NCBI GenBank assembly: GCA_003246755.1
Contig: QKDC01000102.1
Location: forward strand, 32,804-96,803
Direction of reading: 5' to 3'
Origin: Gemmatimonadota bacterium
GTDB lineage: Bacteria; Gemmatimonadota; Gemmatimonadetes; Gemmatimonadales; GWC2-71-9
Length of the DNA stretch: 64,000 nt
Made by a program: the position numbers and the translations under genes. The notes beneath the pieces are model-generated. The model saw nothing but the letters and a program-made list of their open reading frames with translations. It searched no databases and was not told the DNA's origin. Below are positions 1 to 64,000 of the stretch, one piece after another (the stretch's first letter is position 1; each line of letters opens with the position of its first letter).

Positions 1-2724
1 AAGCCCGAGAACATTCTCATCGAAGAGACCGCGGGTGGTTACCGCGCCCTTCTCGCGGACTTCGGGATAGCGTTCGCCATGTGGAGTGAGGGGAATGGCA
101 CCGGTCCAGGAATCGCGATGGGCACCCCGGCCTACATGAGCCCCGAACAGGCGGCGGGGGAAGGCGTTGATGCCCGGAGTGATATCTATTCCTTGGGGGT
201 GGTCACCTTCGAGATGCTGGCAGGGCGTCCTCCGTTCGATGGACCACGCCGCACGGTGATCTCACAACAGATCGTGGACCCTCCGCCCGACCTGATCACC
301 CTCCGTCCCGACACGCCCCAGCATCTGGTCTCCGCGGTATCGCGTGCCCTGGAGAAGGTACCCGACGCCCGATGGCAGAGCGGCCATGATTTCCAGAAGG
401 CCCTCATGGGTCAGCTCGGCCCGGGAACCACAAAAGCCCCCGCCCGGAAGAGGAAACGGGCGTGGGTCTTGGCGGCGGCGATCATTGTGGCGTTCGCTGC
501 GGCGGGGTGGGCCACGCTTCGACCGGAAGGTCCCCCCAGCGGTGTGAATCCCAGGCACTCCTTCCTCGTCCTGCCGTTCGGCAATCTCCGGAACGACACG
601 CACTTTTCCTGGCTCGCCTCGGGTAGTGTCAGCATGCTCGACCTCGCCCTCGGCCAATGGCGGGAACTCACTGTGATCGGGCAGGAGCGTGTGCACGACA
701 TGCTCGTGGCCGAGGGCCTCGAAGCAGGGAGCCCCATTGGCCTCGACATGGCCCGTCGGCTGGCCCGCGAGGCAGGGGTGTGGACCGTGGTCCTTGGCGA
801 ATTTGAGCGAACGCGAGATTCGTTGCATCTCGTCGCCAGGGCGTTCGATGTTCAGACCGGGGCTCGCCTCGAGACGGCAGAGGCGTGGGGTCACCTCGGT
901 GATGACGCCCGGGTTCTCTTCGACGACCTGGCCGCCAGGCTCCTCGAACTGTCAGGGGCGCCTGACGGGCAACGGACGAATCTCGCCCGCGTGACCAGTT
1001 CATCGTTGGAAGCCTACCGAGCCTACCTCCGAGGACTCGATCGCCTGAACCGCTGGGATCTCGGCGAGGCGGAAGAGTATTTCAGCGAGGCCACCACCAT
1101 CGACAGCTCGTTCAGCCTCGCATTCTTCCGTCTGGCGGTCACACGGGGGTGGCGCTCGACTGCCCGGGACTCTCTCTCTGCTCGCTATCTCGCCGAAGCG
1201 ACTCGCTTCAGTGAACGACTGCCGCTTCGCGAGCAACAGATGATCGGCGCATACCGGGCGTTGTTCCAGGGGGAGTACCCGGAGGCGCGGAACCTCTACC
1301 AGGAGGTGCTCACTCGCGATTCGGCCGACGCCGAAGCTTGGTACGGCCTGGGTGACGCCTGGTTCCACGACCTTACACCCCAAGATCGTGCCGCGGCCAT
1401 GACCGCGTCTCTCGCTGCGTTCCGCAAGGCTCTGTCGCTGGATCCACACTTCGGCCTCGCCTACGAGCACGTCACCGCGATGCTCAACCAGTCCGCCCAG
1501 GCCAGGTCGCCGCTCGCGCTCATGCCGGGTGGCCGGTTCGTGCGGCGTTTCACACCCGGGGGCAACGACGCGATATCCAGCCCGACGCAGCAGCAGGCGA
1601 TCACGAGGGCCCAGACCGAGGCCATCGAGACGGCGCGTGCTTGGACCGAATACCAACCCGAGACTGTCCGCGCCCACCGTGCGCTACTCGAGGCCTATCT
1701 CGCCACGGGTGATCCCCAAAGTGCATTGGGTGTCGTTGGAGGCATCGGCAACTTGCTGTCTGAGGAGATGCGCCCGCTGGCAGGCTTCCTGGAGGCCCGG
1801 GTCCGTCTCGTCCTCGGTGATGCGTCGACCGCCGCCGGGGTGCTCCGGGATGCCTTGAGCCGTTTCGATCCCCTGGCAGTGAGCGGGACGGACCTCGAAC
1901 AGCAGGTCGTGTTCGATGTCCTGTCGGGGACAAACGTATTTGCCTACGTCGGTGATCTCACGAGCGCCGAAACGGTTATCCGTGTGGCCGATCAACTCCG
2001 TCGCAGGGCCCTGCCGCCCGGGACGATCGTGGACGCCTATGGGGATGATCGGGTGTGGGCGGATGCGCACCTCTCGTCCCTTCACAGTTCCGCCGGGACG
2101 CCTTCCTACGAACTCCGCGAGTTGTGGCGCCGGGTTTCCCGGGTGGCAAGAGGGGCCCTTCCGGCCGAGCGACCGATCTTGGCGTGGGCCGGCGCCTCCG
2201 CCGCACAGGGGTTGCTGCTTGGTGAGTCGGCGGACCCGACCGCCATCGACCAGCTGCGCGATCTCACCGGGGTTCCGCCGAGATCGGAACTTCGCGCCCT
2301 GGTGGCTGCCGTCACTGGCGATTCTGCGGCGGCCCGGGCGGCGCTCGTGGAGGGTGAAAAGGAGGGCAAGTACTTGGCGGACGAGCCTCACCTCAATCAA
2401 TCCGCTGCCTTCGCCATGGGCGACCCCCGACCGATCACCGCCGAAGTGCATTTCCTTCTCGGGGACTACCTCAAGGCGGTCGATCTGCTCGAATCGTTCC
2501 AACCCGAGCGTCTTGGTACCCGCGGGTTCGATTCCCGCTGGGGTTTGTTGGCCCGTGTACGCTTGCTTCGCGGCCTGGCCTACGAGAAGCTTGGACGGAC
2601 CTCCGACGCCAGCCGCGAATTCAACGATATCGTGGCGCAGTGGGATGGAGCCGATGAACGGCTGATGCCCGTCGTGGAACAGGCCCGTGCGGGGCTCTCC
2701 CGCATCCGAGGCGCCACGGGATAG
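1..2724 (+). CDS. Ser/Thr protein kinase, 5' end cut by the window edge; kinase C-lobe, one TM helix, large TPR-like C-terminal region
   Basis: Frame 1 is open from base 1 (KPENILIEE..DFGIA..GTPAYMSPEQ, Hanks subdomains VIb-VIII) and continuous with track ORF 79..2724. Hydrophobic segment WVLAAAIIVAFAAAGWA. Helical repeat-like C-terminus (SSLEAYRAYLRGL..). Confidence 0.85.
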   Translation, partial: KPENILIEETAGGYRALLADFGIAFAMWSEGNGTGPGIAMGTPAYMSPEQAAGEGVDARSDIYSLGVVTFEMLAGRPPFDGPRRTVISQQIVDPPPDLITLRPDTPQHLVSAVSRALEKVPDARWQSGHDFQKALMGQLGPGTTKAPARKRKRAWVLAAAIIVAFAAAGWATLRPEGPPSGVNPRHSFLVLPFGNLRNDTHFSWLASGSVSMLDLALGQWRELTVIGQERVHDMLVAEGLEAGSPIGLDMARRLAREAGVWTVVLGEFERTRDSLHLVARAFDVQTGARLETAEAWGHLGDDARVLFDDLAARLLELSGAPDGQRTNLARVTSSSLEAYRAYLRGLDRLNRWDLGEAEEYFSEATTIDSSFSLAFFRLAVTRGWRSTARDSLSARYLAEATRFSERLPLREQQMIGAYRALFQGEYPEARNLYQEVLTRDSADAEAWYGLGDAWFHDLTPQDRAAAMTASLAAFRKALSLDPHFGLAYEHVTAMLNQSAQARSPLALMPGGRFVRRFTPGGNDAISSPTQQQAITRAQTEAIETARAWTEYQPETVRAHRALLEAYLATGDPQSALGVVGGIGNLLSEEMRPLAGFLEARVRLVLGDASTAAGVLRDALSRFDPLAVSGTDLEQQVVFDVLSGTNVFAYVGDLTSAETVIRVADQLRRRALPPGTIVDAYGDDRVWADAHLSSLHSSAGTPSYELRELWRRVSRVARGALPAERPILAWAGASAAQGLLLGESADPTAIDQLRDLTGVPPRSELRALVAAVTGDSAAARAALVEGEKEGKYLADEPHLNQSAAFAMGDPRPITAEVHFLLGDYLKAVDLLESFQPERLGTRGFDSRWGLLARVRLLRGLAYEKLGRTSDASREFNDIVAQWDGADERLMPVVEQARAGLSRIRGATG

Positions 2725-2755
2725 GTCGGGACCCGATCGTCGATTACGTTTCCAA

Positions 2756-3139
2756 GGGGTCGGGCGGGATGGTCGCGGGAGAACTTCGGTTCACCCGAGG
2801 AAAGTCCGAGCTCCATCGGGTAGGCTGCCAGGTAACGCCTGGGCGCCGCGAGGCGACGGAACAGGGCCACAGAAAAGACACCGCCTCCACCCAATGGGTG
2901 TGGGGTAAGGGTGAAATGGTGGGGTAAGAGCCCACCGCATCACTGGCAACAGCGATGGCGAGGCAACCCCCAGTCGGAGCAAGGCCAAATAAGCGACGAG
3001 GTGTGACCCACACCGTCCCCCACCGGCAACGGTGTAGTCGCGGGTAGGCCGCTCGAGGCGTCCGGCGACGGACGTCCCAGAGAGATGACCATCTCCCTCA
3101 CGGGGGAAACAGAACTCGGCTTACGGCCCGGCCCACCCC
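2756..3139 (+). ncRNA. rnpB: RNase P RNA, bacterial type A
   Basis: Universal motifs seen directly: GAGGAAAGTCCG (2797-2808), CCAGGTAACGCCTGGG, ACAGAAAAGACACCGCC, GGGTGAAA, GGTAAGAGCCCACC, ACAGAACTCGGCTTAC near the 3' end. The 5' GGGGTCGGGC can pair with the 3' GCCCACCCC (P1). No convincing protein ORF here. Ends approximate to +/-10 nt. Confidence 0.9.
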
Positions 3140-3178
3140 CCGGACATGCCTTTGGCGTCCCGGGGGGCGTTTGTTTTT
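3136..3178 (+). terminator. Intrinsic terminator-like hairpin after rnpB
   Basis: CCCCCCGG (3136-3143) pairs with CCGGGGGG (3160-3167), 16-nt loop, followed by the T-rich tail GCGTTTGTTTTT. Confidence 0.5.
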
Positions 3179-3200
3179 GACACCCACACTCGAGGTTCCC

Positions 3201-3980
3201 ATGCTCTTCGCATCGTTGGTCTTCGCCACGGCCTTGACCGGCGCACCGGGCGATCCGGCCCCCGCACCGACTCGCTATCGCATAGAACAACAGATCGAAA
3301 GCCAGGTAGACCTCTCAGCGTTCGGGCAGGGCGAGCAAGTCCAGACCCAGAACTTCACCTGGTTCACCACCGTCGCGCTCTCCGACAGTGCTGGTGGGCG
3401 GGCACTGCACGTCATTCTGGATTCCGTTCAGGCGGATCTCGGTATTGCCCAGGTCTTGGCGGCGAGCTATGACAGCGTCCGAGGAACCGTGTACCATGGG
3501 TATCTCGATGACTGGGGCCGGCTTCAGTCGTTCACCACCACATCCAACGGGGGACTCTTCCAGGGACTCTTCGAGGCACAGGTGAAGGGGCTCTTCCCAC
3601 GCATCAAGCCGAATGCGCGCGAAGGGGAAAGTTGGACCGATACCCTGTCGATCGAGACCGACACACCTCAGGGCACGATGAACGCGGTGACAATCACTGC
3701 GTTTCAACTCGGCGGCTTCGAGATGCAGGCAGGGGTTCAGACCACCCGGATTGATGCTTCGTTCACGGCGACGACGCGGGGGACGTTGCAGACACCCGCC
3801 GGACCTGCGGACCTCGAGGGGCAGGGGAGTGGCACAGGGCGCTACTACCTCACGGTGGATGGTCAGCTCGTGAAGTCGGCGTCTTCCCTGACGGGTGATG
3901 CGCTCATGACTGGGGGGTTTGCACCGGTCCCGATCCCGATCAGGACGACCACTTCCACCACGGTCACCCGTATCGAATAG
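3201..3980 (+). CDS. Hypothetical secreted protein
   Basis: Track ORF 3171..3980. Its TTG start lies inside the terminator T-tract, so the in-frame ATG at 3201 (MLFASLVFATALTGAPG, signal-peptide-like) is preferred. No recognisable family. Confidence 0.55.
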   Translation: MLFASLVFATALTGAPGDPAPAPTRYRIEQQIESQVDLSAFGQGEQVQTQNFTWFTTVALSDSAGGRALHVILDSVQADLGIAQVLAASYDSVRGTVYHGYLDDWGRLQSFTTTSNGGLFQGLFEAQVKGLFPRIKPNAREGESWTDTLSIETDTPQGTMNAVTITAFQLGGFEMQAGVQTTRIDASFTATTRGTLQTPAGPADLEGQGSGTGRYYLTVDGQLVKSASSLTGDALMTGGFAPVPIPIRTTTSTTVTRIE

Positions 3981-3987
3981 CGGTAGC

Positions 3988-4773
3988 GTGTCGCGACCCC
4001 TCGTCCGGCGGAGTGCACGGTTGGGGTTCTATGGAGCCTCGGTCTTCGCCGTCTGGCTTCTGGCCGTCTGGCCACCACCCTCTTGGTACCGGGCACACGC
4101 GCCGCGCCGCACAGCATTCATGGCGATGCGAGCTCGGGAGGCGATCGCCTCCTCCGCTCACACCACCCACCAGTACCTTCCCGTCTCGCTCGACGAGATT
4201 GCCCCCTCGCTCCAGCAAGCGGTCATTGTCGCGGAAGACAGGCGGTTCTTCGAGCACGGTGGGGTGGATTATCAGGCCGTACGGGAGGCGATCGGGTATC
4301 GGCGAAGCGAATTCTCCTGGGGCAACCCAGGTGATCGAGCCGCGCTGTGGTCGGCACTCACCTCGCTCTGGGGCCGACGCCATGAGGTGAGGGGGGCGAG
4401 CACAATCACCCAACAACTCGCGAAGAACCTCTATCTGTCGCCGTCCCGCAATCCCTTGCGCAAGGTCAAGGAGGCGGCAACCGCATATCGACTCGAGGCC
4501 GTCCTGAGCAAGCATCGGATCCTGGAGTTGTACTTGACGGTGGTGGAGTTGGGGCCGGGTGTCTGGGGAGTGGGTGCCGCCAGTCATCACTATTTCGGCA
4601 AACCCCCGAGTCGGCTTACCGCTGGTGAGGCGGCTCTCCTCGCAGCCACACTACCCTCACCGCTCTCTGCCAACCCGGCCGATCATCCGGAGCGGATTCG
4701 CTGGAGGCGGGACATGATTCTCCGCCGCGCTCTGGGATACCCGGTGGCCATTCCGCCGCAGGATGAAAAATGA
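3988..4773 (+). CDS. mtgA: Monofunctional peptidoglycan glycosyltransferase (GT51)
   Basis: GT51 motifs AVIVAEDRRFFEHGGVDY, GASTITQQLAKNLYLSP and RKVKEA. N-terminal TM helix. In-frame GTG at 3988 chosen because the track start at 3919 overlaps the upstream gene. Confidence 0.85.
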   Translation: MSRPLVRRSARLGFYGASVFAVWLLAVWPPPSWYRAHAPRRTAFMAMRAREAIASSAHTTHQYLPVSLDEIAPSLQQAVIVAEDRRFFEHGGVDYQAVREAIGYRRSEFSWGNPGDRAALWSALTSLWGRRHEVRGASTITQQLAKNLYLSPSRNPLRKVKEAATAYRLEAVLSKHRILELYLTVVELGPGVWGVGAASHHYFGKPPSRLTAGEAALLAATLPSPLSANPADHPERIRWRRDMILRRALGYPVAIPPQDEK

Positions 4774-4775
4774 GA

Positions 4776-4802
4776 CGCGGCCGACACATGATGCCGGCCG
4801 CG
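4776..4802. terminator. Hairpin between convergent mtgA and dnaN
   Basis: CGCGGCCG (4776-4783) and CGGCCGCG (4795-4802) form a perfect 8-bp stem with an 11-nt loop; weak T-rich flank TTCTCTCGTT. Confidence 0.4.
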
Positions 4803-4826
4803 TTCTCTCGTTCCCCCGTCAGGATA

Positions 4827-5939
4827 TCAGTCTACAAGGCGTAGGGGCATCACCAACGTGAGATAACTGGCTGGGTCATCCCAACCCACCGGCTCACAGG
4901 TCGCGGCCCGCTCAGGGGCTTTGAAGGTCATGCGCACTTCTTCCGTCGGTGTGTACTTGAGGATCTCGAGCATGTACGCGGCGTTGAACCCAATCTCCAG
5001 AGGATCACCTTCGTAAGTCACCGCGAGTTCTTCCTGGGCCTCTCCGAGATCGGGTGTCTGAACGGAGAGTTTGCAGGTCCCCGCAGTGAAGGCCATGCGA
5101 ATCCGATGCGTCTGGTCGCTGGCCACCGTACTCATGCGGCGCAACGCAGAACTCAGGGCCTGGCGGTCGGCGGTAACGACCTTGTCATTTTCCCGCGGGA
5201 TGACCTGCTCGTAGTTGGGGTACGGTCCCTCGATCAAGCGGGTGAAAATTTGCGTCCGCTCGGATCGGAAGCCCAGGTGGTTCTCACTCTGCGCGATTTC
5301 GATGTCGTCCTCGGACCCGAAGAGCCGCCGAATCTGATCGAGCGCCTTGGGGGGAACGATGAGATCCGCTGTTGCACCCGAACTCGAGGTGATGGGAACA
5401 TCCATCTTCGCCAGCCGATGTCCATTGGTCGCTACCATCCGCATACGATCCGGTCGGAGTTCCCACAGGACTCCATTCAGGATCGGGCGGCTCTCTTCGA
5501 CACTTGCGGCAAAGGCCACGTGCCCGATGAGTTTCTGCAGTTCCGCCGACTGGACCTTCCAGGCATCCGTGAAGGAGACGGCTGGAAAGGCGGGGAACTC
5601 GTCCCGCTGTAGGCCCAGCAGCTTGAACTTGGATCGGCCGGACTCGAGGGACACCCGTTGTTCACCCGAACCGGCGAAGCGGATCCCCCCGGTGGGAAGT
5701 TCCCGGACGATTTCCACGAGTTTCTTGGCCGGGAGCGTGATGGCTCCCTCCTCCTCCACACTCGCCGCCACCGACGTCGTCACGGCGATATCCAGGTCCG
5801 TGCCCGAGAGACGGAGCCCTTGACCAGTCGCTTCCACCAGGATGTTGGAGAGAACCGGAAGGGTCGTCTTGGTCGGGACTGCAGCAGCGACCGCGACAAG
5901 TCCTTCTTGGAGGTTTTCACGCGTGATCGTGAACTTCAT
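4827..5939 (-). CDS. dnaN: DNA polymerase III beta sliding clamp
   Basis: 370 aa starting MKFTITRENL..LSNILVEA. Typical DnaN length and sequence, directly downstream of dnaA. Confidence 0.97.
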   Translation of the reverse strand: MKFTITRENLQEGLVAVAAAVPTKTTLPVLSNILVEATGQGLRLSGTDLDIAVTTSVAASVEEEGAITLPAKKLVEIVRELPTGGIRFAGSGEQRVSLESGRSKFKLLGLQRDEFPAFPAVSFTDAWKVQSAELQKLIGHVAFAASVEESRPILNGVLWELRPDRMRMVATNGHRLAKMDVPITSSSGATADLIVPPKALDQIRRLFGSEDDIEIAQSENHLGFRSERTQIFTRLIEGPYPNYEQVIPRENDKVVTADRQALSSALRRMSTVASDQTHRIRMAFTAGTCKLSVQTPDLGEAQEELAVTYEGDPLEIGFNAAYMLEILKYTPTEEVRMTFKAPERAATCEPVGWDDPASYLTLVMPLRLVD

Positions 5940-6170
5940 TCCGGTACCGACGGTGTGGGGAGGAGTTCTGTAACTATCATATTAAAAGATACTAGTAGTC
6001 GTAGTAGAGTACCGGGAAATGTGGACCCGGTGCGGAAGTCTCACGGAGAGAATGACTCCGGCCCCCTGACTTCATGTGAAACTCCTGTTGGCGTTCTGGA
6101 TACTGGTAGCCGAATGTGGTCAGGCGCTTTCCTTTCCCCATCGCTCCACACGACATATGCGCCGCGGCGA
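5940..6170. other. Candidate oriC (dnaA-dnaN intergenic): AT-rich unwinding element plus degenerate DnaA boxes
   Basis: A ~46-bp AT-rich island (5967-6012, TCTGTAACTATCATATTAAAAGATACTAGTAGTCGTAGTAGAG) in otherwise GC-rich DNA. Flanking TGTGGATAA-like 9-mers: TGTGGACCC 6020, TCTGGATAC 6095, TGTGGTCAG 6115, and GCTCCACA ending at 6150. Confidence 0.45.
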
Positions 6171-7565
6171 CTACCGTGCGAACAACTCCTGTTTCGCCGC
6201 CTCGACCCGCTCCCGGAATACCCGGTCTCGTTGTAACTGCTTCATCACCTTCTCGACGCTGTGGATCACGGTCGAGTGATCCCGGCCACCGAACGCCTGG
6301 CCAATTTCCACCAGCTGCATCTGCAGGAGTTCGCGCGCAAAGTACATGGCGATTTGGCGCGGCACGGTAAGACTCTTGATTCGCGCTTTCGAACGAAGGC
6401 CCTCAGGGGTGACCCCCCAGCGCCTGGCGACGACCTCCTGGACGCGATCGATCGAAGGAAGACTCTCGGGCTTCTTGGTTGCCTCGGAGGCCTCTGGGTG
6501 CAGTTTGTCGGCCAAGGCTTCGCGTGCAAGGTCTACCGACACTTCCCGGTGCCGCAGCGAGGCGTACAGGAGGAGTTTGATGATACAGCCCTCCAACTCA
6601 CGGACACTGGAGCGCACGTTCTGGGCGATGAAAGCCAGCACGTCATCCGGAATGGCCATCTCGAGGTGATCCTGCTCCGCCTTCTTCCTCAGGATCGCGA
6701 TCCGGTGCTCTAAATCAGGATGCCCAATGTCGGCCACCATCCCCCAGACAAAGCGGCTGACCAGCCGCTGTTCCAGCCCAGGCAACTCGTTCGGATGACG
6801 GTCAGAGGTCAGAACGATCTGCTTGCTTCCCTCGTAAAGCGCATTGAACGTATGGAAGAACTCCTCCTGTGTGGCCTCTTTCCCCTCCAGAAAATGCACG
6901 TCATCGACGAGGAAGAGATCCACGTCGTGCCGGTACCGTCGCCGGAGGTCGGGCATGGTGCGTCCGTGAATGCCTTCGATCACCTCGTTGATGAACTGCT
7001 CGGCCCCCACATAGAGGACGCGTGTCTCGGGTGTTCGAGCCAGGACCTGGTGGGCGACAGCCTGCATCAGGTGAGTCTTGCCGAGACCCGTGGCCCCGTG
7101 AATGAAGAGCGGGTTGTAGGTCTTCCCTGGGGTTTCCGCCACGGCAAACGCGGCGGCCGCGGCGAGTTCGTTCGACTTGCCGATGACGAAGGTCTCGAAG
7201 GTGTAGCGGTCGTTTAGCGGTTGTGCACTTGGATTCTCGCTGGCTACCGTCGCCCCGGCGGGAGCAGGTGGCGGGGCCACGAAGAAATCCATCTGGGGGC
7301 GTTGTTTCCGATCCTCCAAGACCCGAAACACGACTTCGGTGGGAACCTCGAGGACGGACGTCGCGAGCCGTGTGAGGAGCGGAGCGTGCTTCGATTCGTT
7401 CCACTGGACGGCGAACTCGTCCGGAGCGCCGAGCGTGAGGCAGCCACTGTCCAGACTCAGGGGCTCGGTTGGGGCAAGCCAGCTCTGAATCGTGTGGTCG
7501 GGCAGTTCTCCGCGAGCGGCGTCAAGGATCTGAGTCCACGCGTCTTTGGCGGATGGCTGCTGCAT
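6171..7565 (-). CDS. dnaA: Chromosomal replication initiator DnaA
   Basis: 464 aa. Walker A GATGLGKTHLMQA, AAA+ core, and the C-terminal DNA-binding signature GGRDHSTVIHSVEKV. Confidence 0.98.
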   Translation of the reverse strand: MQQPSAKDAWTQILDAARGELPDHTIQSWLAPTEPLSLDSGCLTLGAPDEFAVQWNESKHAPLLTRLATSVLEVPTEVVFRVLEDRKQRPQMDFFVAPPPAPAGATVASENPSAQPLNDRYTFETFVIGKSNELAAAAAFAVAETPGKTYNPLFIHGATGLGKTHLMQAVAHQVLARTPETRVLYVGAEQFINEVIEGIHGRTMPDLRRRYRHDVDLFLVDDVHFLEGKEATQEEFFHTFNALYEGSKQIVLTSDRHPNELPGLEQRLVSRFVWGMVADIGHPDLEHRIAILRKKAEQDHLEMAIPDDVLAFIAQNVRSSVRELEGCIIKLLLYASLRHREVSVDLAREALADKLHPEASEATKKPESLPSIDRVQEVVARRWGVTPEGLRSKARIKSLTVPRQIAMYFARELLQMQLVEIGQAFGGRDHSTVIHSVEKVMKQLQRDRVFRERVEAAKQELFAR

Positions 7566-7686
7566 TGCAACTCGAAGTGAGATGGTGACACCAAGGGAAG
7601 GCGATTGTAGAGGTTGAATGTGGAAAAGTCAACCTTGACCTTTGCGCCCTTGAATTGCTAGCTTTGCGGCCCTTATTGGAGGATCT

Positions 7687-7848
7687 ATGCTGCCCACCTA
7701 TCGCCCACGGAACAAGCGGCGAGTTCGAAAACATGGATTCCGCGCGCGGATGGCGACGCGCTGGGGCCGTGCGATACTATCACGTCGTCGCAAGAAGGGC
7801 CGCAAGCAACTGACGGTCCGGATTCCCACCAAGCACGGGGGATCCTGA
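7687..7848 (+). CDS. rpmH: 50S ribosomal protein L34
   Basis: Not in the track (53 aa). My translation is [53 protein letters not shown]. Classic L34 sequence, upstream of rnpA. Confidence 0.95.
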
Positions 7849-7895
7849 CGGCCAGCGAGGGTCTTCCCCCGTCCCACAGGCTTCGGTCGGCCGCC

Positions 7896-8192
7896 TTGGT
7901 GCGGCGGACCCTCCGGCAGGGGAAGCGGAAACGCCTGGATCACCTGGACGTGTCTTGGATGGACAATACAGCGGGCCACCCACGGTTGGGGCTGATCGTG
8001 CCGAAGCATCGGTCCACCGCGGTGGCCCGTAATCGTTTACGACGGCGGCTGCGAGAAGTGTGGCGTCGTGACCTTCAGAATCTGCTGCCGGCTTGGGATG
8101 CGGTGGTTCGCGCCCGGCGAGAAGCGTACACGGCGAGTTTCGCCGACCTGAGAAACCAATTACTCGCATGGCAGGCAGGGATCCCGCGATGA
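7896..8192 (+). CDS. rnpA: RNase P protein component; real start probably upstream, see finding
   Basis: [25 protein letters not shown] is the RnpA RNR motif region, in the rpmH-rnpA-yidD-yidC synteny. The first canonical start is TTG 7896, but conserved N-terminal residues continue upstream to CTG 7845. Confidence 0.9.
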
Positions 8193-8422
8193 CGATGCTG
8201 GGGCTCATGGCGCCGCGACGAATCGTGGCGGTCTTGATCAGGGGCTACCAGCGGTTTGTATCCCCGATACTTCCCGCAAGCTGTCGTTTTCATCCCTCCT
8301 GCTCCCAGTACACCCTTGAAGCTGTGACCCGATACGGGGTGGTCCGAGGCGGATGGCTGGGTTTCCGTCGGCTGATTCGCTGTCACCCTTTCAACCCTGG
8401 CGGGTTCGACCCGCTTCCCTGA
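8189..8422 (+). CDS. yidD: Membrane protein insertion efficiency factor YidD
   Basis: [38 protein letters not shown] signature. ATG 8189 overlaps the rnpA stop (ATGA). Confidence 0.9.
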
Positions 8423-8440
8423 AACCGGACTTCCACGCGC

Positions 8441-10141
8441 ATGGACCGTCGAGTGATTGCGGCAATCGTGTTGATGATGGCGATCGCCATGCTCCCAGCA
8501 GTGATCTTCAAGCGACCTCCCCCTCCTCCCGTGGAGGTGGACAGCGCCCTGGCGATCTCGTCGCCGCGCGTCGACACGCCGCAAACCACCAAGGCACCGA
8601 CCCCGGCCGCGCTCGAGCCGGCACCTCTGGCGGAAGAAACCCCGGTCGTCGTCCCAGTCACCCCCGAGCGCGTAGTGCAAATCCACACACCACTCGCCAC
8701 CTACGGGGTGAGCACCCGTGGTGGACGGTTGGTGGAGGCGACGCTCAGAGAATACCACTCCATGGTCGCGGGGGAGACGAGTGAGGCCGCCCAGATCCTA
8801 CCGACCGGGAGCGACCTTCTGGGGCTTCGTCTGGTGGTCGGACCCGACACCGTGTCGCTGAGAGACTGGGACTTCACACCCTCGTCCGGCACCCTCACGA
8901 TCAGCCAACCCACCCCCCTGACCCTCACGGCGCGTCAGGGACGAGTCAACGTGGCGCTGACGTATCGCTTTGAACCTGACCACTACCGTCTCGAGGTGGA
9001 TGGACGCATCGAGGGCTTGGGCCCCAATGGGGGCACGCTCCTCATCGGCATGGGGCCTGGGCTGCGCAACACCGAGTCCGACTCGGCCGAACACCTCCGG
9101 GAACTCGCGGTGGTGACCAAGGCCCAAGGGACCTCGAAGACCAGCTTTGGGAAGTTCGAGGAAGATGCCCCCACCGACCTGAGCGGCCCGTTCGAGTGGG
9201 TCGCGGTCAAGTCCAAGTATTTCGTGACGGCGGTCTTCGCCCTCGACACCGTCCCCGGTGGGACAGCTGGTCGGATTGCAGGCGTTCGGGCGCGTCGATT
9301 GGGGTCCACCCGATCCCAGGCCGAAATCCAAACCAGCCTCCCGATCACGGCGGATGGCCAGATTCACTACAGCGTGTACGCTGGCCCTATGGAGTATCCG
9401 CGCCTCAAAGCTGTCGGCCATGAGTTCGACGACGTGAACCCGTATGGTTGGCCGGGGTTCCGCACCATCATCCGACCGGTGGCCGTCGCAGGTCGATGGC
9501 TGCTGGTGTTCATGCACGATCGGCTGGGCATCTCGTATGGCGTGGCGCTCATTCTGTTCGGGATCCTGATTCGCCTGGCCCTCTGGCCGCTCAATCAGAA
9601 GGCAATGCGGTCGAGCATGGCAATGCAGGCCGTGCAGCCCCTGATCAAGGACGTTCAGACGCGATTCAAGGACGACCCGCAGCGGCTCCAGCAAGAGACC
9701 TTCAAGCTGTACAAGGAGCACGGCGTCAATCCCCTCGGTGGCTGTTGGCCCATGCTCATCCCGATGCCGATCCTCCTGGCTCTCTTCTTCGTGTTCATGA
9801 ACACCATCGAGTTGAGGGGCGCGCCGTTCCTTTGGCTCAATGACTTGTCCCGTCCCGATCCACTGTACATCATCCCGGTGATGATGGGTGTCTCGATGTT
9901 TGCGGTCTCCAAGATTGGTCAGATGGGAATGCCGCCGAATCCGCAGGCGAAGATGATGCTCTACGTCATGCCGGTGATGATGATGGTGTTGTTTCTCAGG
10001 TTCGCGTCGGGTCTCAATCTGTATTACGCGGTTCAGAACATCGCCAGCCTTCCGCAACAATGGCTCATCGCGAAGGAGCGGATGAAGTTGAACCCCAAGG
10101 CGCCCCCTCCGAAGGACCAGGCCAAGAAGAAGAAGAAATAG
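8441..10141 (+). CDS. yidC: Membrane protein insertase YidC
   Basis: 566 aa with a large periplasmic domain and a conserved C-terminal 60-kDa insertase core (LALWPLNQKAMRS..KLYKEHGVNPLGGCWPMLIPMPIL) and a lysine-rich tail. Confidence 0.96.
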   Translation: MDRRVIAAIVLMMAIAMLPAVIFKRPPPPPVEVDSALAISSPRVDTPQTTKAPTPAALEPAPLAEETPVVVPVTPERVVQIHTPLATYGVSTRGGRLVEATLREYHSMVAGETSEAAQILPTGSDLLGLRLVVGPDTVSLRDWDFTPSSGTLTISQPTPLTLTARQGRVNVALTYRFEPDHYRLEVDGRIEGLGPNGGTLLIGMGPGLRNTESDSAEHLRELAVVTKAQGTSKTSFGKFEEDAPTDLSGPFEWVAVKSKYFVTAVFALDTVPGGTAGRIAGVRARRLGSTRSQAEIQTSLPITADGQIHYSVYAGPMEYPRLKAVGHEFDDVNPYGWPGFRTIIRPVAVAGRWLLVFMHDRLGISYGVALILFGILIRLALWPLNQKAMRSSMAMQAVQPLIKDVQTRFKDDPQRLQQETFKLYKEHGVNPLGGCWPMLIPMPILLALFFVFMNTIELRGAPFLWLNDLSRPDPLYIIPVMMGVSMFAVSKIGQMGMPPNPQAKMMLYVMPVMMMVLFLRFASGLNLYYAVQNIASLPQQWLIAKERMKLNPKAPPPKDQAKKKKK

Positions 10142-10148
10142 GCGCGCC

Positions 10149-11477
10149 ATGTTGACGGACCCCATCGCTGCCCTTGCGACGCCGCCTGGCCGGGCGGCGC
10201 TCGCGGTGGTTCGGTTGAGTGGGGACGGTGCTTTTGAGGTGGCGAAGAAGGTCATTGTTGGGTTCAGGGCCAAGCCCCCCCGCACGGCACGATTGGCGGC
10301 CTTTCTCGCTGTCGACGGCACTCCCATCGACCGGGGGCTCTACCTCTCTTTCCCCGGGCCCGCGAGCTACACGGGTGAGGACATGGTCGAACTCACCTGT
10401 CACGGCGGGGTCCTCACCGCCGCGAGGCTACTCGCGGCACTCCAGGCCGCAGGGGCACGGCCCGCGGCGCCCGGGGAATTCACCAGGCGAGCCGTTCTCA
10501 ACGGGAAAATGGACCTGGTCCAGGCCGAAGGGGTCGCCGACCTGGTCGACGCGACCGCCCAGATACAGGCGCGACGCGCACTCCACCAGCTCGAAGGTGG
10601 CCTCTCGTGCCGGCTCACCGCCCTCCGGGAACAACTCCTCGGTCTCCTCGCATCGTTGAGCTACGAGGTGGACTTTCCTGAAGAAGATGACGGCCCAATC
10701 GAACGAAGTGCGCTGGTGGGCGAACTCGATACACTCCTCGCTGCGGTGGAGCGACTCCTTGCTTCGGCACCCATTGGTGAACGGATTCGGGAAGGGGCCC
10801 TCGTCGTCTTTGCCGGACGCCCGAACGCGGGGAAGTCTTCGCTCTTCAATGCCCTTCTCGGTAGCGAACGCGCCCTGGTGACGGAACTCCCCGGTACCAC
10901 GCGCGATACCATCGAAGCCTCAGTAGACCTCGAGGGCTGGCCGGTCCGCCTTGCCGATACCGCCGGCCTCTGGGAGGCTCCGGATCGCCTCGACCAACTC
11001 GGCATCGCCGTGAGCCGTCGCTATCTCGACGCAGCGGACCTCGTTCTCCTCTGCGTGGAGGTGGGGCTCGAACTGGAACCCGATGAGATGCGGATACTCG
11101 AGCACCATCCCTCGTTCCTGGTGCGAACCAAGGTCGATCTCGCCGGCTCGAGGGGCCAGGGGATCGGCGTATCCATCCTCACCGGGGAAGGACTCGATGA
11201 ACTGAAGCGCCGGCTGGTGGACCGACTGTTTGCCGACGGGAGTGGAGGGTATCCCGACCTCGAGCCGATGCTCACCAGGGAGCGGCACCTGGTCGCCCTC
11301 GATCGGGCACGGGACGCGCTCCGTGAGGCCCGCCCGCACCTTGTGCAGAACGGTGACGCGGTGCTGGCCGCTCATCACGTTCGGGTGGCGGTGTCCGCCC
11401 TCGACGAATTGGTGGGTGTCGTCGACACCGACGAGGTCTTCGAACGCGTGTTCCGACGCTTTTGCGTCGGGAAGTGA
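10149..11477 (+). CDS. mnmE: tRNA modification GTPase MnmE
   Basis: N-terminal DPIAALATPPGRAALAVVRLSG, G-domain GRPNAGKSSLFNAL..DTAG, and the C-terminal CVGK motif. Confidence 0.95.
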   Translation: MLTDPIAALATPPGRAALAVVRLSGDGAFEVAKKVIVGFRAKPPRTARLAAFLAVDGTPIDRGLYLSFPGPASYTGEDMVELTCHGGVLTAARLLAALQAAGARPAAPGEFTRRAVLNGKMDLVQAEGVADLVDATAQIQARRALHQLEGGLSCRLTALREQLLGLLASLSYEVDFPEEDDGPIERSALVGELDTLLAAVERLLASAPIGERIREGALVVFAGRPNAGKSSLFNALLGSERALVTELPGTTRDTIEASVDLEGWPVRLADTAGLWEAPDRLDQLGIAVSRRYLDAADLVLLCVEVGLELEPDEMRILEHHPSFLVRTKVDLAGSRGQGIGVSILTGEGLDELKRRLVDRLFADGSGGYPDLEPMLTRERHLVALDRARDALREARPHLVQNGDAVLAAHHVRVAVSALDELVGVVDTDEVFERVFRRFCVGK

Positions 11478-11485
11478 TGGGGTCC

Positions 11486-11731
11486 CTAGTCAGTTACTGG
11501 GGGAGCTGCCGTGGTAGGTGGTGGTGGGCACCGCTTGTGGGAAGCGTCGCAGAACGGTTTGCTTTCGGAAAACCCGCACGAGCAGAGCTTGATCACTCCA
11601 GGGGTCTTTCCGACGGGCGGCACGATCTCCGTTCCATCCGGCTGGACCAAGGTGACCGGTCCGCGAACCAGAAAAGGACCGACGGGTCGAATGGTGATGG
11701 TGACGGAGGTGGTGTCGCCTTCTTCGCTCAT
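11486..11731 (-). CDS. CDGSH-type iron-sulfur domain protein
   Basis: CSCGFSESKPFCDASH matches C-x-C-x2-S-x3-P-x-C-D-(G/A)-S-H. The start overlaps the upstream gene stop (ATGA). Confidence 0.75.
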   Translation of the reverse strand: MSEEGDTTSVTITIRPVGPFLVRGPVTLVQPDGTEIVPPVGKTPGVIKLCSCGFSESKPFCDASHKRCPPPPTTAAPPVTD

Positions 11732-12672
11732 GCACTCCTCATTCCCAAGGCCGCCTGCTCGGCGGCGTCAAAGTCACGAACCGGGGCCCGCAAGGCCCTG
11801 GCGATGCCCTCATCCTGCACCAGGGCCTCCGCCATCCGGTGGCCAAGGTAGTAGCCACATCGTTCGGGCATCACCTTTCCCTGAACCAGCCGCGTGGTGG
11901 GGCTGACCCCACCGGTCAGGTAGCGCAATCGGAGCCCCAGCCCGGCCTGATCGAGATCTGGGGCGACCGCACGAAGGAGAAACGCCTCCAGTTCCCGGAT
12001 CCGGGCATATTGACGCCGGGGATATCCGAAATAGTCAGCCGCGGCGAAGCCTGGTGCCACGGCTTGGGCGGCGTGAACCGCGAGACCCTCGTTGAGAAGG
12101 AGTTCGCGCAACGGTGCACGGCTTCCGATGTTCCAGTAGTCGTAGTACCCGCCTGCCCCCTCCACCAGTTGTCGGAGCCCACTTTCACTCCGGGGAGAGG
12201 TGTACCGGACACAGTGGGCGATCTCATGTGCGATCCAGAGCGGGATCAGCGCGGGAGCGAGCCCCATCCCCCAGGTGGAGGGGTTGGCCCGTCCGGTGAA
12301 GTGCTCCACACAGACGAAGGCGACCCCACGTCCCGCGATGACGAGTTCGCCGGCGTTGGCTGCTCCAACCCCGACCATCAAGACCACGTCCACCGGACAA
12401 TCCACGCCGAGCCTATCCTCCGCGATGGTCACCGCTTCTGTGGCCATGCCGACGAGATCGACCTTCGCGAGCATTCTTCTCAAGTCACTTCGGTCCGCTC
12501 GAAGTGTCGTCGCGACGACCTCGGCAGCGTGGGGGCCGTGTGGGTCCAACACGTAGTTCCGCCAGTAGGCAGTTAGTGTCGGCTTGTGTGAATCGAAGTA
12601 GGTCTGATAGGCCGACTCTGGGTCAGCCGCATCAAGGACGGAAAAAAACTCGGGGACGAGATTGTGGAGCAC
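11728..12672 (-). CDS. Putative Zn-metalloprotease-like protein (HExxH; DUF2268-like)
   Basis: 314 aa with a single HExxH (AHEIAHCVRY). The family assignment is from memory of DUF2268-type proteins and is not verified. Confidence 0.5.
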   Translation of the reverse strand: MLHNLVPEFFSVLDAADPESAYQTYFDSHKPTLTAYWRNYVLDPHGPHAAEVVATTLRADRSDLRRMLAKVDLVGMATEAVTIAEDRLGVDCPVDVVLMVGVGAANAGELVIAGRGVAFVCVEHFTGRANPSTWGMGLAPALIPLWIAHEIAHCVRYTSPRSESGLRQLVEGAGGYYDYWNIGSRAPLRELLLNEGLAVHAAQAVAPGFAAADYFGYPRRQYARIRELEAFLLRAVAPDLDQAGLGLRLRYLTGGVSPTTRLVQGKVMPERCGYYLGHRMAEALVQDEGIARALRAPVRDFDAAEQAALGMRSA

Positions 12673-12715
12673 GCGGCACGATAAGAAAGCTGCGCGCTCA
12701 ACGCAAGGACATCAA

Positions 12716-13633
12716 TCACGAATCGCCATCACCGCGACGTTTACGTTCCGAATACTCCGCCAGAGAAGCGCGTTCATCGTCGGTCAGGCTTCCGAGACCC
12801 CCGGCACTGATCTTGTCCAGCAAACGATCGATGAGGTCAGTGCTCGAGGGGAGAGGAGGCTCAAGGGATTCCGGCTCGGGAGCAGAGGACTCCGAAAGAT
12901 TGGAACCGTGATCGTGTTCGGCGCGTGCGCGCGTCAGGACGACATGCCGAATCGGCAAGGGCCTGACGGCTCGCGGCTGATGACCTACTGACCAGAGCCG
13001 CCAAAACAGGTAACCCGCGAAGAGCCCACCGACATGGGGGAGGGCCACCGCCGGAACCGGCAAGGCGACACTCGCCGTCAGGACACCGGCGGTGAGCCCA
13101 GCGAGCAGCAGGAGTACCGGGAGTCGTTCCGGGGTGATCCCAGGCGTGTCGTGGGCGCCAATCCATGAGCGTGCAAGGAGGATTCCCAAGACAGGCGCGA
13201 GCGCCCCACCCATGGGTGGGGTGGTGAAGAGCCCAGACAAGACAAGCCCTGCCGCGGCTCCACCGACGGTGCAATAGAGGTAGTACAAGAGAAAACGTCG
13301 CGACCCGAGGTGGTTGGCGACGGCAGGCCCCGTCAGGGAGAGCAGGGCCATGAGGATGGTCACGTGGACGAACCCATCGTGCACCAGCGGATAGGTAACC
13401 AGGGACCATGGCCTCGCCAGAACGGTTGCCGATTCGAAACGAAGTATGGCCCGGATGTCCGGAGCGGTGAACACCGTTGCGAGGCCCACCCAGACCGCGA
13501 GATGAACCACGACCAGGCGTTTGACGAGCACGACTGGGGACACGGGCGCGCGGGGGAGAACGCTGCGGTGCGGACGAGGAAGACGCTGGCTCACACTACG
13601 AAGTCCTTCGGGCGACAGAACTGATCTGCTCAC
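12716..13633 (-). CDS. Rhomboid-family membrane protein, possibly catalytically inactive
   Basis: Rhomboid topology and motifs (TYPLVHDGFVHV, PHVGGLFAGY). No Ser where the GxSG catalytic motif is expected (MGGALAPVLG). A GTG at 13594 is an alternative start that avoids overlap with ddl. Confidence 0.7.
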   Translation of the reverse strand: MSRSVLSPEGLRSVSQRLPRPHRSVLPRAPVSPVVLVKRLVVVHLAVWVGLATVFTAPDIRAILRFESATVLARPWSLVTYPLVHDGFVHVTILMALLSLTGPAVANHLGSRRFLLYYLYCTVGGAAAGLVLSGLFTTPPMGGALAPVLGILLARSWIGAHDTPGITPERLPVLLLLAGLTAGVLTASVALPVPAVALPHVGGLFAGYLFWRLWSVGHQPRAVRPLPIRHVVLTRARAEHDHGSNLSESSAPEPESLEPPLPSSTDLIDRLLDKISAGGLGSLTDDERASLAEYSERKRRGDGDS

Positions 13634-14612
13634 AGAGCTCTTCGAACTCGATACCGCTTGCGCGCGCCGACTTGGGCAGGAGGCTGGCCGCGGTGAGTCC
13701 GGGGAGCGTGTTCACCTCCAAACAAGAAGGATACCCCTCCGCCGTCAAGCGAAAGTCCACGCGTGAGTAGCCGCCGAGCTTGAGCGCGGCATGCGCGGCC
13801 TGGGCCAGGCGGCGGCACTCGGTGGTGATGTCGGGACCGATGTCGGCTGGGAAGATCTCCTGCGCCATTCCCGGCTGGTACTTGCACTCGTAGTCGAAAA
13901 TCTCGTGCGCCGGAACGATCTCACCCACCGTCAGGGCTTCACCATCCAACACGCCCACGGTGAGCTCACGGCCTGGGAGGTAGGCCTCCACCAGTACCTC
14001 GTCGTCGAATTGCTCGGCCAAACGGACGGCATCCGCATACGCCTGGGGACTCTTCACCAACGAAAGACCGACGGTACTCCCCTGTTTCGACGGTTTGACG
14101 ATCAGCGGCCATCCGAAACGGTCGCCGGCGTCCTCAACCGGGAGGCGTTCCATCGTCCAATCAGGTGTTGGAACATCGGCGAGCTGGAAGATGCGCTTAC
14201 TGAGATCCTTGTCCATCGCCAGGCCCGACGCCAAGGCACCCGAACCCGTATAGGGGAGACCGATCACGTCGAGGATTGCCTGTATAGTGCCGTCTTCACC
14301 GCGACCGCCATGGAGAGCGAGAAAGAGGACTTCGGCCTGCTCCACGGCGCGGCCCAACCCGGCAAGGAGGAACTCTCGTTCTCGAGTGTCGAGGGATTCG
14401 ATGGAAGGGGGGTGCGTCCCCACGCCCGCCTTCAAGAGGAAGTGCTCTTCGGGGGCGGCGACCTTTCCCGCTGCGATGTCCACCACATCGACCTGATGTC
14501 CAAGAGAGCGCAACGCGGCCAGGACCTGGGACGCGGAGGCCAGAGCGACGTCTCTCTCGGTGGACGCACCTCCCGTCAGGAGACCGACGCGTGTGACGGA
14601 ATGTGTCGGCAT
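13596..14612 (-). CDS. ddl: D-alanine--D-alanine ligase
   Basis: The track ORF runs to 15050 but overlaps the CBS gene. The in-frame ATG at 14612 gives MPTHSVTRVGLLTGGASTERDVAL.., a typical Ddl N-terminus, and an ATP-grasp core follows. Confidence 0.92.
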   Translation of the reverse strand: MPTHSVTRVGLLTGGASTERDVALASASQVLAALRSLGHQVDVVDIAAGKVAAPEEHFLLKAGVGTHPPSIESLDTREREFLLAGLGRAVEQAEVLFLALHGGRGEDGTIQAILDVIGLPYTGSGALASGLAMDKDLSKRIFQLADVPTPDWTMERLPVEDAGDRFGWPLIVKPSKQGSTVGLSLVKSPQAYADAVRLAEQFDDEVLVEAYLPGRELTVGVLDGEALTVGEIVPAHEIFDYECKYQPGMAQEIFPADIGPDITTECRRLAQAAHAALKLGGYSRVDFRLTAEGYPSCLEVNTLPGLTAASLLPKSARASGIEFEELCEQISSVARRTS

Positions 14613-14623
14613 GGTGCGGCGAA

Positions 14624-16012
14624 TCACCGCGCCCCAATCATTTGTTCCAGGACGTCGAAGCGGCTCACGATGCCGATGAGTTCCGACCCTTTTCGAACCA
14701 GCGCCGCCGGACTTTCCCTCGTGAGTAACGGAGCGAGACGATCGGATGGCAAGGAGGCGTCGACAACGGGCAGAGGTTCGTCCATGATCTCTCGCACTGG
14801 CCGCTCCAGCAATGCGGGTTGGGAAAGGGCTTGAGCCATCAACGGGCCGTCCACCAGGCTCCCGACACACTGCCCGTCCTCGAGGACGGGCAGTTGGCTC
14901 ACATTCCAAGTACGCATCAGGTTGAGGGCCTGACGAACGGCTGCCGCAGGAGCTACCGAAACCAGCGCCGGAGCGGCGGTCTTTCGGCGGGTCAGCAGTT
15001 CTTCGACGGTGATCCGTACCCCATCGAGCATCTGGTTTTCCTGCATCCACTCGTCATTGAACAACTTCGAGAGGTATCGTTCTCCGGTGTCGGCGAGAAT
15101 CGTGACCACCAGAGCCTCCGGGTCGTCCACCTCTCGAGCGACAGCAAGGGCCAGGGTCACATTGAGCCCGCTGGACCCTCCGACGAACATGCCCTCTTCT
15201 CTGGCCAGTCGGCGCGCCATCGTGAAGGCATCTCGGTCGGGAACTTGTCTGAACTCGTCCACGAAGTCCCACCAGATCGTGGTAGGGATCTTGTCGCCAC
15301 CGATCCCCTCGACCTTGTACGGCGCCCCCTCTCCCATGGTCTTGGTCTTGGCATATTCGGTATAGAGCGACCCCTCTGGATCTCCCGCGAAGACTCGGAT
15401 GTTGGCATTCTGCTCCTTGAGGAACTTGCCTACGCCGCTCACCGTTCCGCCGGTTCCAGCGCCCGCAATGAAGTGTGTGACCCGTCCTTCCGTTTGCTCC
15501 CAGATTTCGGGGCCGGTCGTTCGATAGTGTGCTTCGGGGTTCTCCTGATTGTAGAACTGGTTCGCCAACACTGCTCCCGGAGTATCCACCACGATTTGCT
15601 TGGCCTTCTTGACGTAGTTCTCGGGGTGGTCCGGCGGCACGGCCGTTGGCGTGATTACCACTTCGGCTCCGTACGCTTTGAGCAGACGGACCTTTTCCTG
15701 TGACATCTTGTCCGGCAGGGTGAAGATGCAGCGATAACCTCGGAGCGCTGCGGCGATCGCGAGCCCCACGCCGGTATTGCCGGAAGTGCCCTCGACGATC
15801 GTGCCCCCGGGCTGCAACTCTCCGGATCGTTCCGCGGCTTCGATAATGGCCAAGCCGATCCGGTCTTTGACCGATCCACCCGGGTTGGTGTACTCCGCTT
15901 TGACGTACACCGGGGTTCGCAACCCGGCCGTCACCCGGGTCAATCGAATGAGCGGAGTCCACCCGACGGTATCGAGAACACTCTCATAGGGACGCTGATG
16001 GGGTGGGGTCAT
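14624..16012 (-). CDS. Cystathionine beta-synthase (PLP fold type II plus C-terminal CBS pair)
   Basis: YTNPGGSVKDRIGL (PLP lysine motif), GTSGNTGVGLA, and C-terminal tandem CBS-domain-like region. Confidence 0.88.
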   Translation of the reverse strand: MTPPHQRPYESVLDTVGWTPLIRLTRVTAGLRTPVYVKAEYTNPGGSVKDRIGLAIIEAAERSGELQPGGTIVEGTSGNTGVGLAIAAALRGYRCIFTLPDKMSQEKVRLLKAYGAEVVITPTAVPPDHPENYVKKAKQIVVDTPGAVLANQFYNQENPEAHYRTTGPEIWEQTEGRVTHFIAGAGTGGTVSGVGKFLKEQNANIRVFAGDPEGSLYTEYAKTKTMGEGAPYKVEGIGGDKIPTTIWWDFVDEFRQVPDRDAFTMARRLAREEGMFVGGSSGLNVTLALAVAREVDDPEALVVTILADTGERYLSKLFNDEWMQENQMLDGVRITVEELLTRRKTAAPALVSVAPAAAVRQALNLMRTWNVSQLPVLEDGQCVGSLVDGPLMAQALSQPALLERPVREIMDEPLPVVDASLPSDRLAPLLTRESPAALVRKGSELIGIVSRFDVLEQMIGAR

Positions 16013-16434
16013 GGGTTCTCCGTCCCACCGGGATGCCGGAAGTGAATGGGTTGGCGAAATGGCGCTGCCACGGGTTGTCCGCCACGGAGTGCGGGCGCAT
16101 AGCGGAGAAGGGGGACCGCCGCCAGCGCTGCAGAATCGAGGTCGGCGTATCCACTGGATTCCTCAATGGCCGTCGAGTCGGGAACCACGGCCCCAGACTC
16201 GGTGACATAGAGCCGGAGAACCACCGTGCCGCTGACCCCGTTGGCGTAGGATTCCGGAGGAAAGGCCACAGGGGGGTTGGCGTCGAGGGGAACAGGAGGT
16301 GAGTCCTTCTCCGTCTCCACGGCAACGGGTGTCGTCGCCGGGGCCGGCTCCTCGTTGCAACCGCCGACGGCGAGCGTCAGTGAAACCAGGAATGCCAAAG
16401 ACGGGTGGGTGCGAGTAGTGGTCATCTGAAGCAA
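16009..16434 (-). CDS. TonB C-terminal domain lipoprotein
   Basis: Lipobox LAVGGC. The C-terminal segment GVSGTVVLRLYVTESGAV..YAPALRGGQPVA is a TonB_C fold signature. The stop overlaps the CBS start (ATGA). Confidence 0.7.
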   Translation of the reverse strand: MLQMTTTRTHPSLAFLVSLTLAVGGCNEEPAPATTPVAVETEKDSPPVPLDANPPVAFPPESYANGVSGTVVLRLYVTESGAVVPDSTAIEESSGYADLDSAALAAVPLLRYAPALRGGQPVAAPFRQPIHFRHPGGTENP

Positions 16435-16438
16435 AGTA

Positions 16439-19009
16439 CTACGATTCCTTGGCCCGTTGCTTCAACGCGGCCAATCGATTGAGGGCCTCGAGCGGCGTCA
16501 GAGAGTCGACGTCGAGGTCACGCAACTCCTCGGCGAGGGGTTCGGGAGCGCTGCCCGCGAACAACCCAAACTGACTCGCATCAGGGATCACGGGTGTGCC
16601 CGCAACGACCCGGTGTTCGCCCTCCAACTGGTGAAGCACCTCCGTCGCCCGGGAGACGACGCTCCGTGGGAGGCCCGCTAACTGGGCGACATGGACCCCA
16701 TACGAGCGATCCGTTCCACCCGGCTCGAGGCGGTGAAGAAAGACGACCGTGTCGGCGGTTTCCTGAACGGCAACGTTCAGATTTCGCGCATGTTCCAGTC
16801 GCTCGGGAAGCTGCATGAGTTCGTGGTAATGTGTTGCAAACATCGTCTTGCAGCCCACGCGGTCGTGCAGGTACTCGGTGACCGCCCAGGCAATCGCCAC
16901 GCCATCATAGGTCGAGGTGCCGCGGCCGATCTCGTCGAGCAGCACGAGGCTCCGTGCGGTTGCACCGTGGAGAATGGCGCTCGTCTCGCTCATCTCCACC
17001 ATGAAGGTCGACTGTCCTTGTGCGAGGTTGTCACTCGCTCCCACCCGCGTGAACAGGCGATCGACGACACCCATTCGTGCCTTCGTGGCGGGGACGAACG
17101 AACCCATCTGGGCCATGACGACCGTGAGACCGATCTGACGGAGGATGGTCGACTTCCCGGCCATGTTGGGCCCGGTAACCAGTTGAACCCGTTCGGTGGG
17201 GGTGAAGCACACGTCATTGGGGATGAATCGCTCCCGAGGCATCAGGCGTTCGAGCACGGGATGTCGGGAAGCAACCAACTCGATCGTGAACCCCACATCC
17301 ACGGTTGGCCTGACATAGCCGTGTGATTCGGCCACATCGGCGAGCGATACCCAGACATCCAGGTTCGCGACCACGACCGCGGTCCGCTGGATTCGCGAGA
17401 TTGCCTGTCCCACCTCGTCACGAAGGCTGGTGAAAAGCTCCGCCTCTCGGGCCTGGAGTGATTCCTCTGCGCCCAGAATCTTGGCCTCGTGTTCCTTCAA
17501 CTCAGGCGTGACATAGCGTTCGGAGGAGGTCAGGGTTTGACGGCGTTCGTAGTCGTCAGGGATGCGTGAACGGTGGGTGTGAGTGATCTCGATGAAGTAC
17601 CCAAACACCCGGTTGTATCCCACCTTGAGCGAGGGGATGCCGGTGCGCACTCGTTCCCGTTCCTGGAGGCTGGCGAGATATTGTTTGCCGCCATCTCTGA
17701 GCGATCGAAGTTCGTCGAGTTGGGGATCGAACCCCTCGCGAATCACATTGCCATCGGCCAAGGCGACGGGTGGGTGTTCGTGAAGGGCGCTGGTGAGGCG
17801 GGTGGTGAGGTCAGTCAGAGGATCGAGATCATCTGCGAGCGTCGCGAAAGGGCCTGTCCGATCCGGTGATGCGAGGTGGTCGAGGATCTCCGCTATCGTT
17901 GGGAGGCACTGGAACGAATCCCGAAGAGCGCCGAGATCTCTCGGGGTCGCACGCCCTGCCGCAGCCCGAGCCGCGAGGCGCTCGACGTCACGGACGCGGT
18001 GTAGGATGGTCCGGGCGTCCTCGCGTGCCCCGGACGCCCCCAACGATCTCTCCACCGCGTCCAGGCGACGACCGATCGCACCCTCCTCCGACAGGGGAGA
18101 GAGGACCCATTGTCGGAGAAGACGTGCCCCCATCGGTGTCGAGGTTCGGTCGAGAATCTCGAGGAGGGTCACACCTTGGGCCCCGGCACGAAGCGGCTCG
18201 ACGAGTTCGAGGTTCCGGCGCGTCATCTCATCGATCCAGAGGTACCCCTCCGAACGACGGACACTCGGTGGCCTCAACTGGGGGAGTCCCCCGGGCTGGA
18301 GGTCGCTGATGTACCGTAGGAGTGCCCCTGCGGCGCGCACGGCAGGAGCATCGTCAGTCTGAATGCCGAGGCCATCGAGGCCCGCCAATCCAAACCGCTT
18401 CGGCAATTCCTCGCGCGCGAGGTCGAGGTCGAATTCCCATGCCTCACGACGAGTACGCATGACTTCGGCGGGGTAGGGGACGTCGCCATCGGGAGGGAGT
18501 ACCAATTCTGACGGGCCGAAACGTCCCAGAGCCTCAGCAACGCCCTCCGGGCTGCTGGTCTCGAGCAAGAATTCTCCCGTGGAAAGGTCGATCGCCGCGA
18601 GGCCGATTCGGGTACCTGCGGGGGAAATGGCAACCAGGAAGTTGTTCCTCCCCCCGGCCACCCAATCCTCCTCGAGGACCGCGCCCGGTGTTACCGTTTC
18701 GACGACTTCCCGACGGACGATTCCCTTCGCCTGCTTGGGGTCCTCCACTTGCTCGCAGATCGCAACGCGGTGTCCCGCCGCCACAAGTTGGCGGAGGTAC
18801 TCGGTTGCGGCCTTCACGGGAACACCAGCGAGGGGAACGCCGTCGCCGCGTGAGGTGAGCGTGATGCCGAGCACCTTTGCCCCAAGGGTGGCATCGTCGA
18901 AGAACATCTCGTAGAAATCGCCCATCCTGAAGAACAAGATCGCGTCTTCATGATGCGACTTGATCTCCCGGTACTGGCGAAGGAGCGGCGTGGAGACACG
19001 CTCCGCCAT
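16439..19009 (-). CDS. mutS: DNA mismatch repair protein MutS
   Basis: The in-frame ATG at 19009 gives MAERVSTPLLRQYREIKSHHEDAILFFRMGDFYEMF, the canonical MutS N-terminus. Walker A GPNMAGKST. The track's longer start overlaps the upstream gene. Confidence 0.96.
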   Translation of the reverse strand: MAERVSTPLLRQYREIKSHHEDAILFFRMGDFYEMFFDDATLGAKVLGITLTSRGDGVPLAGVPVKAATEYLRQLVAAGHRVAICEQVEDPKQAKGIVRREVVETVTPGAVLEEDWVAGGRNNFLVAISPAGTRIGLAAIDLSTGEFLLETSSPEGVAEALGRFGPSELVLPPDGDVPYPAEVMRTRREAWEFDLDLAREELPKRFGLAGLDGLGIQTDDAPAVRAAGALLRYISDLQPGGLPQLRPPSVRRSEGYLWIDEMTRRNLELVEPLRAGAQGVTLLEILDRTSTPMGARLLRQWVLSPLSEEGAIGRRLDAVERSLGASGAREDARTILHRVRDVERLAARAAAGRATPRDLGALRDSFQCLPTIAEILDHLASPDRTGPFATLADDLDPLTDLTTRLTSALHEHPPVALADGNVIREGFDPQLDELRSLRDGGKQYLASLQERERVRTGIPSLKVGYNRVFGYFIEITHTHRSRIPDDYERRQTLTSSERYVTPELKEHEAKILGAEESLQAREAELFTSLRDEVGQAISRIQRTAVVVANLDVWVSLADVAESHGYVRPTVDVGFTIELVASRHPVLERLMPRERFIPNDVCFTPTERVQLVTGPNMAGKSTILRQIGLTVVMAQMGSFVPATKARMGVVDRLFTRVGASDNLAQGQSTFMVEMSETSAILHGATARSLVLLDEIGRGTSTYDGVAIAWAVTEYLHDRVGCKTMFATHYHELMQLPERLEHARNLNVAVQETADTVVFLHRLEPGGTDRSYGVHVAQLAGLPRSVVSRATEVLHQLEGEHRVVAGTPVIPDASQFGLFAGSAPEPLAEELRDLDVDSLTPLEALNRLAALKQRAKES

Positions 19010-19013
19010 TGGA

Positions 19014-19847
19014 TCAGTTGACCTGGAGCACGAAGGGGTCACCGCCGGTGAGACGGCGGATCCCAGGGAGGGCTCGTTCGGCGTCCGCACGTGTGGCATA
19101 AGGTCCCGCACGAACCTTGTAGAACCCCGCATCGGACACGACGACGGCGTCGATCTTCGCTCGAGCGAGGAGTGCGGCAAGATCGGTCGCGGCGTCTTGG
19201 TCGCGGAGGGCGACCACCTGGACGAACCATCCACGAGTGACAGGGGCCGTGGTTACCGGATCGCCTGCTGGTGGCACGGCGCTCGAAGTGTCCGGGCGCA
19301 GCATTCCCTCACACCGCTGCCGCTGGAAATCCAGGCGATTGCGCAACTCGACGTCATCGCCTGCTGCCCGTATTCCCAGCATGGCCCACTGACATGCCAG
19401 CGGAAATTGCCCCTGATCGAAGGCCGCACGGGATCCCCAAAGAGCCCCCCTCGCCCGGACTGGGCTCATGGGGTAGTCGGAGAGCAGTCGTTCCACCTGC
19501 CGGATCGCCTCATCGAGGTTTTGCTCGGCGTAGGCGAGCTGGGCCAGTTCCAATCGGGCGTCGTCGGCCCAACCGGATTGCGAAAACTCGACCGCCAGCC
19601 GCTGGAGATGCAGTCGTTTCTCCTCCACCGTCGCCGCCACCATCGCGACGGTATACAGGGCTTCGGGGTAGAGGTTAGCGCTCGGTGACGTGGCACTCAA
19701 AATCCGTCCGGCGATGGCGCGCGCCGAGTCCCCCAGGCCCTCCCGAGCCAACTGACGGGCCTCGATCAGCTTGGCATCGGTCTGTGCTCCAAGGGGGTTC
19801 GTCAGACCCAGCACCAACGAGGCAGTGACCAGGACCAGACGATTCAC
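19014..19847 (-). CDS. SPOR-domain protein with TPR-like repeats
   Basis: Signal peptide and helical repeat region. The C-terminal segment GWFVQVVALRDQDAATDLAALL..YKVRAGPYATRADAERAL is a SPOR domain. Confidence 0.75.
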   Translation of the reverse strand: MNRLVLVTASLVLGLTNPLGAQTDAKLIEARQLAREGLGDSARAIAGRILSATSPSANLYPEALYTVAMVAATVEEKRLHLQRLAVEFSQSGWADDARLELAQLAYAEQNLDEAIRQVERLLSDYPMSPVRARGALWGSRAAFDQGQFPLACQWAMLGIRAAGDDVELRNRLDFQRQRCEGMLRPDTSSAVPPAGDPVTTAPVTRGWFVQVVALRDQDAATDLAALLARAKIDAVVVSDAGFYKVRAGPYATRADAERALPGIRRLTGGDPFVLQVN

Positions 19848-20896
19848 GCGGCCTCCTGTCCAGGAAAAGCCATGGTCAGCACGAGATCGGACAAGATCCC
19901 CGTTTCACCCGAAATCGTGGTGCTCTTGAGAGCCTGGTCCGCCCTCAAGGCGGCGCCTAAGGCGACCTTGATTCTGGCATGGGGCCAGTGTGGGGCGAGG
20001 CTACTCCAATCGCGGCTACTCGCGCGGTAGTCCATTCCAAAGACCCGGGCCCGTTTGAGGCTGCCAATGATGGCCGATTGGAGGCGGCCCCCGCGGAGCC
20101 CCTGATCGTAATGGTCCCGCGCGAGACCGAGCCCGATAAAACTGCTGCCGAGGAGGGTCACCAATTTGACCCCCGACATTCCCGGCTGGGACAGAACATG
20201 CGGGAGCATGGCCAAGGCGCGCCCGTGTTGGTCGCCCAGGACGGCATCTCGCCAGTCGTATTGAGTCTCCCCATGTCGAATGCCCAGGAATGAGGAAACC
20301 AGATCGACGGTGATGATCTCATCGTCCCCAAGACCTGCGAGTTTGGCCAGTTCCGAAGCTGCGGCTCCGAGATCTCCGTCTACCGCGGCCAGAATGTGCG
20401 GTCCCGCTTCAGCATCGAGCTGGAGGCCCAACTCCTCCGCTCGCTTGATGAGCCATCGCTCCGCGTGGTCCTGTCGCAAGGCGCCGAACTCGACCGCGTA
20501 GCACTTCTTGGCGAGCTCACTATCTGGTTCGGGGTGACCGCCCCCCTGAACCAGGACCAGAAGTGTCTCGGGTGAAGGGCGATCGAGGTATCGGAGAACC
20601 GCTCCCTTGGCCTTGGCTCGCTTGGTCCACGCTTCGACATCACGAATGACGACCATGCGGCGGTCGGCCATCATGGGAAGGGAGGTACAGAGTGTCTCGA
20701 CTTCGTCCGGGAGCAAGGAGCCGGCACTCCGGACATCCACATTGAAGTCGCGGAGTCCGGGGTCCAGCACTCGGTCCAAGAGATGGGCAATCGCCTCGTC
20801 TTTGAGGATGTCGGTCACCCCGAAGAAGTAGTAACATGCCTGGGTCCGACCCCGCTTGAGATCCGACCAGAACGCCTGGTAATCGTTTGCGGCCAT
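19844..20896 (-). CDS. holA: DNA polymerase III delta subunit
   Basis: 350 aa. N-terminal YYFFG motif region and the HolA-like length and helical C-terminus. Confidence 0.8.
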   Translation of the reverse strand: MAANDYQAFWSDLKRGRTQACYYFFGVTDILKDEAIAHLLDRVLDPGLRDFNVDVRSAGSLLPDEVETLCTSLPMMADRRMVVIRDVEAWTKRAKAKGAVLRYLDRPSPETLLVLVQGGGHPEPDSELAKKCYAVEFGALRQDHAERWLIKRAEELGLQLDAEAGPHILAAVDGDLGAAASELAKLAGLGDDEIITVDLVSSFLGIRHGETQYDWRDAVLGDQHGRALAMLPHVLSQPGMSGVKLVTLLGSSFIGLGLARDHYDQGLRGGRLQSAIIGSLKRARVFGMDYRASSRDWSSLAPHWPHARIKVALGAALRADQALKSTTISGETGILSDLVLTMAFPGQEAA

Positions 20897-20908
20897 CTAC
20901 CAATTCTA

Positions 20909-21478
20909 TCAGACCGCGAGAGTGGTGCCAGGCGGGGCCGACCGGTGAAAGCTCTCTACGTAGAGCAAGGCCGTCATCGACTTGGCGTCGACCAAGCCCC
21001 CTTCCCGGAGAAGATCGAGCGCCGTGCTCCATCGTACCTCATGCACTTCGATGAATTCATCGGCTTCCAGCCGGGACGGCACGCGGGTCAGATCGGTGGC
21101 CAGGAACAGGTGGATGCGCTCGTCGGTGAAGCCCGGGGTCGTGAAGATGGTGGTGAGGTGCTCGAACCGACCGGCTGTCGCACCCGCCTCTTCCTCGAGC
21201 TCGCGTCGAGCGCAGGAGACCGGATCTTCGGTGCCGTCGAGTGTGCCGGCGGGGATTTCCCAGAGAAGCCCGCTTGCGGCATGCCGGAATTGCCGGAGGA
21301 GGAGAATGCGCGGGTCGGCGTCGCGTGGGGGGTCGAGAAAGGGGATCACCGCCGCCGCCCCAGGATGCCGAACCACCTCGAGGGTCCCAGACGAGCCGTC
21401 GGGGAAGCACACCGTATCGAGATCCACTGAGATTCGGCGGCCGGTGTGGAGATGTTTAGTGGTATAGTCGTACGGCAT
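20909..21478 (-). CDS. NUDIX hydrolase (ADP-ribose pyrophosphatase-like)
   Basis: Nudix box GTLDGTEDPVSCARRELEEEAGA. ATG 21478 (MPYDYTTKH..) preferred over the longer track start. Confidence 0.85.
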   Translation of the reverse strand: MPYDYTTKHLHTGRRISVDLDTVCFPDGSSGTLEVVRHPGAAAVIPFLDPPRDADPRILLLRQFRHAASGLLWEIPAGTLDGTEDPVSCARRELEEEAGATAGRFEHLTTIFTTPGFTDERIHLFLATDLTRVPSRLEADEFIEVHEVRWSTALDLLREGGLVDAKSMTALLYVESFHRSAPPGTTLAV

Positions 21479-21525
21479 GGGGGTCGTCGGGTTCCGGACA
21501 GAGGAATTTGGCCGAAGGATAATGC

Positions 21526-22782
21526 CTACATCGTGCTGATAGCTTCGATGGGATCGAGCCGTGCGGCGCGGCGAGCCGGGTACCACCCAAAGATGATACC
21601 CGCGAGGAGGGAGAAGACGACTGCAATGATGAGTGCCGGAACGTTCACCGGTATGGTATAGACTCTGCCGAACTTGGCGACGATCAACTCCGTGATGATC
21701 AAAAGCCCCATGCCCGCCCCCACCCCGATGCCCGCCCCCAAGCCCGCGAGGGTGAGAGATTCTGAGAGAAAGAGCCGAAGAATATCGCCCTCGTCCGCGC
21801 CCAGTGCCTTCCGGATCCCGATCTCACGCACGCGCTCGCGCACCGAGATCAGCAAGACGCTGAAGAGACCGATCCCGCCTACCAAGAGCGTGATCCCGCC
21901 GATGGTGAACATGACGACGTTCCAGCCGTCGAGAATACCATCCGCCATGGCGAGGTCGGAGAGGACTTCTGCTGCGTCGTTCTCGATCCGGAAGTCTTCG
22001 GCGCCACCATGCCTGTTCCGGACCACTCTGACTCCGGCGGCAAAGACCGTCCCGAAGTCGACGTCGGGGCGAGCTGTGACGATGGTGGCATCGACACGAC
22101 CGGGAGATCGGTTGTAACGGGTGAGATAGGAATACGGGATATAGATCCGGCGAGCCGTGAAGCTGAAGTCAGCCGGAATGAACGTGATTTCGATCGGTCC
22201 CACGACTCCCACGACCAGGAACTTCTTGCCGTTCAGTTTGATGGTCTGTCCGATTGGCGAGGCTGCTCCGAAGAGGTCGCGCACCAATTCCTGACCCACG
22301 ACGGCGACCGGCGCGCTATTGAGGATATCGAGTGGTCGCAGACTCCGGCCTGCCACGATCTGCATGTTGCGGAGCTCGAGGTACCCGGCGTCCACACCCT
22401 CGATGTCGATGTTCCGCCGGCCCACCGGACCCACGGTCAGCATGAATGCACGGTTGAATCCGTGCACCGACTCGACTCCTTCCAGGGAGGCAAGTGCCTG
22501 CATGTCCATCATGCGCAGGCCGGGGTGTCGCTGGGCCATGGCGCCCACGGCGTCTGGTTGGGGGGCACGGTCCTGAAAACTGAAGCTCCGCGGTAGCCCG
22601 ATCGCCTTGAGGTCATCCGAGGCAAGTCGCTGTACCGCACCTGCCAGGGAGATCATCGAGACCATCGATGCGGCACCGAAGACGATGCCCGACAGGGTGA
22701 GCATCGAACGAAGAGGATGAACGCGGATCTCCCGAAAGGCGTCGCCGAACAGTTCCAACCACTCGAGGAGCCGTCTACCCAT
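21526..22782 (-). CDS. ABC transporter permease, MacB/FtsX type
   Basis: N-terminal TM helix, large periplasmic domain, and C-terminal FtsX 3-TM module (REIGIRKALGA). Confidence 0.88.
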   Translation of the reverse strand: MGRRLLEWLELFGDAFREIRVHPLRSMLTLSGIVFGAASMVSMISLAGAVQRLASDDLKAIGLPRSFSFQDRAPQPDAVGAMAQRHPGLRMMDMQALASLEGVESVHGFNRAFMLTVGPVGRRNIDIEGVDAGYLELRNMQIVAGRSLRPLDILNSAPVAVVGQELVRDLFGAASPIGQTIKLNGKKFLVVGVVGPIEITFIPADFSFTARRIYIPYSYLTRYNRSPGRVDATIVTARPDVDFGTVFAAGVRVVRNRHGGAEDFRIENDAAEVLSDLAMADGILDGWNVVMFTIGGITLLVGGIGLFSVLLISVRERVREIGIRKALGADEGDILRLFLSESLTLAGLGAGIGVGAGMGLLIITELIVAKFGRVYTIPVNVPALIIAVVFSLLAGIIFGWYPARRAARLDPIEAISTM

Positions 22783-23998
22783 AACGGAGTGCCTCGACCG
22801 GTGAGATTCTCGCGGCGCGCAAGGCGGGGAAGAGTCCGGCGATGAGGCCTACACCGCCTGCAGTGGAGAGGGCAATGAGGGCAATCGCCGGGGTGACCGC
22901 TGCGGGGAGCCCCATCAGGCGACCGACGACACCGGTCAGTCCCGCACCAATCGCGAGGCCGACGAGCCCGCCGAGTAGTGTCACGACGAGCACCTCCGCG
23001 ACGACGTGAAGAAATACAGTACCCGGAGTTGCCCCCAGGGCCATCCGGGTACCCATCTCGCGAACCCGCTCGACCACCGATGCGAGGAAAATGTTGGCAA
23101 TGACGATGCCGCCGGTGAAGAGCGAGACCACCCCCGCCACCAGAAAGATGTAGTTGAACATCATGAGGAACTGTGTATCGTCCTCGCCGTTCCCCCCGGG
23201 CGGGGTTACATCGAAATCCTCGACGCCATGCCGGGCATACAACAGGCTCTTCACCTGCGCGTCGGCAGCTCGAACGCCATACGTGGGATCGGCTTTCAGG
23301 GTCATGAAGTCGAGGCGGTCGTTCTCGGCGAACTGCGAGACGGCGGTCGTAATCGGGATATAGGCCCGCTCGTTTCGGTACTCGAGTTGGTTGCCCGACC
23401 AGACGGCGAAGTAGAACTCCTCGCGCTCCATGACGCCCACGACCCGGAACGCCTTGCCTTGGACGGTGAGGACCTGACCCAAAGCCTTCTCGGCAGCACC
23501 GAAGAGCGAGTCGGCGAACTTCCAGCCCATCACGATCACGCGGGACTGCTGGAGCACATCCAGATCGGACAAGTACCGGCCGGCCATCGGCACGATGTCG
23601 TTGATCACGGCGTAGTCGGGCACCGTCCCGACGACCTGTCCGGTGAACCCGGTGTTGCCTGCCTGATAGCGCAACGATCGCGCCCATCCCGGACTCACGG
23701 CCGACAGCGTGGTGGCCCGCTGCTCGAGAAACTCCGCATCGTCGTAGGTGAGTCGCTTGGAGGCGAGCTCTCGGGCGGTCGGACTGACCGACATGTCACG
23801 ATCGCGAACGATGATGGTGCCGAGGCCGCCGACCTCAGCCAAGTAGTTCTGGGTGTTCTTCGCCTGGCCCCCGAAAAGTGCCAGGACGGTGACGATGCTA
23901 CCGGTGCCGAGAATGAGGCCGAGCAGAGAGAGCAAGGTCTGACCCAGATGACGACGCGCTTCGTCGAGCCCGGTGAGCAGAGATTCGAGGATGCCCAT
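22775..23998 (-). CDS. ABC transporter permease, MacB/FtsX type (second copy)
   Basis: Same architecture as the neighbouring permease (REMGTRMALGA). Overlaps the downstream permease by 8 nt. Confidence 0.88.
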   Translation of the reverse strand: MGILESLLTGLDEARRHLGQTLLSLLGLILGTGSIVTVLALFGGQAKNTQNYLAEVGGLGTIIVRDRDMSVSPTARELASKRLTYDDAEFLEQRATTLSAVSPGWARSLRYQAGNTGFTGQVVGTVPDYAVINDIVPMAGRYLSDLDVLQQSRVIVMGWKFADSLFGAAEKALGQVLTVQGKAFRVVGVMEREEFYFAVWSGNQLEYRNERAYIPITTAVSQFAENDRLDFMTLKADPTYGVRAADAQVKSLLYARHGVEDFDVTPPGGNGEDDTQFLMMFNYIFLVAGVVSLFTGGIVIANIFLASVVERVREMGTRMALGATPGTVFLHVVAEVLVVTLLGGLVGLAIGAGLTGVVGRLMGLPAAVTPAIALIALSTAGGVGLIAGLFPALRAARISPVEALRYG

Positions 23999-24001
23999 CG
24001 C

Positions 24002-24679
24002 TCAGGCCACGATCTTACCGTCTGCCATGGTGATCACCCGTTCCGCGTGAGCGGCGACGTTGGCGTCGTGGGTGACGAGAACCACCGTATGCCCAGCCGC
24101 GTGGAGTTCCTCGAATGTGGCCAGTACTTCCGCGCCGGAAGCGGAATCGAGATTGCCGGTCGGTTCATCGGCCATCAAGATCGTGGGTTCGCCGACCAGG
24201 GCGCGGGCGATGGCAACACGCTGACGCTGTCCTCCCGAGAGTTCGTCGGGGCGGTGTCCGATACGATCGGTAAGCCCGAGTCGATCGAGGAGCTTCATGG
24301 CCCGCTGCTTGCGCTCGCCGCGTGAAATGCCACCACGGTACTTGAGTGGTAACGCCACGTTCTCGTCCACTGTGAGGCGAGGCATGAGGTTGAAGGTCTG
24401 GAAGACAAAACCCACCTTGAGGTTCCTGACCCGCGCCAGTTGGCGGCGGCTCAGGTTGCTCACATCACTGCCATCCAGGATGTACTGCCCATCGGTCGCG
24501 CGGTCGAGACATCCGAGAATGTGCATGAGGGTGCTCTTCCCACTTCCTGATGGCCCCATGATGGCGACATACTCGCCCGCCTGAATGTCGACGTCGACCC
24601 CACGGAGGGCGGGAACGTTGACCTGGCCAAGCTTGTAGTTCTTGGTCAACGCCCGGGCGTGGAGTAGTGCTTCCGACAT
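24002..24679 (-). CDS. ABC transporter ATP-binding protein (MacB/LolD-like)
   Basis: Walker A GPSGSGKST, signature LSGGQRQRVAIARAL, Walker B ILMADEPTG. Confidence 0.95.
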   Translation of the reverse strand: MSEALLHARALTKNYKLGQVNVPALRGVDVDIQAGEYVAIMGPSGSGKSTLMHILGCLDRATDGQYILDGSDVSNLSRRQLARVRNLKVGFVFQTFNLMPRLTVDENVALPLKYRGGISRGERKQRAMKLLDRLGLTDRIGHRPDELSGGQRQRVAIARALVGEPTILMADEPTGNLDSASGAEVLATFEELHAAGHTVVLVTHDANVAAHAERVITMADGKIVA

Positions 24680-25782
24680 CAGCGGCGTGAAATGCTGGCG
24701 GCGCGCTCGCGGGCCGCGACCGGGTCTTCGAGCGCGACGGAATCACCGACGGCCAGGCCTTCGAGGATTTCGACGAACGAGAGGTCACTGAGTCCGAGCT
24801 CGACAGCCACCCTGTCGGTGGTGTCACCACGAACGCGATACACGATGGGGAGGCCTTCGCTCAGGAACACCGCCTCGACCGGTACGCGTATGACCCCCTG
24901 CCGGGACGGACCCCTGATCTTCACGTTGGCCGTCATGCCGGGCCGGAGGACCCCAGTTGCCAGCGCCCGGATCTCGACATCGAAGACACGGACCCTGTCT
25001 TCCTGGCGGGCGGCCGGTGGGACCAACCGAACGACACCCAGCACCGTATCGTTGGGGAAGGCGTCCACCGTCAATGAGACACTGTCACCCAGTGCCACCT
25101 TGCCGATGTCCACTTCGTTGATCGCCGCTTTGATTCGGAGGGCGGACAGGTCCGCGATGGTGAAGAGCTCCGTTCCTCCACCAACTGTGCTGGTGCCGCC
25201 GACCACCGTCTCACCTTCTTCCACTCCCCGCAGAATGACTACACCCGCCGTGGGTGCTGTAATCCGTGCCCATTGTGCGGTGATCCCGCTTTGCTCGACG
25301 TAACGGAGCTGGTCGACCGTCGTCTGAAGCTGGTTTTGGGCCTGTTCGAGCGCGGCCCGCGTCTTCTCGATCTCCTCCTCGGTAACCCCGCCTGCGGCCA
25401 GGAGCCCCTGGGCACGCTCGTGATCACGTTGGGCCCGCTCCACGGTGATTCGAGTCGAGACCTCCTCACTGCGTAGTCGCAAAATGCTGTTGGCCTGCGC
25501 GATATCGGGAACGACTCGGGCCATGAGTTGTCCGGCACGCACCCGGTCGCCTTCGCGGACCAGCAGCCGCTCGACGACGCCTGAAATGGGTGACTTCACG
25601 ACGATCTGTCGCTCGGGCTCCACCAGGCCGGTTTCCTCGACCACGACGCGGACCTCGCCGCGGTCCACCTCTCCAACCCGAAAGGGTCGGGTGACCCCAC
25701 TGTCCGCCCCCCCGGCCGCGGCACACCCGGCGATGGCAAGGGCGAAGGGGGTCAGAGCGAGCCAGCGAAACGTGCTATACAT
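24679..25782 (-). CDS. Efflux periplasmic adaptor (HlyD/MacA family) lipoprotein
   Basis: ATG 25782 gives MYSTFRWLALTPFALAIAGC (lipobox). Coiled-coil hairpin and beta-barrel regions typical of membrane fusion proteins. Confidence 0.85.
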   Translation of the reverse strand: MYSTFRWLALTPFALAIAGCAAAGGADSGVTRPFRVGEVDRGEVRVVVEETGLVEPERQIVVKSPISGVVERLLVREGDRVRAGQLMARVVPDIAQANSILRLRSEEVSTRITVERAQRDHERAQGLLAAGGVTEEEIEKTRAALEQAQNQLQTTVDQLRYVEQSGITAQWARITAPTAGVVILRGVEEGETVVGGTSTVGGGTELFTIADLSALRIKAAINEVDIGKVALGDSVSLTVDAFPNDTVLGVVRLVPPAARQEDRVRVFDVEIRALATGVLRPGMTANVKIRGPSRQGVIRVPVEAVFLSEGLPIVYRVRGDTTDRVAVELGLSDLSFVEILEGLAVGDSVALEDPVAARERAASISRR

Positions 25783-25967
25783 ACGAAAGGCCTTCTCTGG
25801 AGACTCGGCGGAGCGTGTTGGTGCCCCCACGACGACAGGGAGGAAATTCAAGTTTCACAATGTGACGCCCCACGCGATTCCCCTCGATAGCGTGGTGCTT
25901 TGAAGCTTCTTAACACGTGGTGACACAATAGGTTATGAGGTGCAGGGGGCGCGGGAATTCGGGTTAT

Positions 25968-26567
25968 CTACTCATGTCCGAGGAGATGGGTTCCCCACAC
26001 GATGGGTAGCTTGACGGCCTCGGCCGCCAGGTATCGGAGTTCTGCACCCAAGGAGGTGGAAATGGGACTGGTCTGGGTTGGCGACCCATGCGACTCGAGC
26101 CCATGGGCATTGGCTTCGGCTCGCAGGCGAGCGATATGGAAGGGGTCACTGACCAGAAGGACCGAAGTCCGGGAGCGATCGACGAGCCACTCGGCAGCGC
26201 TGGCCACCGATTCCCGCGAATTCCGACCGACCGGAATGACGACGACCGCCGTGTCCTGGACGCCATGCGCCACCAGGTATTGGCGGCTCACTGTTGCTTC
26301 GCTGACCACATCTCCCTCAGCCATCCCTCCCGTCACCACGATGAGCGGTGCCAACCCTTCTCCGTAGAGTTCCGCAGCATGGTCGAGCCGGGCTCGGAGT
26401 ACGTCGGAGGGCCGCCCGTTGTATTGCGCCGCACCCAAGACCACGATCGCATCACAGGGTTCGCGGCCATCCTGTCGGCTCACGGCCAGAACGTAGACGA
26501 AGAGGCCGCCGTAGACGATTACCGCGGCGGCCATGAGGCGGACGAGCCAACTCACGGCGCGCCTCAC
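25968..26567 (-). CDS. YdcF/DUF218 family protein
   Basis: N-terminal TM helix, then CDAIVVLGAAQYNGRPSDVLRARLDHAAELY..LIVVTGG, a DUF218 signature. Confidence 0.75.
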   Translation of the reverse strand: MRRAVSWLVRLMAAAVIVYGGLFVYVLAVSRQDGREPCDAIVVLGAAQYNGRPSDVLRARLDHAAELYGEGLAPLIVVTGGMAEGDVVSEATVSRQYLVAHGVQDTAVVVIPVGRNSRESVASAAEWLVDRSRTSVLLVSDPFHIARLRAEANAHGLESHGSPTQTSPISTSLGAELRYLAAEAVKLPIVWGTHLLGHE

Positions 26568-27946
26568 AACTCGAACCGTTCCCCATGCCGCGGAACGATG
26601 ACCTCACCAACCCCCTCCTCCTCCAGGATCTTGGCCATGGCGAGGGCCGGCCCGGGCTCTCCGTGGACCACGAATGCGCGCCGGATCGGGCCACCCAACT
26701 GCTGCACCCACTCACGGAGTTCATCCTTGTCGGCATGGGCAGAGTACCCGTCGAGGGTCTCTACCTCGGCTCGAACCGGAACCATGTCTCCGAAGATCTT
26801 GATCGGGTCCTGGCCCTCTTGGATCCGACGGCCCAGTGTGTGTTCGGCGAGAAATCCGACAAACAGCACGAGGTTACGGTGGTCACCGACGTGGTTGGAC
26901 AGATGGTGCAAAATCCGTCCGGTTTCCGCCATACCTGAGGCGGAAATGATCACGGCCGGCCCGTTCAGAGAATTGAGCCGTTTCGACTCTTCGACGTCTC
27001 GCGTGTAGTGCACGAGGGGGAAGTCGAGGATTTCGCTGGTCTGGGAGACGAGATGCTCACGCCGATCGAAGACCTCGGGGTGCATCCGAAAGACCGTCGT
27101 GGCCTCCACGGCGAGAGGACTGTCGATGAAGATTGGGATGTTGGGAATGGTGCCTTTGCGATACAAGGCGTGAAGAGAGTAGACGATCTCCTGGGTTCGT
27201 CCCAGTGCAAAGGCGGGAATGAGCACCTTCCCCCCCCGCGCAGCGACCCGGGCCACGAGCTCACCGAGTTTCGTCTGACTGCCTTCAGTCGACTCGTGTG
27301 TCCGGTCACCATAGGTCGATTCGATGATGAGGGTGTCGATGGGACCGGAGGGAGGATGCGGGTCCCGAATGATCGGGAGACCCGACCGGCCAATATCTCC
27401 CGAGAAGAGCAGTCGGTGCCCTGGAGGTTCGGTCAAACGGATGTCGACGGAGGCCGATCCCAGGATATGGCCGGCCTCGGCGAACTCGAACCGGAGGTGT
27501 TTCCGCAGATGCTGGACCCGGCGATAGGGGACACCCAACATGAGATCCTGAACTGCCAACGCGTCGGCCATGGTGTAGAGTGGCTCGCTCTCGGGACTCG
27601 CGCGCTTCCGCCTCGCGAGGTACTCCGCGTCGCGCTCTTGGATGGATGCAGAATCCCGGAGCATCACAGCACAGAGGTCACGCGTGGCCGGAGTGGCATA
27701 GATCGGTCCGTGAAATCCGTGCCGCACCAGGAGCGGAAGTCGTCCGCTGTGATCGATGTGGGCGTGGCTCAGGATCACCGCATCGAGCCGACGCGCATCG
27801 AACGGGAGTTGACGGTTCTTCTCCGAGGCTTCCTTCCGCCGTCCCTGGAAGAGTCCCGCATCCAGAGCGACCCGAGCACCCGCTGCCTCGAGCAGATGCA
27901 GCGATCCGGTGACTTGGCCCGCGGCCCCCCAGAAGGTCAGTTGCAT
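26564..27946 (-). CDS. MBL-fold beta-CASP RNA-metabolising hydrolase
   Basis: ATG 27946 gives MQLTFWGAAGQVTGS. HAHIDHSG motif and beta-CASP and C-terminal RMMBL-like regions. The longer track start overlaps upp. Confidence 0.85.
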   Translation of the reverse strand: MQLTFWGAAGQVTGSLHLLEAAGARVALDAGLFQGRRKEASEKNRQLPFDARRLDAVILSHAHIDHSGRLPLLVRHGFHGPIYATPATRDLCAVMLRDSASIQERDAEYLARRKRASPESEPLYTMADALAVQDLMLGVPYRRVQHLRKHLRFEFAEAGHILGSASVDIRLTEPPGHRLLFSGDIGRSGLPIIRDPHPPSGPIDTLIIESTYGDRTHESTEGSQTKLGELVARVAARGGKVLIPAFALGRTQEIVYSLHALYRKGTIPNIPIFIDSPLAVEATTVFRMHPEVFDRREHLVSQTSEILDFPLVHYTRDVEESKRLNSLNGPAVIISASGMAETGRILHHLSNHVGDHRNLVLFVGFLAEHTLGRRIQEGQDPIKIFGDMVPVRAEVETLDGYSAHADKDELREWVQQLGGPIRRAFVVHGEPGPALAMAKILEEEGVGEVIVPRHGERFEL

Positions 27947-27956
27947 ACGCGACTCG

Positions 27957-28601
27957 TCAACGGGTACCGAAGATCCGATCGCCAGCGTCCCCGAGTCCGG
28001 GCAGGATATAGCCCCGGTCGTTGAGTTGACGGTCGAGGGCGGCAGCAAAGACTGGGACGTCTGGGTGGGCTCCGGCCATCGCCTCCACGCCTTCCGGTGC
28101 AGCCACGATACAGAGGAAGCGGATTCGCTCGGCGCCGGCGGCCTTGAGACTCGCGACCGCAGCGACCGCAGAGCCACCGGTGGCAAGCATCGGGTCGACG
28201 ACCAGCCAGTCTCGGTCGGCCTCGGCGGATGGGACCTTGAAGTAGTAGCTGACGGGTTGCAGTGTGTCGTGATCCCGGAAGAGTCCGACGTGCCCGACTC
28301 GGGCGGACGGGATCAGGTGAGTGATCCCCTCTACCATTCCCAGGCCAGCGCGGAGGATGGGTACCAAGGTCAGCTTCTTCCCGGCCACCCGTTCGCCTGT
28401 CGTCTTCTCGAGCGGGGTTTCGACATCGACCTGTTCGGTCGCGAGGTCGCGCGTCACCTCGTACGTCATCAGCATGGCGATCTCGTTGACCAACTGTTTG
28501 AAGTCCTTGGTCGGGGTGGCGCGATCACGAAGAATGGCAACCTTATGCCGGATGAGAGGGTGATCCAGCACGGTGAGGTTTGGATGCGCGTGCGGAGACA
28601 T
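27957..28601 (-). CDS. upp: Uracil phosphoribosyltransferase
   Basis: 214 aa with [30 protein letters not shown], the Upp signature. Confidence 0.95.
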
Positions 28602-28642
28602 ACCGGAGAATATACCCGACGGATTCCCCGTGGTGTGGGGCG

Positions 28643-30997
28643 TTATGGTTGCAGGATCAATCCCACGAGGGTGGAGCGACCGAGACGGGGGGAGAGGTTG
28701 TCTTGAATCAAGCTTGCGTCATTGGCCGGATTGTCGACTCGCATGAACGCCGACACATCACCGGCGACTCGGTAGCCCAGTGCGACATAGGGTCGCAGAA
28801 CGCCTGGGTACTCCTCCCAATAATCCCGAACCCTGGCCCGGATCGGTGCCGTACCGGTTGACGATGCCTTGAGCGCCGTCCAATCGTACCCGATCCATGG
28901 TCCGAGCCATGACCCACCGATTTCCGCCTGGAATCGACCGCCATCGTAGCGAACGGACAGCGCACCGACGTTCGAGGGGACTTCGAGGAGTTGATCTCCA
29001 GGCTCGAGATCACCGGTGTAGCGGGGGGCAAGCTCACGGACCTCACTGTCCGTGAGGTAGAACAAACCCGTCACTGCTACGCGCCGCCACCGCATACCGG
29101 CTTCGAATTCTATGCCGCGATTGGCGATCGCGCCGACATTCTGGAACTGGTACCCCCGGGTGGCCCCGTCGGACCTGACCTGGACCTGTTGAATCAGATC
29201 GTTCGCTCGCTGGAGGTACCCGGTGACCCGGACGTGGGCCCTGTCACCCAAGAACAATTCCACGCCCCCTTCAACTCCACTCTGGGTCTCGGGTGTGAGG
29301 TCAGGGTTGGGCTCTTGCTGGATGGTCGCCGTGGCCATCGCTCGGCTCATTCCCGGGTCGGGGGGACGAATGCCGCGACCCCACGCACCGCGCAGGCGGA
29401 GGGTGGTCTGGCCCAGGTTTCGGCTCCACGACAGCCCGGCGCTGGAAGCCCAAGCAGCACCTTGGTTGGTGCCGACACTCGAACTCCATTCTGCACGAGT
29501 CCCGCCGGTCACGACGAAATGATCTCCCAATCGCACGCGCGTTTGCCCGAAAACGCCTGTGGAGCGCAGGTCATCGTCGTAGAGCGGTAACAGGTCACGG
29601 GTGGCGAGGGTGCGACGCACCGACCTTCGGATCGTGCGGTTGCCGTGTTCGGCGCCCGCCGACAGACTGGCCTCGTTCCGCCCGAGCGCGAGGTCCAGGA
29701 CGGTGCTGTATCGGATGGAGGCACGTGATGCCGTTTCATGAGTGGCCCCGAGAGGCAGTCTTGGAGTCAGCAAGGTGGGACGAGTCTCTTCGCGTGCGCC
29801 GCTCACCCAGTGGTAGCCTGTCACCAGAGTCTGGCGCCACCGACTCGTGATCGGGTGAATGATCGAGACCCCGAATCCACGCTCTTCGAGACTGAGTGGC
29901 GGGCTCGTCTCGAGCGCAGTGACGTCGGGGATGTATCGCTCGAGACTGTACTCGTATCTGCCGGCGCGGGCGGAGGCCTGGAGTACCACCGGGCCGAGCA
30001 GGGCTTGTCCACCACCATTCGTAGTCCAGGATCGGAGCCACGCGGCTCCGTCCGGTGACCCCGACTGCGCGTAGCTCCCTGAGAGGTCGTAGCCGACGCG
30101 AGTGGCACCGCCACTCAGGCCCAGGGCGTGGTCCTGGTAGAGCACGGGCGCTGTGAGGTCGGCCCTTTCGTAAGGCCCTGCGGTGACCGCTCCTCGGACG
30201 TGGGTCGCTGCGGTCCCCGGCCGGCCCTTCCGGGTCACGATCTGGAGCACGCCATTCAGGGCATCAGGTCCGTAGAGCGCAGCGCCCTGAGGACCCCGGA
30301 TCACCTCCATGCGTTCGATGCTTCTGCCGTCGAGCAGCGTAAACAGATCGGGCGAGGCGAGTTCGACCCCATCCACATAGGTCTTGAGCGCCCGCGACGT
30401 GAAGGAACTGACCCCGCGCACCGATGTGATCTGTGCGGGTGGCCCTGCGGGACCGCGATCCCAGAGTACCACACCGGGGAGCATCGTCCTGACCAGATCG
30501 GCGACCCGGGTGTGGGACGCCTGAGCCAGTCCGTCCGCGTTGATCACCGTGACGGCGGTCGGCTGTTCCCGCTCCGGGGCTCCGGCCACCGCGCTCCCCA
30601 TCACCACGAGTTGATCCAGTCGCCGGATCCCGGTGGCCAACCGCACTCGCTCCACGGCGAGGTCGCTCGAGCCCCGGGTGACGGTGGAAACACCACGTGG
30701 CCGGCGCGGGACGATTACCACGGTCCCCTCCCGAGTTACCACGATCTCGAGCCCACTGCCCTCGAGAAGGGTGACGAGCGTCGAGCCGAGTGGTTTGGTG
30801 GTTACCGCGAGGGTGATTCGGGTCTTGGAAGGAATGATGTCGGCGCTGTAGGCCAGGGGTATTCCCTGATGGTGGCGGAGTTGGGCGAGGGCATCGCTGA
30901 GCGTGACGTTCTCCACGTCGAGGGAAACCAACCTCGCGAGCACACTGTCGACAGCATCACCCGCCTGGGCTCGGACTTGGGGCGCAGCAACCGCCAA
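28643..30997 (-). CDS. TonB-dependent receptor with N-terminal STN signalling domain (FecA-like); start uncertain
   Basis: STN-like [20 protein letters not shown], plug domain, and a beta-barrel ending in ..VGLILQP. A signal-peptide-like sequence lies upstream of the TTG at 30997 with no canonical start (see finding). Confidence 0.85.
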
Positions 30998-31071
30998 GCC
31001 AACGGCGACGATCCAAGCGGTACGACCGCGGCAAAGCGCAGGAGGCGCCAGGCGAAGACGGGCAGAGAGAA

Positions 31072-32097
31072 CTATTGGATCACCAACGTGTCGGCGCGCT
31101 GCTGGATCTCGACACCGAGTGAGAGATTGAGGACGTCGATCGCGTCATCGAGCGCCTCACGCTGGAAAGTCCCGGTCAGGAGGCGTTCCCCGAGCGCCGG
31201 ATCGGCAATCAGAATGGTCATCCCATACCATCGGGACAATTCGGTGACCACCGAATCCAACCGTGCGTCGTCGAACACCATCCGGCCCTCATGCCAAGCC
31301 ACGAGGCGCCTGGCATCGGGAGCTCGCTGGACGCTGGGCCGGATGGCGCCGACCTCGAGTGTGGCAACGTCCATCGCCCCGAGCGTGGCACTTTCGGCTG
31401 CCGTGCCGGCTTCGCGTCGCAGAGACGCGCTCCCGGACACCACCACCACGCGGACCACGGATTCCTCGACCCGGGCTCGAACAGTGAACTCGGTGCCGAG
31501 ATCTTCGGTCACCGTTCCGGCCGCGTAGACACGGAACGGTCGATCGGCATCATGCGCGACCTCGAACCAAGCTTCTCCGCTGAGGTCGACCCGGCGCTCC
31601 GTCCTTCCGTAGTCGGCAGCCACGCGGAGTTCCGATCCCGCAGCGAGGGTGATTCGCGTCCCGTCGCCGAGGTTGATGGTTTCCTGTTGACCGGGGAGTG
31701 TGGCGAGAACCTGTGCGACGGCCGATGCCGAAGGGGCCATTCTGCGCAGCACGAATGTGGTACCGATGGCGAGGATGAGCATGGCGGCAAGGGCCAGGCG
31801 CCAAGTGTGGGGCGGGCGGACGAAGGAGAACACCGTCGAGGTCGGTACCTCGTCGAGGCGGGCAGCGACTCGACTCCATGCCCGGTCGACATCCCACTCG
31901 CCTGGGGTCGCCGCCGCCCATGTCGTGCGGAGGTGATCGAGCTCCGCCCGGTGAGCTGGATCGGCCTTGGCCCACGATTCGACCTCCGCTCGTTGGGCGG
32001 GCGATGCCTCCCCGGCGAGGTACCGGGCCAACAGATCGGGGTTCAGGGATTCGCTCATGGTCGTTCCACTCACAGCAGAGGTCGTACCAGTAGACAC
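31072..32097 (-). CDS. FecR-family anti-sigma factor
   Basis: N-terminal anti-sigma region, a central TM helix (WRLALAAMLILAIG), and a FecR domain. Sits upstream of the STN receptor. Confidence 0.85.
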   Translation of the reverse strand: MSTGTTSAVSGTTMSESLNPDLLARYLAGEASPAQRAEVESWAKADPAHRAELDHLRTTWAAATPGEWDVDRAWSRVAARLDEVPTSTVFSFVRPPHTWRLALAAMLILAIGTTFVLRRMAPSASAVAQVLATLPGQQETINLGDGTRITLAAGSELRVAADYGRTERRVDLSGEAWFEVAHDADRPFRVYAAGTVTEDLGTEFTVRARVEESVVRVVVVSGSASLRREAGTAAESATLGAMDVATLEVGAIRPSVQRAPDARRLVAWHEGRMVFDDARLDSVVTELSRWYGMTILIADPALGERLLTGTFQREALDDAIDVLNLSLGVEIQQRADTLVIQ

Positions 32098-32162
32098 CCC
32101 AAGGGTATCCGCCCCCTGACAGTGAACCCAGTGGTCCGTAAAATGCCGAAATTCAGGACATA

Positions 32163-32732
32163 TTGACCATGTCTACCCCTCGAGATCCCCTCCAGCCAGA
32201 GGTTCTCGCCCGCATCCGCGCGGGCGACAGGGAGGCGTTCGAACTGCTCTTCCGGGCCTGGTACCCCCGGCTCGCCGATTATGCCGCCCGTCTCCTTGCA
32301 AGCCGCGATGCCGCGGAGGACGCCGTTCAGGAGGTTTTTGTCGCCGTTTGGGGACGGCGGGAACGTCTCCCTGAGGGGACCAAACTCCCAGCCTACCTCC
32401 ACCGGGCGGTGAAGAACCGAGCGCTCAATCAGATCCGGAAATACAAGACCGCCAGCCGGTGGCTGGAGCAGGGAGACCATCAGGTGGCGGTCACCCCTGT
32501 TGGTGTGACCGACATGGAACATGAGGAATTGAACCAGGCCCTCCAGAGGGCACTCGACCAACTCTCACCGAGGGGCCGGGAGGTCTTCCAATTGAGTCGA
32601 GACCAAGGTCTCACGTATCCCCAGATTGCCGACACGCTGGGTATCTCGGTCAAGACAGTGGAGACCCTGATGAGCCGCGCGCTCAAGTCGCTCCGGGAGC
32701 AGCTCCTTCCAAGACTACAGGAAGACGGATAA
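32163..32732 (+). CDS. ECF (group IV) sigma-70 factor
   Basis: Region 2 (DAAEDAVQEVFVAVW) and region 4 (LTYPQIADTLGISVKTVETLMSRA). Divergent from fecR and the receptor. Confidence 0.9.
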   Translation: MTMSTPRDPLQPEVLARIRAGDREAFELLFRAWYPRLADYAARLLASRDAAEDAVQEVFVAVWGRRERLPEGTKLPAYLHRAVKNRALNQIRKYKTASRWLEQGDHQVAVTPVGVTDMEHEELNQALQRALDQLSPRGREVFQLSRDQGLTYPQIADTLGISVKTVETLMSRALKSLREQLLPRLQEDG

Positions 32733-32849
32733 CCGTACTGGGACCACCGTGTCAGGGGGCCGAGCACCAGGCAGTGTCTTCAGGGTGAACGCGTTATCGG
32801 ATGGCCTCGGTTTCGAGGACCGTGCGATCGCCAAGCCAGGAAGGTCCCT

Positions 32850-33590
32850 ATGTCAGTACGATTCGTTCGATTCGTCGGTGTGACTGTGTTCCTTGGCGGT
32901 CTGGTGACCGCTTGCGAGACCTCCACAACCGAACCGCTTCCGAGTGCCGCTGCGGACATCGAGGCCACCCTGGCGGTGATGGCCGCGGAAGCCAACAGCG
33001 CTGGGGATCATGATGCGGCTGACGGATTCAGTGGAGGCGCCCTCGCCCTCCGGCTGGGTGTTCGCCCCACCGAAATCGCGGTCTCCATCGATGGTGAGAC
33101 CGAGCGGTACCTGGCTGTCGTGGCGGGAATCGCCCACACCCTTCGGGGTGGTCCGAGCGTGCTCAAGCGATCGTTGATTGCCTGGGCACCGGTGACCGAC
33201 CGGCGTCCCACCGCGATCCTCCAAGTGAGTCTGCTGACCGACGAGGGCACTTTCGGTTTCCCCACCGACCTTACCACGGCCGTCGATCCACGAGGGCGTG
33301 CCCGAGGGACATGGGTCGACCTCGTTCACAAACTGCGGTTCGTCGCGACTTCTGGAGCGGCAGGAATCCTACTTGCCGAGGCGACGGACGGCCCGTGTGT
33401 CGGCGCTCTTTCGGAGTTGCCGGGTCTCCGATGCGTCAAAGCCACCTACGATATACACGCCGAAGGTCGGTTTGCCGCGCTGCTCGCACGGGATGCCCGC
33501 ACGGTGGATGAAGCCCGGATCATCCTCGTCCAGACTGCCGCCAGCAGAGTTCAAGGAATCCTGGTCACTCCGGTCCAGTCTCAGCCGTAG
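32850..33590 (+). CDS. Hypothetical lipoprotein
   Basis: Signal peptide with lipobox GLVTAC. No recognisable domain. Confidence 0.55.
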   Translation: MSVRFVRFVGVTVFLGGLVTACETSTTEPLPSAAADIEATLAVMAAEANSAGDHDAADGFSGGALALRLGVRPTEIAVSIDGETERYLAVVAGIAHTLRGGPSVLKRSLIAWAPVTDRRPTAILQVSLLTDEGTFGFPTDLTTAVDPRGRARGTWVDLVHKLRFVATSGAAGILLAEATDGPCVGALSELPGLRCVKATYDIHAEGRFAALLARDARTVDEARIILVQTAASRVQGILVTPVQSQP

Positions 33591-33630
33591 GACCGACGGC
33601 GATTCTCCCGTCCCCGAGGCCATCCCGTGG

Positions 33631-36258
33631 CTACTCGGCCCGGAGAACCTCAACGGGGCTTACCTGCCCGGCGCGCCACGCAGGCACAATCGCGGCCACA
33701 ACCCCCACGAGCAGTAGGGTCAGGCCGCTCACCCCAAGACTGACCGGGTCGGTCGGTGCGATCTCGTAAAGAAACGTCTCCACGATCGACGAGAGAGCGG
33801 CCGTGACGACCAGTCCTACTCCGACTCCGGCGGTCACGGGAACCACCCCGCGCCGGACGACTTCCCTCATGACCTGACGCGGTGCGGCCCCCATCGCCAT
33901 CCGGATGCCGAACTCCGCACGCCGGCGCGCCACCGCATAGGAGACAATTCCGTACACACCAATCATCCCCAGCACGAGCGCCAGTCCGGCAAAGAGACTC
34001 AGGAAGAACCGGAGTCGCAGCGGCTCCGCGAGCGCCCTTGCCACCACCCCGTCCATGGTGGTCACCCGGAAGATCGCCGCACGGGAGTCCACCTCGTTCA
34101 CCACTGCGCGAACGCTCATGACGACTGGTGCGGGGTCGGTAGAGGTGCGGAAGACCAACGCTTGAACCACCCCCGGTCTGCCTGCCTGCGCATATGGCAC
34201 GTAGTACACGACCGGGTTTTCCCCGATCATCCCGACCATCCGGGTCTCTTTGAACACCCCAACGACCGTCCGCCATTCGGAACCTCCCAGAAAGCCGGAT
34301 GCGATCCGTCGTCCGATGGGATCCTCCCCAGGCCACATGCGGCTTGCGAAGGACTCACTGACGGCTAGCACCAGGGGCGCTCCCGCGGCATCTGAGGCTT
34401 CAAAGCCGCGCCCTTTCCGGATCTCGATCCCCATGGTCTCGAAGAACCGGGGAGTGGCCCACCGAAAGAGACTGTTCGGTCGCTTGGTCCCCGTCAGATC
34501 CTCACGACCCTCGACGGTGATCGGGCCCTGCCACCCCCCATCCCGGACCGGCAGTCGGTTGGTGTAGCCCGCAGATACGACGCCGGGCAGGGTTTCGATG
34601 CGCTCCAAGACTGAACGGAAGAAGTCCAGTCGCTCCGGATCGCTCAGTTCATCGGGGCTCACCATAAGATCCATCGCCACGACGCCGGCGGGCTTGAATC
34701 CAGGGTCGAGAGCGCTGATACGTTCCACTGATCGGATGAGAAGTGTCGCCCCCACGACGAGTACCACCGCGAGCATGACCTCGAAAGCCACGAGCGTGTT
34801 GTGAGCGCGATGCGTCCCCGCACGTCCAGTCTCGGTCCGCTCTCCGCCCAACGCACCTTCGATACGACTGCTAAGCAGCCGCCGAATCGGGAAGATGGAG
34901 ACAACCCCACCCACCATGAGGGCCAGCCCGAGGGAGACCGCGAACGTGGTCCAATCCAGTGCAAGGGTGTCGCCGAAACCACCCTGGAGTGGCAACTTGG
35001 CCACGAGGGAACGGAACATGATAGCCGCCACAGCCGCGCCGGCTATTCCTGACAGCAAGGCGAGGGTGAGTGACTCGGTAAGGACCTGACGGGCGACGCG
35101 GCCACGCCCGGCACCGAGTGCGGTACGAACCGCCATCTCCTGCGTGCGGTCGGATGTACGCGCGATGAGCAATGCCGCGGTATTGGTGCAGGCCATGAGC
35201 AACAAGATCGTAACGGCACCGAGCACAAGCAGCACGGCGGGCTTCACGTCGCCGAGGAGGTATTCCCGCAAGGGAGTGACATGGGCCCCGACCGTCTTGT
35301 CCCACGCTTCCGGATAGGTGAACCGTTCACCGAGTGCAGTAGCGATGTCCTCAACGCTCTGCGCAACCGCCACCGGTGCGGCGGACGATGCGACCCTGCC
35401 CACGAGAACGAGCCAACCGTTGTTCGCATAGTTCGATGAGGCAGGATCGAGGTCGAGCGGTCGCCAGAGCCGGAACTCCGGCGTGGGAAAGTAGAAGCTC
35501 CGGGGCATCACACCGATGACCGTGGTCGAAATACCACCGAGTTGTAGCCGGGTCCCAACGACGTTGGGGTCGCCACCCAACTCCTGTTGCCAGAGCCCAT
35601 AGCTGATCACCACCACGGGTTCGGCCCCGGGTCGATCCTCGCCCGCAGCGAAGGTCCGTCCCATGAGCGGGGCCGCGCCGAGGACATCGAATAGCTCGGC
35701 AGAGGCCACCGTGGTCTCGAGGAGGGTGGTTCCGGCTTCCGTGTGGAGCAGGACCGCATCGGTCGAGAACGCTGCGAGATCATCAAAGGCCTGCCCGCGC
35801 CCCTTTACATGGTCGAACTCGACCCCCCGCCAGTTGTAGTCACTCCAGAACACCTGTACCCCGTCCTCATCGGTGACCGGGAGGGGGCGGAGCATGAGCC
35901 CATTCACGACGCTGTAGAGGGCCACCGTCGCGCCGAGCCCCAGCGCGAGTGTGAGGACGGCAACCGCAGTGAAACCTGGTTGCCGCCTGAACTGCCGGAA
36001 GGCATGTCGGATGTCGGCAGACAGGTCGCCGATCACACCGACACCCCACGCTTCCCTGACGCGCTCCTTCTGCCGAACGGAGCCACCGAAACGCCGCCGG
36101 GCCTCTTGCCGTGCCGCGGTGGGGGCCAGCCCCTCCGCCTCGAGTTTCCGTGCCTCCATGTCGAGATGGAATGCCATCTCGTCGTCGAGTTCATGCTCCA
36201 TGGAGCCAGGTCGGAAGAGCGCCTTGAGACGAAAACCGAGATCGTCGAAGAACCGCAT
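33631..36258 (-). CDS. ADOP-family duplicated FtsX/MacB-like permease
   Basis: 875 aa. The N-terminus MRFFDDLGFRLKALFRPG..ELDDEMAFHL is typical of acidobacterial duplicated orphan permeases, and there are two FtsX modules. Confidence 0.88.
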   Translation of the reverse strand: MRFFDDLGFRLKALFRPGSMEHELDDEMAFHLDMEARKLEAEGLAPTAARQEARRRFGGSVRQKERVREAWGVGVIGDLSADIRHAFRQFRRQPGFTAVAVLTLALGLGATVALYSVVNGLMLRPLPVTDEDGVQVFWSDYNWRGVEFDHVKGRGQAFDDLAAFSTDAVLLHTEAGTTLLETTVASAELFDVLGAAPLMGRTFAAGEDRPGAEPVVVISYGLWQQELGGDPNVVGTRLQLGGISTTVIGVMPRSFYFPTPEFRLWRPLDLDPASSNYANNGWLVLVGRVASSAAPVAVAQSVEDIATALGERFTYPEAWDKTVGAHVTPLREYLLGDVKPAVLLVLGAVTILLLMACTNTAALLIARTSDRTQEMAVRTALGAGRGRVARQVLTESLTLALLSGIAGAAVAAIMFRSLVAKLPLQGGFGDTLALDWTTFAVSLGLALMVGGVVSIFPIRRLLSSRIEGALGGERTETGRAGTHRAHNTLVAFEVMLAVVLVVGATLLIRSVERISALDPGFKPAGVVAMDLMVSPDELSDPERLDFFRSVLERIETLPGVVSAGYTNRLPVRDGGWQGPITVEGREDLTGTKRPNSLFRWATPRFFETMGIEIRKGRGFEASDAAGAPLVLAVSESFASRMWPGEDPIGRRIASGFLGGSEWRTVVGVFKETRMVGMIGENPVVYYVPYAQAGRPGVVQALVFRTSTDPAPVVMSVRAVVNEVDSRAAIFRVTTMDGVVARALAEPLRLRFFLSLFAGLALVLGMIGVYGIVSYAVARRRAEFGIRMAMGAAPRQVMREVVRRGVVPVTAGVGVGLVVTAALSSIVETFLYEIAPTDPVSLGVSGLTLLLVGVVAAIVPAWRAGQVSPVEVLRAE

Positions 36259-36267
36259 GGCACCTCC

Positions 36268-36603
36268 TCAGGTGGTGGCGGTCATAATGCGAATGACTCC
36301 GGCGGAAACCCGTTCCCAGTGCTCCGACTCTCGTTGGAGCTGGCGTTCCCCGGAGCGAGTGAGTGAGTAGTACCGGGCCTTGCGGTTGTTCTCGGTCGTT
36401 CGCCAGCCCGACCGGATCCAACCCTCCCGGGTGAGTCGGTGGAGGCTGGCATACAGGGACCCCTGCTGCACGCGAAGCAATTCCCCGGACATCTGCTGGA
36501 TTCGTTCCGAGATTCCCCAGCCATGCATGGGTTCGAGGGCCAGAACCTTGAGGATCAGCATATCCAGAGTCCCCTTGATGAAATCGGTCTTCTCCACGCC
36601 CAT
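36268..36603 (-). CDS. PadR-family transcriptional regulator
   Basis: 111 aa with LDMLILKVLALEPMHGWGISERI..GSLYASLHRLTREGWI, a winged-helix PadR signature. Canonical partner of ADOP permeases. Confidence 0.9.
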   Translation of the reverse strand: MGVEKTDFIKGTLDMLILKVLALEPMHGWGISERIQQMSGELLRVQQGSLYASLHRLTREGWIRSGWRTTENNRKARYYSLTRSGERQLQRESEHWERVSAGVIRIMTATT

Positions 36604-36763
36604 GGTCGCGTCTCCAGGTAGTCAGAGCTCCCCTCGGTAACCGAGAGATAATGTACCCCTAGACGCGGCGGGTACCAGAAAGGTTGCAACCAGAGTTGGG
36701 GAGACCTTGCGCAGCCCTCCTGAGCGGCCGATTCTCTGTGACACCTCCACGGAACCGAGATTC

Positions 36764-39535
36764 GTGTCAGACACCATTGCGCGCCTGAATGCCGCCCTTG
36801 CCGACCGCTACCGCCTTGAAGAGAAAATCGGGGCCGGGGGGATGGCGACCGTCTACCTCGCGCATGACCTACGCCACAATCGCAAGGTGGCGCTCAAAGT
36901 CCTTCGGCCCGACCTGGCGGCCCTGATTGGTGCCGACCGCTTCCTCAAGGAGATCGAAACCACCGCCAACCTGCAGCACCCGCATATCCTCCCGCTCCAC
37001 GACTCCGGTGAGGCCAACGGTTTTCTCTATTACGTGATGCCATTCGTCGAAGGCGACACGCTGCGAGACAAGCTCACCCGGGAAAAGCAACTGAGTGTGG
37101 ACGAGGCGATCGACCTGATTCGCGGGGTCGCTGCGGCCCTCGACTACGCGCATCGCAATGGGGTGATTCACCGCGACGTCAAACCGGAGAATGTGCTGCT
37201 CCACGACGGTCAGGCCACGGTGGCCGACTTCGGGATCGCGTTGGCCGTGCGGCAGGCCGGCGGCACCCGACTCACCGAAACCGGACTCTCCATCGGCACG
37301 CCGTCCTACATGAGCCCGGAGCAGGCGATGGGCGATCGCGAACTCGACGCCCGGAGCGACATCTACTCACTCGGCGCCATGCTCTACGAAATGCTCGCTG
37401 GCGAGCCGCCGTTCGTCGGAGGGAACGCACAGGCCATCGTCGCGAAGATCCTGACCGAGGCACCACCGCTGGTGACCAAAGCGCGAGCGACGGTCCCGCC
37501 CCATGTTGCGGCGACGATCCAGAAAGCGCTGGCCAGGCTTCCCGCCGATCGTTTTTCCACCGCCGCCGACTTTACCGCCGCGCTGCTCAACCCGGGGTTT
37601 ACCACCGGAACGGTGACCAATCTCGACGGCCAGCCGAAGCGGTCGCTTTGGAACCCTTTTAGCCTGGCTGCAACGGCTGTGGCCATCGCCGCCATCGTGG
37701 TAGCGGGATGGGTGCTTCTTCGACCCATCGCCAAGCCGGTCACCCGGGTCGTGTTGGGGTTCGCCGCCGGACAACCGGTACCGGCCTACTACGGTGGACC
37801 CACCGACGACCGCCTCGCTCTCTCCCCCGATGGAACGCGACTCGTGTACCAGGTAGGTACAAACGGGGACCATTTTCTTGTCGTTCGTCACCTGGCCCAG
37901 TTGGAGGCACGGACCCTCCCCGGCACCGAGGACGGGGGGTACCCTGATATTTCCCCCGATGGCGAGCGCGTGGCCTTCTTGGATCGGGGAGGTGTGACAC
38001 CGCGTATCAAGGTCGTGTCGCTCGCCGGCGGTCCCGCCACGACGGTGGTCGAAGGGGATGTCGGCAGTCCTCCAGCCTGGAGTTCGAGGGGCGAGCTCTA
38101 TTTCCTCGACGGGAGCGGGTTCGTCGTCCGGAAGGTTTCCGCCGGAGGGGGCCCGGTTGAAGAAGTGGTGCGACTCACTCCTCCAGGCGATCTACCGGGG
38201 TCGAGAGCGGCGACCACCAACCCTACGCTTGGCCTGGGTACTGGCCAGACCTTTGGTGTCTCCACGGGGACAGGACGGTTCAATCACCCTCAGGTGCTTC
38301 CCACCGGCGGCCTGCTCTTGACGTGGGTGCCGAGGGACAATCGCGCGACCAATTTCGGCCTCTACGCCGCGGACCCGGCCACGGGAGCGACCCGCCTCCT
38401 CATGGGCGGGGCTGCCCAGGGACGCTACGCCTCCTCCGGCCATCTGGTCTACGTCACGATCAACGATCAGGACTTCTCGGGTACGCTGATGGCCGTGCGC
38501 TTCGATCTCCGGCAGATGGAGATTCGGGGTAGGCCGCTTGCCGTGACGGAGGGGCTCGACGTCCGGAACCGGGGGAATCTCGACCTCTCGATTTCCGACG
38601 ACGGGACGCTGATCTATTCGACACTGGGCGCCCCAGCCACGGAGGATTTCGTGTGGGTCTCCCGTGACGGTACGGTGGAAATGGTGGACCCAACCTGGAC
38701 CGGCTATCACGAGTTCGAGGGGCTTGCGCTCTCCCCCGACGGCACGCGGCTGGCGGTGGAATTGGCGCAGGATGGCCGGACTGATATCTGGATCAAGCAA
38801 CTCGATCGCGGGCCGCTCTCGCGGCTCACCTTCGACGGGTCGGACAACATCGATCCGTCATGGAGCACCGATGGGCGCTGGGTGAGCTTTCATTCGGTGC
38901 AAGACTCGACGCTCGGCATGTGGCGTCGGGCCGCAGATGGCAGCGGTCCCCCGGAACCGCTGTTCGACATCCAGGGGCCGACGGTCACGCGCTGGTCTCC
39001 CGACGGCGGTTGGCTCCTCGGAGTCCACTTCAGTCCCGAGGGGTCCGATGTGGTCGCGATGGAAATCGGAGTCGACAGCCAGCCTCGGCCCCTCGTGGCG
39101 GAACGGTTCAACGAAACCACACCTGCCCTTTCCCCCGATGGACGATGGCTCGCGTACGCGTCCGACGAGTCGGGGCGTCTCGAGATCTACGTCCGACCGT
39201 TCCCTGATGTCGGGTCCGGGCGGTGGCAAATTTCGACGGACGGTGGCGTGGAACCTCTCTGGGGTCCGAACGGCCGCGAACTGTTCTATCGCAGCAGCGA
39301 CGGGGACGTCGTGCAGGTTGTAGATCTTTCGCGCGGCCCCAACACGCCGATCCACATGACGCCCATCCGACCGGGTGTGACACTGGAACTGAATGATGGA
39401 GAGGTCCTCTACGCCATCTCCCCGGATGGCACACGACTGATGATGATCCAGCAGGCAGGGTCGGGCGACGCGACGGGAGACATCATCCTGGTTCGTAACT
39501 GGTTCGAAGAACTGAAGCGGCAGGTGCCCGAGTGA
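36764..39535 (+). CDS. Ser/Thr protein kinase with TM helix and periplasmic PD40/TolB-like beta-propeller
   Basis: Hanks motifs GAGGMATVYLA, VALKVL, HRDVKPEN, DFG, SPEQ. TM helix LAATAVAIAAIVVAGWVLL. Repeated SPDG(T/R/E) PD40 motifs. GTG 36764 is preferred over TTG 36707. Confidence 0.88.
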   Translation: MSDTIARLNAALADRYRLEEKIGAGGMATVYLAHDLRHNRKVALKVLRPDLAALIGADRFLKEIETTANLQHPHILPLHDSGEANGFLYYVMPFVEGDTLRDKLTREKQLSVDEAIDLIRGVAAALDYAHRNGVIHRDVKPENVLLHDGQATVADFGIALAVRQAGGTRLTETGLSIGTPSYMSPEQAMGDRELDARSDIYSLGAMLYEMLAGEPPFVGGNAQAIVAKILTEAPPLVTKARATVPPHVAATIQKALARLPADRFSTAADFTAALLNPGFTTGTVTNLDGQPKRSLWNPFSLAATAVAIAAIVVAGWVLLRPIAKPVTRVVLGFAAGQPVPAYYGGPTDDRLALSPDGTRLVYQVGTNGDHFLVVRHLAQLEARTLPGTEDGGYPDISPDGERVAFLDRGGVTPRIKVVSLAGGPATTVVEGDVGSPPAWSSRGELYFLDGSGFVVRKVSAGGGPVEEVVRLTPPGDLPGSRAATTNPTLGLGTGQTFGVSTGTGRFNHPQVLPTGGLLLTWVPRDNRATNFGLYAADPATGATRLLMGGAAQGRYASSGHLVYVTINDQDFSGTLMAVRFDLRQMEIRGRPLAVTEGLDVRNRGNLDLSISDDGTLIYSTLGAPATEDFVWVSRDGTVEMVDPTWTGYHEFEGLALSPDGTRLAVELAQDGRTDIWIKQLDRGPLSRLTFDGSDNIDPSWSTDGRWVSFHSVQDSTLGMWRRAADGSGPPEPLFDIQGPTVTRWSPDGGWLLGVHFSPEGSDVVAMEIGVDSQPRPLVAERFNETTPALSPDGRWLAYASDESGRLEIYVRPFPDVGSGRWQISTDGGVEPLWGPNGRELFYRSSDGDVVQVVDLSRGPNTPIHMTPIRPGVTLELNDGEVLYAISPDGTRLMMIQQAGSGDATGDIILVRNWFEELKRQVPE

Positions 39536-41136
39536 AGCGCGTTCCGCAACCAAACCGGCGAGGGAGACGGCTCGCGTTCCTGCTGTCCCTTTGTTTCGCA
39601 TCCCTGCTCCCGGCTCAACGTCCGGAGCCGGTCGATCTGCTTCTGCTGAATGGCCGGGTGTTGGACGGGGCGGGGAATCCTTGGGTCGTCCGGGACATCG
39701 GCGTCGCGGGCGACCGGATCGTCTTCGTGGGTCAGGCCGGGAGTGCGGGAGTGATTTCTCGGGATACCGTGGACGTCACCGGACTCCTGGTCACGCCGGG
39801 CTTCGTGGACGCCCACAGTCACGCCGAACTCGATCAACCCTACGGCCGCGATGCGCTCCCCTTCCTCTACCAGGGGATCACCACGGTGGTGCTCGGCGTG
39901 GACGGCGGCGGAACCAACGCGATCAGCGAGACCTTCGCGGGATACCTGGCAAACGGTATCGGCGTCAACGTCATCCATTTCGTGGGTCACGGGGCCGCCC
40001 GACGGGCCGTGATGGGCAGTGAGGCTCGCGCGCCCACGGCATCGGAACTCGATGCGATGAAGTCGTATATCAGGCGTGGCATGGAAGAAGGAGCGGTTGG
40101 TATCTCGACGGGTCTCTTCTACAGCCCTGGAACATTTGCCGCGACCGACGAAGTCGTCGAGGTCACCCGCGTCGCCGCAGAGTACGGTGGTATCTACGAC
40201 ACGCACGATCGCGATCTCGGCGCGGCCTACCCCGGAATCGGTTTCCTCAACTCGATGCGCGAAGCGATCGAGATCGGAGAACGGGCGGGGACGGCGGTCA
40301 TTTTCAGCCACCTGAGTCCCCAAGGAAAACAGAACTACGGACGCGCCAACGAAGCGGCGGCGCTGATCGATGCGGCACGCGCACGCGGCGTGAACGTGAT
40401 GGCCGCGCACCATCCCTACACGGCAACCCAAAGCAATCTTCGATCGTACACCGTACCCGATTGGGCAGCCGCAGGGGGAGATGGTGCAATGCTGGCGCGG
40501 TTCCAGGACTCCGAGACCGTCACGCGTCTCGACGACGAGACCATGCGGATGCTGGCGATTCGCGGCGGTGCCGAGAAGATCCTCTTTGCCGACCCCCGAC
40601 CCGCCCTCAACGGGAAAACCCTCGCCGAGGTCGCCACCGAGATGGGGCTCCCCGTGCCTGCCACGGTTCGCCGCATCCTCACCGAAGGGAATGCGGCGGT
40701 GATGAATCTCGACCTCTACGACACCGAGAACATCAAGTATCTGGCGCGGATGGAGTGGATGATGACCTGCACGGATGGTCGGACCCCTCCTCCCGGCGCC
40801 GACATCACCCACCCGCGACCGTTTGGGGCCTTCCCTCGCAAACTGCGGATGGTCGCCCTCGAGGACTCGGTCGTGAGCTTGCCGTTCGTGGTTCGTGGAA
40901 TGACCTCGCTGGCAACCACGTTCTTCGGAATCCCGGATCGCGGTATGGTGCGTCCAGGGCTCTATGCCGATCTCGCGATCTTCGATCTCTCGCGCGTTCG
41001 CGATCGGGCCACCTTCGAGGACCCCCATCAGTATGCCGAAGGTGCGGTGCACGTGCTGGTCAACGGCCGCTTCGCCATTCGAGATGGGAAAGCCACGCAC
41101 ACCCTAGCGGGTAAGCCCCTTCCTCGTGGCGGTTAA
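39532..41136 (+). CDS. N-acyl-D-amino-acid deacylase (D-aminoacylase) family amidohydrolase, secreted
   Basis: Signal peptide, then LLLNGRVLDGAGNPWVVRDIGVAGDRIVFVG..VTPGFVDAHSH, the metal-binding HxH of the D-aminoacylase family. The GTG start overlaps the kinase stop (GTGA). Confidence 0.82.
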   Translation: MKRVPQPNRRGRRLAFLLSLCFASLLPAQRPEPVDLLLLNGRVLDGAGNPWVVRDIGVAGDRIVFVGQAGSAGVISRDTVDVTGLLVTPGFVDAHSHAELDQPYGRDALPFLYQGITTVVLGVDGGGTNAISETFAGYLANGIGVNVIHFVGHGAARRAVMGSEARAPTASELDAMKSYIRRGMEEGAVGISTGLFYSPGTFAATDEVVEVTRVAAEYGGIYDTHDRDLGAAYPGIGFLNSMREAIEIGERAGTAVIFSHLSPQGKQNYGRANEAAALIDAARARGVNVMAAHHPYTATQSNLRSYTVPDWAAAGGDGAMLARFQDSETVTRLDDETMRMLAIRGGAEKILFADPRPALNGKTLAEVATEMGLPVPATVRRILTEGNAAVMNLDLYDTENIKYLARMEWMMTCTDGRTPPPGADITHPRPFGAFPRKLRMVALEDSVVSLPFVVRGMTSLATTFFGIPDRGMVRPGLYADLAIFDLSRVRDRATFEDPHQYAEGAVHVLVNGRFAIRDGKATHTLAGKPLPRGG

Positions 41137-41166
41137 TATCGCCCCCACCCGATTTGGCCCCATGAG

Positions 41167-44100
41167 ATGCGAAAGGTGAATGTCATGTTTCGACGGCGTT
41201 TGTGCACTGCAGTGGTTGGCCTAGTCGCTACAACTTCACTTCACGCCCAGACCCCCGCCCGCGCACCCCTCACGGGGACACCGGAGCTCGCGGCCATCGA
41301 GCAATTGAAGTGGCGCTCCATCGGACCCGCCAATCAGGCTGGCCGGATTCCGATGGTGGTGGGTATCCCGGGCAACCGCTCGATCTACTATGTGGGTTCG
41401 GCTGCGGGTGGGCTGTTCAAGACCACCAATGGTGGGGTCACCTTCGAAGCGCTCTTCGACGATCAGTCCAACGCCTCGATCGGCGACCTGGCCATCGCAC
41501 CCTCCGATCCGAACATCCTGTATCTCGGCACGGGGGAGGGGAACCCGCGCAATACGGCGAGTGTGGGTGACGGGGTGTACAAATCATTCGATGCCGGGAA
41601 GCACTGGAAGAAGATCGGTCTCGAAAACACGGAAAAGATTCCCCGGATCCGGATCGACCCCCGCAACCCGGACGTGGTTTTCGTCTGCGCACTCGGTAAG
41701 ACCTGGGGACCCAACGAGGAACGTGGGCTCTTCAAGACCACCGATGGCGGCATCACCTGGAAGAAGATGCTTTACCGCGACAACCTCACCGGATGCAGCG
41801 ATGTGGATATCGACCCCGGCAACGCCAACGTGGTGTGGGCCGGGATGTACACCCATCAGCGCTGGCCCTGGTACTTCACATCGGGTGGCGGAGAGACGGC
41901 GCTCTACAAGTCGGTGGATGGTGGCGAGACCTGGGCCCGCCTCTCCGGGAAAGGCAACGGGCGAGGGCTGCCGGAAGGGGACATGGACCGGATCGGGGTC
42001 TCGGTACATCGCGCCAACCCGGATGTCGTCTATGTGCTCTCCGAAACGAAAACCGAAGGCGAACTCTGGCGCACCGACGATGGTGGTGAGACATGGGCCA
42101 CGGTCAACCGTTCGCCCAACATCAACTTCCGACCTTTCTACTACTCCGACGTCCGTTCCGACCCGGTCAACCCCAACGTTGTCTACACGCTCTCCGGGTC
42201 TCTCAACAAGTCTGAGGATGGAGGCAAGACCTTCCAGACCATCCGACGCGACATCCACGGCGACCATCAAGCGATGTGGATCGACCCGACCGACCCGCAC
42301 TACATCCTCGAGGGCTCCGACGGCGGGTGGCAATTGAGCTACGACGCGGGGGACAACTGGGAAGTGGTAAAGTCGCACTCGTTTGCCCAGTTCTATCATC
42401 TCAACGTCGATATGGAGCGTCCCTACAACATCTGTGGCGGGTTGCAGGACAACGGTCACTGGTGCGGCCCCAGCCAAACCCTCTCCAATCAGGGTAACCG
42501 TCGAAACGATTGGGTGACTGTCAGCGGCGGCGACGGTTTCTTCGCCGTGCCCGACCTCGATCACCCGTTCATGGTCTACTCTGCCTCCCAAGGCGGCGGG
42601 ATTGTGATCACGGACCTGCGCACCGGCGATCAGCGATCCATCCATCCCTATCCTCGCCGGGTCGGGTCGGCCGGAGATTCCCTCGCAGAGCACAAGTACC
42701 GCTTCAATTGGAACGCGCCGATCGTCCTCGCGCCCCACGACCCACACACCGTCTACTTCGGTGGCAACGTGGTGTTCCGGACGCGGAACTACGGGCAGTC
42801 CTGGGACGTGATCTCGGGAGACCTCACCACCAACGACAAGAGCAAGCAACAGTCCTCTGGTGGGCCGATCGTCACCGACAACACAGCGGCGGAATTCCAC
42901 GCGACGATTCTTTCGATCGCGCCCTCGCCGGTGGATTCGATGGTCATCTGGGTCGGCACCGATGACGGCAATATTCAATTGAGCCGAGACGGAGGAACTA
43001 CCTGGCGCAACACCTCGCAGAACCTGCGGGGCATTGCACCTTTTGCCTGGATCTCGACGATCGATGCGTCGCCGCACGATGCGGGCACCGCGTTCGTCGC
43101 GGCATCGCATTGGCAGACCGGGGACTACACCCCGTATGCCTATGTCACCCGGGATTACGGACGGACCTGGTCCCTCATCTCCTCCAATCTCCCGCGGCGC
43201 GGCTGGGTACACGTCGTGCGACAGGACCCCCGGAACCCCGACCTGCTCTATGCCGGAACCGAGTTTGGGATTTACGCTTCCTGGGACGCCGGGGCACGCT
43301 GGCACGACCTTCGGAAAGGTCTTTCCGCGGCACCGGTACGGGATCTTCTCGTGCACCCAAGAGACAACGACCTGATCATCGCGACCCACGGCCGAGGGCT
43401 CTATGTCTTGGACGACATCGCCCCACTGCAGCAGCTCGGTCCGGCGATGTCCGATGCGGTCACGCTCTTCCAACCCCTGCCGGCGGTGCGGTATGTGATG
43501 TGGAGTCGGGACGGGAATCTGGGTCAGAAGACTTGGAGTGGCGAGAACCCGCCCTACGGAGCAGTGATCTCCTATGCGGTGCACGACACGACGCGCAACC
43601 TCCGGCTCACAATCATGGACGAAGCGGGCAATCCGATTCGGACCTTACGCGATAGCCTCGCCACGCCAGGAGTGCACCAGATCGTCTGGGATCTGCGCTA
43701 CGACGCCGATCCCCCTGGTGACAGACCTGCCGCCGTCGCGGGTAGCAGCGGTGGCGGGGGTGGCGGGGGCTTCTTCGGGTTCGGTGGCGGTGGACCGTCT
43801 GTTGTTCCCGGCGTGTACAGCGTCACCCTGTCGGCTGTGGGTCAGGAGGTCACCAAACCACTTACGGTCGAGCTCGACCCGCGGGCAGTGGTTTCGATGG
43901 ACGATCTCATTGCGCAACGTGATGCGGCACTCCAACTGCGTGAACTCCGGAGCAGGGTCAACCGGATCGTCTCGCAAACCGAAGGCCTGGTGCGGCAACT
44001 CACCGAGGTGGGTGGAAACCTGCGGCGCAATGCGGCCTCCGAACGAGAGGCGATCGCCGAAGCGAGGGCCGCCCTTACGGAGTTGACGGAGTTCAAGGAC

Positions 44101-44364
44101 ACCGATCTCGAGCGCCCGCTGCAGGGCCTCGGATATCGGCAGTACCCACGACTCAGCGAGGAGGTCCGGTCGCTGTACGGCCAGGTCACGCGGTCGCTGA
44201 GCCGTCCCACGGACGCCCAAGTGGGCCGGTACGGGGAATTGACGGCCGAGACCGAGGCGGCACAGGCGAAACTCAATGCGATCGTGAACGGACGCATTGC
44301 GAAGTTGAACGAGTTGCTGAAGGACTTGCCACACATCATCGTACCGGGAGGGCGGATTAGCTGA
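41167..44364 (+). CDS. BNR/Asp-box repeat (sortilin/VPS10-like) secreted protein
   Basis: 1065 aa with a signal peptide, many S/TxDxGxTW Asp-box repeats (TNGGVTF, TTDGGITW, SVDGGETW, TDDGGETW, SRDGGTTW), and a helical C-terminus. Confidence 0.8.
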   Translation: MRKVNVMFRRRLCTAVVGLVATTSLHAQTPARAPLTGTPELAAIEQLKWRSIGPANQAGRIPMVVGIPGNRSIYYVGSAAGGLFKTTNGGVTFEALFDDQSNASIGDLAIAPSDPNILYLGTGEGNPRNTASVGDGVYKSFDAGKHWKKIGLENTEKIPRIRIDPRNPDVVFVCALGKTWGPNEERGLFKTTDGGITWKKMLYRDNLTGCSDVDIDPGNANVVWAGMYTHQRWPWYFTSGGGETALYKSVDGGETWARLSGKGNGRGLPEGDMDRIGVSVHRANPDVVYVLSETKTEGELWRTDDGGETWATVNRSPNINFRPFYYSDVRSDPVNPNVVYTLSGSLNKSEDGGKTFQTIRRDIHGDHQAMWIDPTDPHYILEGSDGGWQLSYDAGDNWEVVKSHSFAQFYHLNVDMERPYNICGGLQDNGHWCGPSQTLSNQGNRRNDWVTVSGGDGFFAVPDLDHPFMVYSASQGGGIVITDLRTGDQRSIHPYPRRVGSAGDSLAEHKYRFNWNAPIVLAPHDPHTVYFGGNVVFRTRNYGQSWDVISGDLTTNDKSKQQSSGGPIVTDNTAAEFHATILSIAPSPVDSMVIWVGTDDGNIQLSRDGGTTWRNTSQNLRGIAPFAWISTIDASPHDAGTAFVAASHWQTGDYTPYAYVTRDYGRTWSLISSNLPRRGWVHVVRQDPRNPDLLYAGTEFGIYASWDAGARWHDLRKGLSAAPVRDLLVHPRDNDLIIATHGRGLYVLDDIAPLQQLGPAMSDAVTLFQPLPAVRYVMWSRDGNLGQKTWSGENPPYGAVISYAVHDTTRNLRLTIMDEAGNPIRTLRDSLATPGVHQIVWDLRYDADPPGDRPAAVAGSSGGGGGGGFFGFGGGGPSVVPGVYSVTLSAVGQEVTKPLTVELDPRAVVSMDDLIAQRDAALQLRELRSRVNRIVSQTEGLVRQLTEVGGNLRRNAASEREAIAEARAALTELTEFKDTDLERPLQGLGYRQYPRLSEEVRSLYGQVTRSLSRPTDAQVGRYGELTAETEAAQAKLNAIVNGRIAKLNELLKDLPHIIVPGGRIS

Positions 44365-45575
44365 TGAGTCAGAGGTTGTTGGGTGGGCGTGTCGCCCCGG
44401 TTCTCTTGTTCGGTGTCCTCGCGTCCATACCTCTCGCCGCGCAGTCCGCCGAGCGCACCGAGTCACCGGTTGCGGTGTCTGGGCAAGTGTTCGAAGATCG
44501 CAACGGCAACGGGGTTCGGGACGACGGCGAACCGGTCATGGCAGGGATTGCCGTGTCGGACCAGGTCCAGGTGGTGCGAACTGACACCCAGGGCAGATTC
44601 GCATTCGAGGCCGCGGGATATGGATTCGTATCCGTGGCCCAGCCCACAGGCTTCGTCGTGCGAGGCCCCTTCTGGCGGCGTGTCACGGCCGGCGAGGACA
44701 TGGCCTTTCCGCTGGTACGCATCGGCGAGTCGACCGCGTTCGATTTCCTTCACGCCTCGGACACCCACATCAGCGAGGCGTCGGTCGAACGCACAAGACG
44801 CCTTCGCACCCTTGCCGACTCGCTCAAACCAGCATTTGTACTGATCACCGGCGACCTCGTCCGCGATGCGCTTCGGGTCAATGAAGAGACCGCTCGGGGG
44901 CTCTACGAGATACTCGAACGCGAGATCGCGTTGTTCACCGTGCCGGTCTATACCGTCCCGGGCAATCACGAAATCTTCGGCATCGAGCGCGCGAGTTCAC
45001 TGGTAAGCTCCAAGCACCCCCTCTATGGCAAGCGGATGTACCGGCACTATCTCGGTCCCGACTACTACTCGTTCACCTGGGGTGGGGTGCACTTCGTGGG
45101 GCTCAACAGTGTGGACTACGATGACACCGCGTATCACGGCCACGTGGACGACCTCCAAATGAAGTGGCTCGAACGCGACCTCGCCACGATTGGCGACGAC
45201 ACACCCGTGGTCACCTTCAACCATATCCCGTTCGTGAGTACCGGCCCGGTGCTCTACGGCGTAGATGAAAACAGCGTGGCGCCCACCGTGATCGAGATCC
45301 GAGGCGTGCCCCACTTCCGACACACGGTCTACAACAAGGACCAAGTGCTCGATCTCATCGGCGACAGGCTGGCCATCGCACTCGGTGGCCATTTCCACCG
45401 TCTCGAGAGGGTGGAGTACGAAACGACACATGGGCGACGACGGATCTATCAGACGGCGGCGGTCGTGGGGCCTCCCACCGGAACCGGACCGCTCGGGAGT
45501 GTGTCGGGGGTGACCCTCTACCGGGTGCGGGATCGCATCGTCGACAACGGGACTTTCATCCGATTGGATCCTTAG
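44364..45575 (+). CDS. Metallophosphoesterase with N-terminal SdrD-B/Cna-B-like domain
   Basis: Signal peptide. VSGQVFEDRNGNGVRDDGE (SdrD-B-like). Calcineurin-like motifs HASDTHI, GDLV, GNHE. Confidence 0.8.
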   Translation: MSQRLLGGRVAPVLLFGVLASIPLAAQSAERTESPVAVSGQVFEDRNGNGVRDDGEPVMAGIAVSDQVQVVRTDTQGRFAFEAAGYGFVSVAQPTGFVVRGPFWRRVTAGEDMAFPLVRIGESTAFDFLHASDTHISEASVERTRRLRTLADSLKPAFVLITGDLVRDALRVNEETARGLYEILEREIALFTVPVYTVPGNHEIFGIERASSLVSSKHPLYGKRMYRHYLGPDYYSFTWGGVHFVGLNSVDYDDTAYHGHVDDLQMKWLERDLATIGDDTPVVTFNHIPFVSTGPVLYGVDENSVAPTVIEIRGVPHFRHTVYNKDQVLDLIGDRLAIALGGHFHRLERVEYETTHGRRRIYQTAAVVGPPTGTGPLGSVSGVTLYRVRDRIVDNGTFIRLDP

Positions 45576-47050
45576 TCCACCACGGATGGTGCGCCGGGGC
45601 GGTGTGCCGGTGCGTAGCGTTCGAGGTAGCGGTTTACCCGCACTTTGCGGGCTGTGTTCTTGGAACTCATGTACCGGACCTTCCCGAAGATTGGTCGCTC
45701 CGGACCCCATGGACGATCGTACCGCCCGAACGTCCAGAGAATGCCACTGTACGAGTTTGGGTCCTGGCCATCCAAGGCAAAGCGATCGTTCAGGGTAATC
45801 AAGACGTCGAGGGCGACTTCCGGAGACTCGGACCATTCGAGGACCTTCTTGGCCCACAGCATCCTGAGATAGTTGTGCAGTCTGCCCTCGGTACGCAGTT
45901 GAGTCTGTGCGGCGTTCCACAGGCGGTCGTGGGTGTGTCCTCCCGCGAGCTCCTCGAGGGTGTACAGGTGAGGACGAGGATCGTCGGCGTGGTCGGATAG
46001 CGTGTCACGCGCCCATGTGGGGAGGGAGGAGAAGTCCACATAGTCGTGGCGGTGCTGACACATGTTGTATCCCAGTTCCCGCCATGTCACCAGTTGGTCC
46101 ACGAAATCGGCCCCACCCTCCTGCATCCCCCAGCCAGAGCGGCTTCCACGATCTTCCGGCCGCAACTGGTCCGGGGCCCACTCCGCCCATTCCGCGACGC
46201 GCCAGAAGACGTCATGGGCGCCGATGTGCCCAGCACGCAGATAAGGAGAGAGCTCGCTCGTGGCATCCTCATCGGGGACATTCCGGTCCCGCGCATACCT
46301 CGACAGCCGCGATGTCAAGAAATGATCCAGCGCAATCGCTCCCGCTCGAGCGCCACCTCGCTGCGGGGCGACTCCCACTTCGTGGTCGATCGGCAGCGCG
46401 GTCAATGCGGTGGGTGTCGCGGCCAGGAGCTCCGGGGTGGCGGCGGGCCACCGTGCCGCGATCGCGGGAGGCACTTTACCGAGGGATGGGAGACCCAGGT
46501 CCGAGAGTGGTTCGACGAGCGGTGACTCCGCGAGGTGGTCGCCCAACTCCCGATGCAGGAGACGTCGAAAGGAATAGGCAGTGGGATAGGGTCGCTCCGG
46601 GACTCCGAGCGGAACGAGCCCATTGCTGTCCACCGCTTCGACTCGTGGGCGCATGCGAGGTTCCACATTTCCGTGCGGTCGACGGAGAAAGGCCGGCACG
46701 TCATCGGTCACCACGACCGCGGCGTGCTCGGCCAGGGCTGAGGGGAGGTCGACCCCCTCCCCGGGAGTGGGTTCCACGTAGGGGTAGTAGGTGACCTCCG
46801 TAGTGGCGAATCGGGCGGCGTTGTCGTGCATGCCCTGCAGCGTGAAGGCATGGAGGCGATCGCTGGCCCAGGGATAGGTGATCGGTAGTGTTTCCAGGAC
46901 CACCAGAGGCTTGCTGGTCGCGTGCGCCCAGTGGAGAGCTCGCTCCAAAGCGAAGTTGAATCGGCACCGCCGGGTCGCGTGCATCCAATAGAGCACAAAC
47001 TCGCCGTCACCTCGGACGGGGGTGTCGCGTACGAGTCGCACTCGGTTCAT
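45572..47050 (-). CDS. phr: Class II CPD deoxyribodipyrimidine photolyase
   Basis: ATG 47050 gives MNRVRLVRD..GEFVLYWM. The C-terminal segment GRLHNYLRMLWAKKVLEWS..LDGQDPNSYSGILWTFGRYDRPW..FGKVRYM is the class II photolyase signature. Confidence 0.88.
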   Translation of the reverse strand: MNRVRLVRDTPVRGDGEFVLYWMHATRRCRFNFALERALHWAHATSKPLVVLETLPITYPWASDRLHAFTLQGMHDNAARFATTEVTYYPYVEPTPGEGVDLPSALAEHAAVVVTDDVPAFLRRPHGNVEPRMRPRVEAVDSNGLVPLGVPERPYPTAYSFRRLLHRELGDHLAESPLVEPLSDLGLPSLGKVPPAIAARWPAATPELLAATPTALTALPIDHEVGVAPQRGGARAGAIALDHFLTSRLSRYARDRNVPDEDATSELSPYLRAGHIGAHDVFWRVAEWAEWAPDQLRPEDRGSRSGWGMQEGGADFVDQLVTWRELGYNMCQHRHDYVDFSSLPTWARDTLSDHADDPRPHLYTLEELAGGHTHDRLWNAAQTQLRTEGRLHNYLRMLWAKKVLEWSESPEVALDVLITLNDRFALDGQDPNSYSGILWTFGRYDRPWGPERPIFGKVRYMSSKNTARKVRVNRYLERYAPAHRPGAPSVVD

Positions 47051-47140
47051 TGGCACCACGGTCGACACTCCCGGCAAGACTGATCGGATGGCATGCGAGA
47101 GGGAGGTGGGACAATGCCCACCTCCTTCCCGCACCGCCGG

Positions 47141-47668
47141 TTAGAAGTTCGCTCGAAAGCCTAATCCGAAAGGCCAGACCCAGCCGGCCTTGGTACCGAG
47201 CTCAGCCTCCTTGGTGAAGGCGATATCTCCCTGGGGGCTGATCAGGAGATCGAACTGATCCGAGAGCGCGATGGCGATTTTGGCGCCCGCGTTGATCGCG
47301 GGATAGGTGAAGCTTTCTGCCAAATCTCCGCCGAATTGGACGAGGCCGCCGCCCAGGTTGACCGTCACGGTCACCTTCTCGGAGGTGTAGAGATCGTAGC
47401 CGACCTTCCCCATCAAGTGGTAGGTGTTGATCTTCCCGGTTTCACCCTTGATGCCATGGTAGCCGACATCCCCGTCGACCATGAGGCGGATCCGGTCGCT
47501 CGCGAGATAGCCCAACCCTGCACCGAATCCAGGGCCGACTTCGGCGGCATCGGCGATCCCGAAGGTTGGCACCACGGCCACGCCGCGCGCCTCAAGGCTG
47601 AACTGCGCCTCTGCCGGACTGGCCAGCAGGGCGAAGAGTGCCAGGACTGGCAAGGACTTCTTGATCAT
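47141..47668 (-). CDS. Small outer-membrane beta-barrel protein
   Basis: ATG 47668 is preceded by AAGGAG. Signal peptide MIKKSLPVLALFALLASPAEA, alternating beta-strand pattern, and a C-terminal ..GFRANF (terminal Phe). Confidence 0.75.
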   Translation of the reverse strand: MIKKSLPVLALFALLASPAEAQFSLEARGVAVVPTFGIADAAEVGPGFGAGLGYLASDRIRLMVDGDVGYHGIKGETGKINTYHLMGKVGYDLYTSEKVTVTVNLGGGLVQFGGDLAESFTYPAINAGAKIAIALSDQFDLLISPQGDIAFTKEAELGTKAGWVWPFGLGFRANF

Positions 47669-47708
47669 ATTCCCGTTCTCCTTTGAACTCGAGTGAATCA
47701 CGACAGAA

Positions 47709-47726
47709 ACGTGGCAAACGCCACGT
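47709..47726 (-). promoter_or_regulatory. Perfect inverted repeat in the predicted 5' UTR of the OM-barrel/photolyase operon
   Basis: ACGTGGC-aaac-GCCACGT (7-bp arms) containing the CACGTG palindrome. Lies between the predicted -10 (47758-47763) and the start codon at 47668. Confidence 0.4.
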
Positions 47727-47757
47727 GGGACCGGCCCATCTGCCGTTTCCCGAGGGC

Positions 47758-47786
47758 AGAATACACAACCGGAGCTTGTTTGTCAA
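47758..47786 (-). promoter_or_regulatory. Predicted sigma-70 promoter for the OM-barrel/photolyase operon
   Basis: On the minus strand: TTGACA (47786-47781), 17-nt spacer, TATTCT (47763-47758). Confidence 0.55.
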
Positions 47787-47797
47787 GCGTTTGTCTA
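47776..47797 (-). promoter_or_regulatory. Two tandem 11-bp direct repeats (candidate CarH/LitR operator)
   Basis: Minus strand TAGACAAACGC (47797-47787) followed by TTGACAAACAA (47786-47776). The second repeat is the -35 of the minus-strand promoter and both lie in the spacer of the plus-strand promoter. Confidence 0.5.
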
Positions 47798-47804
47798 GTA
47801 TTCT
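47776..47804 (+). promoter_or_regulatory. Predicted promoter for the SDR/DUF2867 gene
   Basis: TTGTTT (47776-47781), 17 nt, TATTCT (47799-47804). An alternative is TTGTCT (47791), 16 nt, TATTCT (47813). ATG at 47832. Confidence 0.4.
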
Positions 47805-47831
47805 ATTGGACATATTCTCTACAAAGGTGTC

Positions 47832-49310
47832 ATGAGCAACCAGAACAGCGCGCGACGAGTGTTGGTGACGGGGGCCTCAGGCTATGTGGGCGGGCGACTT
47901 GCCCCGCGCCTCGCGGCGGCGGGGTTCGGGGTCCGGTGCTTAGCCCGGCGGCCGGAGGAACTGGCGCACCGGATGCCGGGCGGTGTCGAAGTGGTCGGCG
48001 GTGACCTGCGGGACCCCGCAGCCGCACGATCGGCGCTCGAGGGGGTGGAAAGCGCCTTTTATCTCGTGCACTCGATGGGGCGCTCCGAGCACTTCGCGTC
48101 TGAGGAGGCCGCGATGGCCACCACATTTGCCGAGGCGGCGAGGGACTCGGGTGTTCGACGTATCATCTACCTCGGCGGGCTTGGGGCTGACGGTCGGCTC
48201 TCCCCGCACCTCGCATCACGCCAACGCGTCGGGGAGTTGTTACGGGCCTCAGGTGTGCCAACCATCGAATTCCGGGCGTCGATCGTCATTGGATCCGGGA
48301 GCCTGTCGTTCGAGATGATTCGCTCGCTGGTCGAGCGGCTTCCGGTCATGGTGACCCCCCGATGGGTGAGCAAGAAGGCCCAGCCGATCGGGATCGAAGA
48401 CTTGCTGCAGTATCTGATAGCCGCGCTCGCCCTCGAGGGGTCCACGTCCGGGGTGTTCGAGATTGGGGGAAAGGACCAGGTGTCCTACCGTGACCTGCTC
48501 CTCGAATATGCTCGGCAGCGAGGGCTGCACCGCGTCATGATACCGGTACCGGTGCTGACGCCGCGTCTGTCCAGTCTCTGGCTCGCTCTCGTGACACCCG
48601 TGTACGCCAGGGTCGGGCGCCAGTTGGTCGATTCGATTCAGCACGATACCGTGGTAACCGACGAGCGAGCTCTTGCCGTTTTCCCCCTTCGACCCGCGGG
48701 CATGAGTGCTGCCATCGCCCGTGCCTTGGCCAATGAGGATCGCGAGTTTGCGGAGACGCGGTGGTCGGATGCCTTCTCATCCTCGGGGTTGTCGATGCAC
48801 TACGGTGGGGTCTCTCTCCACCGCCGCATTATCGACTCCCGGGCCATCAACGTTCCCGTTCCACCAGCTGTTGCTTTTCGACCCATCGAGCGCATCGGCG
48901 GAGCCAATGGGTGGTACTTCGCCGACTCGGTCTGGACACTCCGGGGTTGGCTCGACCTTCTCGCCGGTGGTGTTGGGATGCGCCGAGGCCGACGCGATCC
49001 CGAACAACTCGTGCCGGGAGATGCCGTGGACTGGTGGCGCGTGGAGGCCGTGGATCGCGGCGTCCGTCTCCGACTCCGGGCGGAGATGAAACTGCCCGGA
49101 CGTGCATGGTTGCAGTTCGATGTCGAAAGAGCGGAAGGGGGGAGTGTGGTCCGTCAGACGGCCCTCTTCGACCCGCGGGGCTTGCTGGGGCTCCTCTATT
49201 GGTATGCCCTCTACCCAATTCACGTGATCATCTTCCGAGGCATGCTGCGCGAGATTCAGCTGCGGGCTATCGCGCTGGCCTCGTCGACCAACTCCACAAC
49301 TTCGGTCTAG
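47832..49310 (+). CDS. Atypical SDR/NmrA-like NAD(P)-binding protein with C-terminal DUF2867-like domain
   Basis: Rossmann motif VLVTGASGYVGGRL. A ~200-aa C-terminal extension typical of SDR-DUF2867 fusions. Confidence 0.8.
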   Translation: MSNQNSARRVLVTGASGYVGGRLAPRLAAAGFGVRCLARRPEELAHRMPGGVEVVGGDLRDPAAARSALEGVESAFYLVHSMGRSEHFASEEAAMATTFAEAARDSGVRRIIYLGGLGADGRLSPHLASRQRVGELLRASGVPTIEFRASIVIGSGSLSFEMIRSLVERLPVMVTPRWVSKKAQPIGIEDLLQYLIAALALEGSTSGVFEIGGKDQVSYRDLLLEYARQRGLHRVMIPVPVLTPRLSSLWLALVTPVYARVGRQLVDSIQHDTVVTDERALAVFPLRPAGMSAAIARALANEDREFAETRWSDAFSSSGLSMHYGGVSLHRRIIDSRAINVPVPPAVAFRPIERIGGANGWYFADSVWTLRGWLDLLAGGVGMRRGRRDPEQLVPGDAVDWWRVEAVDRGVRLRLRAEMKLPGRAWLQFDVERAEGGSVVRQTALFDPRGLLGLLYWYALYPIHVIIFRGMLREIQLRAIALASSTNSTTSV

Positions 49311-50245
49311 GCGCTGACGACCAGGGCTTGGAGCACGGCTCTCAGGCTCGGCACGTCTCTCACCCATACCCCTCGAAGCTGGCGGATCGTCTCTTCGTAC
49401 GTCTGCGAAGCTTGTCCTCCCACGAGAAGTGCCACCCCCTCCCCGAGGAGTTGACCTAAGTGCATCAACTCGTCCCGGATATTCGGCGCCGTGGTCGTGA
49501 TACTGACCGCCACGGCGCGGGCGCGGGTGGCCTCGGCGACGCGGGCGATTTCCTGCGCTGGCAGGTCGCCCGAGAGGAACATGGTTCGCCAACCCTCCAA
49601 TGCCGCGACTGCGGTTACCAGGAGCGCACCCAATTCATGTCGCTGCTGAGCTGGAGTCGCGACGAGGATCAGTGGCGCCTCGTCTCCGGGTTGCAGGGTT
49701 TCCGTGAGACGCATGAGTGTCTGTCGGAGTAGCCCAGAGGCTAGGTGTTCGTAGCCCGCTGACATCTCCCCGGTATCCCAGAGTCGGCCGATCTCATACA
49801 TCAATGGGCGAGCGACGGACTCGAGGAACACCAAGGGTGGCAGGGCACTACAGGCCCGTTCGAGCCCCAGGCGCAAACGCTTCGGATCACAGGCGGTCGC
49901 CGCACCCACGACCTCTCGCAGATATGGGGTGGCGTCGTGCTCGTCAGTGCGCCCTGTCGCTGGAGTGCGGGTGCCTTCTGCCGCGCGATCCTCCGCCACG
50001 AGTTGCTGGAGTTCGGGGAGCCCCAGTCGGGCGACCTGCCCCACCCGGCGTCCAGCACCGATCGCCAACCGGATCAGGCGGAGCCGCTCCACGTCGAGAT
50101 CCGAGTACCGGCGCCGACCCGTCGTGCTCCGACCTGGGGTAACCGCCTCATAACGGCGTTCCCACGCGCGCAGGACGTCGGCCGTCAATCCCGCTCGGCG
50201 GGCCACGACCTGAATCGGGTGGCGGGGCTCGGTGGAGAATTCCAT
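49307..50245 (-). CDS. carH: MerR-HTH plus cobalamin-binding light-responsive regulator (CarH/LitR family)
   Basis: ATG 50245 gives [38 protein letters not shown] (MerR HTH). Helical bundle with W-x9-E-H ([12 protein letters not shown]). Rossmann B12 signature QRHELG..x41..SIT..x26..GG. Confidence 0.85.
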
Positions 50246-50255
50246 TTCAGAGGAC

Positions 50256-50284
50256 AAACTAGAGAAACGTACACCCTTTGTCAA
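50256..50284 (-). promoter_or_regulatory. Predicted promoter of the carH-like gene (near-leaderless)
   Basis: Minus strand TTGACA (50284-50279), 17 nt, TAGTTT (50261-50256). The ATG is only 10 nt after the -10. Confidence 0.5.
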
Positions 50285-50294
50285 ATATTGGTCT

Positions 50295-50316
50295 TTGACA
50301 AAACCTTGACAACATG
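50295..50316 (+). promoter_or_regulatory. Two tandem 11-bp direct repeats plus an inverted third copy (candidate CarH/LitR operator)
   Basis: TTGACAAAACC (50295-50305) followed by TTGACAACATG (50306-50316). An inverted copy, TTTGTCAAA, is at 50277-50285, and GACAAAC at 50253-50259. Confidence 0.55.
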
Positions 50317-50334
50317 GCATTCACTCGATATAAT
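50306..50334 (+). promoter_or_regulatory. Consensus sigma-70 promoter for the fasciclin/lipid-modification operon
   Basis: TTGACA (50306-50311), exactly 17 nt, TATAAT (50329-50334). Both hexamers match consensus perfectly in a GC-rich genome. AAAGGAG Shine-Dalgarno at 50401 before ATG 50414. Confidence 0.65.
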
Positions 50335-50413
50335 CATCGACAGGTGCTGGACAAGCTGTCTTTTCGAGCAACCGTGCTCAACATGTCGTTCAACCTCGGA
50401 AAAGGAGTTCACC

Positions 50414-50917
50414 ATGTTTCGTGCTGTCATCCCCGCTGTCGCCCTCGCTGCTCTGGGGTTTGCACCCCAGGCCGCCGTTGCCCAGACCAAGGCTCCGGCG
50501 CCGGATATCGTTGAGATTGCCGCATCTGCCGGCACCTTCAACACGCTGGTCGCCGCGGTCAAGGCCGCTGGCCTGGTCGATGTACTGAAGAGCGATGGCC
50601 CGTTCACGGTCTTTGCCCCGACCGATGAGGCGTTCGCCAAGCTCCCGGCGGGCACCGTCGAGAGTCTCCTCCTGCCGGAGAACCTCGAGCAGTTGAAGGC
50701 CGTGCTGACCTATCACGTTGTAGCCGGAAAAGTGCTCGCCAAGGATGTGGTCGGGCTCAAGACCGCCAAGACGGTGCAGGGGCAGTCGCTGACGGTCAAG
50801 ATCATGAATGGGGTACCGATGGTCGATAACGCCCAGGTGATCAAGACCGACATCATGGCCAAGAATGGCGTGATTCACGTGATCGATCAGGTCGTGTTGC
50901 CCAAGACCAACAAGTAG
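50414..50917 (+). CDS. Secreted fasciclin (FAS1) domain protein
   Basis: Signal peptide [26 protein letters not shown]1 motifs [10 protein letters not shown] and [13 protein letters not shown]. The track ORF 49937..50917 is trimmed to the ATG preceded by a Shine-Dalgarno. Confidence 0.88.
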
Positions 50918-51040
50918 TTTCCAGGGCCGCCTGCGGTGGACCGCCCTTCTCTGGTCCATCGCAGGTAGGTTCCCTCCAACTCGATATCGCCCCTCCGCTT
51001 GGGATGCGATGTCACCTGATGCACTGAGGAGACGGTGAGC

Positions 51041-51928
51041 ATGGGTTGGATCTCTCGGGTGGCCAAGTCGTTTGTCTTGTGGTTCGACACGCATGCCGTT
51101 GCTCCGGACACGATGTTGGCCAAGGACGTGGTGGACTGGTACCGCGTGATCCCCTTCATCGCCGTGCACGTGGCCTGTCTCGGTGTGATCTGGGTGGGAT
51201 GGAGCTGGACAGCGGTCGCAATCGCGGCGGGTCTCTACGCCGTGCGCATGTTCGCCATTACGGGGTTCTACCACCGGTACTTTTCACACCGCACCTTCCA
51301 GACCTCTCGCCTGACGCAATTCATCTTCGCCCTCCTGGGTGCCAGCTCGGCTCAGCGGGGTCCGCTCTGGTGGGCTGCCCATCATCGAAAGCACCACAGA
51401 CACTCGGACACCGAGCTCGATGTGCACTCCCCTGGGCAGCATGGCTTCTGGTGGAGTCACATGGGGTGGATCACGGCGCCGGGCAACTTCCCCACGGACC
51501 TGAACGAGGTGCGGGATCTCGCGAAGTATCCCGAACTACGCTTCCTGGATCGTTTCGATATCCTGGTTCCGGCCGCACTGGCCGCGACCCTGTTCCTGCT
51601 GGGCGGTGCGCAGTGGCTGATCTGGGGATTCTTCGTGAGCACCGTTGTGTTGTTCCACTGTACCTGCTTCATCAACTCGCTGGCACATCAACTCGGGACG
51701 CAACGCTACGATACCGGCGACCACAGCCGCAACAGCTTCTTGTTGGCCCTCGTCACCTTCGGGGAGGGGTGGCACAACAACCACCACAAGTATCCCGGGG
51801 CAGCACGTCAGGGATTCTTCTGGTGGGAAATCGATCTCACCTACTACGGTCTCTGGCTACTGGCGCGGCTGAGAATCATCTCCGATCTGCGGGGGGTGCC
51901 ACACCGTCTCCTCCAAGCACGCTCCTGA
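51041..51928 (+). CDS. Membrane acyl-lipid/acyl-CoA fatty acid desaturase (three-His-box)
   Basis: His boxes HRYFSHR, HRKHHRHSD and HNNHHKYP. ATG 51041 follows GAGGAG; the track start GTG 51035 is also possible. Confidence 0.88.
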   Translation: MGWISRVAKSFVLWFDTHAVAPDTMLAKDVVDWYRVIPFIAVHVACLGVIWVGWSWTAVAIAAGLYAVRMFAITGFYHRYFSHRTFQTSRLTQFIFALLGASSAQRGPLWWAAHHRKHHRHSDTELDVHSPGQHGFWWSHMGWITAPGNFPTDLNEVRDLAKYPELRFLDRFDILVPAALAATLFLLGGAQWLIWGFFVSTVVLFHCTCFINSLAHQLGTQRYDTGDHSRNSFLLALVTFGEGWHNNHHKYPGAARQGFFWWEIDLTYYGLWLLARLRIISDLRGVPHRLLQARS

Positions 51929-53157
51929 TGCGGATTGCGATCGTGGGGAGTGGGGTATCGGGCCTGATCGCGGGGTACCTGTTGTACCCCATGCATGACG
52001 TGACCGTGTTCGAGGCCGATTCGAGGATCGGTGGCCACGTCAACACGATCCCGGTGACGATCGACGGGAATGTCTGGCCCGTGGATACAGGATTCATTGT
52101 CTACAACGAACGCAACTACCCCCTCTTCACCAGGCTGCTGGCGCGACTCGGTGTCGAGACCCAGGCGTCTTCCATGGGGTTCAGCGTCCGCTGTGCCAGC
52201 ACGGGACTGGAGTACAACGGGTCGAGTCTTCGACAGCTGTTTGTCCAACCTCACAATCTCTTGCGCCCGCGATTCTATCGCATGCTGCGGGACATCCTCC
52301 GCTTCAATCGCGAGGCCCCGCGGGACGTGGCCGGCGGGACCGCAGCGACCATTCTGGGCGACTACCTGCAGGCTGGGGGGTATGGGCGGGAGGTGAGGGA
52401 CCACTACCTCGTCCCCATGGGCTCCGCATTGTGGTCGATGCCGCGGAAGAGCGTCACCGAGATGCCGACAGCGTTCTTCGTGCGGTTCTTCGAGCAACAC
52501 GGAATGCTCACCGTGGATGATCGACCCGAATGGCGCGTCGTGACCGGGGGCTCGGACCGCTACGTGAAGGCTCTGACCGCCGGATTCGGCGAGGCGATTC
52601 GCACCCGGTCACCCGTGCACGAGATTCGTCGCGCAATAGACCATGTTCGGGTGAATGGCGAGCGCTTCGATCAGGTGATTCTCGCCTGCCATGCCGATCA
52701 GGCTTTGGAAATGCTGGCGGATCCGTCACCCGCCGAAAGCGAGATTCTCGGGAGCTTCCCCTATCAACACAACGAGGCACTGCTCCACACCGATACCTCA
52801 ATACTTCCCAGCCGATCGCGTGCGTGGGGCGCCTGGAACTACTACCTCCGTGGTGATGCTGAGTCGGCTGCGACCGTGACCTATGACATGAACATCCTCC
52901 AGACCCTCTCCGCCCCCGAGACGTTCTGCGTGTCGCTCAACGCCGAGGACATCGTCGATCCGGCAAGGGTGTTGCACCGGGTGGCGTACACCCATCCCCA
53001 ATACACTGCCAAGGGACACGCAGCACAGGCACGTCGCGCCGAAATCAGCGGCCGAAGGTGCACGCATTACTGTGGCGCCTACTGGGGGTTTGGATTTCAT
53101 GAGGATGGTGTGCGGAGCGGGGTCGAGGCAGCGAAAGGGTTCGGGGCAGACCTGTGA
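51928..53157 (+). CDS. NAD/FAD-binding oxidoreductase (amine-oxidase/COG2907-like)
   Basis: MRIAIVGSGVSGLIAGYLL..VFEADSRIGGH dinucleotide-binding motif. The ATG overlaps the desaturase stop (TGATG). The N-terminal part of track ORF 51046..53157 is an out-of-context extension. Confidence 0.85.
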   Translation: MRIAIVGSGVSGLIAGYLLYPMHDVTVFEADSRIGGHVNTIPVTIDGNVWPVDTGFIVYNERNYPLFTRLLARLGVETQASSMGFSVRCASTGLEYNGSSLRQLFVQPHNLLRPRFYRMLRDILRFNREAPRDVAGGTAATILGDYLQAGGYGREVRDHYLVPMGSALWSMPRKSVTEMPTAFFVRFFEQHGMLTVDDRPEWRVVTGGSDRYVKALTAGFGEAIRTRSPVHEIRRAIDHVRVNGERFDQVILACHADQALEMLADPSPAESEILGSFPYQHNEALLHTDTSILPSRSRAWGAWNYYLRGDAESAATVTYDMNILQTLSAPETFCVSLNAEDIVDPARVLHRVAYTHPQYTAKGHAAQARRAEISGRRCTHYCGAYWGFGFHEDGVRSGVEAAKGFGADL

Positions 53158-53912
53158 AAAGTCGACTCTACATCGGAGCCGTCCGACACCGTCGGTTTCA
53201 CCCAGTGCCCCACGCATTCCGCTACCCCCTCTTCATGCTCTATCTGGACCTGGCGGAACTCCCCGTGGTGTTCGACGGGCGCTGGCTCTGGTCGGCCAGA
53301 CGCCCCGCTCCAGCCTGGTTTCGCCGAGCCGACTACCTCGGCGACGCAGCCGTACCGCTGGCCGACGCGGTGCGCAATACCGTATCGGCACATGGGGGCA
53401 AGCCACCCACCGGACCGATCCGGATGCTCACCCACCTCCGGTACTTCGGGTACGTACAGAACCCGGTCACCCTCTACTACTGCTTCGACACGGACGACCG
53501 TTCCGTCGATACGATCGTGGCGGAGATCACCAACACCCCGTGGGGTGAGCGGCACGCCTATGTCCTGACGCGCGAGGACAATCTGGGGAAGAACGGAGTG
53601 CAGCGGTTCCGGTTCGAGAAGGCATTCCATGTCTCCCCGTTCATGGCCATGGATCACCAGTATGATTGGCGGTTCAACGAACCGGGACGACGGCTGGTGG
53701 TACATATGGAAAACCGTCAGGCCGGCTCGAAGATCTTCGACGCCACCTTGGCGTTACGACGGGAGGCAATGACGGGTCGTGCGCTGGCGTCCGCGCTCGC
53801 GCGCTATCCCTGGATCACGGCGCGGGTAGCCCTGGGGATCTACTGGCAAGCACTGCGGTTGGGGATCAAGCGGGTCCCCTTCCACACGCATCCACGAAAG
53901 CAGGTTACATGA
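53154..53912 (+). CDS. DUF1365 family protein
   Basis: MKSRLYIGAVRHRRFHPVPHAFRYPLFMLYLDLAEL is the characteristic DUF1365 N-terminus. GTGA overlap with the upstream stop. Confidence 0.85.
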   Translation: MKSRLYIGAVRHRRFHPVPHAFRYPLFMLYLDLAELPVVFDGRWLWSARRPAPAWFRRADYLGDAAVPLADAVRNTVSAHGGKPPTGPIRMLTHLRYFGYVQNPVTLYYCFDTDDRSVDTIVAEITNTPWGERHAYVLTREDNLGKNGVQRFRFEKAFHVSPFMAMDHQYDWRFNEPGRRLVVHMENRQAGSKIFDATLALRREAMTGRALASALARYPWITARVALGIYWQALRLGIKRVPFHTHPRKQVT

Positions 53913-55144
53913 GATTGCTCCAGGAGCTCACGGAAAGGGCAGTCCGTCAACGCTTGCACCGATTGACACATGGAAGACTCACACTCAACTACGAGACTTC
54001 CACCACGGTCTTCGGTCAGGGCAACGGTCCGGCGGTCAGTGTGACAGTCCACGACTCCGCCTTCTTCACCGCACTCGCCTTCGGAGGGCACCTCGGTGCC
54101 GCCGAGGCCTACATCGACGGGGCATGGGAAACCGACGACCTCACCAGTTTGGTACAGCTCTTTCTCAAGAACCGCGATGTCCTCGACGGACTGGAGCGGG
54201 GGTGGGCCCGTCTCGTGCAACCGGTGCGGAAAGCACTCCACGCGTTGAGCCGAAACTCCCGGTCCGGGAGTCGTCGTAACATTCGGGCACACTACGACCT
54301 CGGCAACGAGTTCTTCGCACTCTTCCTCGACGACACGCTCACCTACTCCTGCGGCGTCTTCGAGCACGAGAGCAGCACCATGCGGGACGCCTCCGTGGCC
54401 AAGTACGACCGGCTCTGTCGCAAGCTGGAGTTGTCGCCGGAAGATCATGTTCTGGAAATCGGCACCGGGTGGGCCGGTTTCGCCGTACACGCGGCGAGTA
54501 CGTATGGTTGCCGGCTTACGACCACGACGATCTCCGAGCAACAGTATCAACTTGCGATCAAGCGCGTCGCCGACGCCGGACTCACGGATCAGGTCACCGT
54601 CCTGCGGCAAGATTACCGCGACCTCGAGGGTAGCTTCGACAAACTCGTCTCCATCGAGATGATCGAGGCGGTCGGGCATCAATACTTCGACACCTACTTT
54701 GCACAGTGCGCGCGCCTCCTCAAGCCGCATGGTCTCGCGGCGATCCAGGCGATCACCATCCAGGACCGGTACTACGATTCCGCGCGTCGCGAGGTGGACT
54801 TCATCAAGCGCTACATTTTTCCGGGCAGCTGCATTCCCGCCGTGTCCGTCCTGGCGGCATCGGCCGCGCGTACCGATCTCCGGTTGGTGCACCTCGATGA
54901 CATCACACCCCACTACGCCGAGACACTCCGGCTCTGGCGGAACCGATTCGTCGCGAACTGGGACCGCATCAAGGCCTTAGGGTTCTCGGCTGAATTCAAA
55001 CGACTCTGGGAGTTCTACTTCTGCTACTGCGAAGGCGGATTCCGCGAAGCCGTGCTGGGTGACGTGCAACTGCTGTTCGCCAAGCCCGCCGCGCGTCCTG
55101 CACTGGCAAGGCCTGGAGCCACATCGGTGGTCACCCCCGCATGA
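53909..55144 (+). CDS. Cyclopropane-fatty-acyl-phospholipid synthase family SAM methyltransferase
   Basis: CMAS family: HYDLGNEFFALFLD, SAM motif VLEIGTGWAGFA, C-terminal FYFCYCEGGF. ATGA overlap with DUF1365. Confidence 0.9.
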   Translation: MRLLQELTERAVRQRLHRLTHGRLTLNYETSTTVFGQGNGPAVSVTVHDSAFFTALAFGGHLGAAEAYIDGAWETDDLTSLVQLFLKNRDVLDGLERGWARLVQPVRKALHALSRNSRSGSRRNIRAHYDLGNEFFALFLDDTLTYSCGVFEHESSTMRDASVAKYDRLCRKLELSPEDHVLEIGTGWAGFAVHAASTYGCRLTTTTISEQQYQLAIKRVADAGLTDQVTVLRQDYRDLEGSFDKLVSIEMIEAVGHQYFDTYFAQCARLLKPHGLAAIQAITIQDRYYDSARREVDFIKRYIFPGSCIPAVSVLAASAARTDLRLVHLDDITPHYAETLRLWRNRFVANWDRIKALGFSAEFKRLWEFYFCYCEGGFREAVLGDVQLLFAKPAARPALARPGATSVVTPA

Positions 55145-55911
55145 TATCACTCGTCCTCATCGGGTGGGCGGTGCTCGCGGTCGCCCTCGGCCTGCTCTGG
55201 GCCCGTCAGTTGGTCACTAAGAATGCCACCAGTGTCGACGTTGCCTGGTCGGGTGGACTGGCATTTCTGGCTGGGTACTACGCGTGGTTCGCCGAGGGCG
55301 ACACCACCCGCCGGGCGCTGGTGGGAACCCTCGCCGGACTCTGGGCCCTGCGACTGGCATGGCATCTCCTGAGTGATCGTGTGTTGCGACACACGGAGGA
55401 AGACGGTCGCTATCGCGCGCTTCGGGCGGAGTGGGGGTCGCGTGCCGGACGGAACTTCTTCTTCTTCTACCAAGCCCAGGCGGCAGTGGCCGTGCTGTTT
55501 TCCCTCCCCATCCTCGCGGCGATGCGCGGAGGAGCCGTGGATACACTCGCCTGGGCTGGGGTGTTGATATGGTTCGTTGCCGTCGGTGGCGAGACGTTGG
55601 CCGACCACCAACTCGCGCGTTTCAGGGCTGATCCGACGAACCGGGGTCACGTCTGTCAGACGGGTCTTTGGCGCTACTCGCGACACCCGAACTACTTCTT
55701 CGAGTGGGTCCACTGGTGGGCCTACGTTGTGATTGGCACAGGCGCCTGGCTCACCTGGACCGGTCCTGTGCTGATGCTCCTCTTTCTCTTTCGACTCACC
55801 GGGATCCCTTACACCGAACAGCAGGCGCTCCGCAGTCGAGGGGACCGCTATCGCGAGTATCAGCGCACCACGAGCGTGTTCATCCCCTGGTTCCCCCGGA
55901 AGTCGTCGTGA
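55141..55911 (+). CDS. DUF1295 family membrane protein (steroid-reductase/ICMT-like fold)
   Basis: Multi-TM protein with GLWRYSRHPNYFFEWVHWW. ATGA overlap with the upstream gene. Confidence 0.85.
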   Translation: MISLVLIGWAVLAVALGLLWARQLVTKNATSVDVAWSGGLAFLAGYYAWFAEGDTTRRALVGTLAGLWALRLAWHLLSDRVLRHTEEDGRYRALRAEWGSRAGRNFFFFYQAQAAVAVLFSLPILAAMRGGAVDTLAWAGVLIWFVAVGGETLADHQLARFRADPTNRGHVCQTGLWRYSRHPNYFFEWVHWWAYVVIGTGAWLTWTGPVLMLLFLFRLTGIPYTEQQALRSRGDRYREYQRTTSVFIPWFPRKSS

Positions 55912-56954
55912 GTCCCGCACTCGGTGTTGCCTTGGCCGAACGCGGACTGGTGCCGCTTCCTGGGCTTCGGCTCGGTATCCGTCGACTTCTGGTCGAGCGG
56001 CTTCGGGAGCAAGCCGGGGCGCCCGGTATCGAAGACTTTCTCCGCGAACTCGAACGCGCTCCGATTGCGCTCCAGCCGGAGAAGGCCAACCAACAGCATT
56101 ACGAAGTGCCGCCGGCGTTCTTCGAACTCGTGCTCGGCCCACATCTCAAGTACAGCGGCGCCTACTGGCCCGAGGGGACTCGGGACCTCGGGGAGGCAGA
56201 AGCTCGCATGCTCGCCCTGACGTGTGAGCGTGCCGAGCTTGCCGATGGTCAAGCCATCCTGGAGTTGGGTTGCGGATGGGGATCACTGACGCTGTACATG
56301 GCCCGGCAGTTCCCGGCGAGTCGGATCGTCGCGGTATCCAACTCTGCCCCGCAACGACGGTTCATCGAGGCTCGGGCACCAGACAACGTCGAAGTCATCA
56401 CCGCCGATATGAACACATTTGCGACGGATCGCCGGTTCGACCGTGTGGTGAGCGTCGAAATGTTCGAGCACATGCGGAACCATCGCGAATTGCTGCGGCG
56501 CATTGCAGGGTGGCTCGGCGAGGATGGCAGGCTCTTCGTGCATGTGTTCTGCCATCACACATACGCCTACCTGTTCGAGACTGACGGCGAACACGACTGG
56601 ATGGGCCGGTTTTTCTTCACCGCCGGTCTCATGCCGTCCTATGACATGCTGCCTCGGATCGATGGCGACCTCGAACTCGACGCGCGGTGGCCCGTGAACG
56701 GTATTCACTACGCCAGGACGGCTGCGGCGTGGCGAATCAATCTCGAGAGACGTCGTCTGGAGGTAATGCACGTGTTGCGGGACACCTACGGAGGCGACGC
56801 CGAGCGTTGGTACCACCGTTGGCGACTCTTCTTCCTTGCCTGCGAGGAGCTGTTCGCCTATCACGACGGTGAGGAGTGGTTCGTAGGCCACTACCGTTTT
56901 CGGCCGCGCCTGCAACCCGAGTGTGGCCAGAGCACCCAGCCCGCTGATCCATGA
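55908..56954 (+). CDS. Second CMAS-family SAM-dependent methyltransferase
   Basis: GTG 55908 (GTGA overlap). ANQQHYEVPPAFFELVLGPHLKYSGAYW, SAM motif ILELGCGWGSLTLYMA, C-terminal WRLFFLACEELF. Confidence 0.85.
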   Translation: MSPALGVALAERGLVPLPGLRLGIRRLLVERLREQAGAPGIEDFLRELERAPIALQPEKANQQHYEVPPAFFELVLGPHLKYSGAYWPEGTRDLGEAEARMLALTCERAELADGQAILELGCGWGSLTLYMARQFPASRIVAVSNSAPQRRFIEARAPDNVEVITADMNTFATDRRFDRVVSVEMFEHMRNHRELLRRIAGWLGEDGRLFVHVFCHHTYAYLFETDGEHDWMGRFFFTAGLMPSYDMLPRIDGDLELDARWPVNGIHYARTAAAWRINLERRRLEVMHVLRDTYGGDAERWYHRWRLFFLACEELFAYHDGEEWFVGHYRFRPRLQPECGQSTQPADP

Positions 56955-57415
56955 CCTCAAACCTGCTCGAGCGTCGACAAGTGCTTCCCGCGCCCCTGGA
57001 AGAAGTGTTCGCCTTCTTCAAGGACCCGCTCAACCTGAGCATCATCACCCCGCCATGGCTCAATTTTCGTGTGCGCCGGATGACCGATCCGGTCGTGCGA
57101 CGTGGAACCAGGATCGGCTATGACATCAGGTGGATGGGCTTGCCCATGCGATGGGAGTCGGTCATCGCCGAGTACATCGAAGGGGAGCGGTTTGCCGACG
57201 AGATGATTCGAGGACCCTACACCCACTGGTATCATCTCCACTCCTTCCGCCGCGTGCCGAATGGCACCGAAGTGGGCGACCGGGTGGATTACGAACTACC
57301 GCTCGGCCCGGTCGGGAGGCTGGCACACCGTGTTCTGGTCCGCCGGCAACTCGAAGGGATCTTCGACTTCCGCAGGCGCCGATTGGAAAAGATCTTCCCG
57401 AAAGATCCGGGATAG
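56951..57415 (+). CDS. SRPBCC (START/cyclase-dehydrase-like) lipid-binding family protein
   Basis: 154 aa with VFAFFKDPLNLSIITPPWLNF..GPYTHWYHLHSF, typical of the COG4276-type SRPBCC. ATGA overlap with the upstream gene. Confidence 0.75.
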   Translation: MTSNLLERRQVLPAPLEEVFAFFKDPLNLSIITPPWLNFRVRRMTDPVVRRGTRIGYDIRWMGLPMRWESVIAEYIEGERFADEMIRGPYTHWYHLHSFRRVPNGTEVGDRVDYELPLGPVGRLAHRVLVRRQLEGIFDFRRRRLEKIFPKDPG

Positions 57416-57491
57416 GCCCGCCACGGTCCCCCTTGCGCCGACAGGCCGAGAGCCCGATTCTACGAGCTTCAACTCCCAGGACACACCCTCA

Positions 57492-60122
57492 GTGACAGAA
57501 CCCCGGACCCGTCTCGATGCGGCCCTCGCCGACCGCTACCGCCTGGAGCGGGAACTCGGTGCCGGTGGGATGGCCACCGTCTATCTCGCCGAGGACCTCA
57601 AGCACGATCGCAAGGTGGCTGTGAAAGTGCTGCGACCCGAACTCGCGGCCGTGATCGGTGCCGAGCGGTTCCTGCAGGAGATCAAACTCACCGCCAACCT
57701 GCAGCATCCCCATATCCTGCCGCTGCATGACTCGGGGGAGGCCGACAGCTTCCTCTATTACGTCATGCCTTACGTGGAGGGAGAGTCACTCCGGGACAAA
57801 CTCAATCGGGAGAAGCAGTTCGGGGTGGACGAGGCGGTCCGCCTGGCCACCCAGGTCGCGGCGGCGCTCGACTACGCGCACCGGCAGGGCGTGGTCCATC
57901 GGGACATCAAGCCGGAGAACGTCCTGATCCACGATGGCAACGCACAGGTGGCGGATTTCGGGATCGCGCTCGCCGTGAGTGCCGCCGGCAGCAGCCGGAT
58001 GACCGAAACCGGGATGAGCATAGGGACGCCGCAGTACATGAGTCCCGAACAGGCGATGGGGGATCGCGAACTCGACGCCCGAAGTGACATCTATTCCCTT
58101 GCCGCGATGCTCTACGAGATGCTGACCGGTGACCCTCCCTACACGGGGAGCACCGCGCAGGCGATCGTGGCCAAGGTGATCACCGAAAAGGCTCCGCCGG
58201 TGCGCCTGCATCGCGAAACAGTACCCGCCCATGTGTCCGCCGCCATCTCCCATGCGTTGAACAAGCTGCCCGCCGACCGGTTCGCGAGTGCCGCCGACTT
58301 CGCGGATGCTCTGGTTCGACCCGGAGCCATGGGGGCTCTGGCAGACACCAATTCGGAAGCCCCGGTCGCTCAGGTGGCACGACGTCCCTGGTGGCACGTG
58401 GCGGGCGCGCTCGTGCTCGGCGGTGCAGCAACAGCTGTGGCGATGCTCTTCCTCCTCCGCGAGCCGGCCGTTCCCGGTCAGGTCACGCGATTTGAGGTTG
58501 CGCACGATGAGATTGCGCTGCGCTTCTCGGTCAGCCCGGCACTCGCGCTTTCGCCCGACGGATCCCGGCTCGTCTTCCCGGGCAGCGAGGGGCTCTACCT
58601 CCGGGACATGGACAAGTTGGAGATCCGACTCCTTCCCGCGACCGAAAACGCAGTGAATGTCTCTTTCTCCCCCGACGGTGAGTGGATCCTTTACGATCAG
58701 AGCAACGAATTGAAGAAGGTTCGCCTTGCTGGTGGGGGCGCCATCACGCTGGCTCGAGGTATCGCTCGGGGAGCGTCGTGGGGCCCCGACGGCACGATCG
58801 CATACGCCAGTCCGGGTGGCGACCTGGTGCAAATGACAGACGCCGGGGCCAACCCGCGAGTCATCACACGGCCCGACACCGCCCAAGGTGAGGTAGAACA
58901 CCGCTATCCTGATGTCCTGCCTGCAGGTCGGGGTGTGCTCCTGACGGTGTGGAAGCAAGCTGCGCAGGATGCGCACATTGCGGTGTACGACGCCAATGCC
59001 GGCATGGTCAAAGACCTCGGCCCTGGCATCAGCGCACGCTATGTCGAGAGTGGATTCATCATGTACGGCGATCCCGTGGGTGGGGCCCTCCTCGCGGCCC
59101 CCTTCGACCTCGAACGCCTGGAAATGGGGAGTCCCGTGCCGGTCCTCGAGGGAGTGTCGATGACGACTGCGGTCGGGGGGCTCCATGCGACGGTTTCACG
59201 GTCGGGCGCCCTCGCCTATCTGACCGGGGCGCAGCGTGGCTCCAACCTCCTCAGAGTGGACCGTCGTGGGACGGCGGTCTCCCTCACCGAAGAGAAAAGG
59301 GGCTTCTGGGAACCTCGTTTTTCGCCCGATGGGCGACGCATCGCCGTGCGAGTGGGCGGGGAAAATGACGACATTTGGATCTATGACCTCGAAGGGAAAA
59401 CCCAGACCCGACTGACCGTGGAGGGGTCGAATCAGGACCCTGCGTGGACTCCCGATGGGCAGCGCGTGACCTTCTCTTCGGAGCGCAACGGGGTCAGGGG
59501 AATCTTCACACGGCCCTGGGATGGGAGCGCGGCCGCCGAGTCGTTGGTGACCGTCACGTTCCCGCAGGTGCATGCTGGAGGCTGGGCACCGGACGGGTCG
59601 TTGTTCGTCTATCGAGTCGTGGTCGATGCCGGCAACCGCGATCTTTATACCGTGGCTTCGACCGGTGGTTCGCCCACCCCGTTCCTCTCGACGGACTTCG
59701 ATGAGACCGCGCCTCAGATCTCTCCGAATGGCAGGTGGCTCGCTTACCAATCGAACGAATCGGGTCGCTTCGAGGTCTACGTGCGTCCCTTCCCGGGCGG
59801 AGGTGGCAGGATCCCGATTTCGACCAACGGCGGTGTTGAAGCGGTCTGGGGACCCGACGGCAAGGAGTTGTTCTACATCAACAACGACGGTGATCTGATC
59901 AGCGTCCAGGTCGAGTCGGCAGGCGCCTTCCGGGTCGGAGAGCGGGTTCCCATGTTCAGCGTCTCGGACTACAACCGACGCATCGTCGACGTCAACTACG
60001 ACATCTCCCCCGACGGTCAGTCGTTCGTGATGATGCGGGCGGAGGGCTCAGCCCGCGGCCTGATCCTGGTGCAGAACTGGATCGAGGAGGTACGACAAGC
60101 CGTCGGGCCAAGCGGCCGCTGA
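57492..60122 (+). CDS. Ser/Thr protein kinase with TM helix and PD40/TolB-like beta-propeller (paralog of 36764..39535)
   Basis: GTG 57492 gives VTEPRTRLDAALADRYRLERELGAGGMATVYLA. HRDIKPEN, DFG, SPEQ. TM helix ALVLGGAATAVAMLFLL. Repeated SPDG motifs. Confidence 0.88.
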   Translation: MTEPRTRLDAALADRYRLERELGAGGMATVYLAEDLKHDRKVAVKVLRPELAAVIGAERFLQEIKLTANLQHPHILPLHDSGEADSFLYYVMPYVEGESLRDKLNREKQFGVDEAVRLATQVAAALDYAHRQGVVHRDIKPENVLIHDGNAQVADFGIALAVSAAGSSRMTETGMSIGTPQYMSPEQAMGDRELDARSDIYSLAAMLYEMLTGDPPYTGSTAQAIVAKVITEKAPPVRLHRETVPAHVSAAISHALNKLPADRFASAADFADALVRPGAMGALADTNSEAPVAQVARRPWWHVAGALVLGGAATAVAMLFLLREPAVPGQVTRFEVAHDEIALRFSVSPALALSPDGSRLVFPGSEGLYLRDMDKLEIRLLPATENAVNVSFSPDGEWILYDQSNELKKVRLAGGGAITLARGIARGASWGPDGTIAYASPGGDLVQMTDAGANPRVITRPDTAQGEVEHRYPDVLPAGRGVLLTVWKQAAQDAHIAVYDANAGMVKDLGPGISARYVESGFIMYGDPVGGALLAAPFDLERLEMGSPVPVLEGVSMTTAVGGLHATVSRSGALAYLTGAQRGSNLLRVDRRGTAVSLTEEKRGFWEPRFSPDGRRIAVRVGGENDDIWIYDLEGKTQTRLTVEGSNQDPAWTPDGQRVTFSSERNGVRGIFTRPWDGSAAAESLVTVTFPQVHAGGWAPDGSLFVYRVVVDAGNRDLYTVASTGGSPTPFLSTDFDETAPQISPNGRWLAYQSNESGRFEVYVRPFPGGGGRIPISTNGGVEAVWGPDGKELFYINNDGDLISVQVESAGAFRVGERVPMFSVSDYNRRIVDVNYDISPDGQSFVMMRAEGSARGLILVQNWIEEVRQAVGPSGR

Positions 60123-60401
60123 GTGTTGTCCTCCGACAGCCGGCGGGACTACTGGCGACGGAACCTCACCTATGTCGGCGTACTCCTCGCCGTTTGGTTC
60201 ACGGTGTCGTACGGCTTCGGCATCCTCCTCGTCGACCAACTCAACCTGATCCGCATCGGGGGTTTCCAACTCGGCTTCTGGTTCGCCCAGCAAGGCTCCA
60301 TCTACGTCTTCGTATTGTTGATCCTCATCTACGTCCGGCTGATGAACCGGCTGGACCGCGAGTTCGACGTCGATGAGCGCGAAGAGGGAGAGATGCAATG
60401 A
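60123..60401 (+). CDS. DUF4212 small subunit of a solute:sodium symporter
   Basis: 92 aa with 2 TM helices, YWRRNL..GFWFAQQGSIYVFVLLI. Its stop overlaps the start of the large SSS subunit; its own start immediately follows the kinase stop. Confidence 0.8.
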   Translation: MLSSDSRRDYWRRNLTYVGVLLAVWFTVSYGFGILLVDQLNLIRIGGFQLGFWFAQQGSIYVFVLLILIYVRLMNRLDREFDVDEREEGEMQ

Positions 60402-62104
60402 ACGTCGGCGCTTGGACGTTCGTCATGGTTGCTGTCTCCTTCGCTCTCTACATCGGTGTCGCCATCTGGTCGCGAGCACGCTCGACTGGCGAGTTCTACA
60501 TCGCCGCCGCACAGGTGCACCCCGTGATGAACGGGATGGCCACCGCCGCCGACTGGATGAGTGCCGCGAGCTTCATCAGCATGGCCGGCCTCATCGCCTT
60601 CATGGGATACGATGGGTCGGTCTATCTCATGGGATGGACCGGCGGTTATGTGCTGCTTGCGCTCCTCCTCGCCCCCTACCTCCGGAAATTCGGCAAGTTC
60701 ACGGTTCCTGATTTCGTGGGTGATCGGTACTACTCGCAGACCGCGCGCATCGTGGCGGTGATCTGCGCGCTTTTCGTCTCGTTCACCTACGTGGCGGGAC
60801 AAATGCGCGGTGTCGGTATCGTCTTCTCCCGGTTTCTCGGCGTCGACATCACCCAGGGCGTGCTGATCGGCATGGGGATCGTGTTCTTCTACGCGGTGCT
60901 CGGTGGAATGAAAGGGATCACCTACACCCAGGTGGCCCAGTACTGCGTGCTGATCTTTGCCTATCTCGTGCCTGCGATCTTCATCTCGCTGCTGCTGACC
61001 GGCGTGATCGTTCCGCAGGTCGGGTTCGGCTCTACACTGGCCGATGGGTCGGGGACTTTTCTGCTCGACAAACTCGACGGGCTCACCACCGAGCTGGGTT
61101 TCGGTGCCTTCACGGCCGGACGCAAGTCGACACTCGACGTCTTCTTCATCACCGCGGCTCTCATGGTGGGAACTGCCGGTCTCCCGCATGTGATCGTCCG
61201 GTTCTACACCGTCCGCAAGGTGCGCCAGGCCAGGAGTTCTGCCGGCTGGGCCCTCTTCTTCATTGCCCTGCTCTATACCACGGCACCCGCGGTCGCCGCC
61301 TTCGCGCGGACCAACCTGATCACCACGGTGTCGAACGCGCCGTATGCGGAGGTGCCGTCGTGGTTCACCAATTGGGAGACCACGGGGCTCATTGCCTTCG
61401 ACGACAAGAACGGTGACGGGCTCATCCAATACACCGGCCCAGCCTCCGCCACGCCCAACGAGTTGACCATCGACCGCGACATCATGGTGCTCGCCAACCC
61501 CGAGATCGCCCGGCTTCCCAATTGGGTGGTTGGGCTGGTGGCGGCCGGCGGGCTCGCAGCGGCGCTCTCCACTGCGGCCGGGCTCCTGCTGGTCATCTCC
61601 ACCTCGGTGGCGCACGACCTGATGAAACGGGTCATCCGGCCTTCGATCACCGAACACCGGGAGCTCTTGACCGCGCGGGTGGCTGCCGGTCTCGCGGTGA
61701 TCGTGGCCGGGTACTTCGGCATTCACCCACCGGGATTCGTCGCCGAGGTGGTGGCACTGGCCTTCGGCCTCGCGGCTGCGTCCTTCTTCCCGGCGATCAT
61801 CATGGGGATCTTCACCAAGCGGATGAACATGCCGGGTGCCGTGAGCGGTATGGTGGCGGGGATCACCTTCACCGCAGGCTACATCGGCTACTTCAAGTTT
61901 TTGCACCCCGAACTCAATACGGCAGCAGACTGGTGGTTTGGTATTTCACCGGAGGGCATTGGGACGCTCGGGATGCTGATCAACTTCGCCGTGGCTGCGA
62001 CGATTTCGGCTTTCACCGCTCCCCCACCAGAGGACGTTCAGCGGATGGTGGAGGAGATCCGGGTTCCGCGGGGAGCAGGACCGGGCCACGAACTCTCGGC
62101 CTGA
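60398..62104 (+). CDS. Sodium:solute symporter family permease (cation/acetate symporter-like)
   Basis: 568 aa, ~13 TM helices, SSS motifs (GMATAADWMSAASFISMAG, GLPHVIVRFYT). Paired with DUF4212. Confidence 0.88.
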   Translation: MNVGAWTFVMVAVSFALYIGVAIWSRARSTGEFYIAAAQVHPVMNGMATAADWMSAASFISMAGLIAFMGYDGSVYLMGWTGGYVLLALLLAPYLRKFGKFTVPDFVGDRYYSQTARIVAVICALFVSFTYVAGQMRGVGIVFSRFLGVDITQGVLIGMGIVFFYAVLGGMKGITYTQVAQYCVLIFAYLVPAIFISLLLTGVIVPQVGFGSTLADGSGTFLLDKLDGLTTELGFGAFTAGRKSTLDVFFITAALMVGTAGLPHVIVRFYTVRKVRQARSSAGWALFFIALLYTTAPAVAAFARTNLITTVSNAPYAEVPSWFTNWETTGLIAFDDKNGDGLIQYTGPASATPNELTIDRDIMVLANPEIARLPNWVVGLVAAGGLAAALSTAAGLLLVISTSVAHDLMKRVIRPSITEHRELLTARVAAGLAVIVAGYFGIHPPGFVAEVVALAFGLAAASFFPAIIMGIFTKRMNMPGAVSGMVAGITFTAGYIGYFKFLHPELNTAADWWFGISPEGIGTLGMLINFAVAATISAFTAPPPEDVQRMVEEIRVPRGAGPGHELSA

Positions 62105-62173
62105 CCGCCAGATCCTGCGCGATCAGGCCTTGCGCCCGGCCCGGCTGCCCCCGATTGTCCTAGGCATCCAACC

Positions 62174-64000
62174 ATGACCGACGACCTCCAAACCCGGCTC
62201 CAGGCAGCACTTGGAGACAGCTACCGTATCGAGCGCGAGCTCGGTGGGGGAGGGATGAGCCGCGTTTTCCTTGCGGAGGAAGTGCGGCTGGCCCGCCAGG
62301 TGGTCATCAAGGTGCTTCCGCCCGAGATGGCAGCCGGTGTCAACGTCGACCGGTTCGAGCGGGAGATCCAACTCGCCGCACGACTCCAGCATCCGCATGT
62401 CGTGCCCCTGCTCACGGCCGGTGCCGAGGGGGATCTCCTCTATTACGTCATGCCGTTCATCAAGGGGGAATCCCTCCGGGCCAAACTCGCGCGCGAGGGG
62501 GAGCTCCCGATCGGAGTCGCGGTACGGATCCTCCGTGATGTTGCCGACGCACTGGCGTACGCCCACTCGGAGGGCGTGGTCCACCGCGACATCAAGCCCG
62601 ACAACGTGATGATTTCGGCGAACCACGCCCTGGTGGTGGACTTTGGTGTCGCCAAGGCGGTCTCCGCCTCGACCGGCGCGGTCAGCCTCACCTCGCTCGG
62701 CGTGGCGCTCGGCACACCCTCGTACATGGCGCCCGAACAAGCGGCCGCGGAACCCAATGTCGACCATCGCGCCGATGTGTATGCATTCGGTGCGCTCGCC
62801 TACGAGATGCTCACCGGGAGGCCCCCGTTCTTGGGACCAACGGCGCAGGCGGTCCTCGCGGCACATGTGACCCAGTCCCCGGACGCGATCACCTCGCACC
62901 GCGCGACGGTCCCGCCTTCGATGGCCGAGTTGGTGATGCGGTGCCTGGCGAAGAAGCCGGCCGATCGTTGGCAGAAGGCGGAGGATCTCCGGGCTCAACT
63001 CGAGGGGATGACCACGCCGACGGGGGGGATGACACCGACGGGGACCCAACCGGTCGCCGCGGTGGACTACGGCGCGGTGGCACGCCGGGCGCATCCGCTG
63101 CGGGTGGCTGGTCTCTTCGCGCTCGCCACGGTTGGTGTGCTCGCGATCGTGTACGTACTGGTTCAGGCGATCGGGCTCCCCGATTGGGTGACCTGGGGAG
63201 CAGCCGGGCTCATGGCGGTCGGACTCCCGATCATGCTCGTCATCGGTCGGCGCGAGCAACGGCGGGCCGAGGCGATGTTGACCGGAGTGCACATGACCAC
63301 GCCGGTCGGCCTGCCACGGCACATGACCTTCAAGAAGGCGATACAGGGCGGTGCCCTCGCCTTCGTGGGTCTGGCGGTTCTTGCTGGTGGCTACATGGCG
63401 ATGCGGAATCTCGGTATCGGCCCGGTCGGGACGCTCGTGGCGTCCGGAGTGCTCGACGAGGGTGGTGCGGTGGTGCTCGCCGATTTCGTCGACCGCACCG
63501 GCGACGCCTCGCTCGCGCGGACGGTGACGGAGGCCATTCGGGTGGACCTGAGCCAGTCGCGGGCCATTTCGCTCATGTCGCCCAATGCCGTGCGTGACGC
63601 TCTGGAGCGGATGCGGCGGAATCCTGACACCGTTCTCACGGAAGGCGTGGCCCGCGAGATCGCGAATCGTGAGGGGCTCAAGGCGATCCTCACCGGCGAG
63701 GTGAGTGCCGCTGGTGGCGGCTACGTGCTCACGGCCAACCTTTTGTCCGCTGAGACCGGAGACATTCTCACGGCCCAACGAGCCACCGCATCGGATTCAA
63801 CGGACCTCATCGCCGCGATGGACCGGCTCTCGGTCAGTCTGCGCGAGAGGATTGGGGAGTCACTCAAGACGATTCGAGCGCGTGAACCGCTGCTCTGGGC
63901 TACGACCGCTTCCCTCCCGGCGTTGCGGCGGTATACGGATGGGAACCTGGCCGTACTCGGAGGAGACATTGACCGGGGCATCGACCTGCTGCGCGAGGCG
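62174..64000 (+). CDS. Ser/Thr protein kinase, 3' end cut by the window edge; TM segments and a periplasmic domain resembling the kinase at 1..2724
   Basis: Not in the track because there is no stop within the window. ATG 62174, with the frame open to 64000. GGGGMSRVFLA, VIKVL, HRDIKPDN, DFG, APEQ. The sequence downstream of the TM segments, VVLADFVDRTGD..LTGEV, resembles the first kinase. Confidence 0.85.
   Translation, partial: MTDDLQTRLQAALGDSYRIERELGGGGMSRVFLAEEVRLARQVVIKVLPPEMAAGVNVDRFEREIQLAARLQHPHVVPLLTAGAEGDLLYYVMPFIKGESLRAKLAREGELPIGVAVRILRDVADALAYAHSEGVVHRDIKPDNVMISANHALVVDFGVAKAVSASTGAVSLTSLGVALGTPSYMAPEQAAAEPNVDHRADVYAFGALAYEMLTGRPPFLGPTAQAVLAAHVTQSPDAITSHRATVPPSMAELVMRCLAKKPADRWQKAEDLRAQLEGMTTPTGGMTPTGTQPVAAVDYGAVARRAHPLRVAGLFALATVGVLAIVYVLVQAIGLPDWVTWGAAGLMAVGLPIMLVIGRREQRRAEAMLTGVHMTTPVGLPRHMTFKKAIQGGALAFVGLAVLAGGYMAMRNLGIGPVGTLVASGVLDEGGAVVLADFVDRTGDASLARTVTEAIRVDLSQSRAISLMSPNAVRDALERMRRNPDTVLTEGVAREIANREGLKAILTGEVSAAGGGYVLTANLLSAETGDILTAQRATASDSTDLIAAMDRLSVSLRERIGESLKTIRAREPLLWATTASLPALRRYTDGNLAVLGGDIDRGIDLLREA

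Follow-up and report, generated by a model that had tools for sequence, protein, structure and literature searches.

A probable light-inducible operon for methylated furan fatty acids in a Gemmatimonadota bacterium

Overview of the gene block

Seven plus-strand genes (g1-g7, positions 51041-57415 of the 64-kb stretch of DNA that was analysed, hereafter the window) are chained by six start/stop overlaps and probably form an operon, inducible by light, whose enzymes make methylated furan fatty acids (FuFA) from acyl chains already present in the membrane. The operon is an extended copy of a pathway known in two purple bacteria and not a new kind of system. If FuFA are indeed the product, they would act in the membrane as antioxidants, quenching singlet oxygen and radicals; no report of FuFA from Gemmatimonadota was found in the searched literature. 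An earlier note on this DNA had proposed a lipid-modifying operon of the furan-fatty-acid type, a proposal that family assignments, gene order and synteny support. Its seven reading frames and six junctions were all reproduced from the sequence, and its seven family assignments were all recovered with Pfam.

51041-51928, plus strand: g1, membrane di-iron fatty-acid desaturase of the SCD/delta-9 type, 295 aa
51928-53157, plus strand: g2, UfaD-type FAD/NAD-binding fatty-acyl desaturase, 409 aa
53154-53912, plus strand: g3, UfaO-type DUF1365 protein, candidate for the O2-dependent furan-forming step, 252 aa
53909-55144, plus strand: g4 (CMAS1), two-domain CMAS-family SAM methyltransferase, UfaM-type candidate, 411 aa
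55141-55911, plus strand: g5, DUF1295 polytopic membrane protein of an ene-reductase-like or methyltransferase-like fold family, 256 aa
55908-56954, plus strand: g6 (CMAS2), single-domain CMAS methyltransferase of the coclaurine-N-methyltransferase/LIME1/FufM-like branch, 348 aa
56951-57415, plus strand: g7, small SRPBCC (START-like) protein, presumed lipid binder, 154 aa

Assignment of the UfaD and UfaO candidates

The labels UfaD, UfaO, UfaM and FufM were assigned from domains, synteny and the published descriptions of Q3J4I7, Q3IYV7, Q3IYV8 and Q6NBA4. The g2 protein matched Pfam Amino_oxidase (81 bits) and NAD_binding_8, and its domain type and position agree with those of RSP1091 and RPA2571; its N-terminus reads MRIAIVG, compared with MRVAIV in RPA2571 (the latter taken from a cloning primer, PMC7380195). 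DUF1365, named as the UfaO domain by Lemke 2020 (PMC7380195), was matched by g3 over its full length with 284 bits. In species genomes g3 has 320 relatives, with identities of 53-69% for the 80 that were compared; a search for a solved structure of DUF1365 found none. A UfaD-type gene adjoins a DUF1365 gene in 67 of 68 loci. The earlier note held that UfaD and UfaO could not be told apart without alignments, but domains and synteny point to g2 as UfaD and g3 as UfaO.

The g1 protein matched Pfam FA_desaturase (64 bits), and its best solved relatives are the SCD1 acyl-CoA desaturases 4ymk and 4zyo (91 and 84 bits). Three His boxes (HRYFSH at 78, HRKHH at 115 and HNNHH at 245) and two long hydrophobic blocks are present. 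As an NCBIfam DesA equivalog it scored below the cutoff (76 vs 400 bits). In 46 of 68 loci the gene directly before UfaD is a g1 homologue. By domains and synteny UfaD is the flavoprotein g2 and not this His-box desaturase.

The two methyltransferases and the proposed pathway

Pfam CMAS was matched by g4 with 279 bits and by g6 with 133 bits, and the two share 25% identity, close to the 26% reported between FufM and UfaM. CMAS1 directly follows UfaO in 70 of 73 loci, the slot that ufaM (RPA2569) occupies in R. palustris. In favour of the FuFA reading, UfaD-UfaO-CMAS is also the gene order of RSP1091-1090-1089 and RPA2571-2570-2569 (ufaM). Among solved structures g6 is closer to coclaurine N-methyltransferase (6gkv, 223 bits) than to E. 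coli CFAS (91 bits), and FufM has a reported 37.9% identity to Arabidopsis LIME1. The dimethylated furan suggested in the earlier note as a possible different product is plausible, because g6 belongs to the FufM/LIME1/coclaurine-N-methyltransferase-like branch, but such a product would not be new, dimethyl-FuFA having already been described for FufM.

While families, synteny, natural fusions and sequence motifs are direct observations, the following route is inferred from characterised homologues. The O2-dependent SCD/delta-9-type desaturase g1 would yield a cis-monoene, to which g4, acting as a UfaM-type enzyme, would add a methyl group from SAM; the double bond would shift in this step, leaving a methyl-branched trans-alkene. 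This would be converted by g2 (UfaD) to a conjugated methyl-diene, and g3 (UfaO) would then insert O2-derived oxygen and close the furan ring, which the FufM-like g6 would methylate to the dimethyl form. The g5 and g7 proteins would be accessory, the former as a partner of g6 and the latter probably handling the lipid.

The g5 protein has hydrophobic segments and matched Pfam DUF1295 (229 bits) and, less strongly, Steroid_dh, ICMT and PEMT. The g7 protein matched Polyketide_cyc2 with 30.5 bits (cutoff 27.4) and Polyketide_cyc with 28.7 bits, and weakly the N-terminal domain of 3oh8. An SRPBCC gene lies near the block in just 3 of 46 loci, and proteobacterial loci have a lipocalin in its place. 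Any part played by the desaturase, DUF1295 and SRPBCC proteins in a furan module is putative.

Synteny and natural fusions

Synteny of the UfaD-UfaO-CMAS core extends over 80 genomes, which represent many phyla. Among the 46 loci with wide flanks, 22 hold the desaturase, UfaD, UfaO and both methyltransferases; CMAS2 occurs in 34 and DUF1295 in 20, and the complete seven-gene set was seen in one other locus only. Natural fusions join DUF1295 with CMAS2 (P0125, P0132, P0135 and P0255), CMAS1 with CMAS2, UfaD (Amino_oxidase) with CMAS1 and CMAS2, and UfaO (DUF1365) with UfaD (Amino_oxidase) and two CMAS domains, which ties these operon parts to one pathway.

Alternative products and an unlinked UfaM

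The operon could instead make non-furan lipids, i.e., cyclopropane, mid-chain methyl-branched or conjugated-diene fatty acids, in which case g4 would be a cyclopropane or methylene synthase, g5 would saturate the product as an ene-reductase, and the UfaD- and UfaO-like proteins would have different roles; we regard this as unlikely. CFA synthases are the closest solved relatives of g4 (top match E. coli CFAS 6bqc, 189 bits; 34% identity to E. coli Cfa), and g4 shares with E. coli Cfa and the mycolic-acid methyltransferases the two-domain fold family, the SAM motifs and the equivalents of E239 and Y317. However, g4 falls under every NCBIfam Cfa equivalog cutoff, and the position of the bicarbonate ligand H266 of E. 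coli is Gln in 73 of 73 aligned members (g4 and 72 orthologues), as in the non-cyclopropanating MmaA4, whereas all four solved cyclopropane synthases compared have His. Thus, g4 is not a canonical cyclopropane synthase. The g6 protein also departs from these enzymes, being without the N-terminal domain and having Gly at C139. Similarity of DUF1295 to steroid 5-alpha reductases and to the ene-reductase UsgR, itself described as DUF1295-like, would fit this reading, as would the dispensability for FuFA of RSP1089, which occupies the same operon slot as g4. In plants, fusions of UfaD with CMAS are known to act as cyclopropane synthases, so the product cannot be deduced from the families. The pairing of g4 with UfaD and UfaO is nevertheless invariant, the only demonstrated functions of UfaD and UfaO are the two post-methylation steps, and the UfaO-UfaD-CMAS-CMAS protein exists as one polypeptide, all of which argues for furans.

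A still less likely arrangement keeps g2 and g3 as UfaD and UfaO, makes g4 a paralogue of the RSP1089 type with no role in FuFA synthesis, places the true UfaM elsewhere, and treats g1 and g5-g7 as a separate, co-regulated lipid module for photo-oxidative stress. The precedent is R. sphaeroides, in which UfaM is unlinked and RSP1089, the CMAS gene in the g4 slot, is not required for FuFA (PMC7380195), so position by itself is no proof that g4 is UfaM. The other extra genes of that operon (RSP1089-1087 in all) are equally dispensable, which weakens the weight that the earlier note gave to extra enzymes. Proteobacteria keep CMAS2-DUF1295 apart from Des-UfaD-UfaO-CMAS1, with DUF6134 and lipocalin genes between, and DUF1295 genes were also seen near rhodopsin genes without ufa genes. 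Linkage, on the other hand, is seen in R. palustris, where ufaM comes directly after ufaO, and in the P. syringae phrB-to-cfa locus (locus-tag order PSPTO_1118, 1117, 1116), which includes UfaD and UfaO homologues and ends with a cfa gene that is the best match to RSP2144. The fusions of CMAS1 with CMAS2, with or without UfaD, likewise join both methyltransferases to UfaD. The genome portion inspected for this question was the 64-kb window.

Start/stop overlaps

At the g1/g2 junction (TGATG, 51926-51930) the TGA stop of g1 and the ATG of g2 share 1 nt, placing the g2 start at 51928. The other junctions are 4-nt overlaps (GTGA 53154-53157, ATGA 53909-53912, ATGA 55141-55144, GTGA 55908-55911 and ATGA 56951-56954). 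Start codons are well anchored for g2, g3, g5 and g6: the Rossmann motif of g2 starts at residue 1-5 (MRIAIVGSG), the DUF1365 match begins at residue 5 of g3 and the DUF1295 match at residue 19 of g5, and the g6 start is the one called by NCBI and Logan for a 100% identical protein (P0001). No family matches were found for antisense ORFs within the block.

When genes were called crudely across the window, 11 of 28 same-strand neighbour pairs could overlap by 1 or 4 nt, and six of the 11 lie outside the block, showing that overlaps are common in this genome. The same junctions also overlap at homologous loci in other phyla (UfaD-UfaO 58/74, UfaO-CMAS1 43/72, Des-UfaD 25/46, CMAS1-DUF1295 18/21, DUF1295-CMAS2 14/16 and CMAS1-CMAS2 18/22), indicating that tight coupling is a conserved operon property; translation of the seven genes would be coupled through them. 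The fixed stoichiometry or membrane complex proposed in the earlier note is compatible with the conserved overlaps and natural fusions, which demonstrate neither.

Putative light control by CarH

Upstream of the block lies a regulatory context absent from the earlier note, comprising a CarH repressor gene, a candidate operator and a fasciclin gene.

49307-50320, minus strand: carH/litR, light-responsive repressor with MerR-HTH and B12-binding domains; likelier start at the ATG at 50245
50278-50353, no strand given: promoter/operator region, a sigma-70 consensus promoter with overlapping TTGACA/GACA repeats spaced at 11 bp
50414-50917, plus strand: fasciclin gene, secreted fasciclin-domain protein (Pfam Fasciclin, 137 bits)
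50923-50975, plus strand: stable hairpin without a U-tract, between the fasciclin stop and g1

The carH product matched Pfam MerR_1, B12-binding_2 and B12-binding, and its start at 50245 rather than 50320 is our judgement from the sequence. It aligned with Thermus CarH (5c8d/3whp, 77 bits) including the W-x9-EH motif and the RHE(L/I)G histidine, suggesting a repressor of the AdoCbl-type CarH class. The plus-strand promoter (TTGACA 50306-50311, 17 nt, TATAAT 50329-50334) is a 12/12 match, and a divergent minus-strand promoter has TTGTCA at 50312-50307. Repeats occur as TTGACA at 50295 and 50306, GACA at 50339 and 50350, and an inverted TTGTCA at 50278. Reading by eye against a CarH consensus, we take 50278-50353 to be a candidate CarH-type operator.

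The divergent carH(-)/fasciclin(+) pair recurs in the loci L018, L030, L052, L069 and L070, and the repeat layout recurs in the carH-fasciclin spacers of five related loci; carH adjoins the block in 13 of 46 loci. The fasciclin protein has a visible signal-peptide-like N-terminus, and its gene is the probable start of the transcription unit. The fold of 50915-51045 has -59.4 kcal/mol (z = -3.15), and L018, L030 and L070 likewise have GC-rich hairpins in this spacer. No ChrR-type anti-sigma was found near the block, and the window's single ECF sigma (32163-32732) pairs with a FecR-type protein.

In the dark, AdoCbl-bound CarH would sit on tandem 11-bp repeats that cover the -35 box of each of the two back-to-back promoters. 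Light would free CarH, and the promoter at 50306-50334 could then drive the fasciclin gene, with read-through of the 123-nt spacer and its hairpin leading to transcription of g1-g7.

It is highly improbable that overlaps and clustering are generic traits of compact high-GC operons, with no CarH-controlled functional unit and a promoter/operator arising by chance: the window has six further pairs with 1- or 4-nt overlaps, promoter-like matches number 1.5 +/- 1.3 per shuffle of a 9-kb region, and a looser tandem pattern (at most 2 mismatches) gives 2.1 chance matches per window, but the junctions overlap across phyla, the tandem TTGACA pattern is rare, its sole zero-mismatch instance coincides with the sole 12/12 promoter in the 64 kb, beside carH, and both the repeat layout and the adjoining carH recur elsewhere.

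Comparison with known systems

One of the closest known systems to the proposed FuFA operon is that of R. palustris CGA009, with RPA2571 (ufaD)-RPA2570 (ufaO)-RPA2569 (ufaM) and the unlinked RPA0924 (fufM) (Lemke et al. 2020, PMC7380195); functions in the RSP1091/RPA2571 series were shown genetically and in vitro (PMC7380195). Compared by gene order, domain type and published descriptions, both share the order flavoprotein, DUF1365, CMAS methylase and have a second, distant CMAS methylase (about 25-26% identity to the first), the R. palustris version of which produces the dimethyl furan. Phospholipid acyl chains as substrate and a need for O2, known there, are proposed here. The second methylase is inside the operon here and unlinked there, and the present block adds an SCD-type desaturase in first place, DUF1295 and SRPBCC, with control apparently by AdoCbl-CarH.

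In R. sphaeroides, RSP1091-1087 and RSP2143-2144 (phrB-ufaM) belong to the sigmaE-ChrR singlet-oxygen regulon (Dufour 2008; Nam 2013, PMC3546557; Lemke 2020), a module induced under photo-oxidative stress. As here, a CMAS-family gene and small accessory genes come after UfaD-UfaO, but the accessory genes are a lipoprotein and an SDR rather than DUF1295, SRPBCC and a desaturase, UfaM is unlinked rather than represented by an in-operon candidate (g4), and a ChrR-type anti-sigma has no counterpart near the present block.

Pseudomonas LitR, sigmaE-ChrR regulons and Chlamydomonas SAK1 are known cases in which light or singlet oxygen controls these gene families. In Pseudomonas putida/mendocina a class II LitR controls phrB, ufaM and an FAD oxidoreductase (PMC9758184). 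As in these and the AdoCbl-CarH regulons of Thermus and Myxococcus, a MerR-family light regulator lies beside ufa-type genes, the candidate operator covers the -35 box, the promoters are divergent, and the regulator would be autoregulated. By its W-x9-EH and His motifs the present regulator resembles AdoCbl-dependent class I CarH, whereas the Pseudomonas regulators are class II and act via LOV proteins.

The SAK1-dependent singlet-oxygen response of Chlamydomonas co-induces CFA1, CFA2/CPLD27, DUF1365, DUF1295 and a fasciclin-like protein (PMC4067076), and Arabidopsis lipid droplets hold UFAM/UFAD1, UFAO1 and LIME1/FUFM1 (PMC10940516). The same families are thus co-induced or co-localised, CFA1 being CMAS1-like and CFA2/CPLD27 coclaurine-N-MTase-like, but their genes are dispersed or fused rather than in one operon, and the eukaryotic product was not demonstrated in these studies. 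Given this co-induction and the co-occurrence of the families in many phyla, the enzyme set, which the earlier note called richer than the described furan steps, is not exceptionally rich. The FuFA pathway and dimethyl-FuFA are already known, and the present operon would extend them by an in-operon second methylase, a desaturase, DUF1295 and SRPBCC.

A block of overlapping genes

The seven open reading frames of the block and all six of their junctions lie exactly where the earlier note had placed them, and the family that it had named for each gene was reproduced by Pfam and NCBIfam.

Genes of the block (g1 to g7)
51041-51928, plus strand: g1, desaturase (Des)
51928-53157, plus strand: g2, UfaD-type gene
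53154-53912, plus strand: g3, UfaO-type gene (DUF1365)
53909-55144, plus strand: g4, first CMAS-family methyltransferase (CMAS1), UfaM-type candidate
55141-55911, plus strand: g5, DUF1295
55908-56954, plus strand: g6, second CMAS-family methyltransferase (CMAS2), FufM-like candidate
56951-57415, plus strand: g7, SRPBCC

The junction of g1 and g2 (TGATG at 51926-51930) is a 1-nt overlap, and the remaining five are 4-nt overlaps with the sequence ATGA or GTGA, including the 4 nt shared by g2 and g3. The start codons are anchored by the boundaries of the Pfam domains, and for g6 a publicly annotated identical protein begins at the same start. The six long antisense reading frames of the block, and also one at 50390-51274, had no Pfam match.

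Based on a crude gene call, an overlap of 1 or 4 nt was available at 11 of the 28 same-strand gene pairs in the window, with six outside the block. As overlaps are common in this genome, the run of six is by itself notable but not extraordinary. The overlaps are nonetheless meaningful because the same junctions overlap in homologous loci of other phyla: UfaD-UfaO in 58 of 74, UfaO-CMAS1 in 43 of 72, CMAS1-DUF1295 in 18 of 21, DUF1295-CMAS2 in 14 of 16, CMAS1-CMAS2 in 18 of 22, and Des-UfaD in 25 of 46. Termination-reinitiation at these overlaps would couple the translation of g1 to g7. The count of intrinsic terminators in or after the block was not above that in shuffled sequences, and the spacer between g7 and the following kinase gene folded no better than shuffles.

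That kinase gene, which begins 76 nt past g7, is one of three Ser/Thr protein kinase genes (79-2724, 36707-39535 and 57492-60122, all on the plus strand), two with C-terminal PD40 beta-propeller repeats and one with TPR repeats. No link between these kinases and the lipid operon was found.

Assignment of the enzymes to the furan fatty acid pathway

Furan fatty acids (FuFAs) are potent scavengers of membrane radicals and singlet oxygen and, to our knowledge, two alphaproteobacteria are the only organisms for which FuFA biosynthesis has been proven. The g3 protein matched PF07103 (DUF1365) with 284 bits across residues 5-248 of 252 (Pfam), and DUF1365 is the domain named for UfaO (Lemke et al. 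2020, PMC7380195). The g2 protein has Amino_oxidase and NAD_binding_8 domains (Pfam) and is encoded directly upstream of the ufaO-type gene, as expected of the NAD/FAD-binding, phytoene-desaturase-like UfaD. In the characterised pathway, UfaD (RSP1091 in Rhodobacter sphaeroides, RPA2571 in Rhodopseudomonas palustris; NAD/FAD-binding, phytoene-desaturase-like) forms the methyl-diene, and the DUF1365 protein UfaO (RSP1090/RPA2570) closes the furan with O2 (Lemke et al. 2020, PMC7380195). Judged by domains and gene order, g2 is of the UfaD type and g3 of the UfaO type, as known from the FuFA pathway of bacteria.

Since UfaD is of the flavoprotein type represented by g2, the His-box desaturase g1 was ruled out as UfaD. 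The g1 protein has the three His boxes HRYFSH, HRKHH and HNNHH (pattern HX4H, HX2HH, HX2HH) and two long hydrophobic blocks, and its best solved match is SCD1; these features identify it as an SCD/delta-9-type membrane fatty-acid desaturase. The g5 protein (DUF1295) gave weak matches to steroid-reductase, ICMT and PEMT profiles, and UsgR is an ene-reductase that resembles the DUF1295 family. For g5 and g7 (SRPBCC) the Pfam clan-level matches give the fold family, and we propose both as accessory genes. Within the literature searched, a single paper names DUF1365 alongside DUF1295, and the accessory genes thus remain unstudied.

Two methyltransferases from separate branches

The methyltransferases g4 and g6 share 25% identity and fall on separate branches of the CMAS family. 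The g4 protein is CFAS-like with two domains; it shares 34% identity with E. coli Cfa, and E. coli CFAS is its best solved match (189 bits). As a curated Cfa it was rejected, scoring below every curated Cfa equivalog cutoff of NCBIfam (265 vs 400 for PRK11705, 282 vs 600 for CPFASynBruc and 221 vs 650 for CfaB); g6 reached 140 bits against the Cfa equivalog cutoff of 400.

The g4 gene follows the ufaO-type gene, the position of RPA2569, and encodes a CMAS-family protein. RSP1089 has the same operon position yet is not UfaM (Lemke et al. 2020, PMC7380195), and RSP1089-1087 are dispensable for FuFA in R. sphaeroides (PMC7380195). These genes lend some weight to the alternative that g4 is a bystander of the RSP1089 type, with UfaM encoded elsewhere, which is less well supported than g4 as the UfaM-type enzyme of the block.

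The two proteins were further compared with the bicarbonate-ligand set of E. coli Cfa (C139, E239, H266, I268 and Y317), and in the alignment the complete set is absent from both. In g6, C139 is replaced by Gly and I268 by Phe. In g4, a Gln occupies the H266 site; it is invariant in all 73 aligned sequences (g4 and 72 UfaO-adjacent orthologues) and is found in the Legionella and Ensifer plasmid copies as well. The residue here is a His in the three solved CFA synthases and in CmaA1, and a Gln in MmaA4. Because MmaA4 is a non-cyclopropanating hydroxymycolate synthase, the shared Gln argues that the g4 clade comprises methylases rather than cyclopropane synthases, with MmaA4 as the one non-cyclopropanating comparator. 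The same residue bears on the possibility that the block makes a non-furan product, either a cyclopropane or a methyl-branched lipid: it argues against cyclopropanation, and such a product is less well supported than a furan.

The single-domain g6 protein scored 223 bits against a plant coclaurine N-methyltransferase, its best PDB match, vs 91 bits against E. coli CFAS. We take Arabidopsis LIME1 to belong to the coclaurine-N-methyltransferase-like branch of plant methyltransferases. FufM, the characterised furan methylase, is reported to be 26% identical to UfaM (Lemke et al. 2020, PMC7380195) and 37.9% identical to LIME1 (PMC10940516), and the alternative annotation of Chlamydomonas CFA2/CPLD27 as coclaurine N-methyltransferase (PMC4067076) is consistent with the placement of the LIME1 branch. 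Given that g6 falls in the coclaurine-N-methyltransferase branch, that FufM is near LIME1, and that the two methyltransferases of each pair are about 25-26% identical, g6 is a FufM-like candidate and g4 a UfaM-like candidate, as assigned from position, branch membership and proxies.

When metagenomes were scanned with the first 21 nt of RPA0924, as given by the published primers, the 13 matches were due to chance and none lay in a FufM gene; none of the 270 retrieved proteins began with MSGLAS or ended with RLKPA. The annotations of the homologues were uninformative, reading 'cyclopropane-fatty-acyl-phospholipid synthase (family)' or 'SAM-dependent methyltransferase' throughout. An anti-phage defence role was rejected, as the PADLOC matches were to generic methyltransferase or Rossmann models.

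Conservation of the gene set and natural fusions

Scanning species-representative genomes gave 320 loci with g3 relatives. The best 80 of the 320 are 53-69% identical and mostly from Gemmatimonadota MAGs, which places the window in this phylum; the other labels among these 80, as the records name the MAGs, are Acidobacteriota, Gammaproteobacteria/Burkholderiales, Planctomycetota, Nitrospiraceae, SAR324 and Lentisphaeria. UfaD adjoins UfaO in 67 of 68 loci, CMAS1 is immediately 3' of UfaO in 70 of 73, and a desaturase gene is immediately 5' of UfaD in 46 of 68. Among the 46 loci with wide flanks, CMAS2 was detected in 34, DUF1295 in 20, CarH in 13 and SRPBCC in 3, and 22 of them have the set of five enzymes (Des, UfaD, UfaO, CMAS1 and CMAS2). 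Only L070, a locus of another Gemmatimonadales MAG, has all seven genes in this order. Since many uncultured bacteria carry the extended gene set, the locus is not exceptional.

Cultured bacteria also hold annotated versions of the module, for example on plasmids of Legionella lytica, Azospirillum and Aminobacter. The L. lytica order is FAD oxidoreductase, DUF1365, CFAS-family, DUF2878, DUF1295, DUF2177, hypothetical protein, SDR and photolyase, and the Azospirillum and Aminobacter plasmids have sigmaE-ChrR beside the UfaD-UfaO pair. A rearranged version in Proteobacteria reads LitR-CMAS2-x-DUF1295-DUF6134-lipocalin-Des-UfaD-UfaO-CMAS1. SRPBCC is replaced in Proteobacteria by other small accessory genes, namely DUF6134 and lipocalin in Burkholderiales and DUF2878 and DUF2177 in L. 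lytica (L065, 4606-5812; L097, 9969-11663). DUF2177 is also in the Chlamydomonas singlet-oxygen list and near heliorhodopsins.

An exhaustive search with g6 revealed natural fusions of the same families. DUF1295 is fused to CMAS2 in four separate 50%-identity clusters, and other proteins join CMAS1 to CMAS2, or Amino_oxidase (UfaD) to CMAS1 and CMAS2. An 1840-aa protein has DUF1365 (UfaO), Amino_oxidase (UfaD) and two CMAS domains, though part of the long fusions may be artefacts of merged gene models (fusion proteins P0125, P0132, P0135, P0255, P0149, P0196, P0172, P0194 and P0243). Of the sequence-level evidence, these fusions make the strongest case that g2, g3, g4, g5 and g6 belong to one pathway, and those of DUF1295 with CMAS2 suggest that DUF1295 probably works with the FufM-like enzyme.

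A CarH-type regulator and its putative operator

Two divergent genes lie upstream of the block.

Genes upstream of the block
49307-50320, minus strand: carH-type regulator, MerR-HTH and B12-binding; more probably starting from the ATG at 50245
50414-50917, plus strand: fasciclin gene with a signal peptide, divergent from carH and 123 nt 5' of g1

The regulator has the Pfam domains MerR_1, B12-binding_2 and B12-binding, matched Thermus CarH with 77 bits, and keeps the W-x9-EH and axial-His motifs (in the alignment, a 12-residue stretch that is not shown, and QRHELG vs ERHEIG). By these domains and motifs it classifies as a class I AdoCbl-dependent CarH/LitR.

The only 12/12 match to the sigma-70 consensus in the 9 kb scanned is a promoter with TTGACA at 50306-50311, a 17-nt spacer and TATAAT at 50329-50334, and the -35 box of a divergent promoter overlaps it on the opposite strand. 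TTGACA is repeated 11 bp upstream at 50295, and GACA elements at 50339 and 50350 are likewise 11 bp apart. In Thermus and Myxococcus, the CarH operators are built of 11-bp repeats that lie in tandem across the -35 box. From this resemblance in layout we infer that CarH would repress the operon in the dark and allow its induction by light. Generic operon compaction together with chance regulatory matches is less well supported; the repeat layout is common to five other carH-fasciclin spacers.

A second near-perfect TTGACA-N5-TTGACA tandem site (47781-47797, minus strand, 1 mismatch) lies between an outer-membrane beta-barrel gene (47141-47701, minus strand) and an NmrA/DUF2867 (SDR-like) gene (47832-49310, plus strand). 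The latter converges with carH, their 3' ends overlapping by 4 nt (49307-49310), and in the loci L052 and L069 it is right after fasciclin, within the CarH-divergent unit. The gene is probably part of the same light regulon and may correspond to the SDR RSP1087.

A GC-rich hairpin of ~15 bp (50923-50975) without a U-tract directly follows the stop codon of fasciclin, in a region whose 131-nt fold has -59 kcal/mol (z = -3.15); the same spacer has GC-rich hairpins in L018, L030 and L070. The hairpin could set the expression ratio of fasciclin to the enzymes or stabilise the mRNA, and transcription is predicted to continue from fasciclin into g1. In the leader, Rfam matched neither a riboswitch nor any other RNA element, its only match being RNase P elsewhere in the window.

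That bacterial RNase P RNA (285 bits) accompanies dnaN and dnaA, which are beside yidC and mnmE (features at 4827-7565, minus strand, and at 8441-11477 and 2756-3139, plus strand), and dnaA and dnaN place the window on or close to the chromosome's origin of replication. No ChrR-type anti-sigma was found near the block, and in this it departs from the sigmaE-ChrR regulon. The ECF sigma of the window has no ChrR-type partner of the kind that controls ufa genes in Alphaproteobacteria: it is a FecI-type ECF sigma (32163-32732) and forms a cell-surface signalling unit (28643-32732) together with an anti-sigma of the FecR type (31072-32097) and a TonB-dependent receptor that has an STN domain (28643-30997).

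Proposed pathway and comparison with known systems

The families, synteny, fusions and motifs lead us to propose a chemistry, a product and a mode of regulation for the block. Light would free CarH from its operator, and the fasciclin gene and g1 to g7 would be transcribed. The cis double bond would be put in by g1, and g4 would methylate this cis-alkene to a methyl-branched trans-alkene, from which g2 would make the conjugated diene; g3 would then close the furan with O2, and g6 would add the second methyl.

We consider it possible, though rather unlikely, that the block suffices by itself, under the control of light, to convert saturated acyl chains of the membrane into an undescribed FuFA-type lipid. 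The SCD-type desaturase would then set a chain position unlike that of the cis-vaccenate-derived 9M5/9D5, and DUF1295, as partner of the FufM-like methylase, would catalyse one more step (such as ene-reduction or a second furan/diene modification). If true, FuFA synthesis would for the first time be seen under AdoCbl-CarH control, and DUF1295 would gain its first function.

The locus opens no new field. It shows that the same FuFA core is widespread in uncultured phyla, often accompanied by genes for a desaturase, a methylase of the FufM kind and DUF1295, and it suggests that a Gln-for-His signature may distinguish the methylases from cyclopropane synthases, and that AdoCbl-CarH may be the light switch. 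Its seven genes would also make a compact cassette for producing FuFAs in a heterologous host.

The same families are under class II LitR (light) in Pseudomonas (PMC9758184) and under sigmaE-ChrR in Rhodobacter and P. syringae, and in Chlamydomonas SAK1 mediates the joint induction of CFA1, CFA2, DUF1365, DUF1295 and a fasciclin-like gene (PMC4067076). The locus is a new, uncharacterised member of the known FuFA/photo-oxidative-stress lipid module. It differs from the described FuFA modules in having the FufM-like gene within the operon, an SCD-type desaturase as the first gene, and the DUF1295 and SRPBCC genes, and its regulator is a class I AdoCbl-CarH in contrast to the ChrR or class II LitR of those modules.
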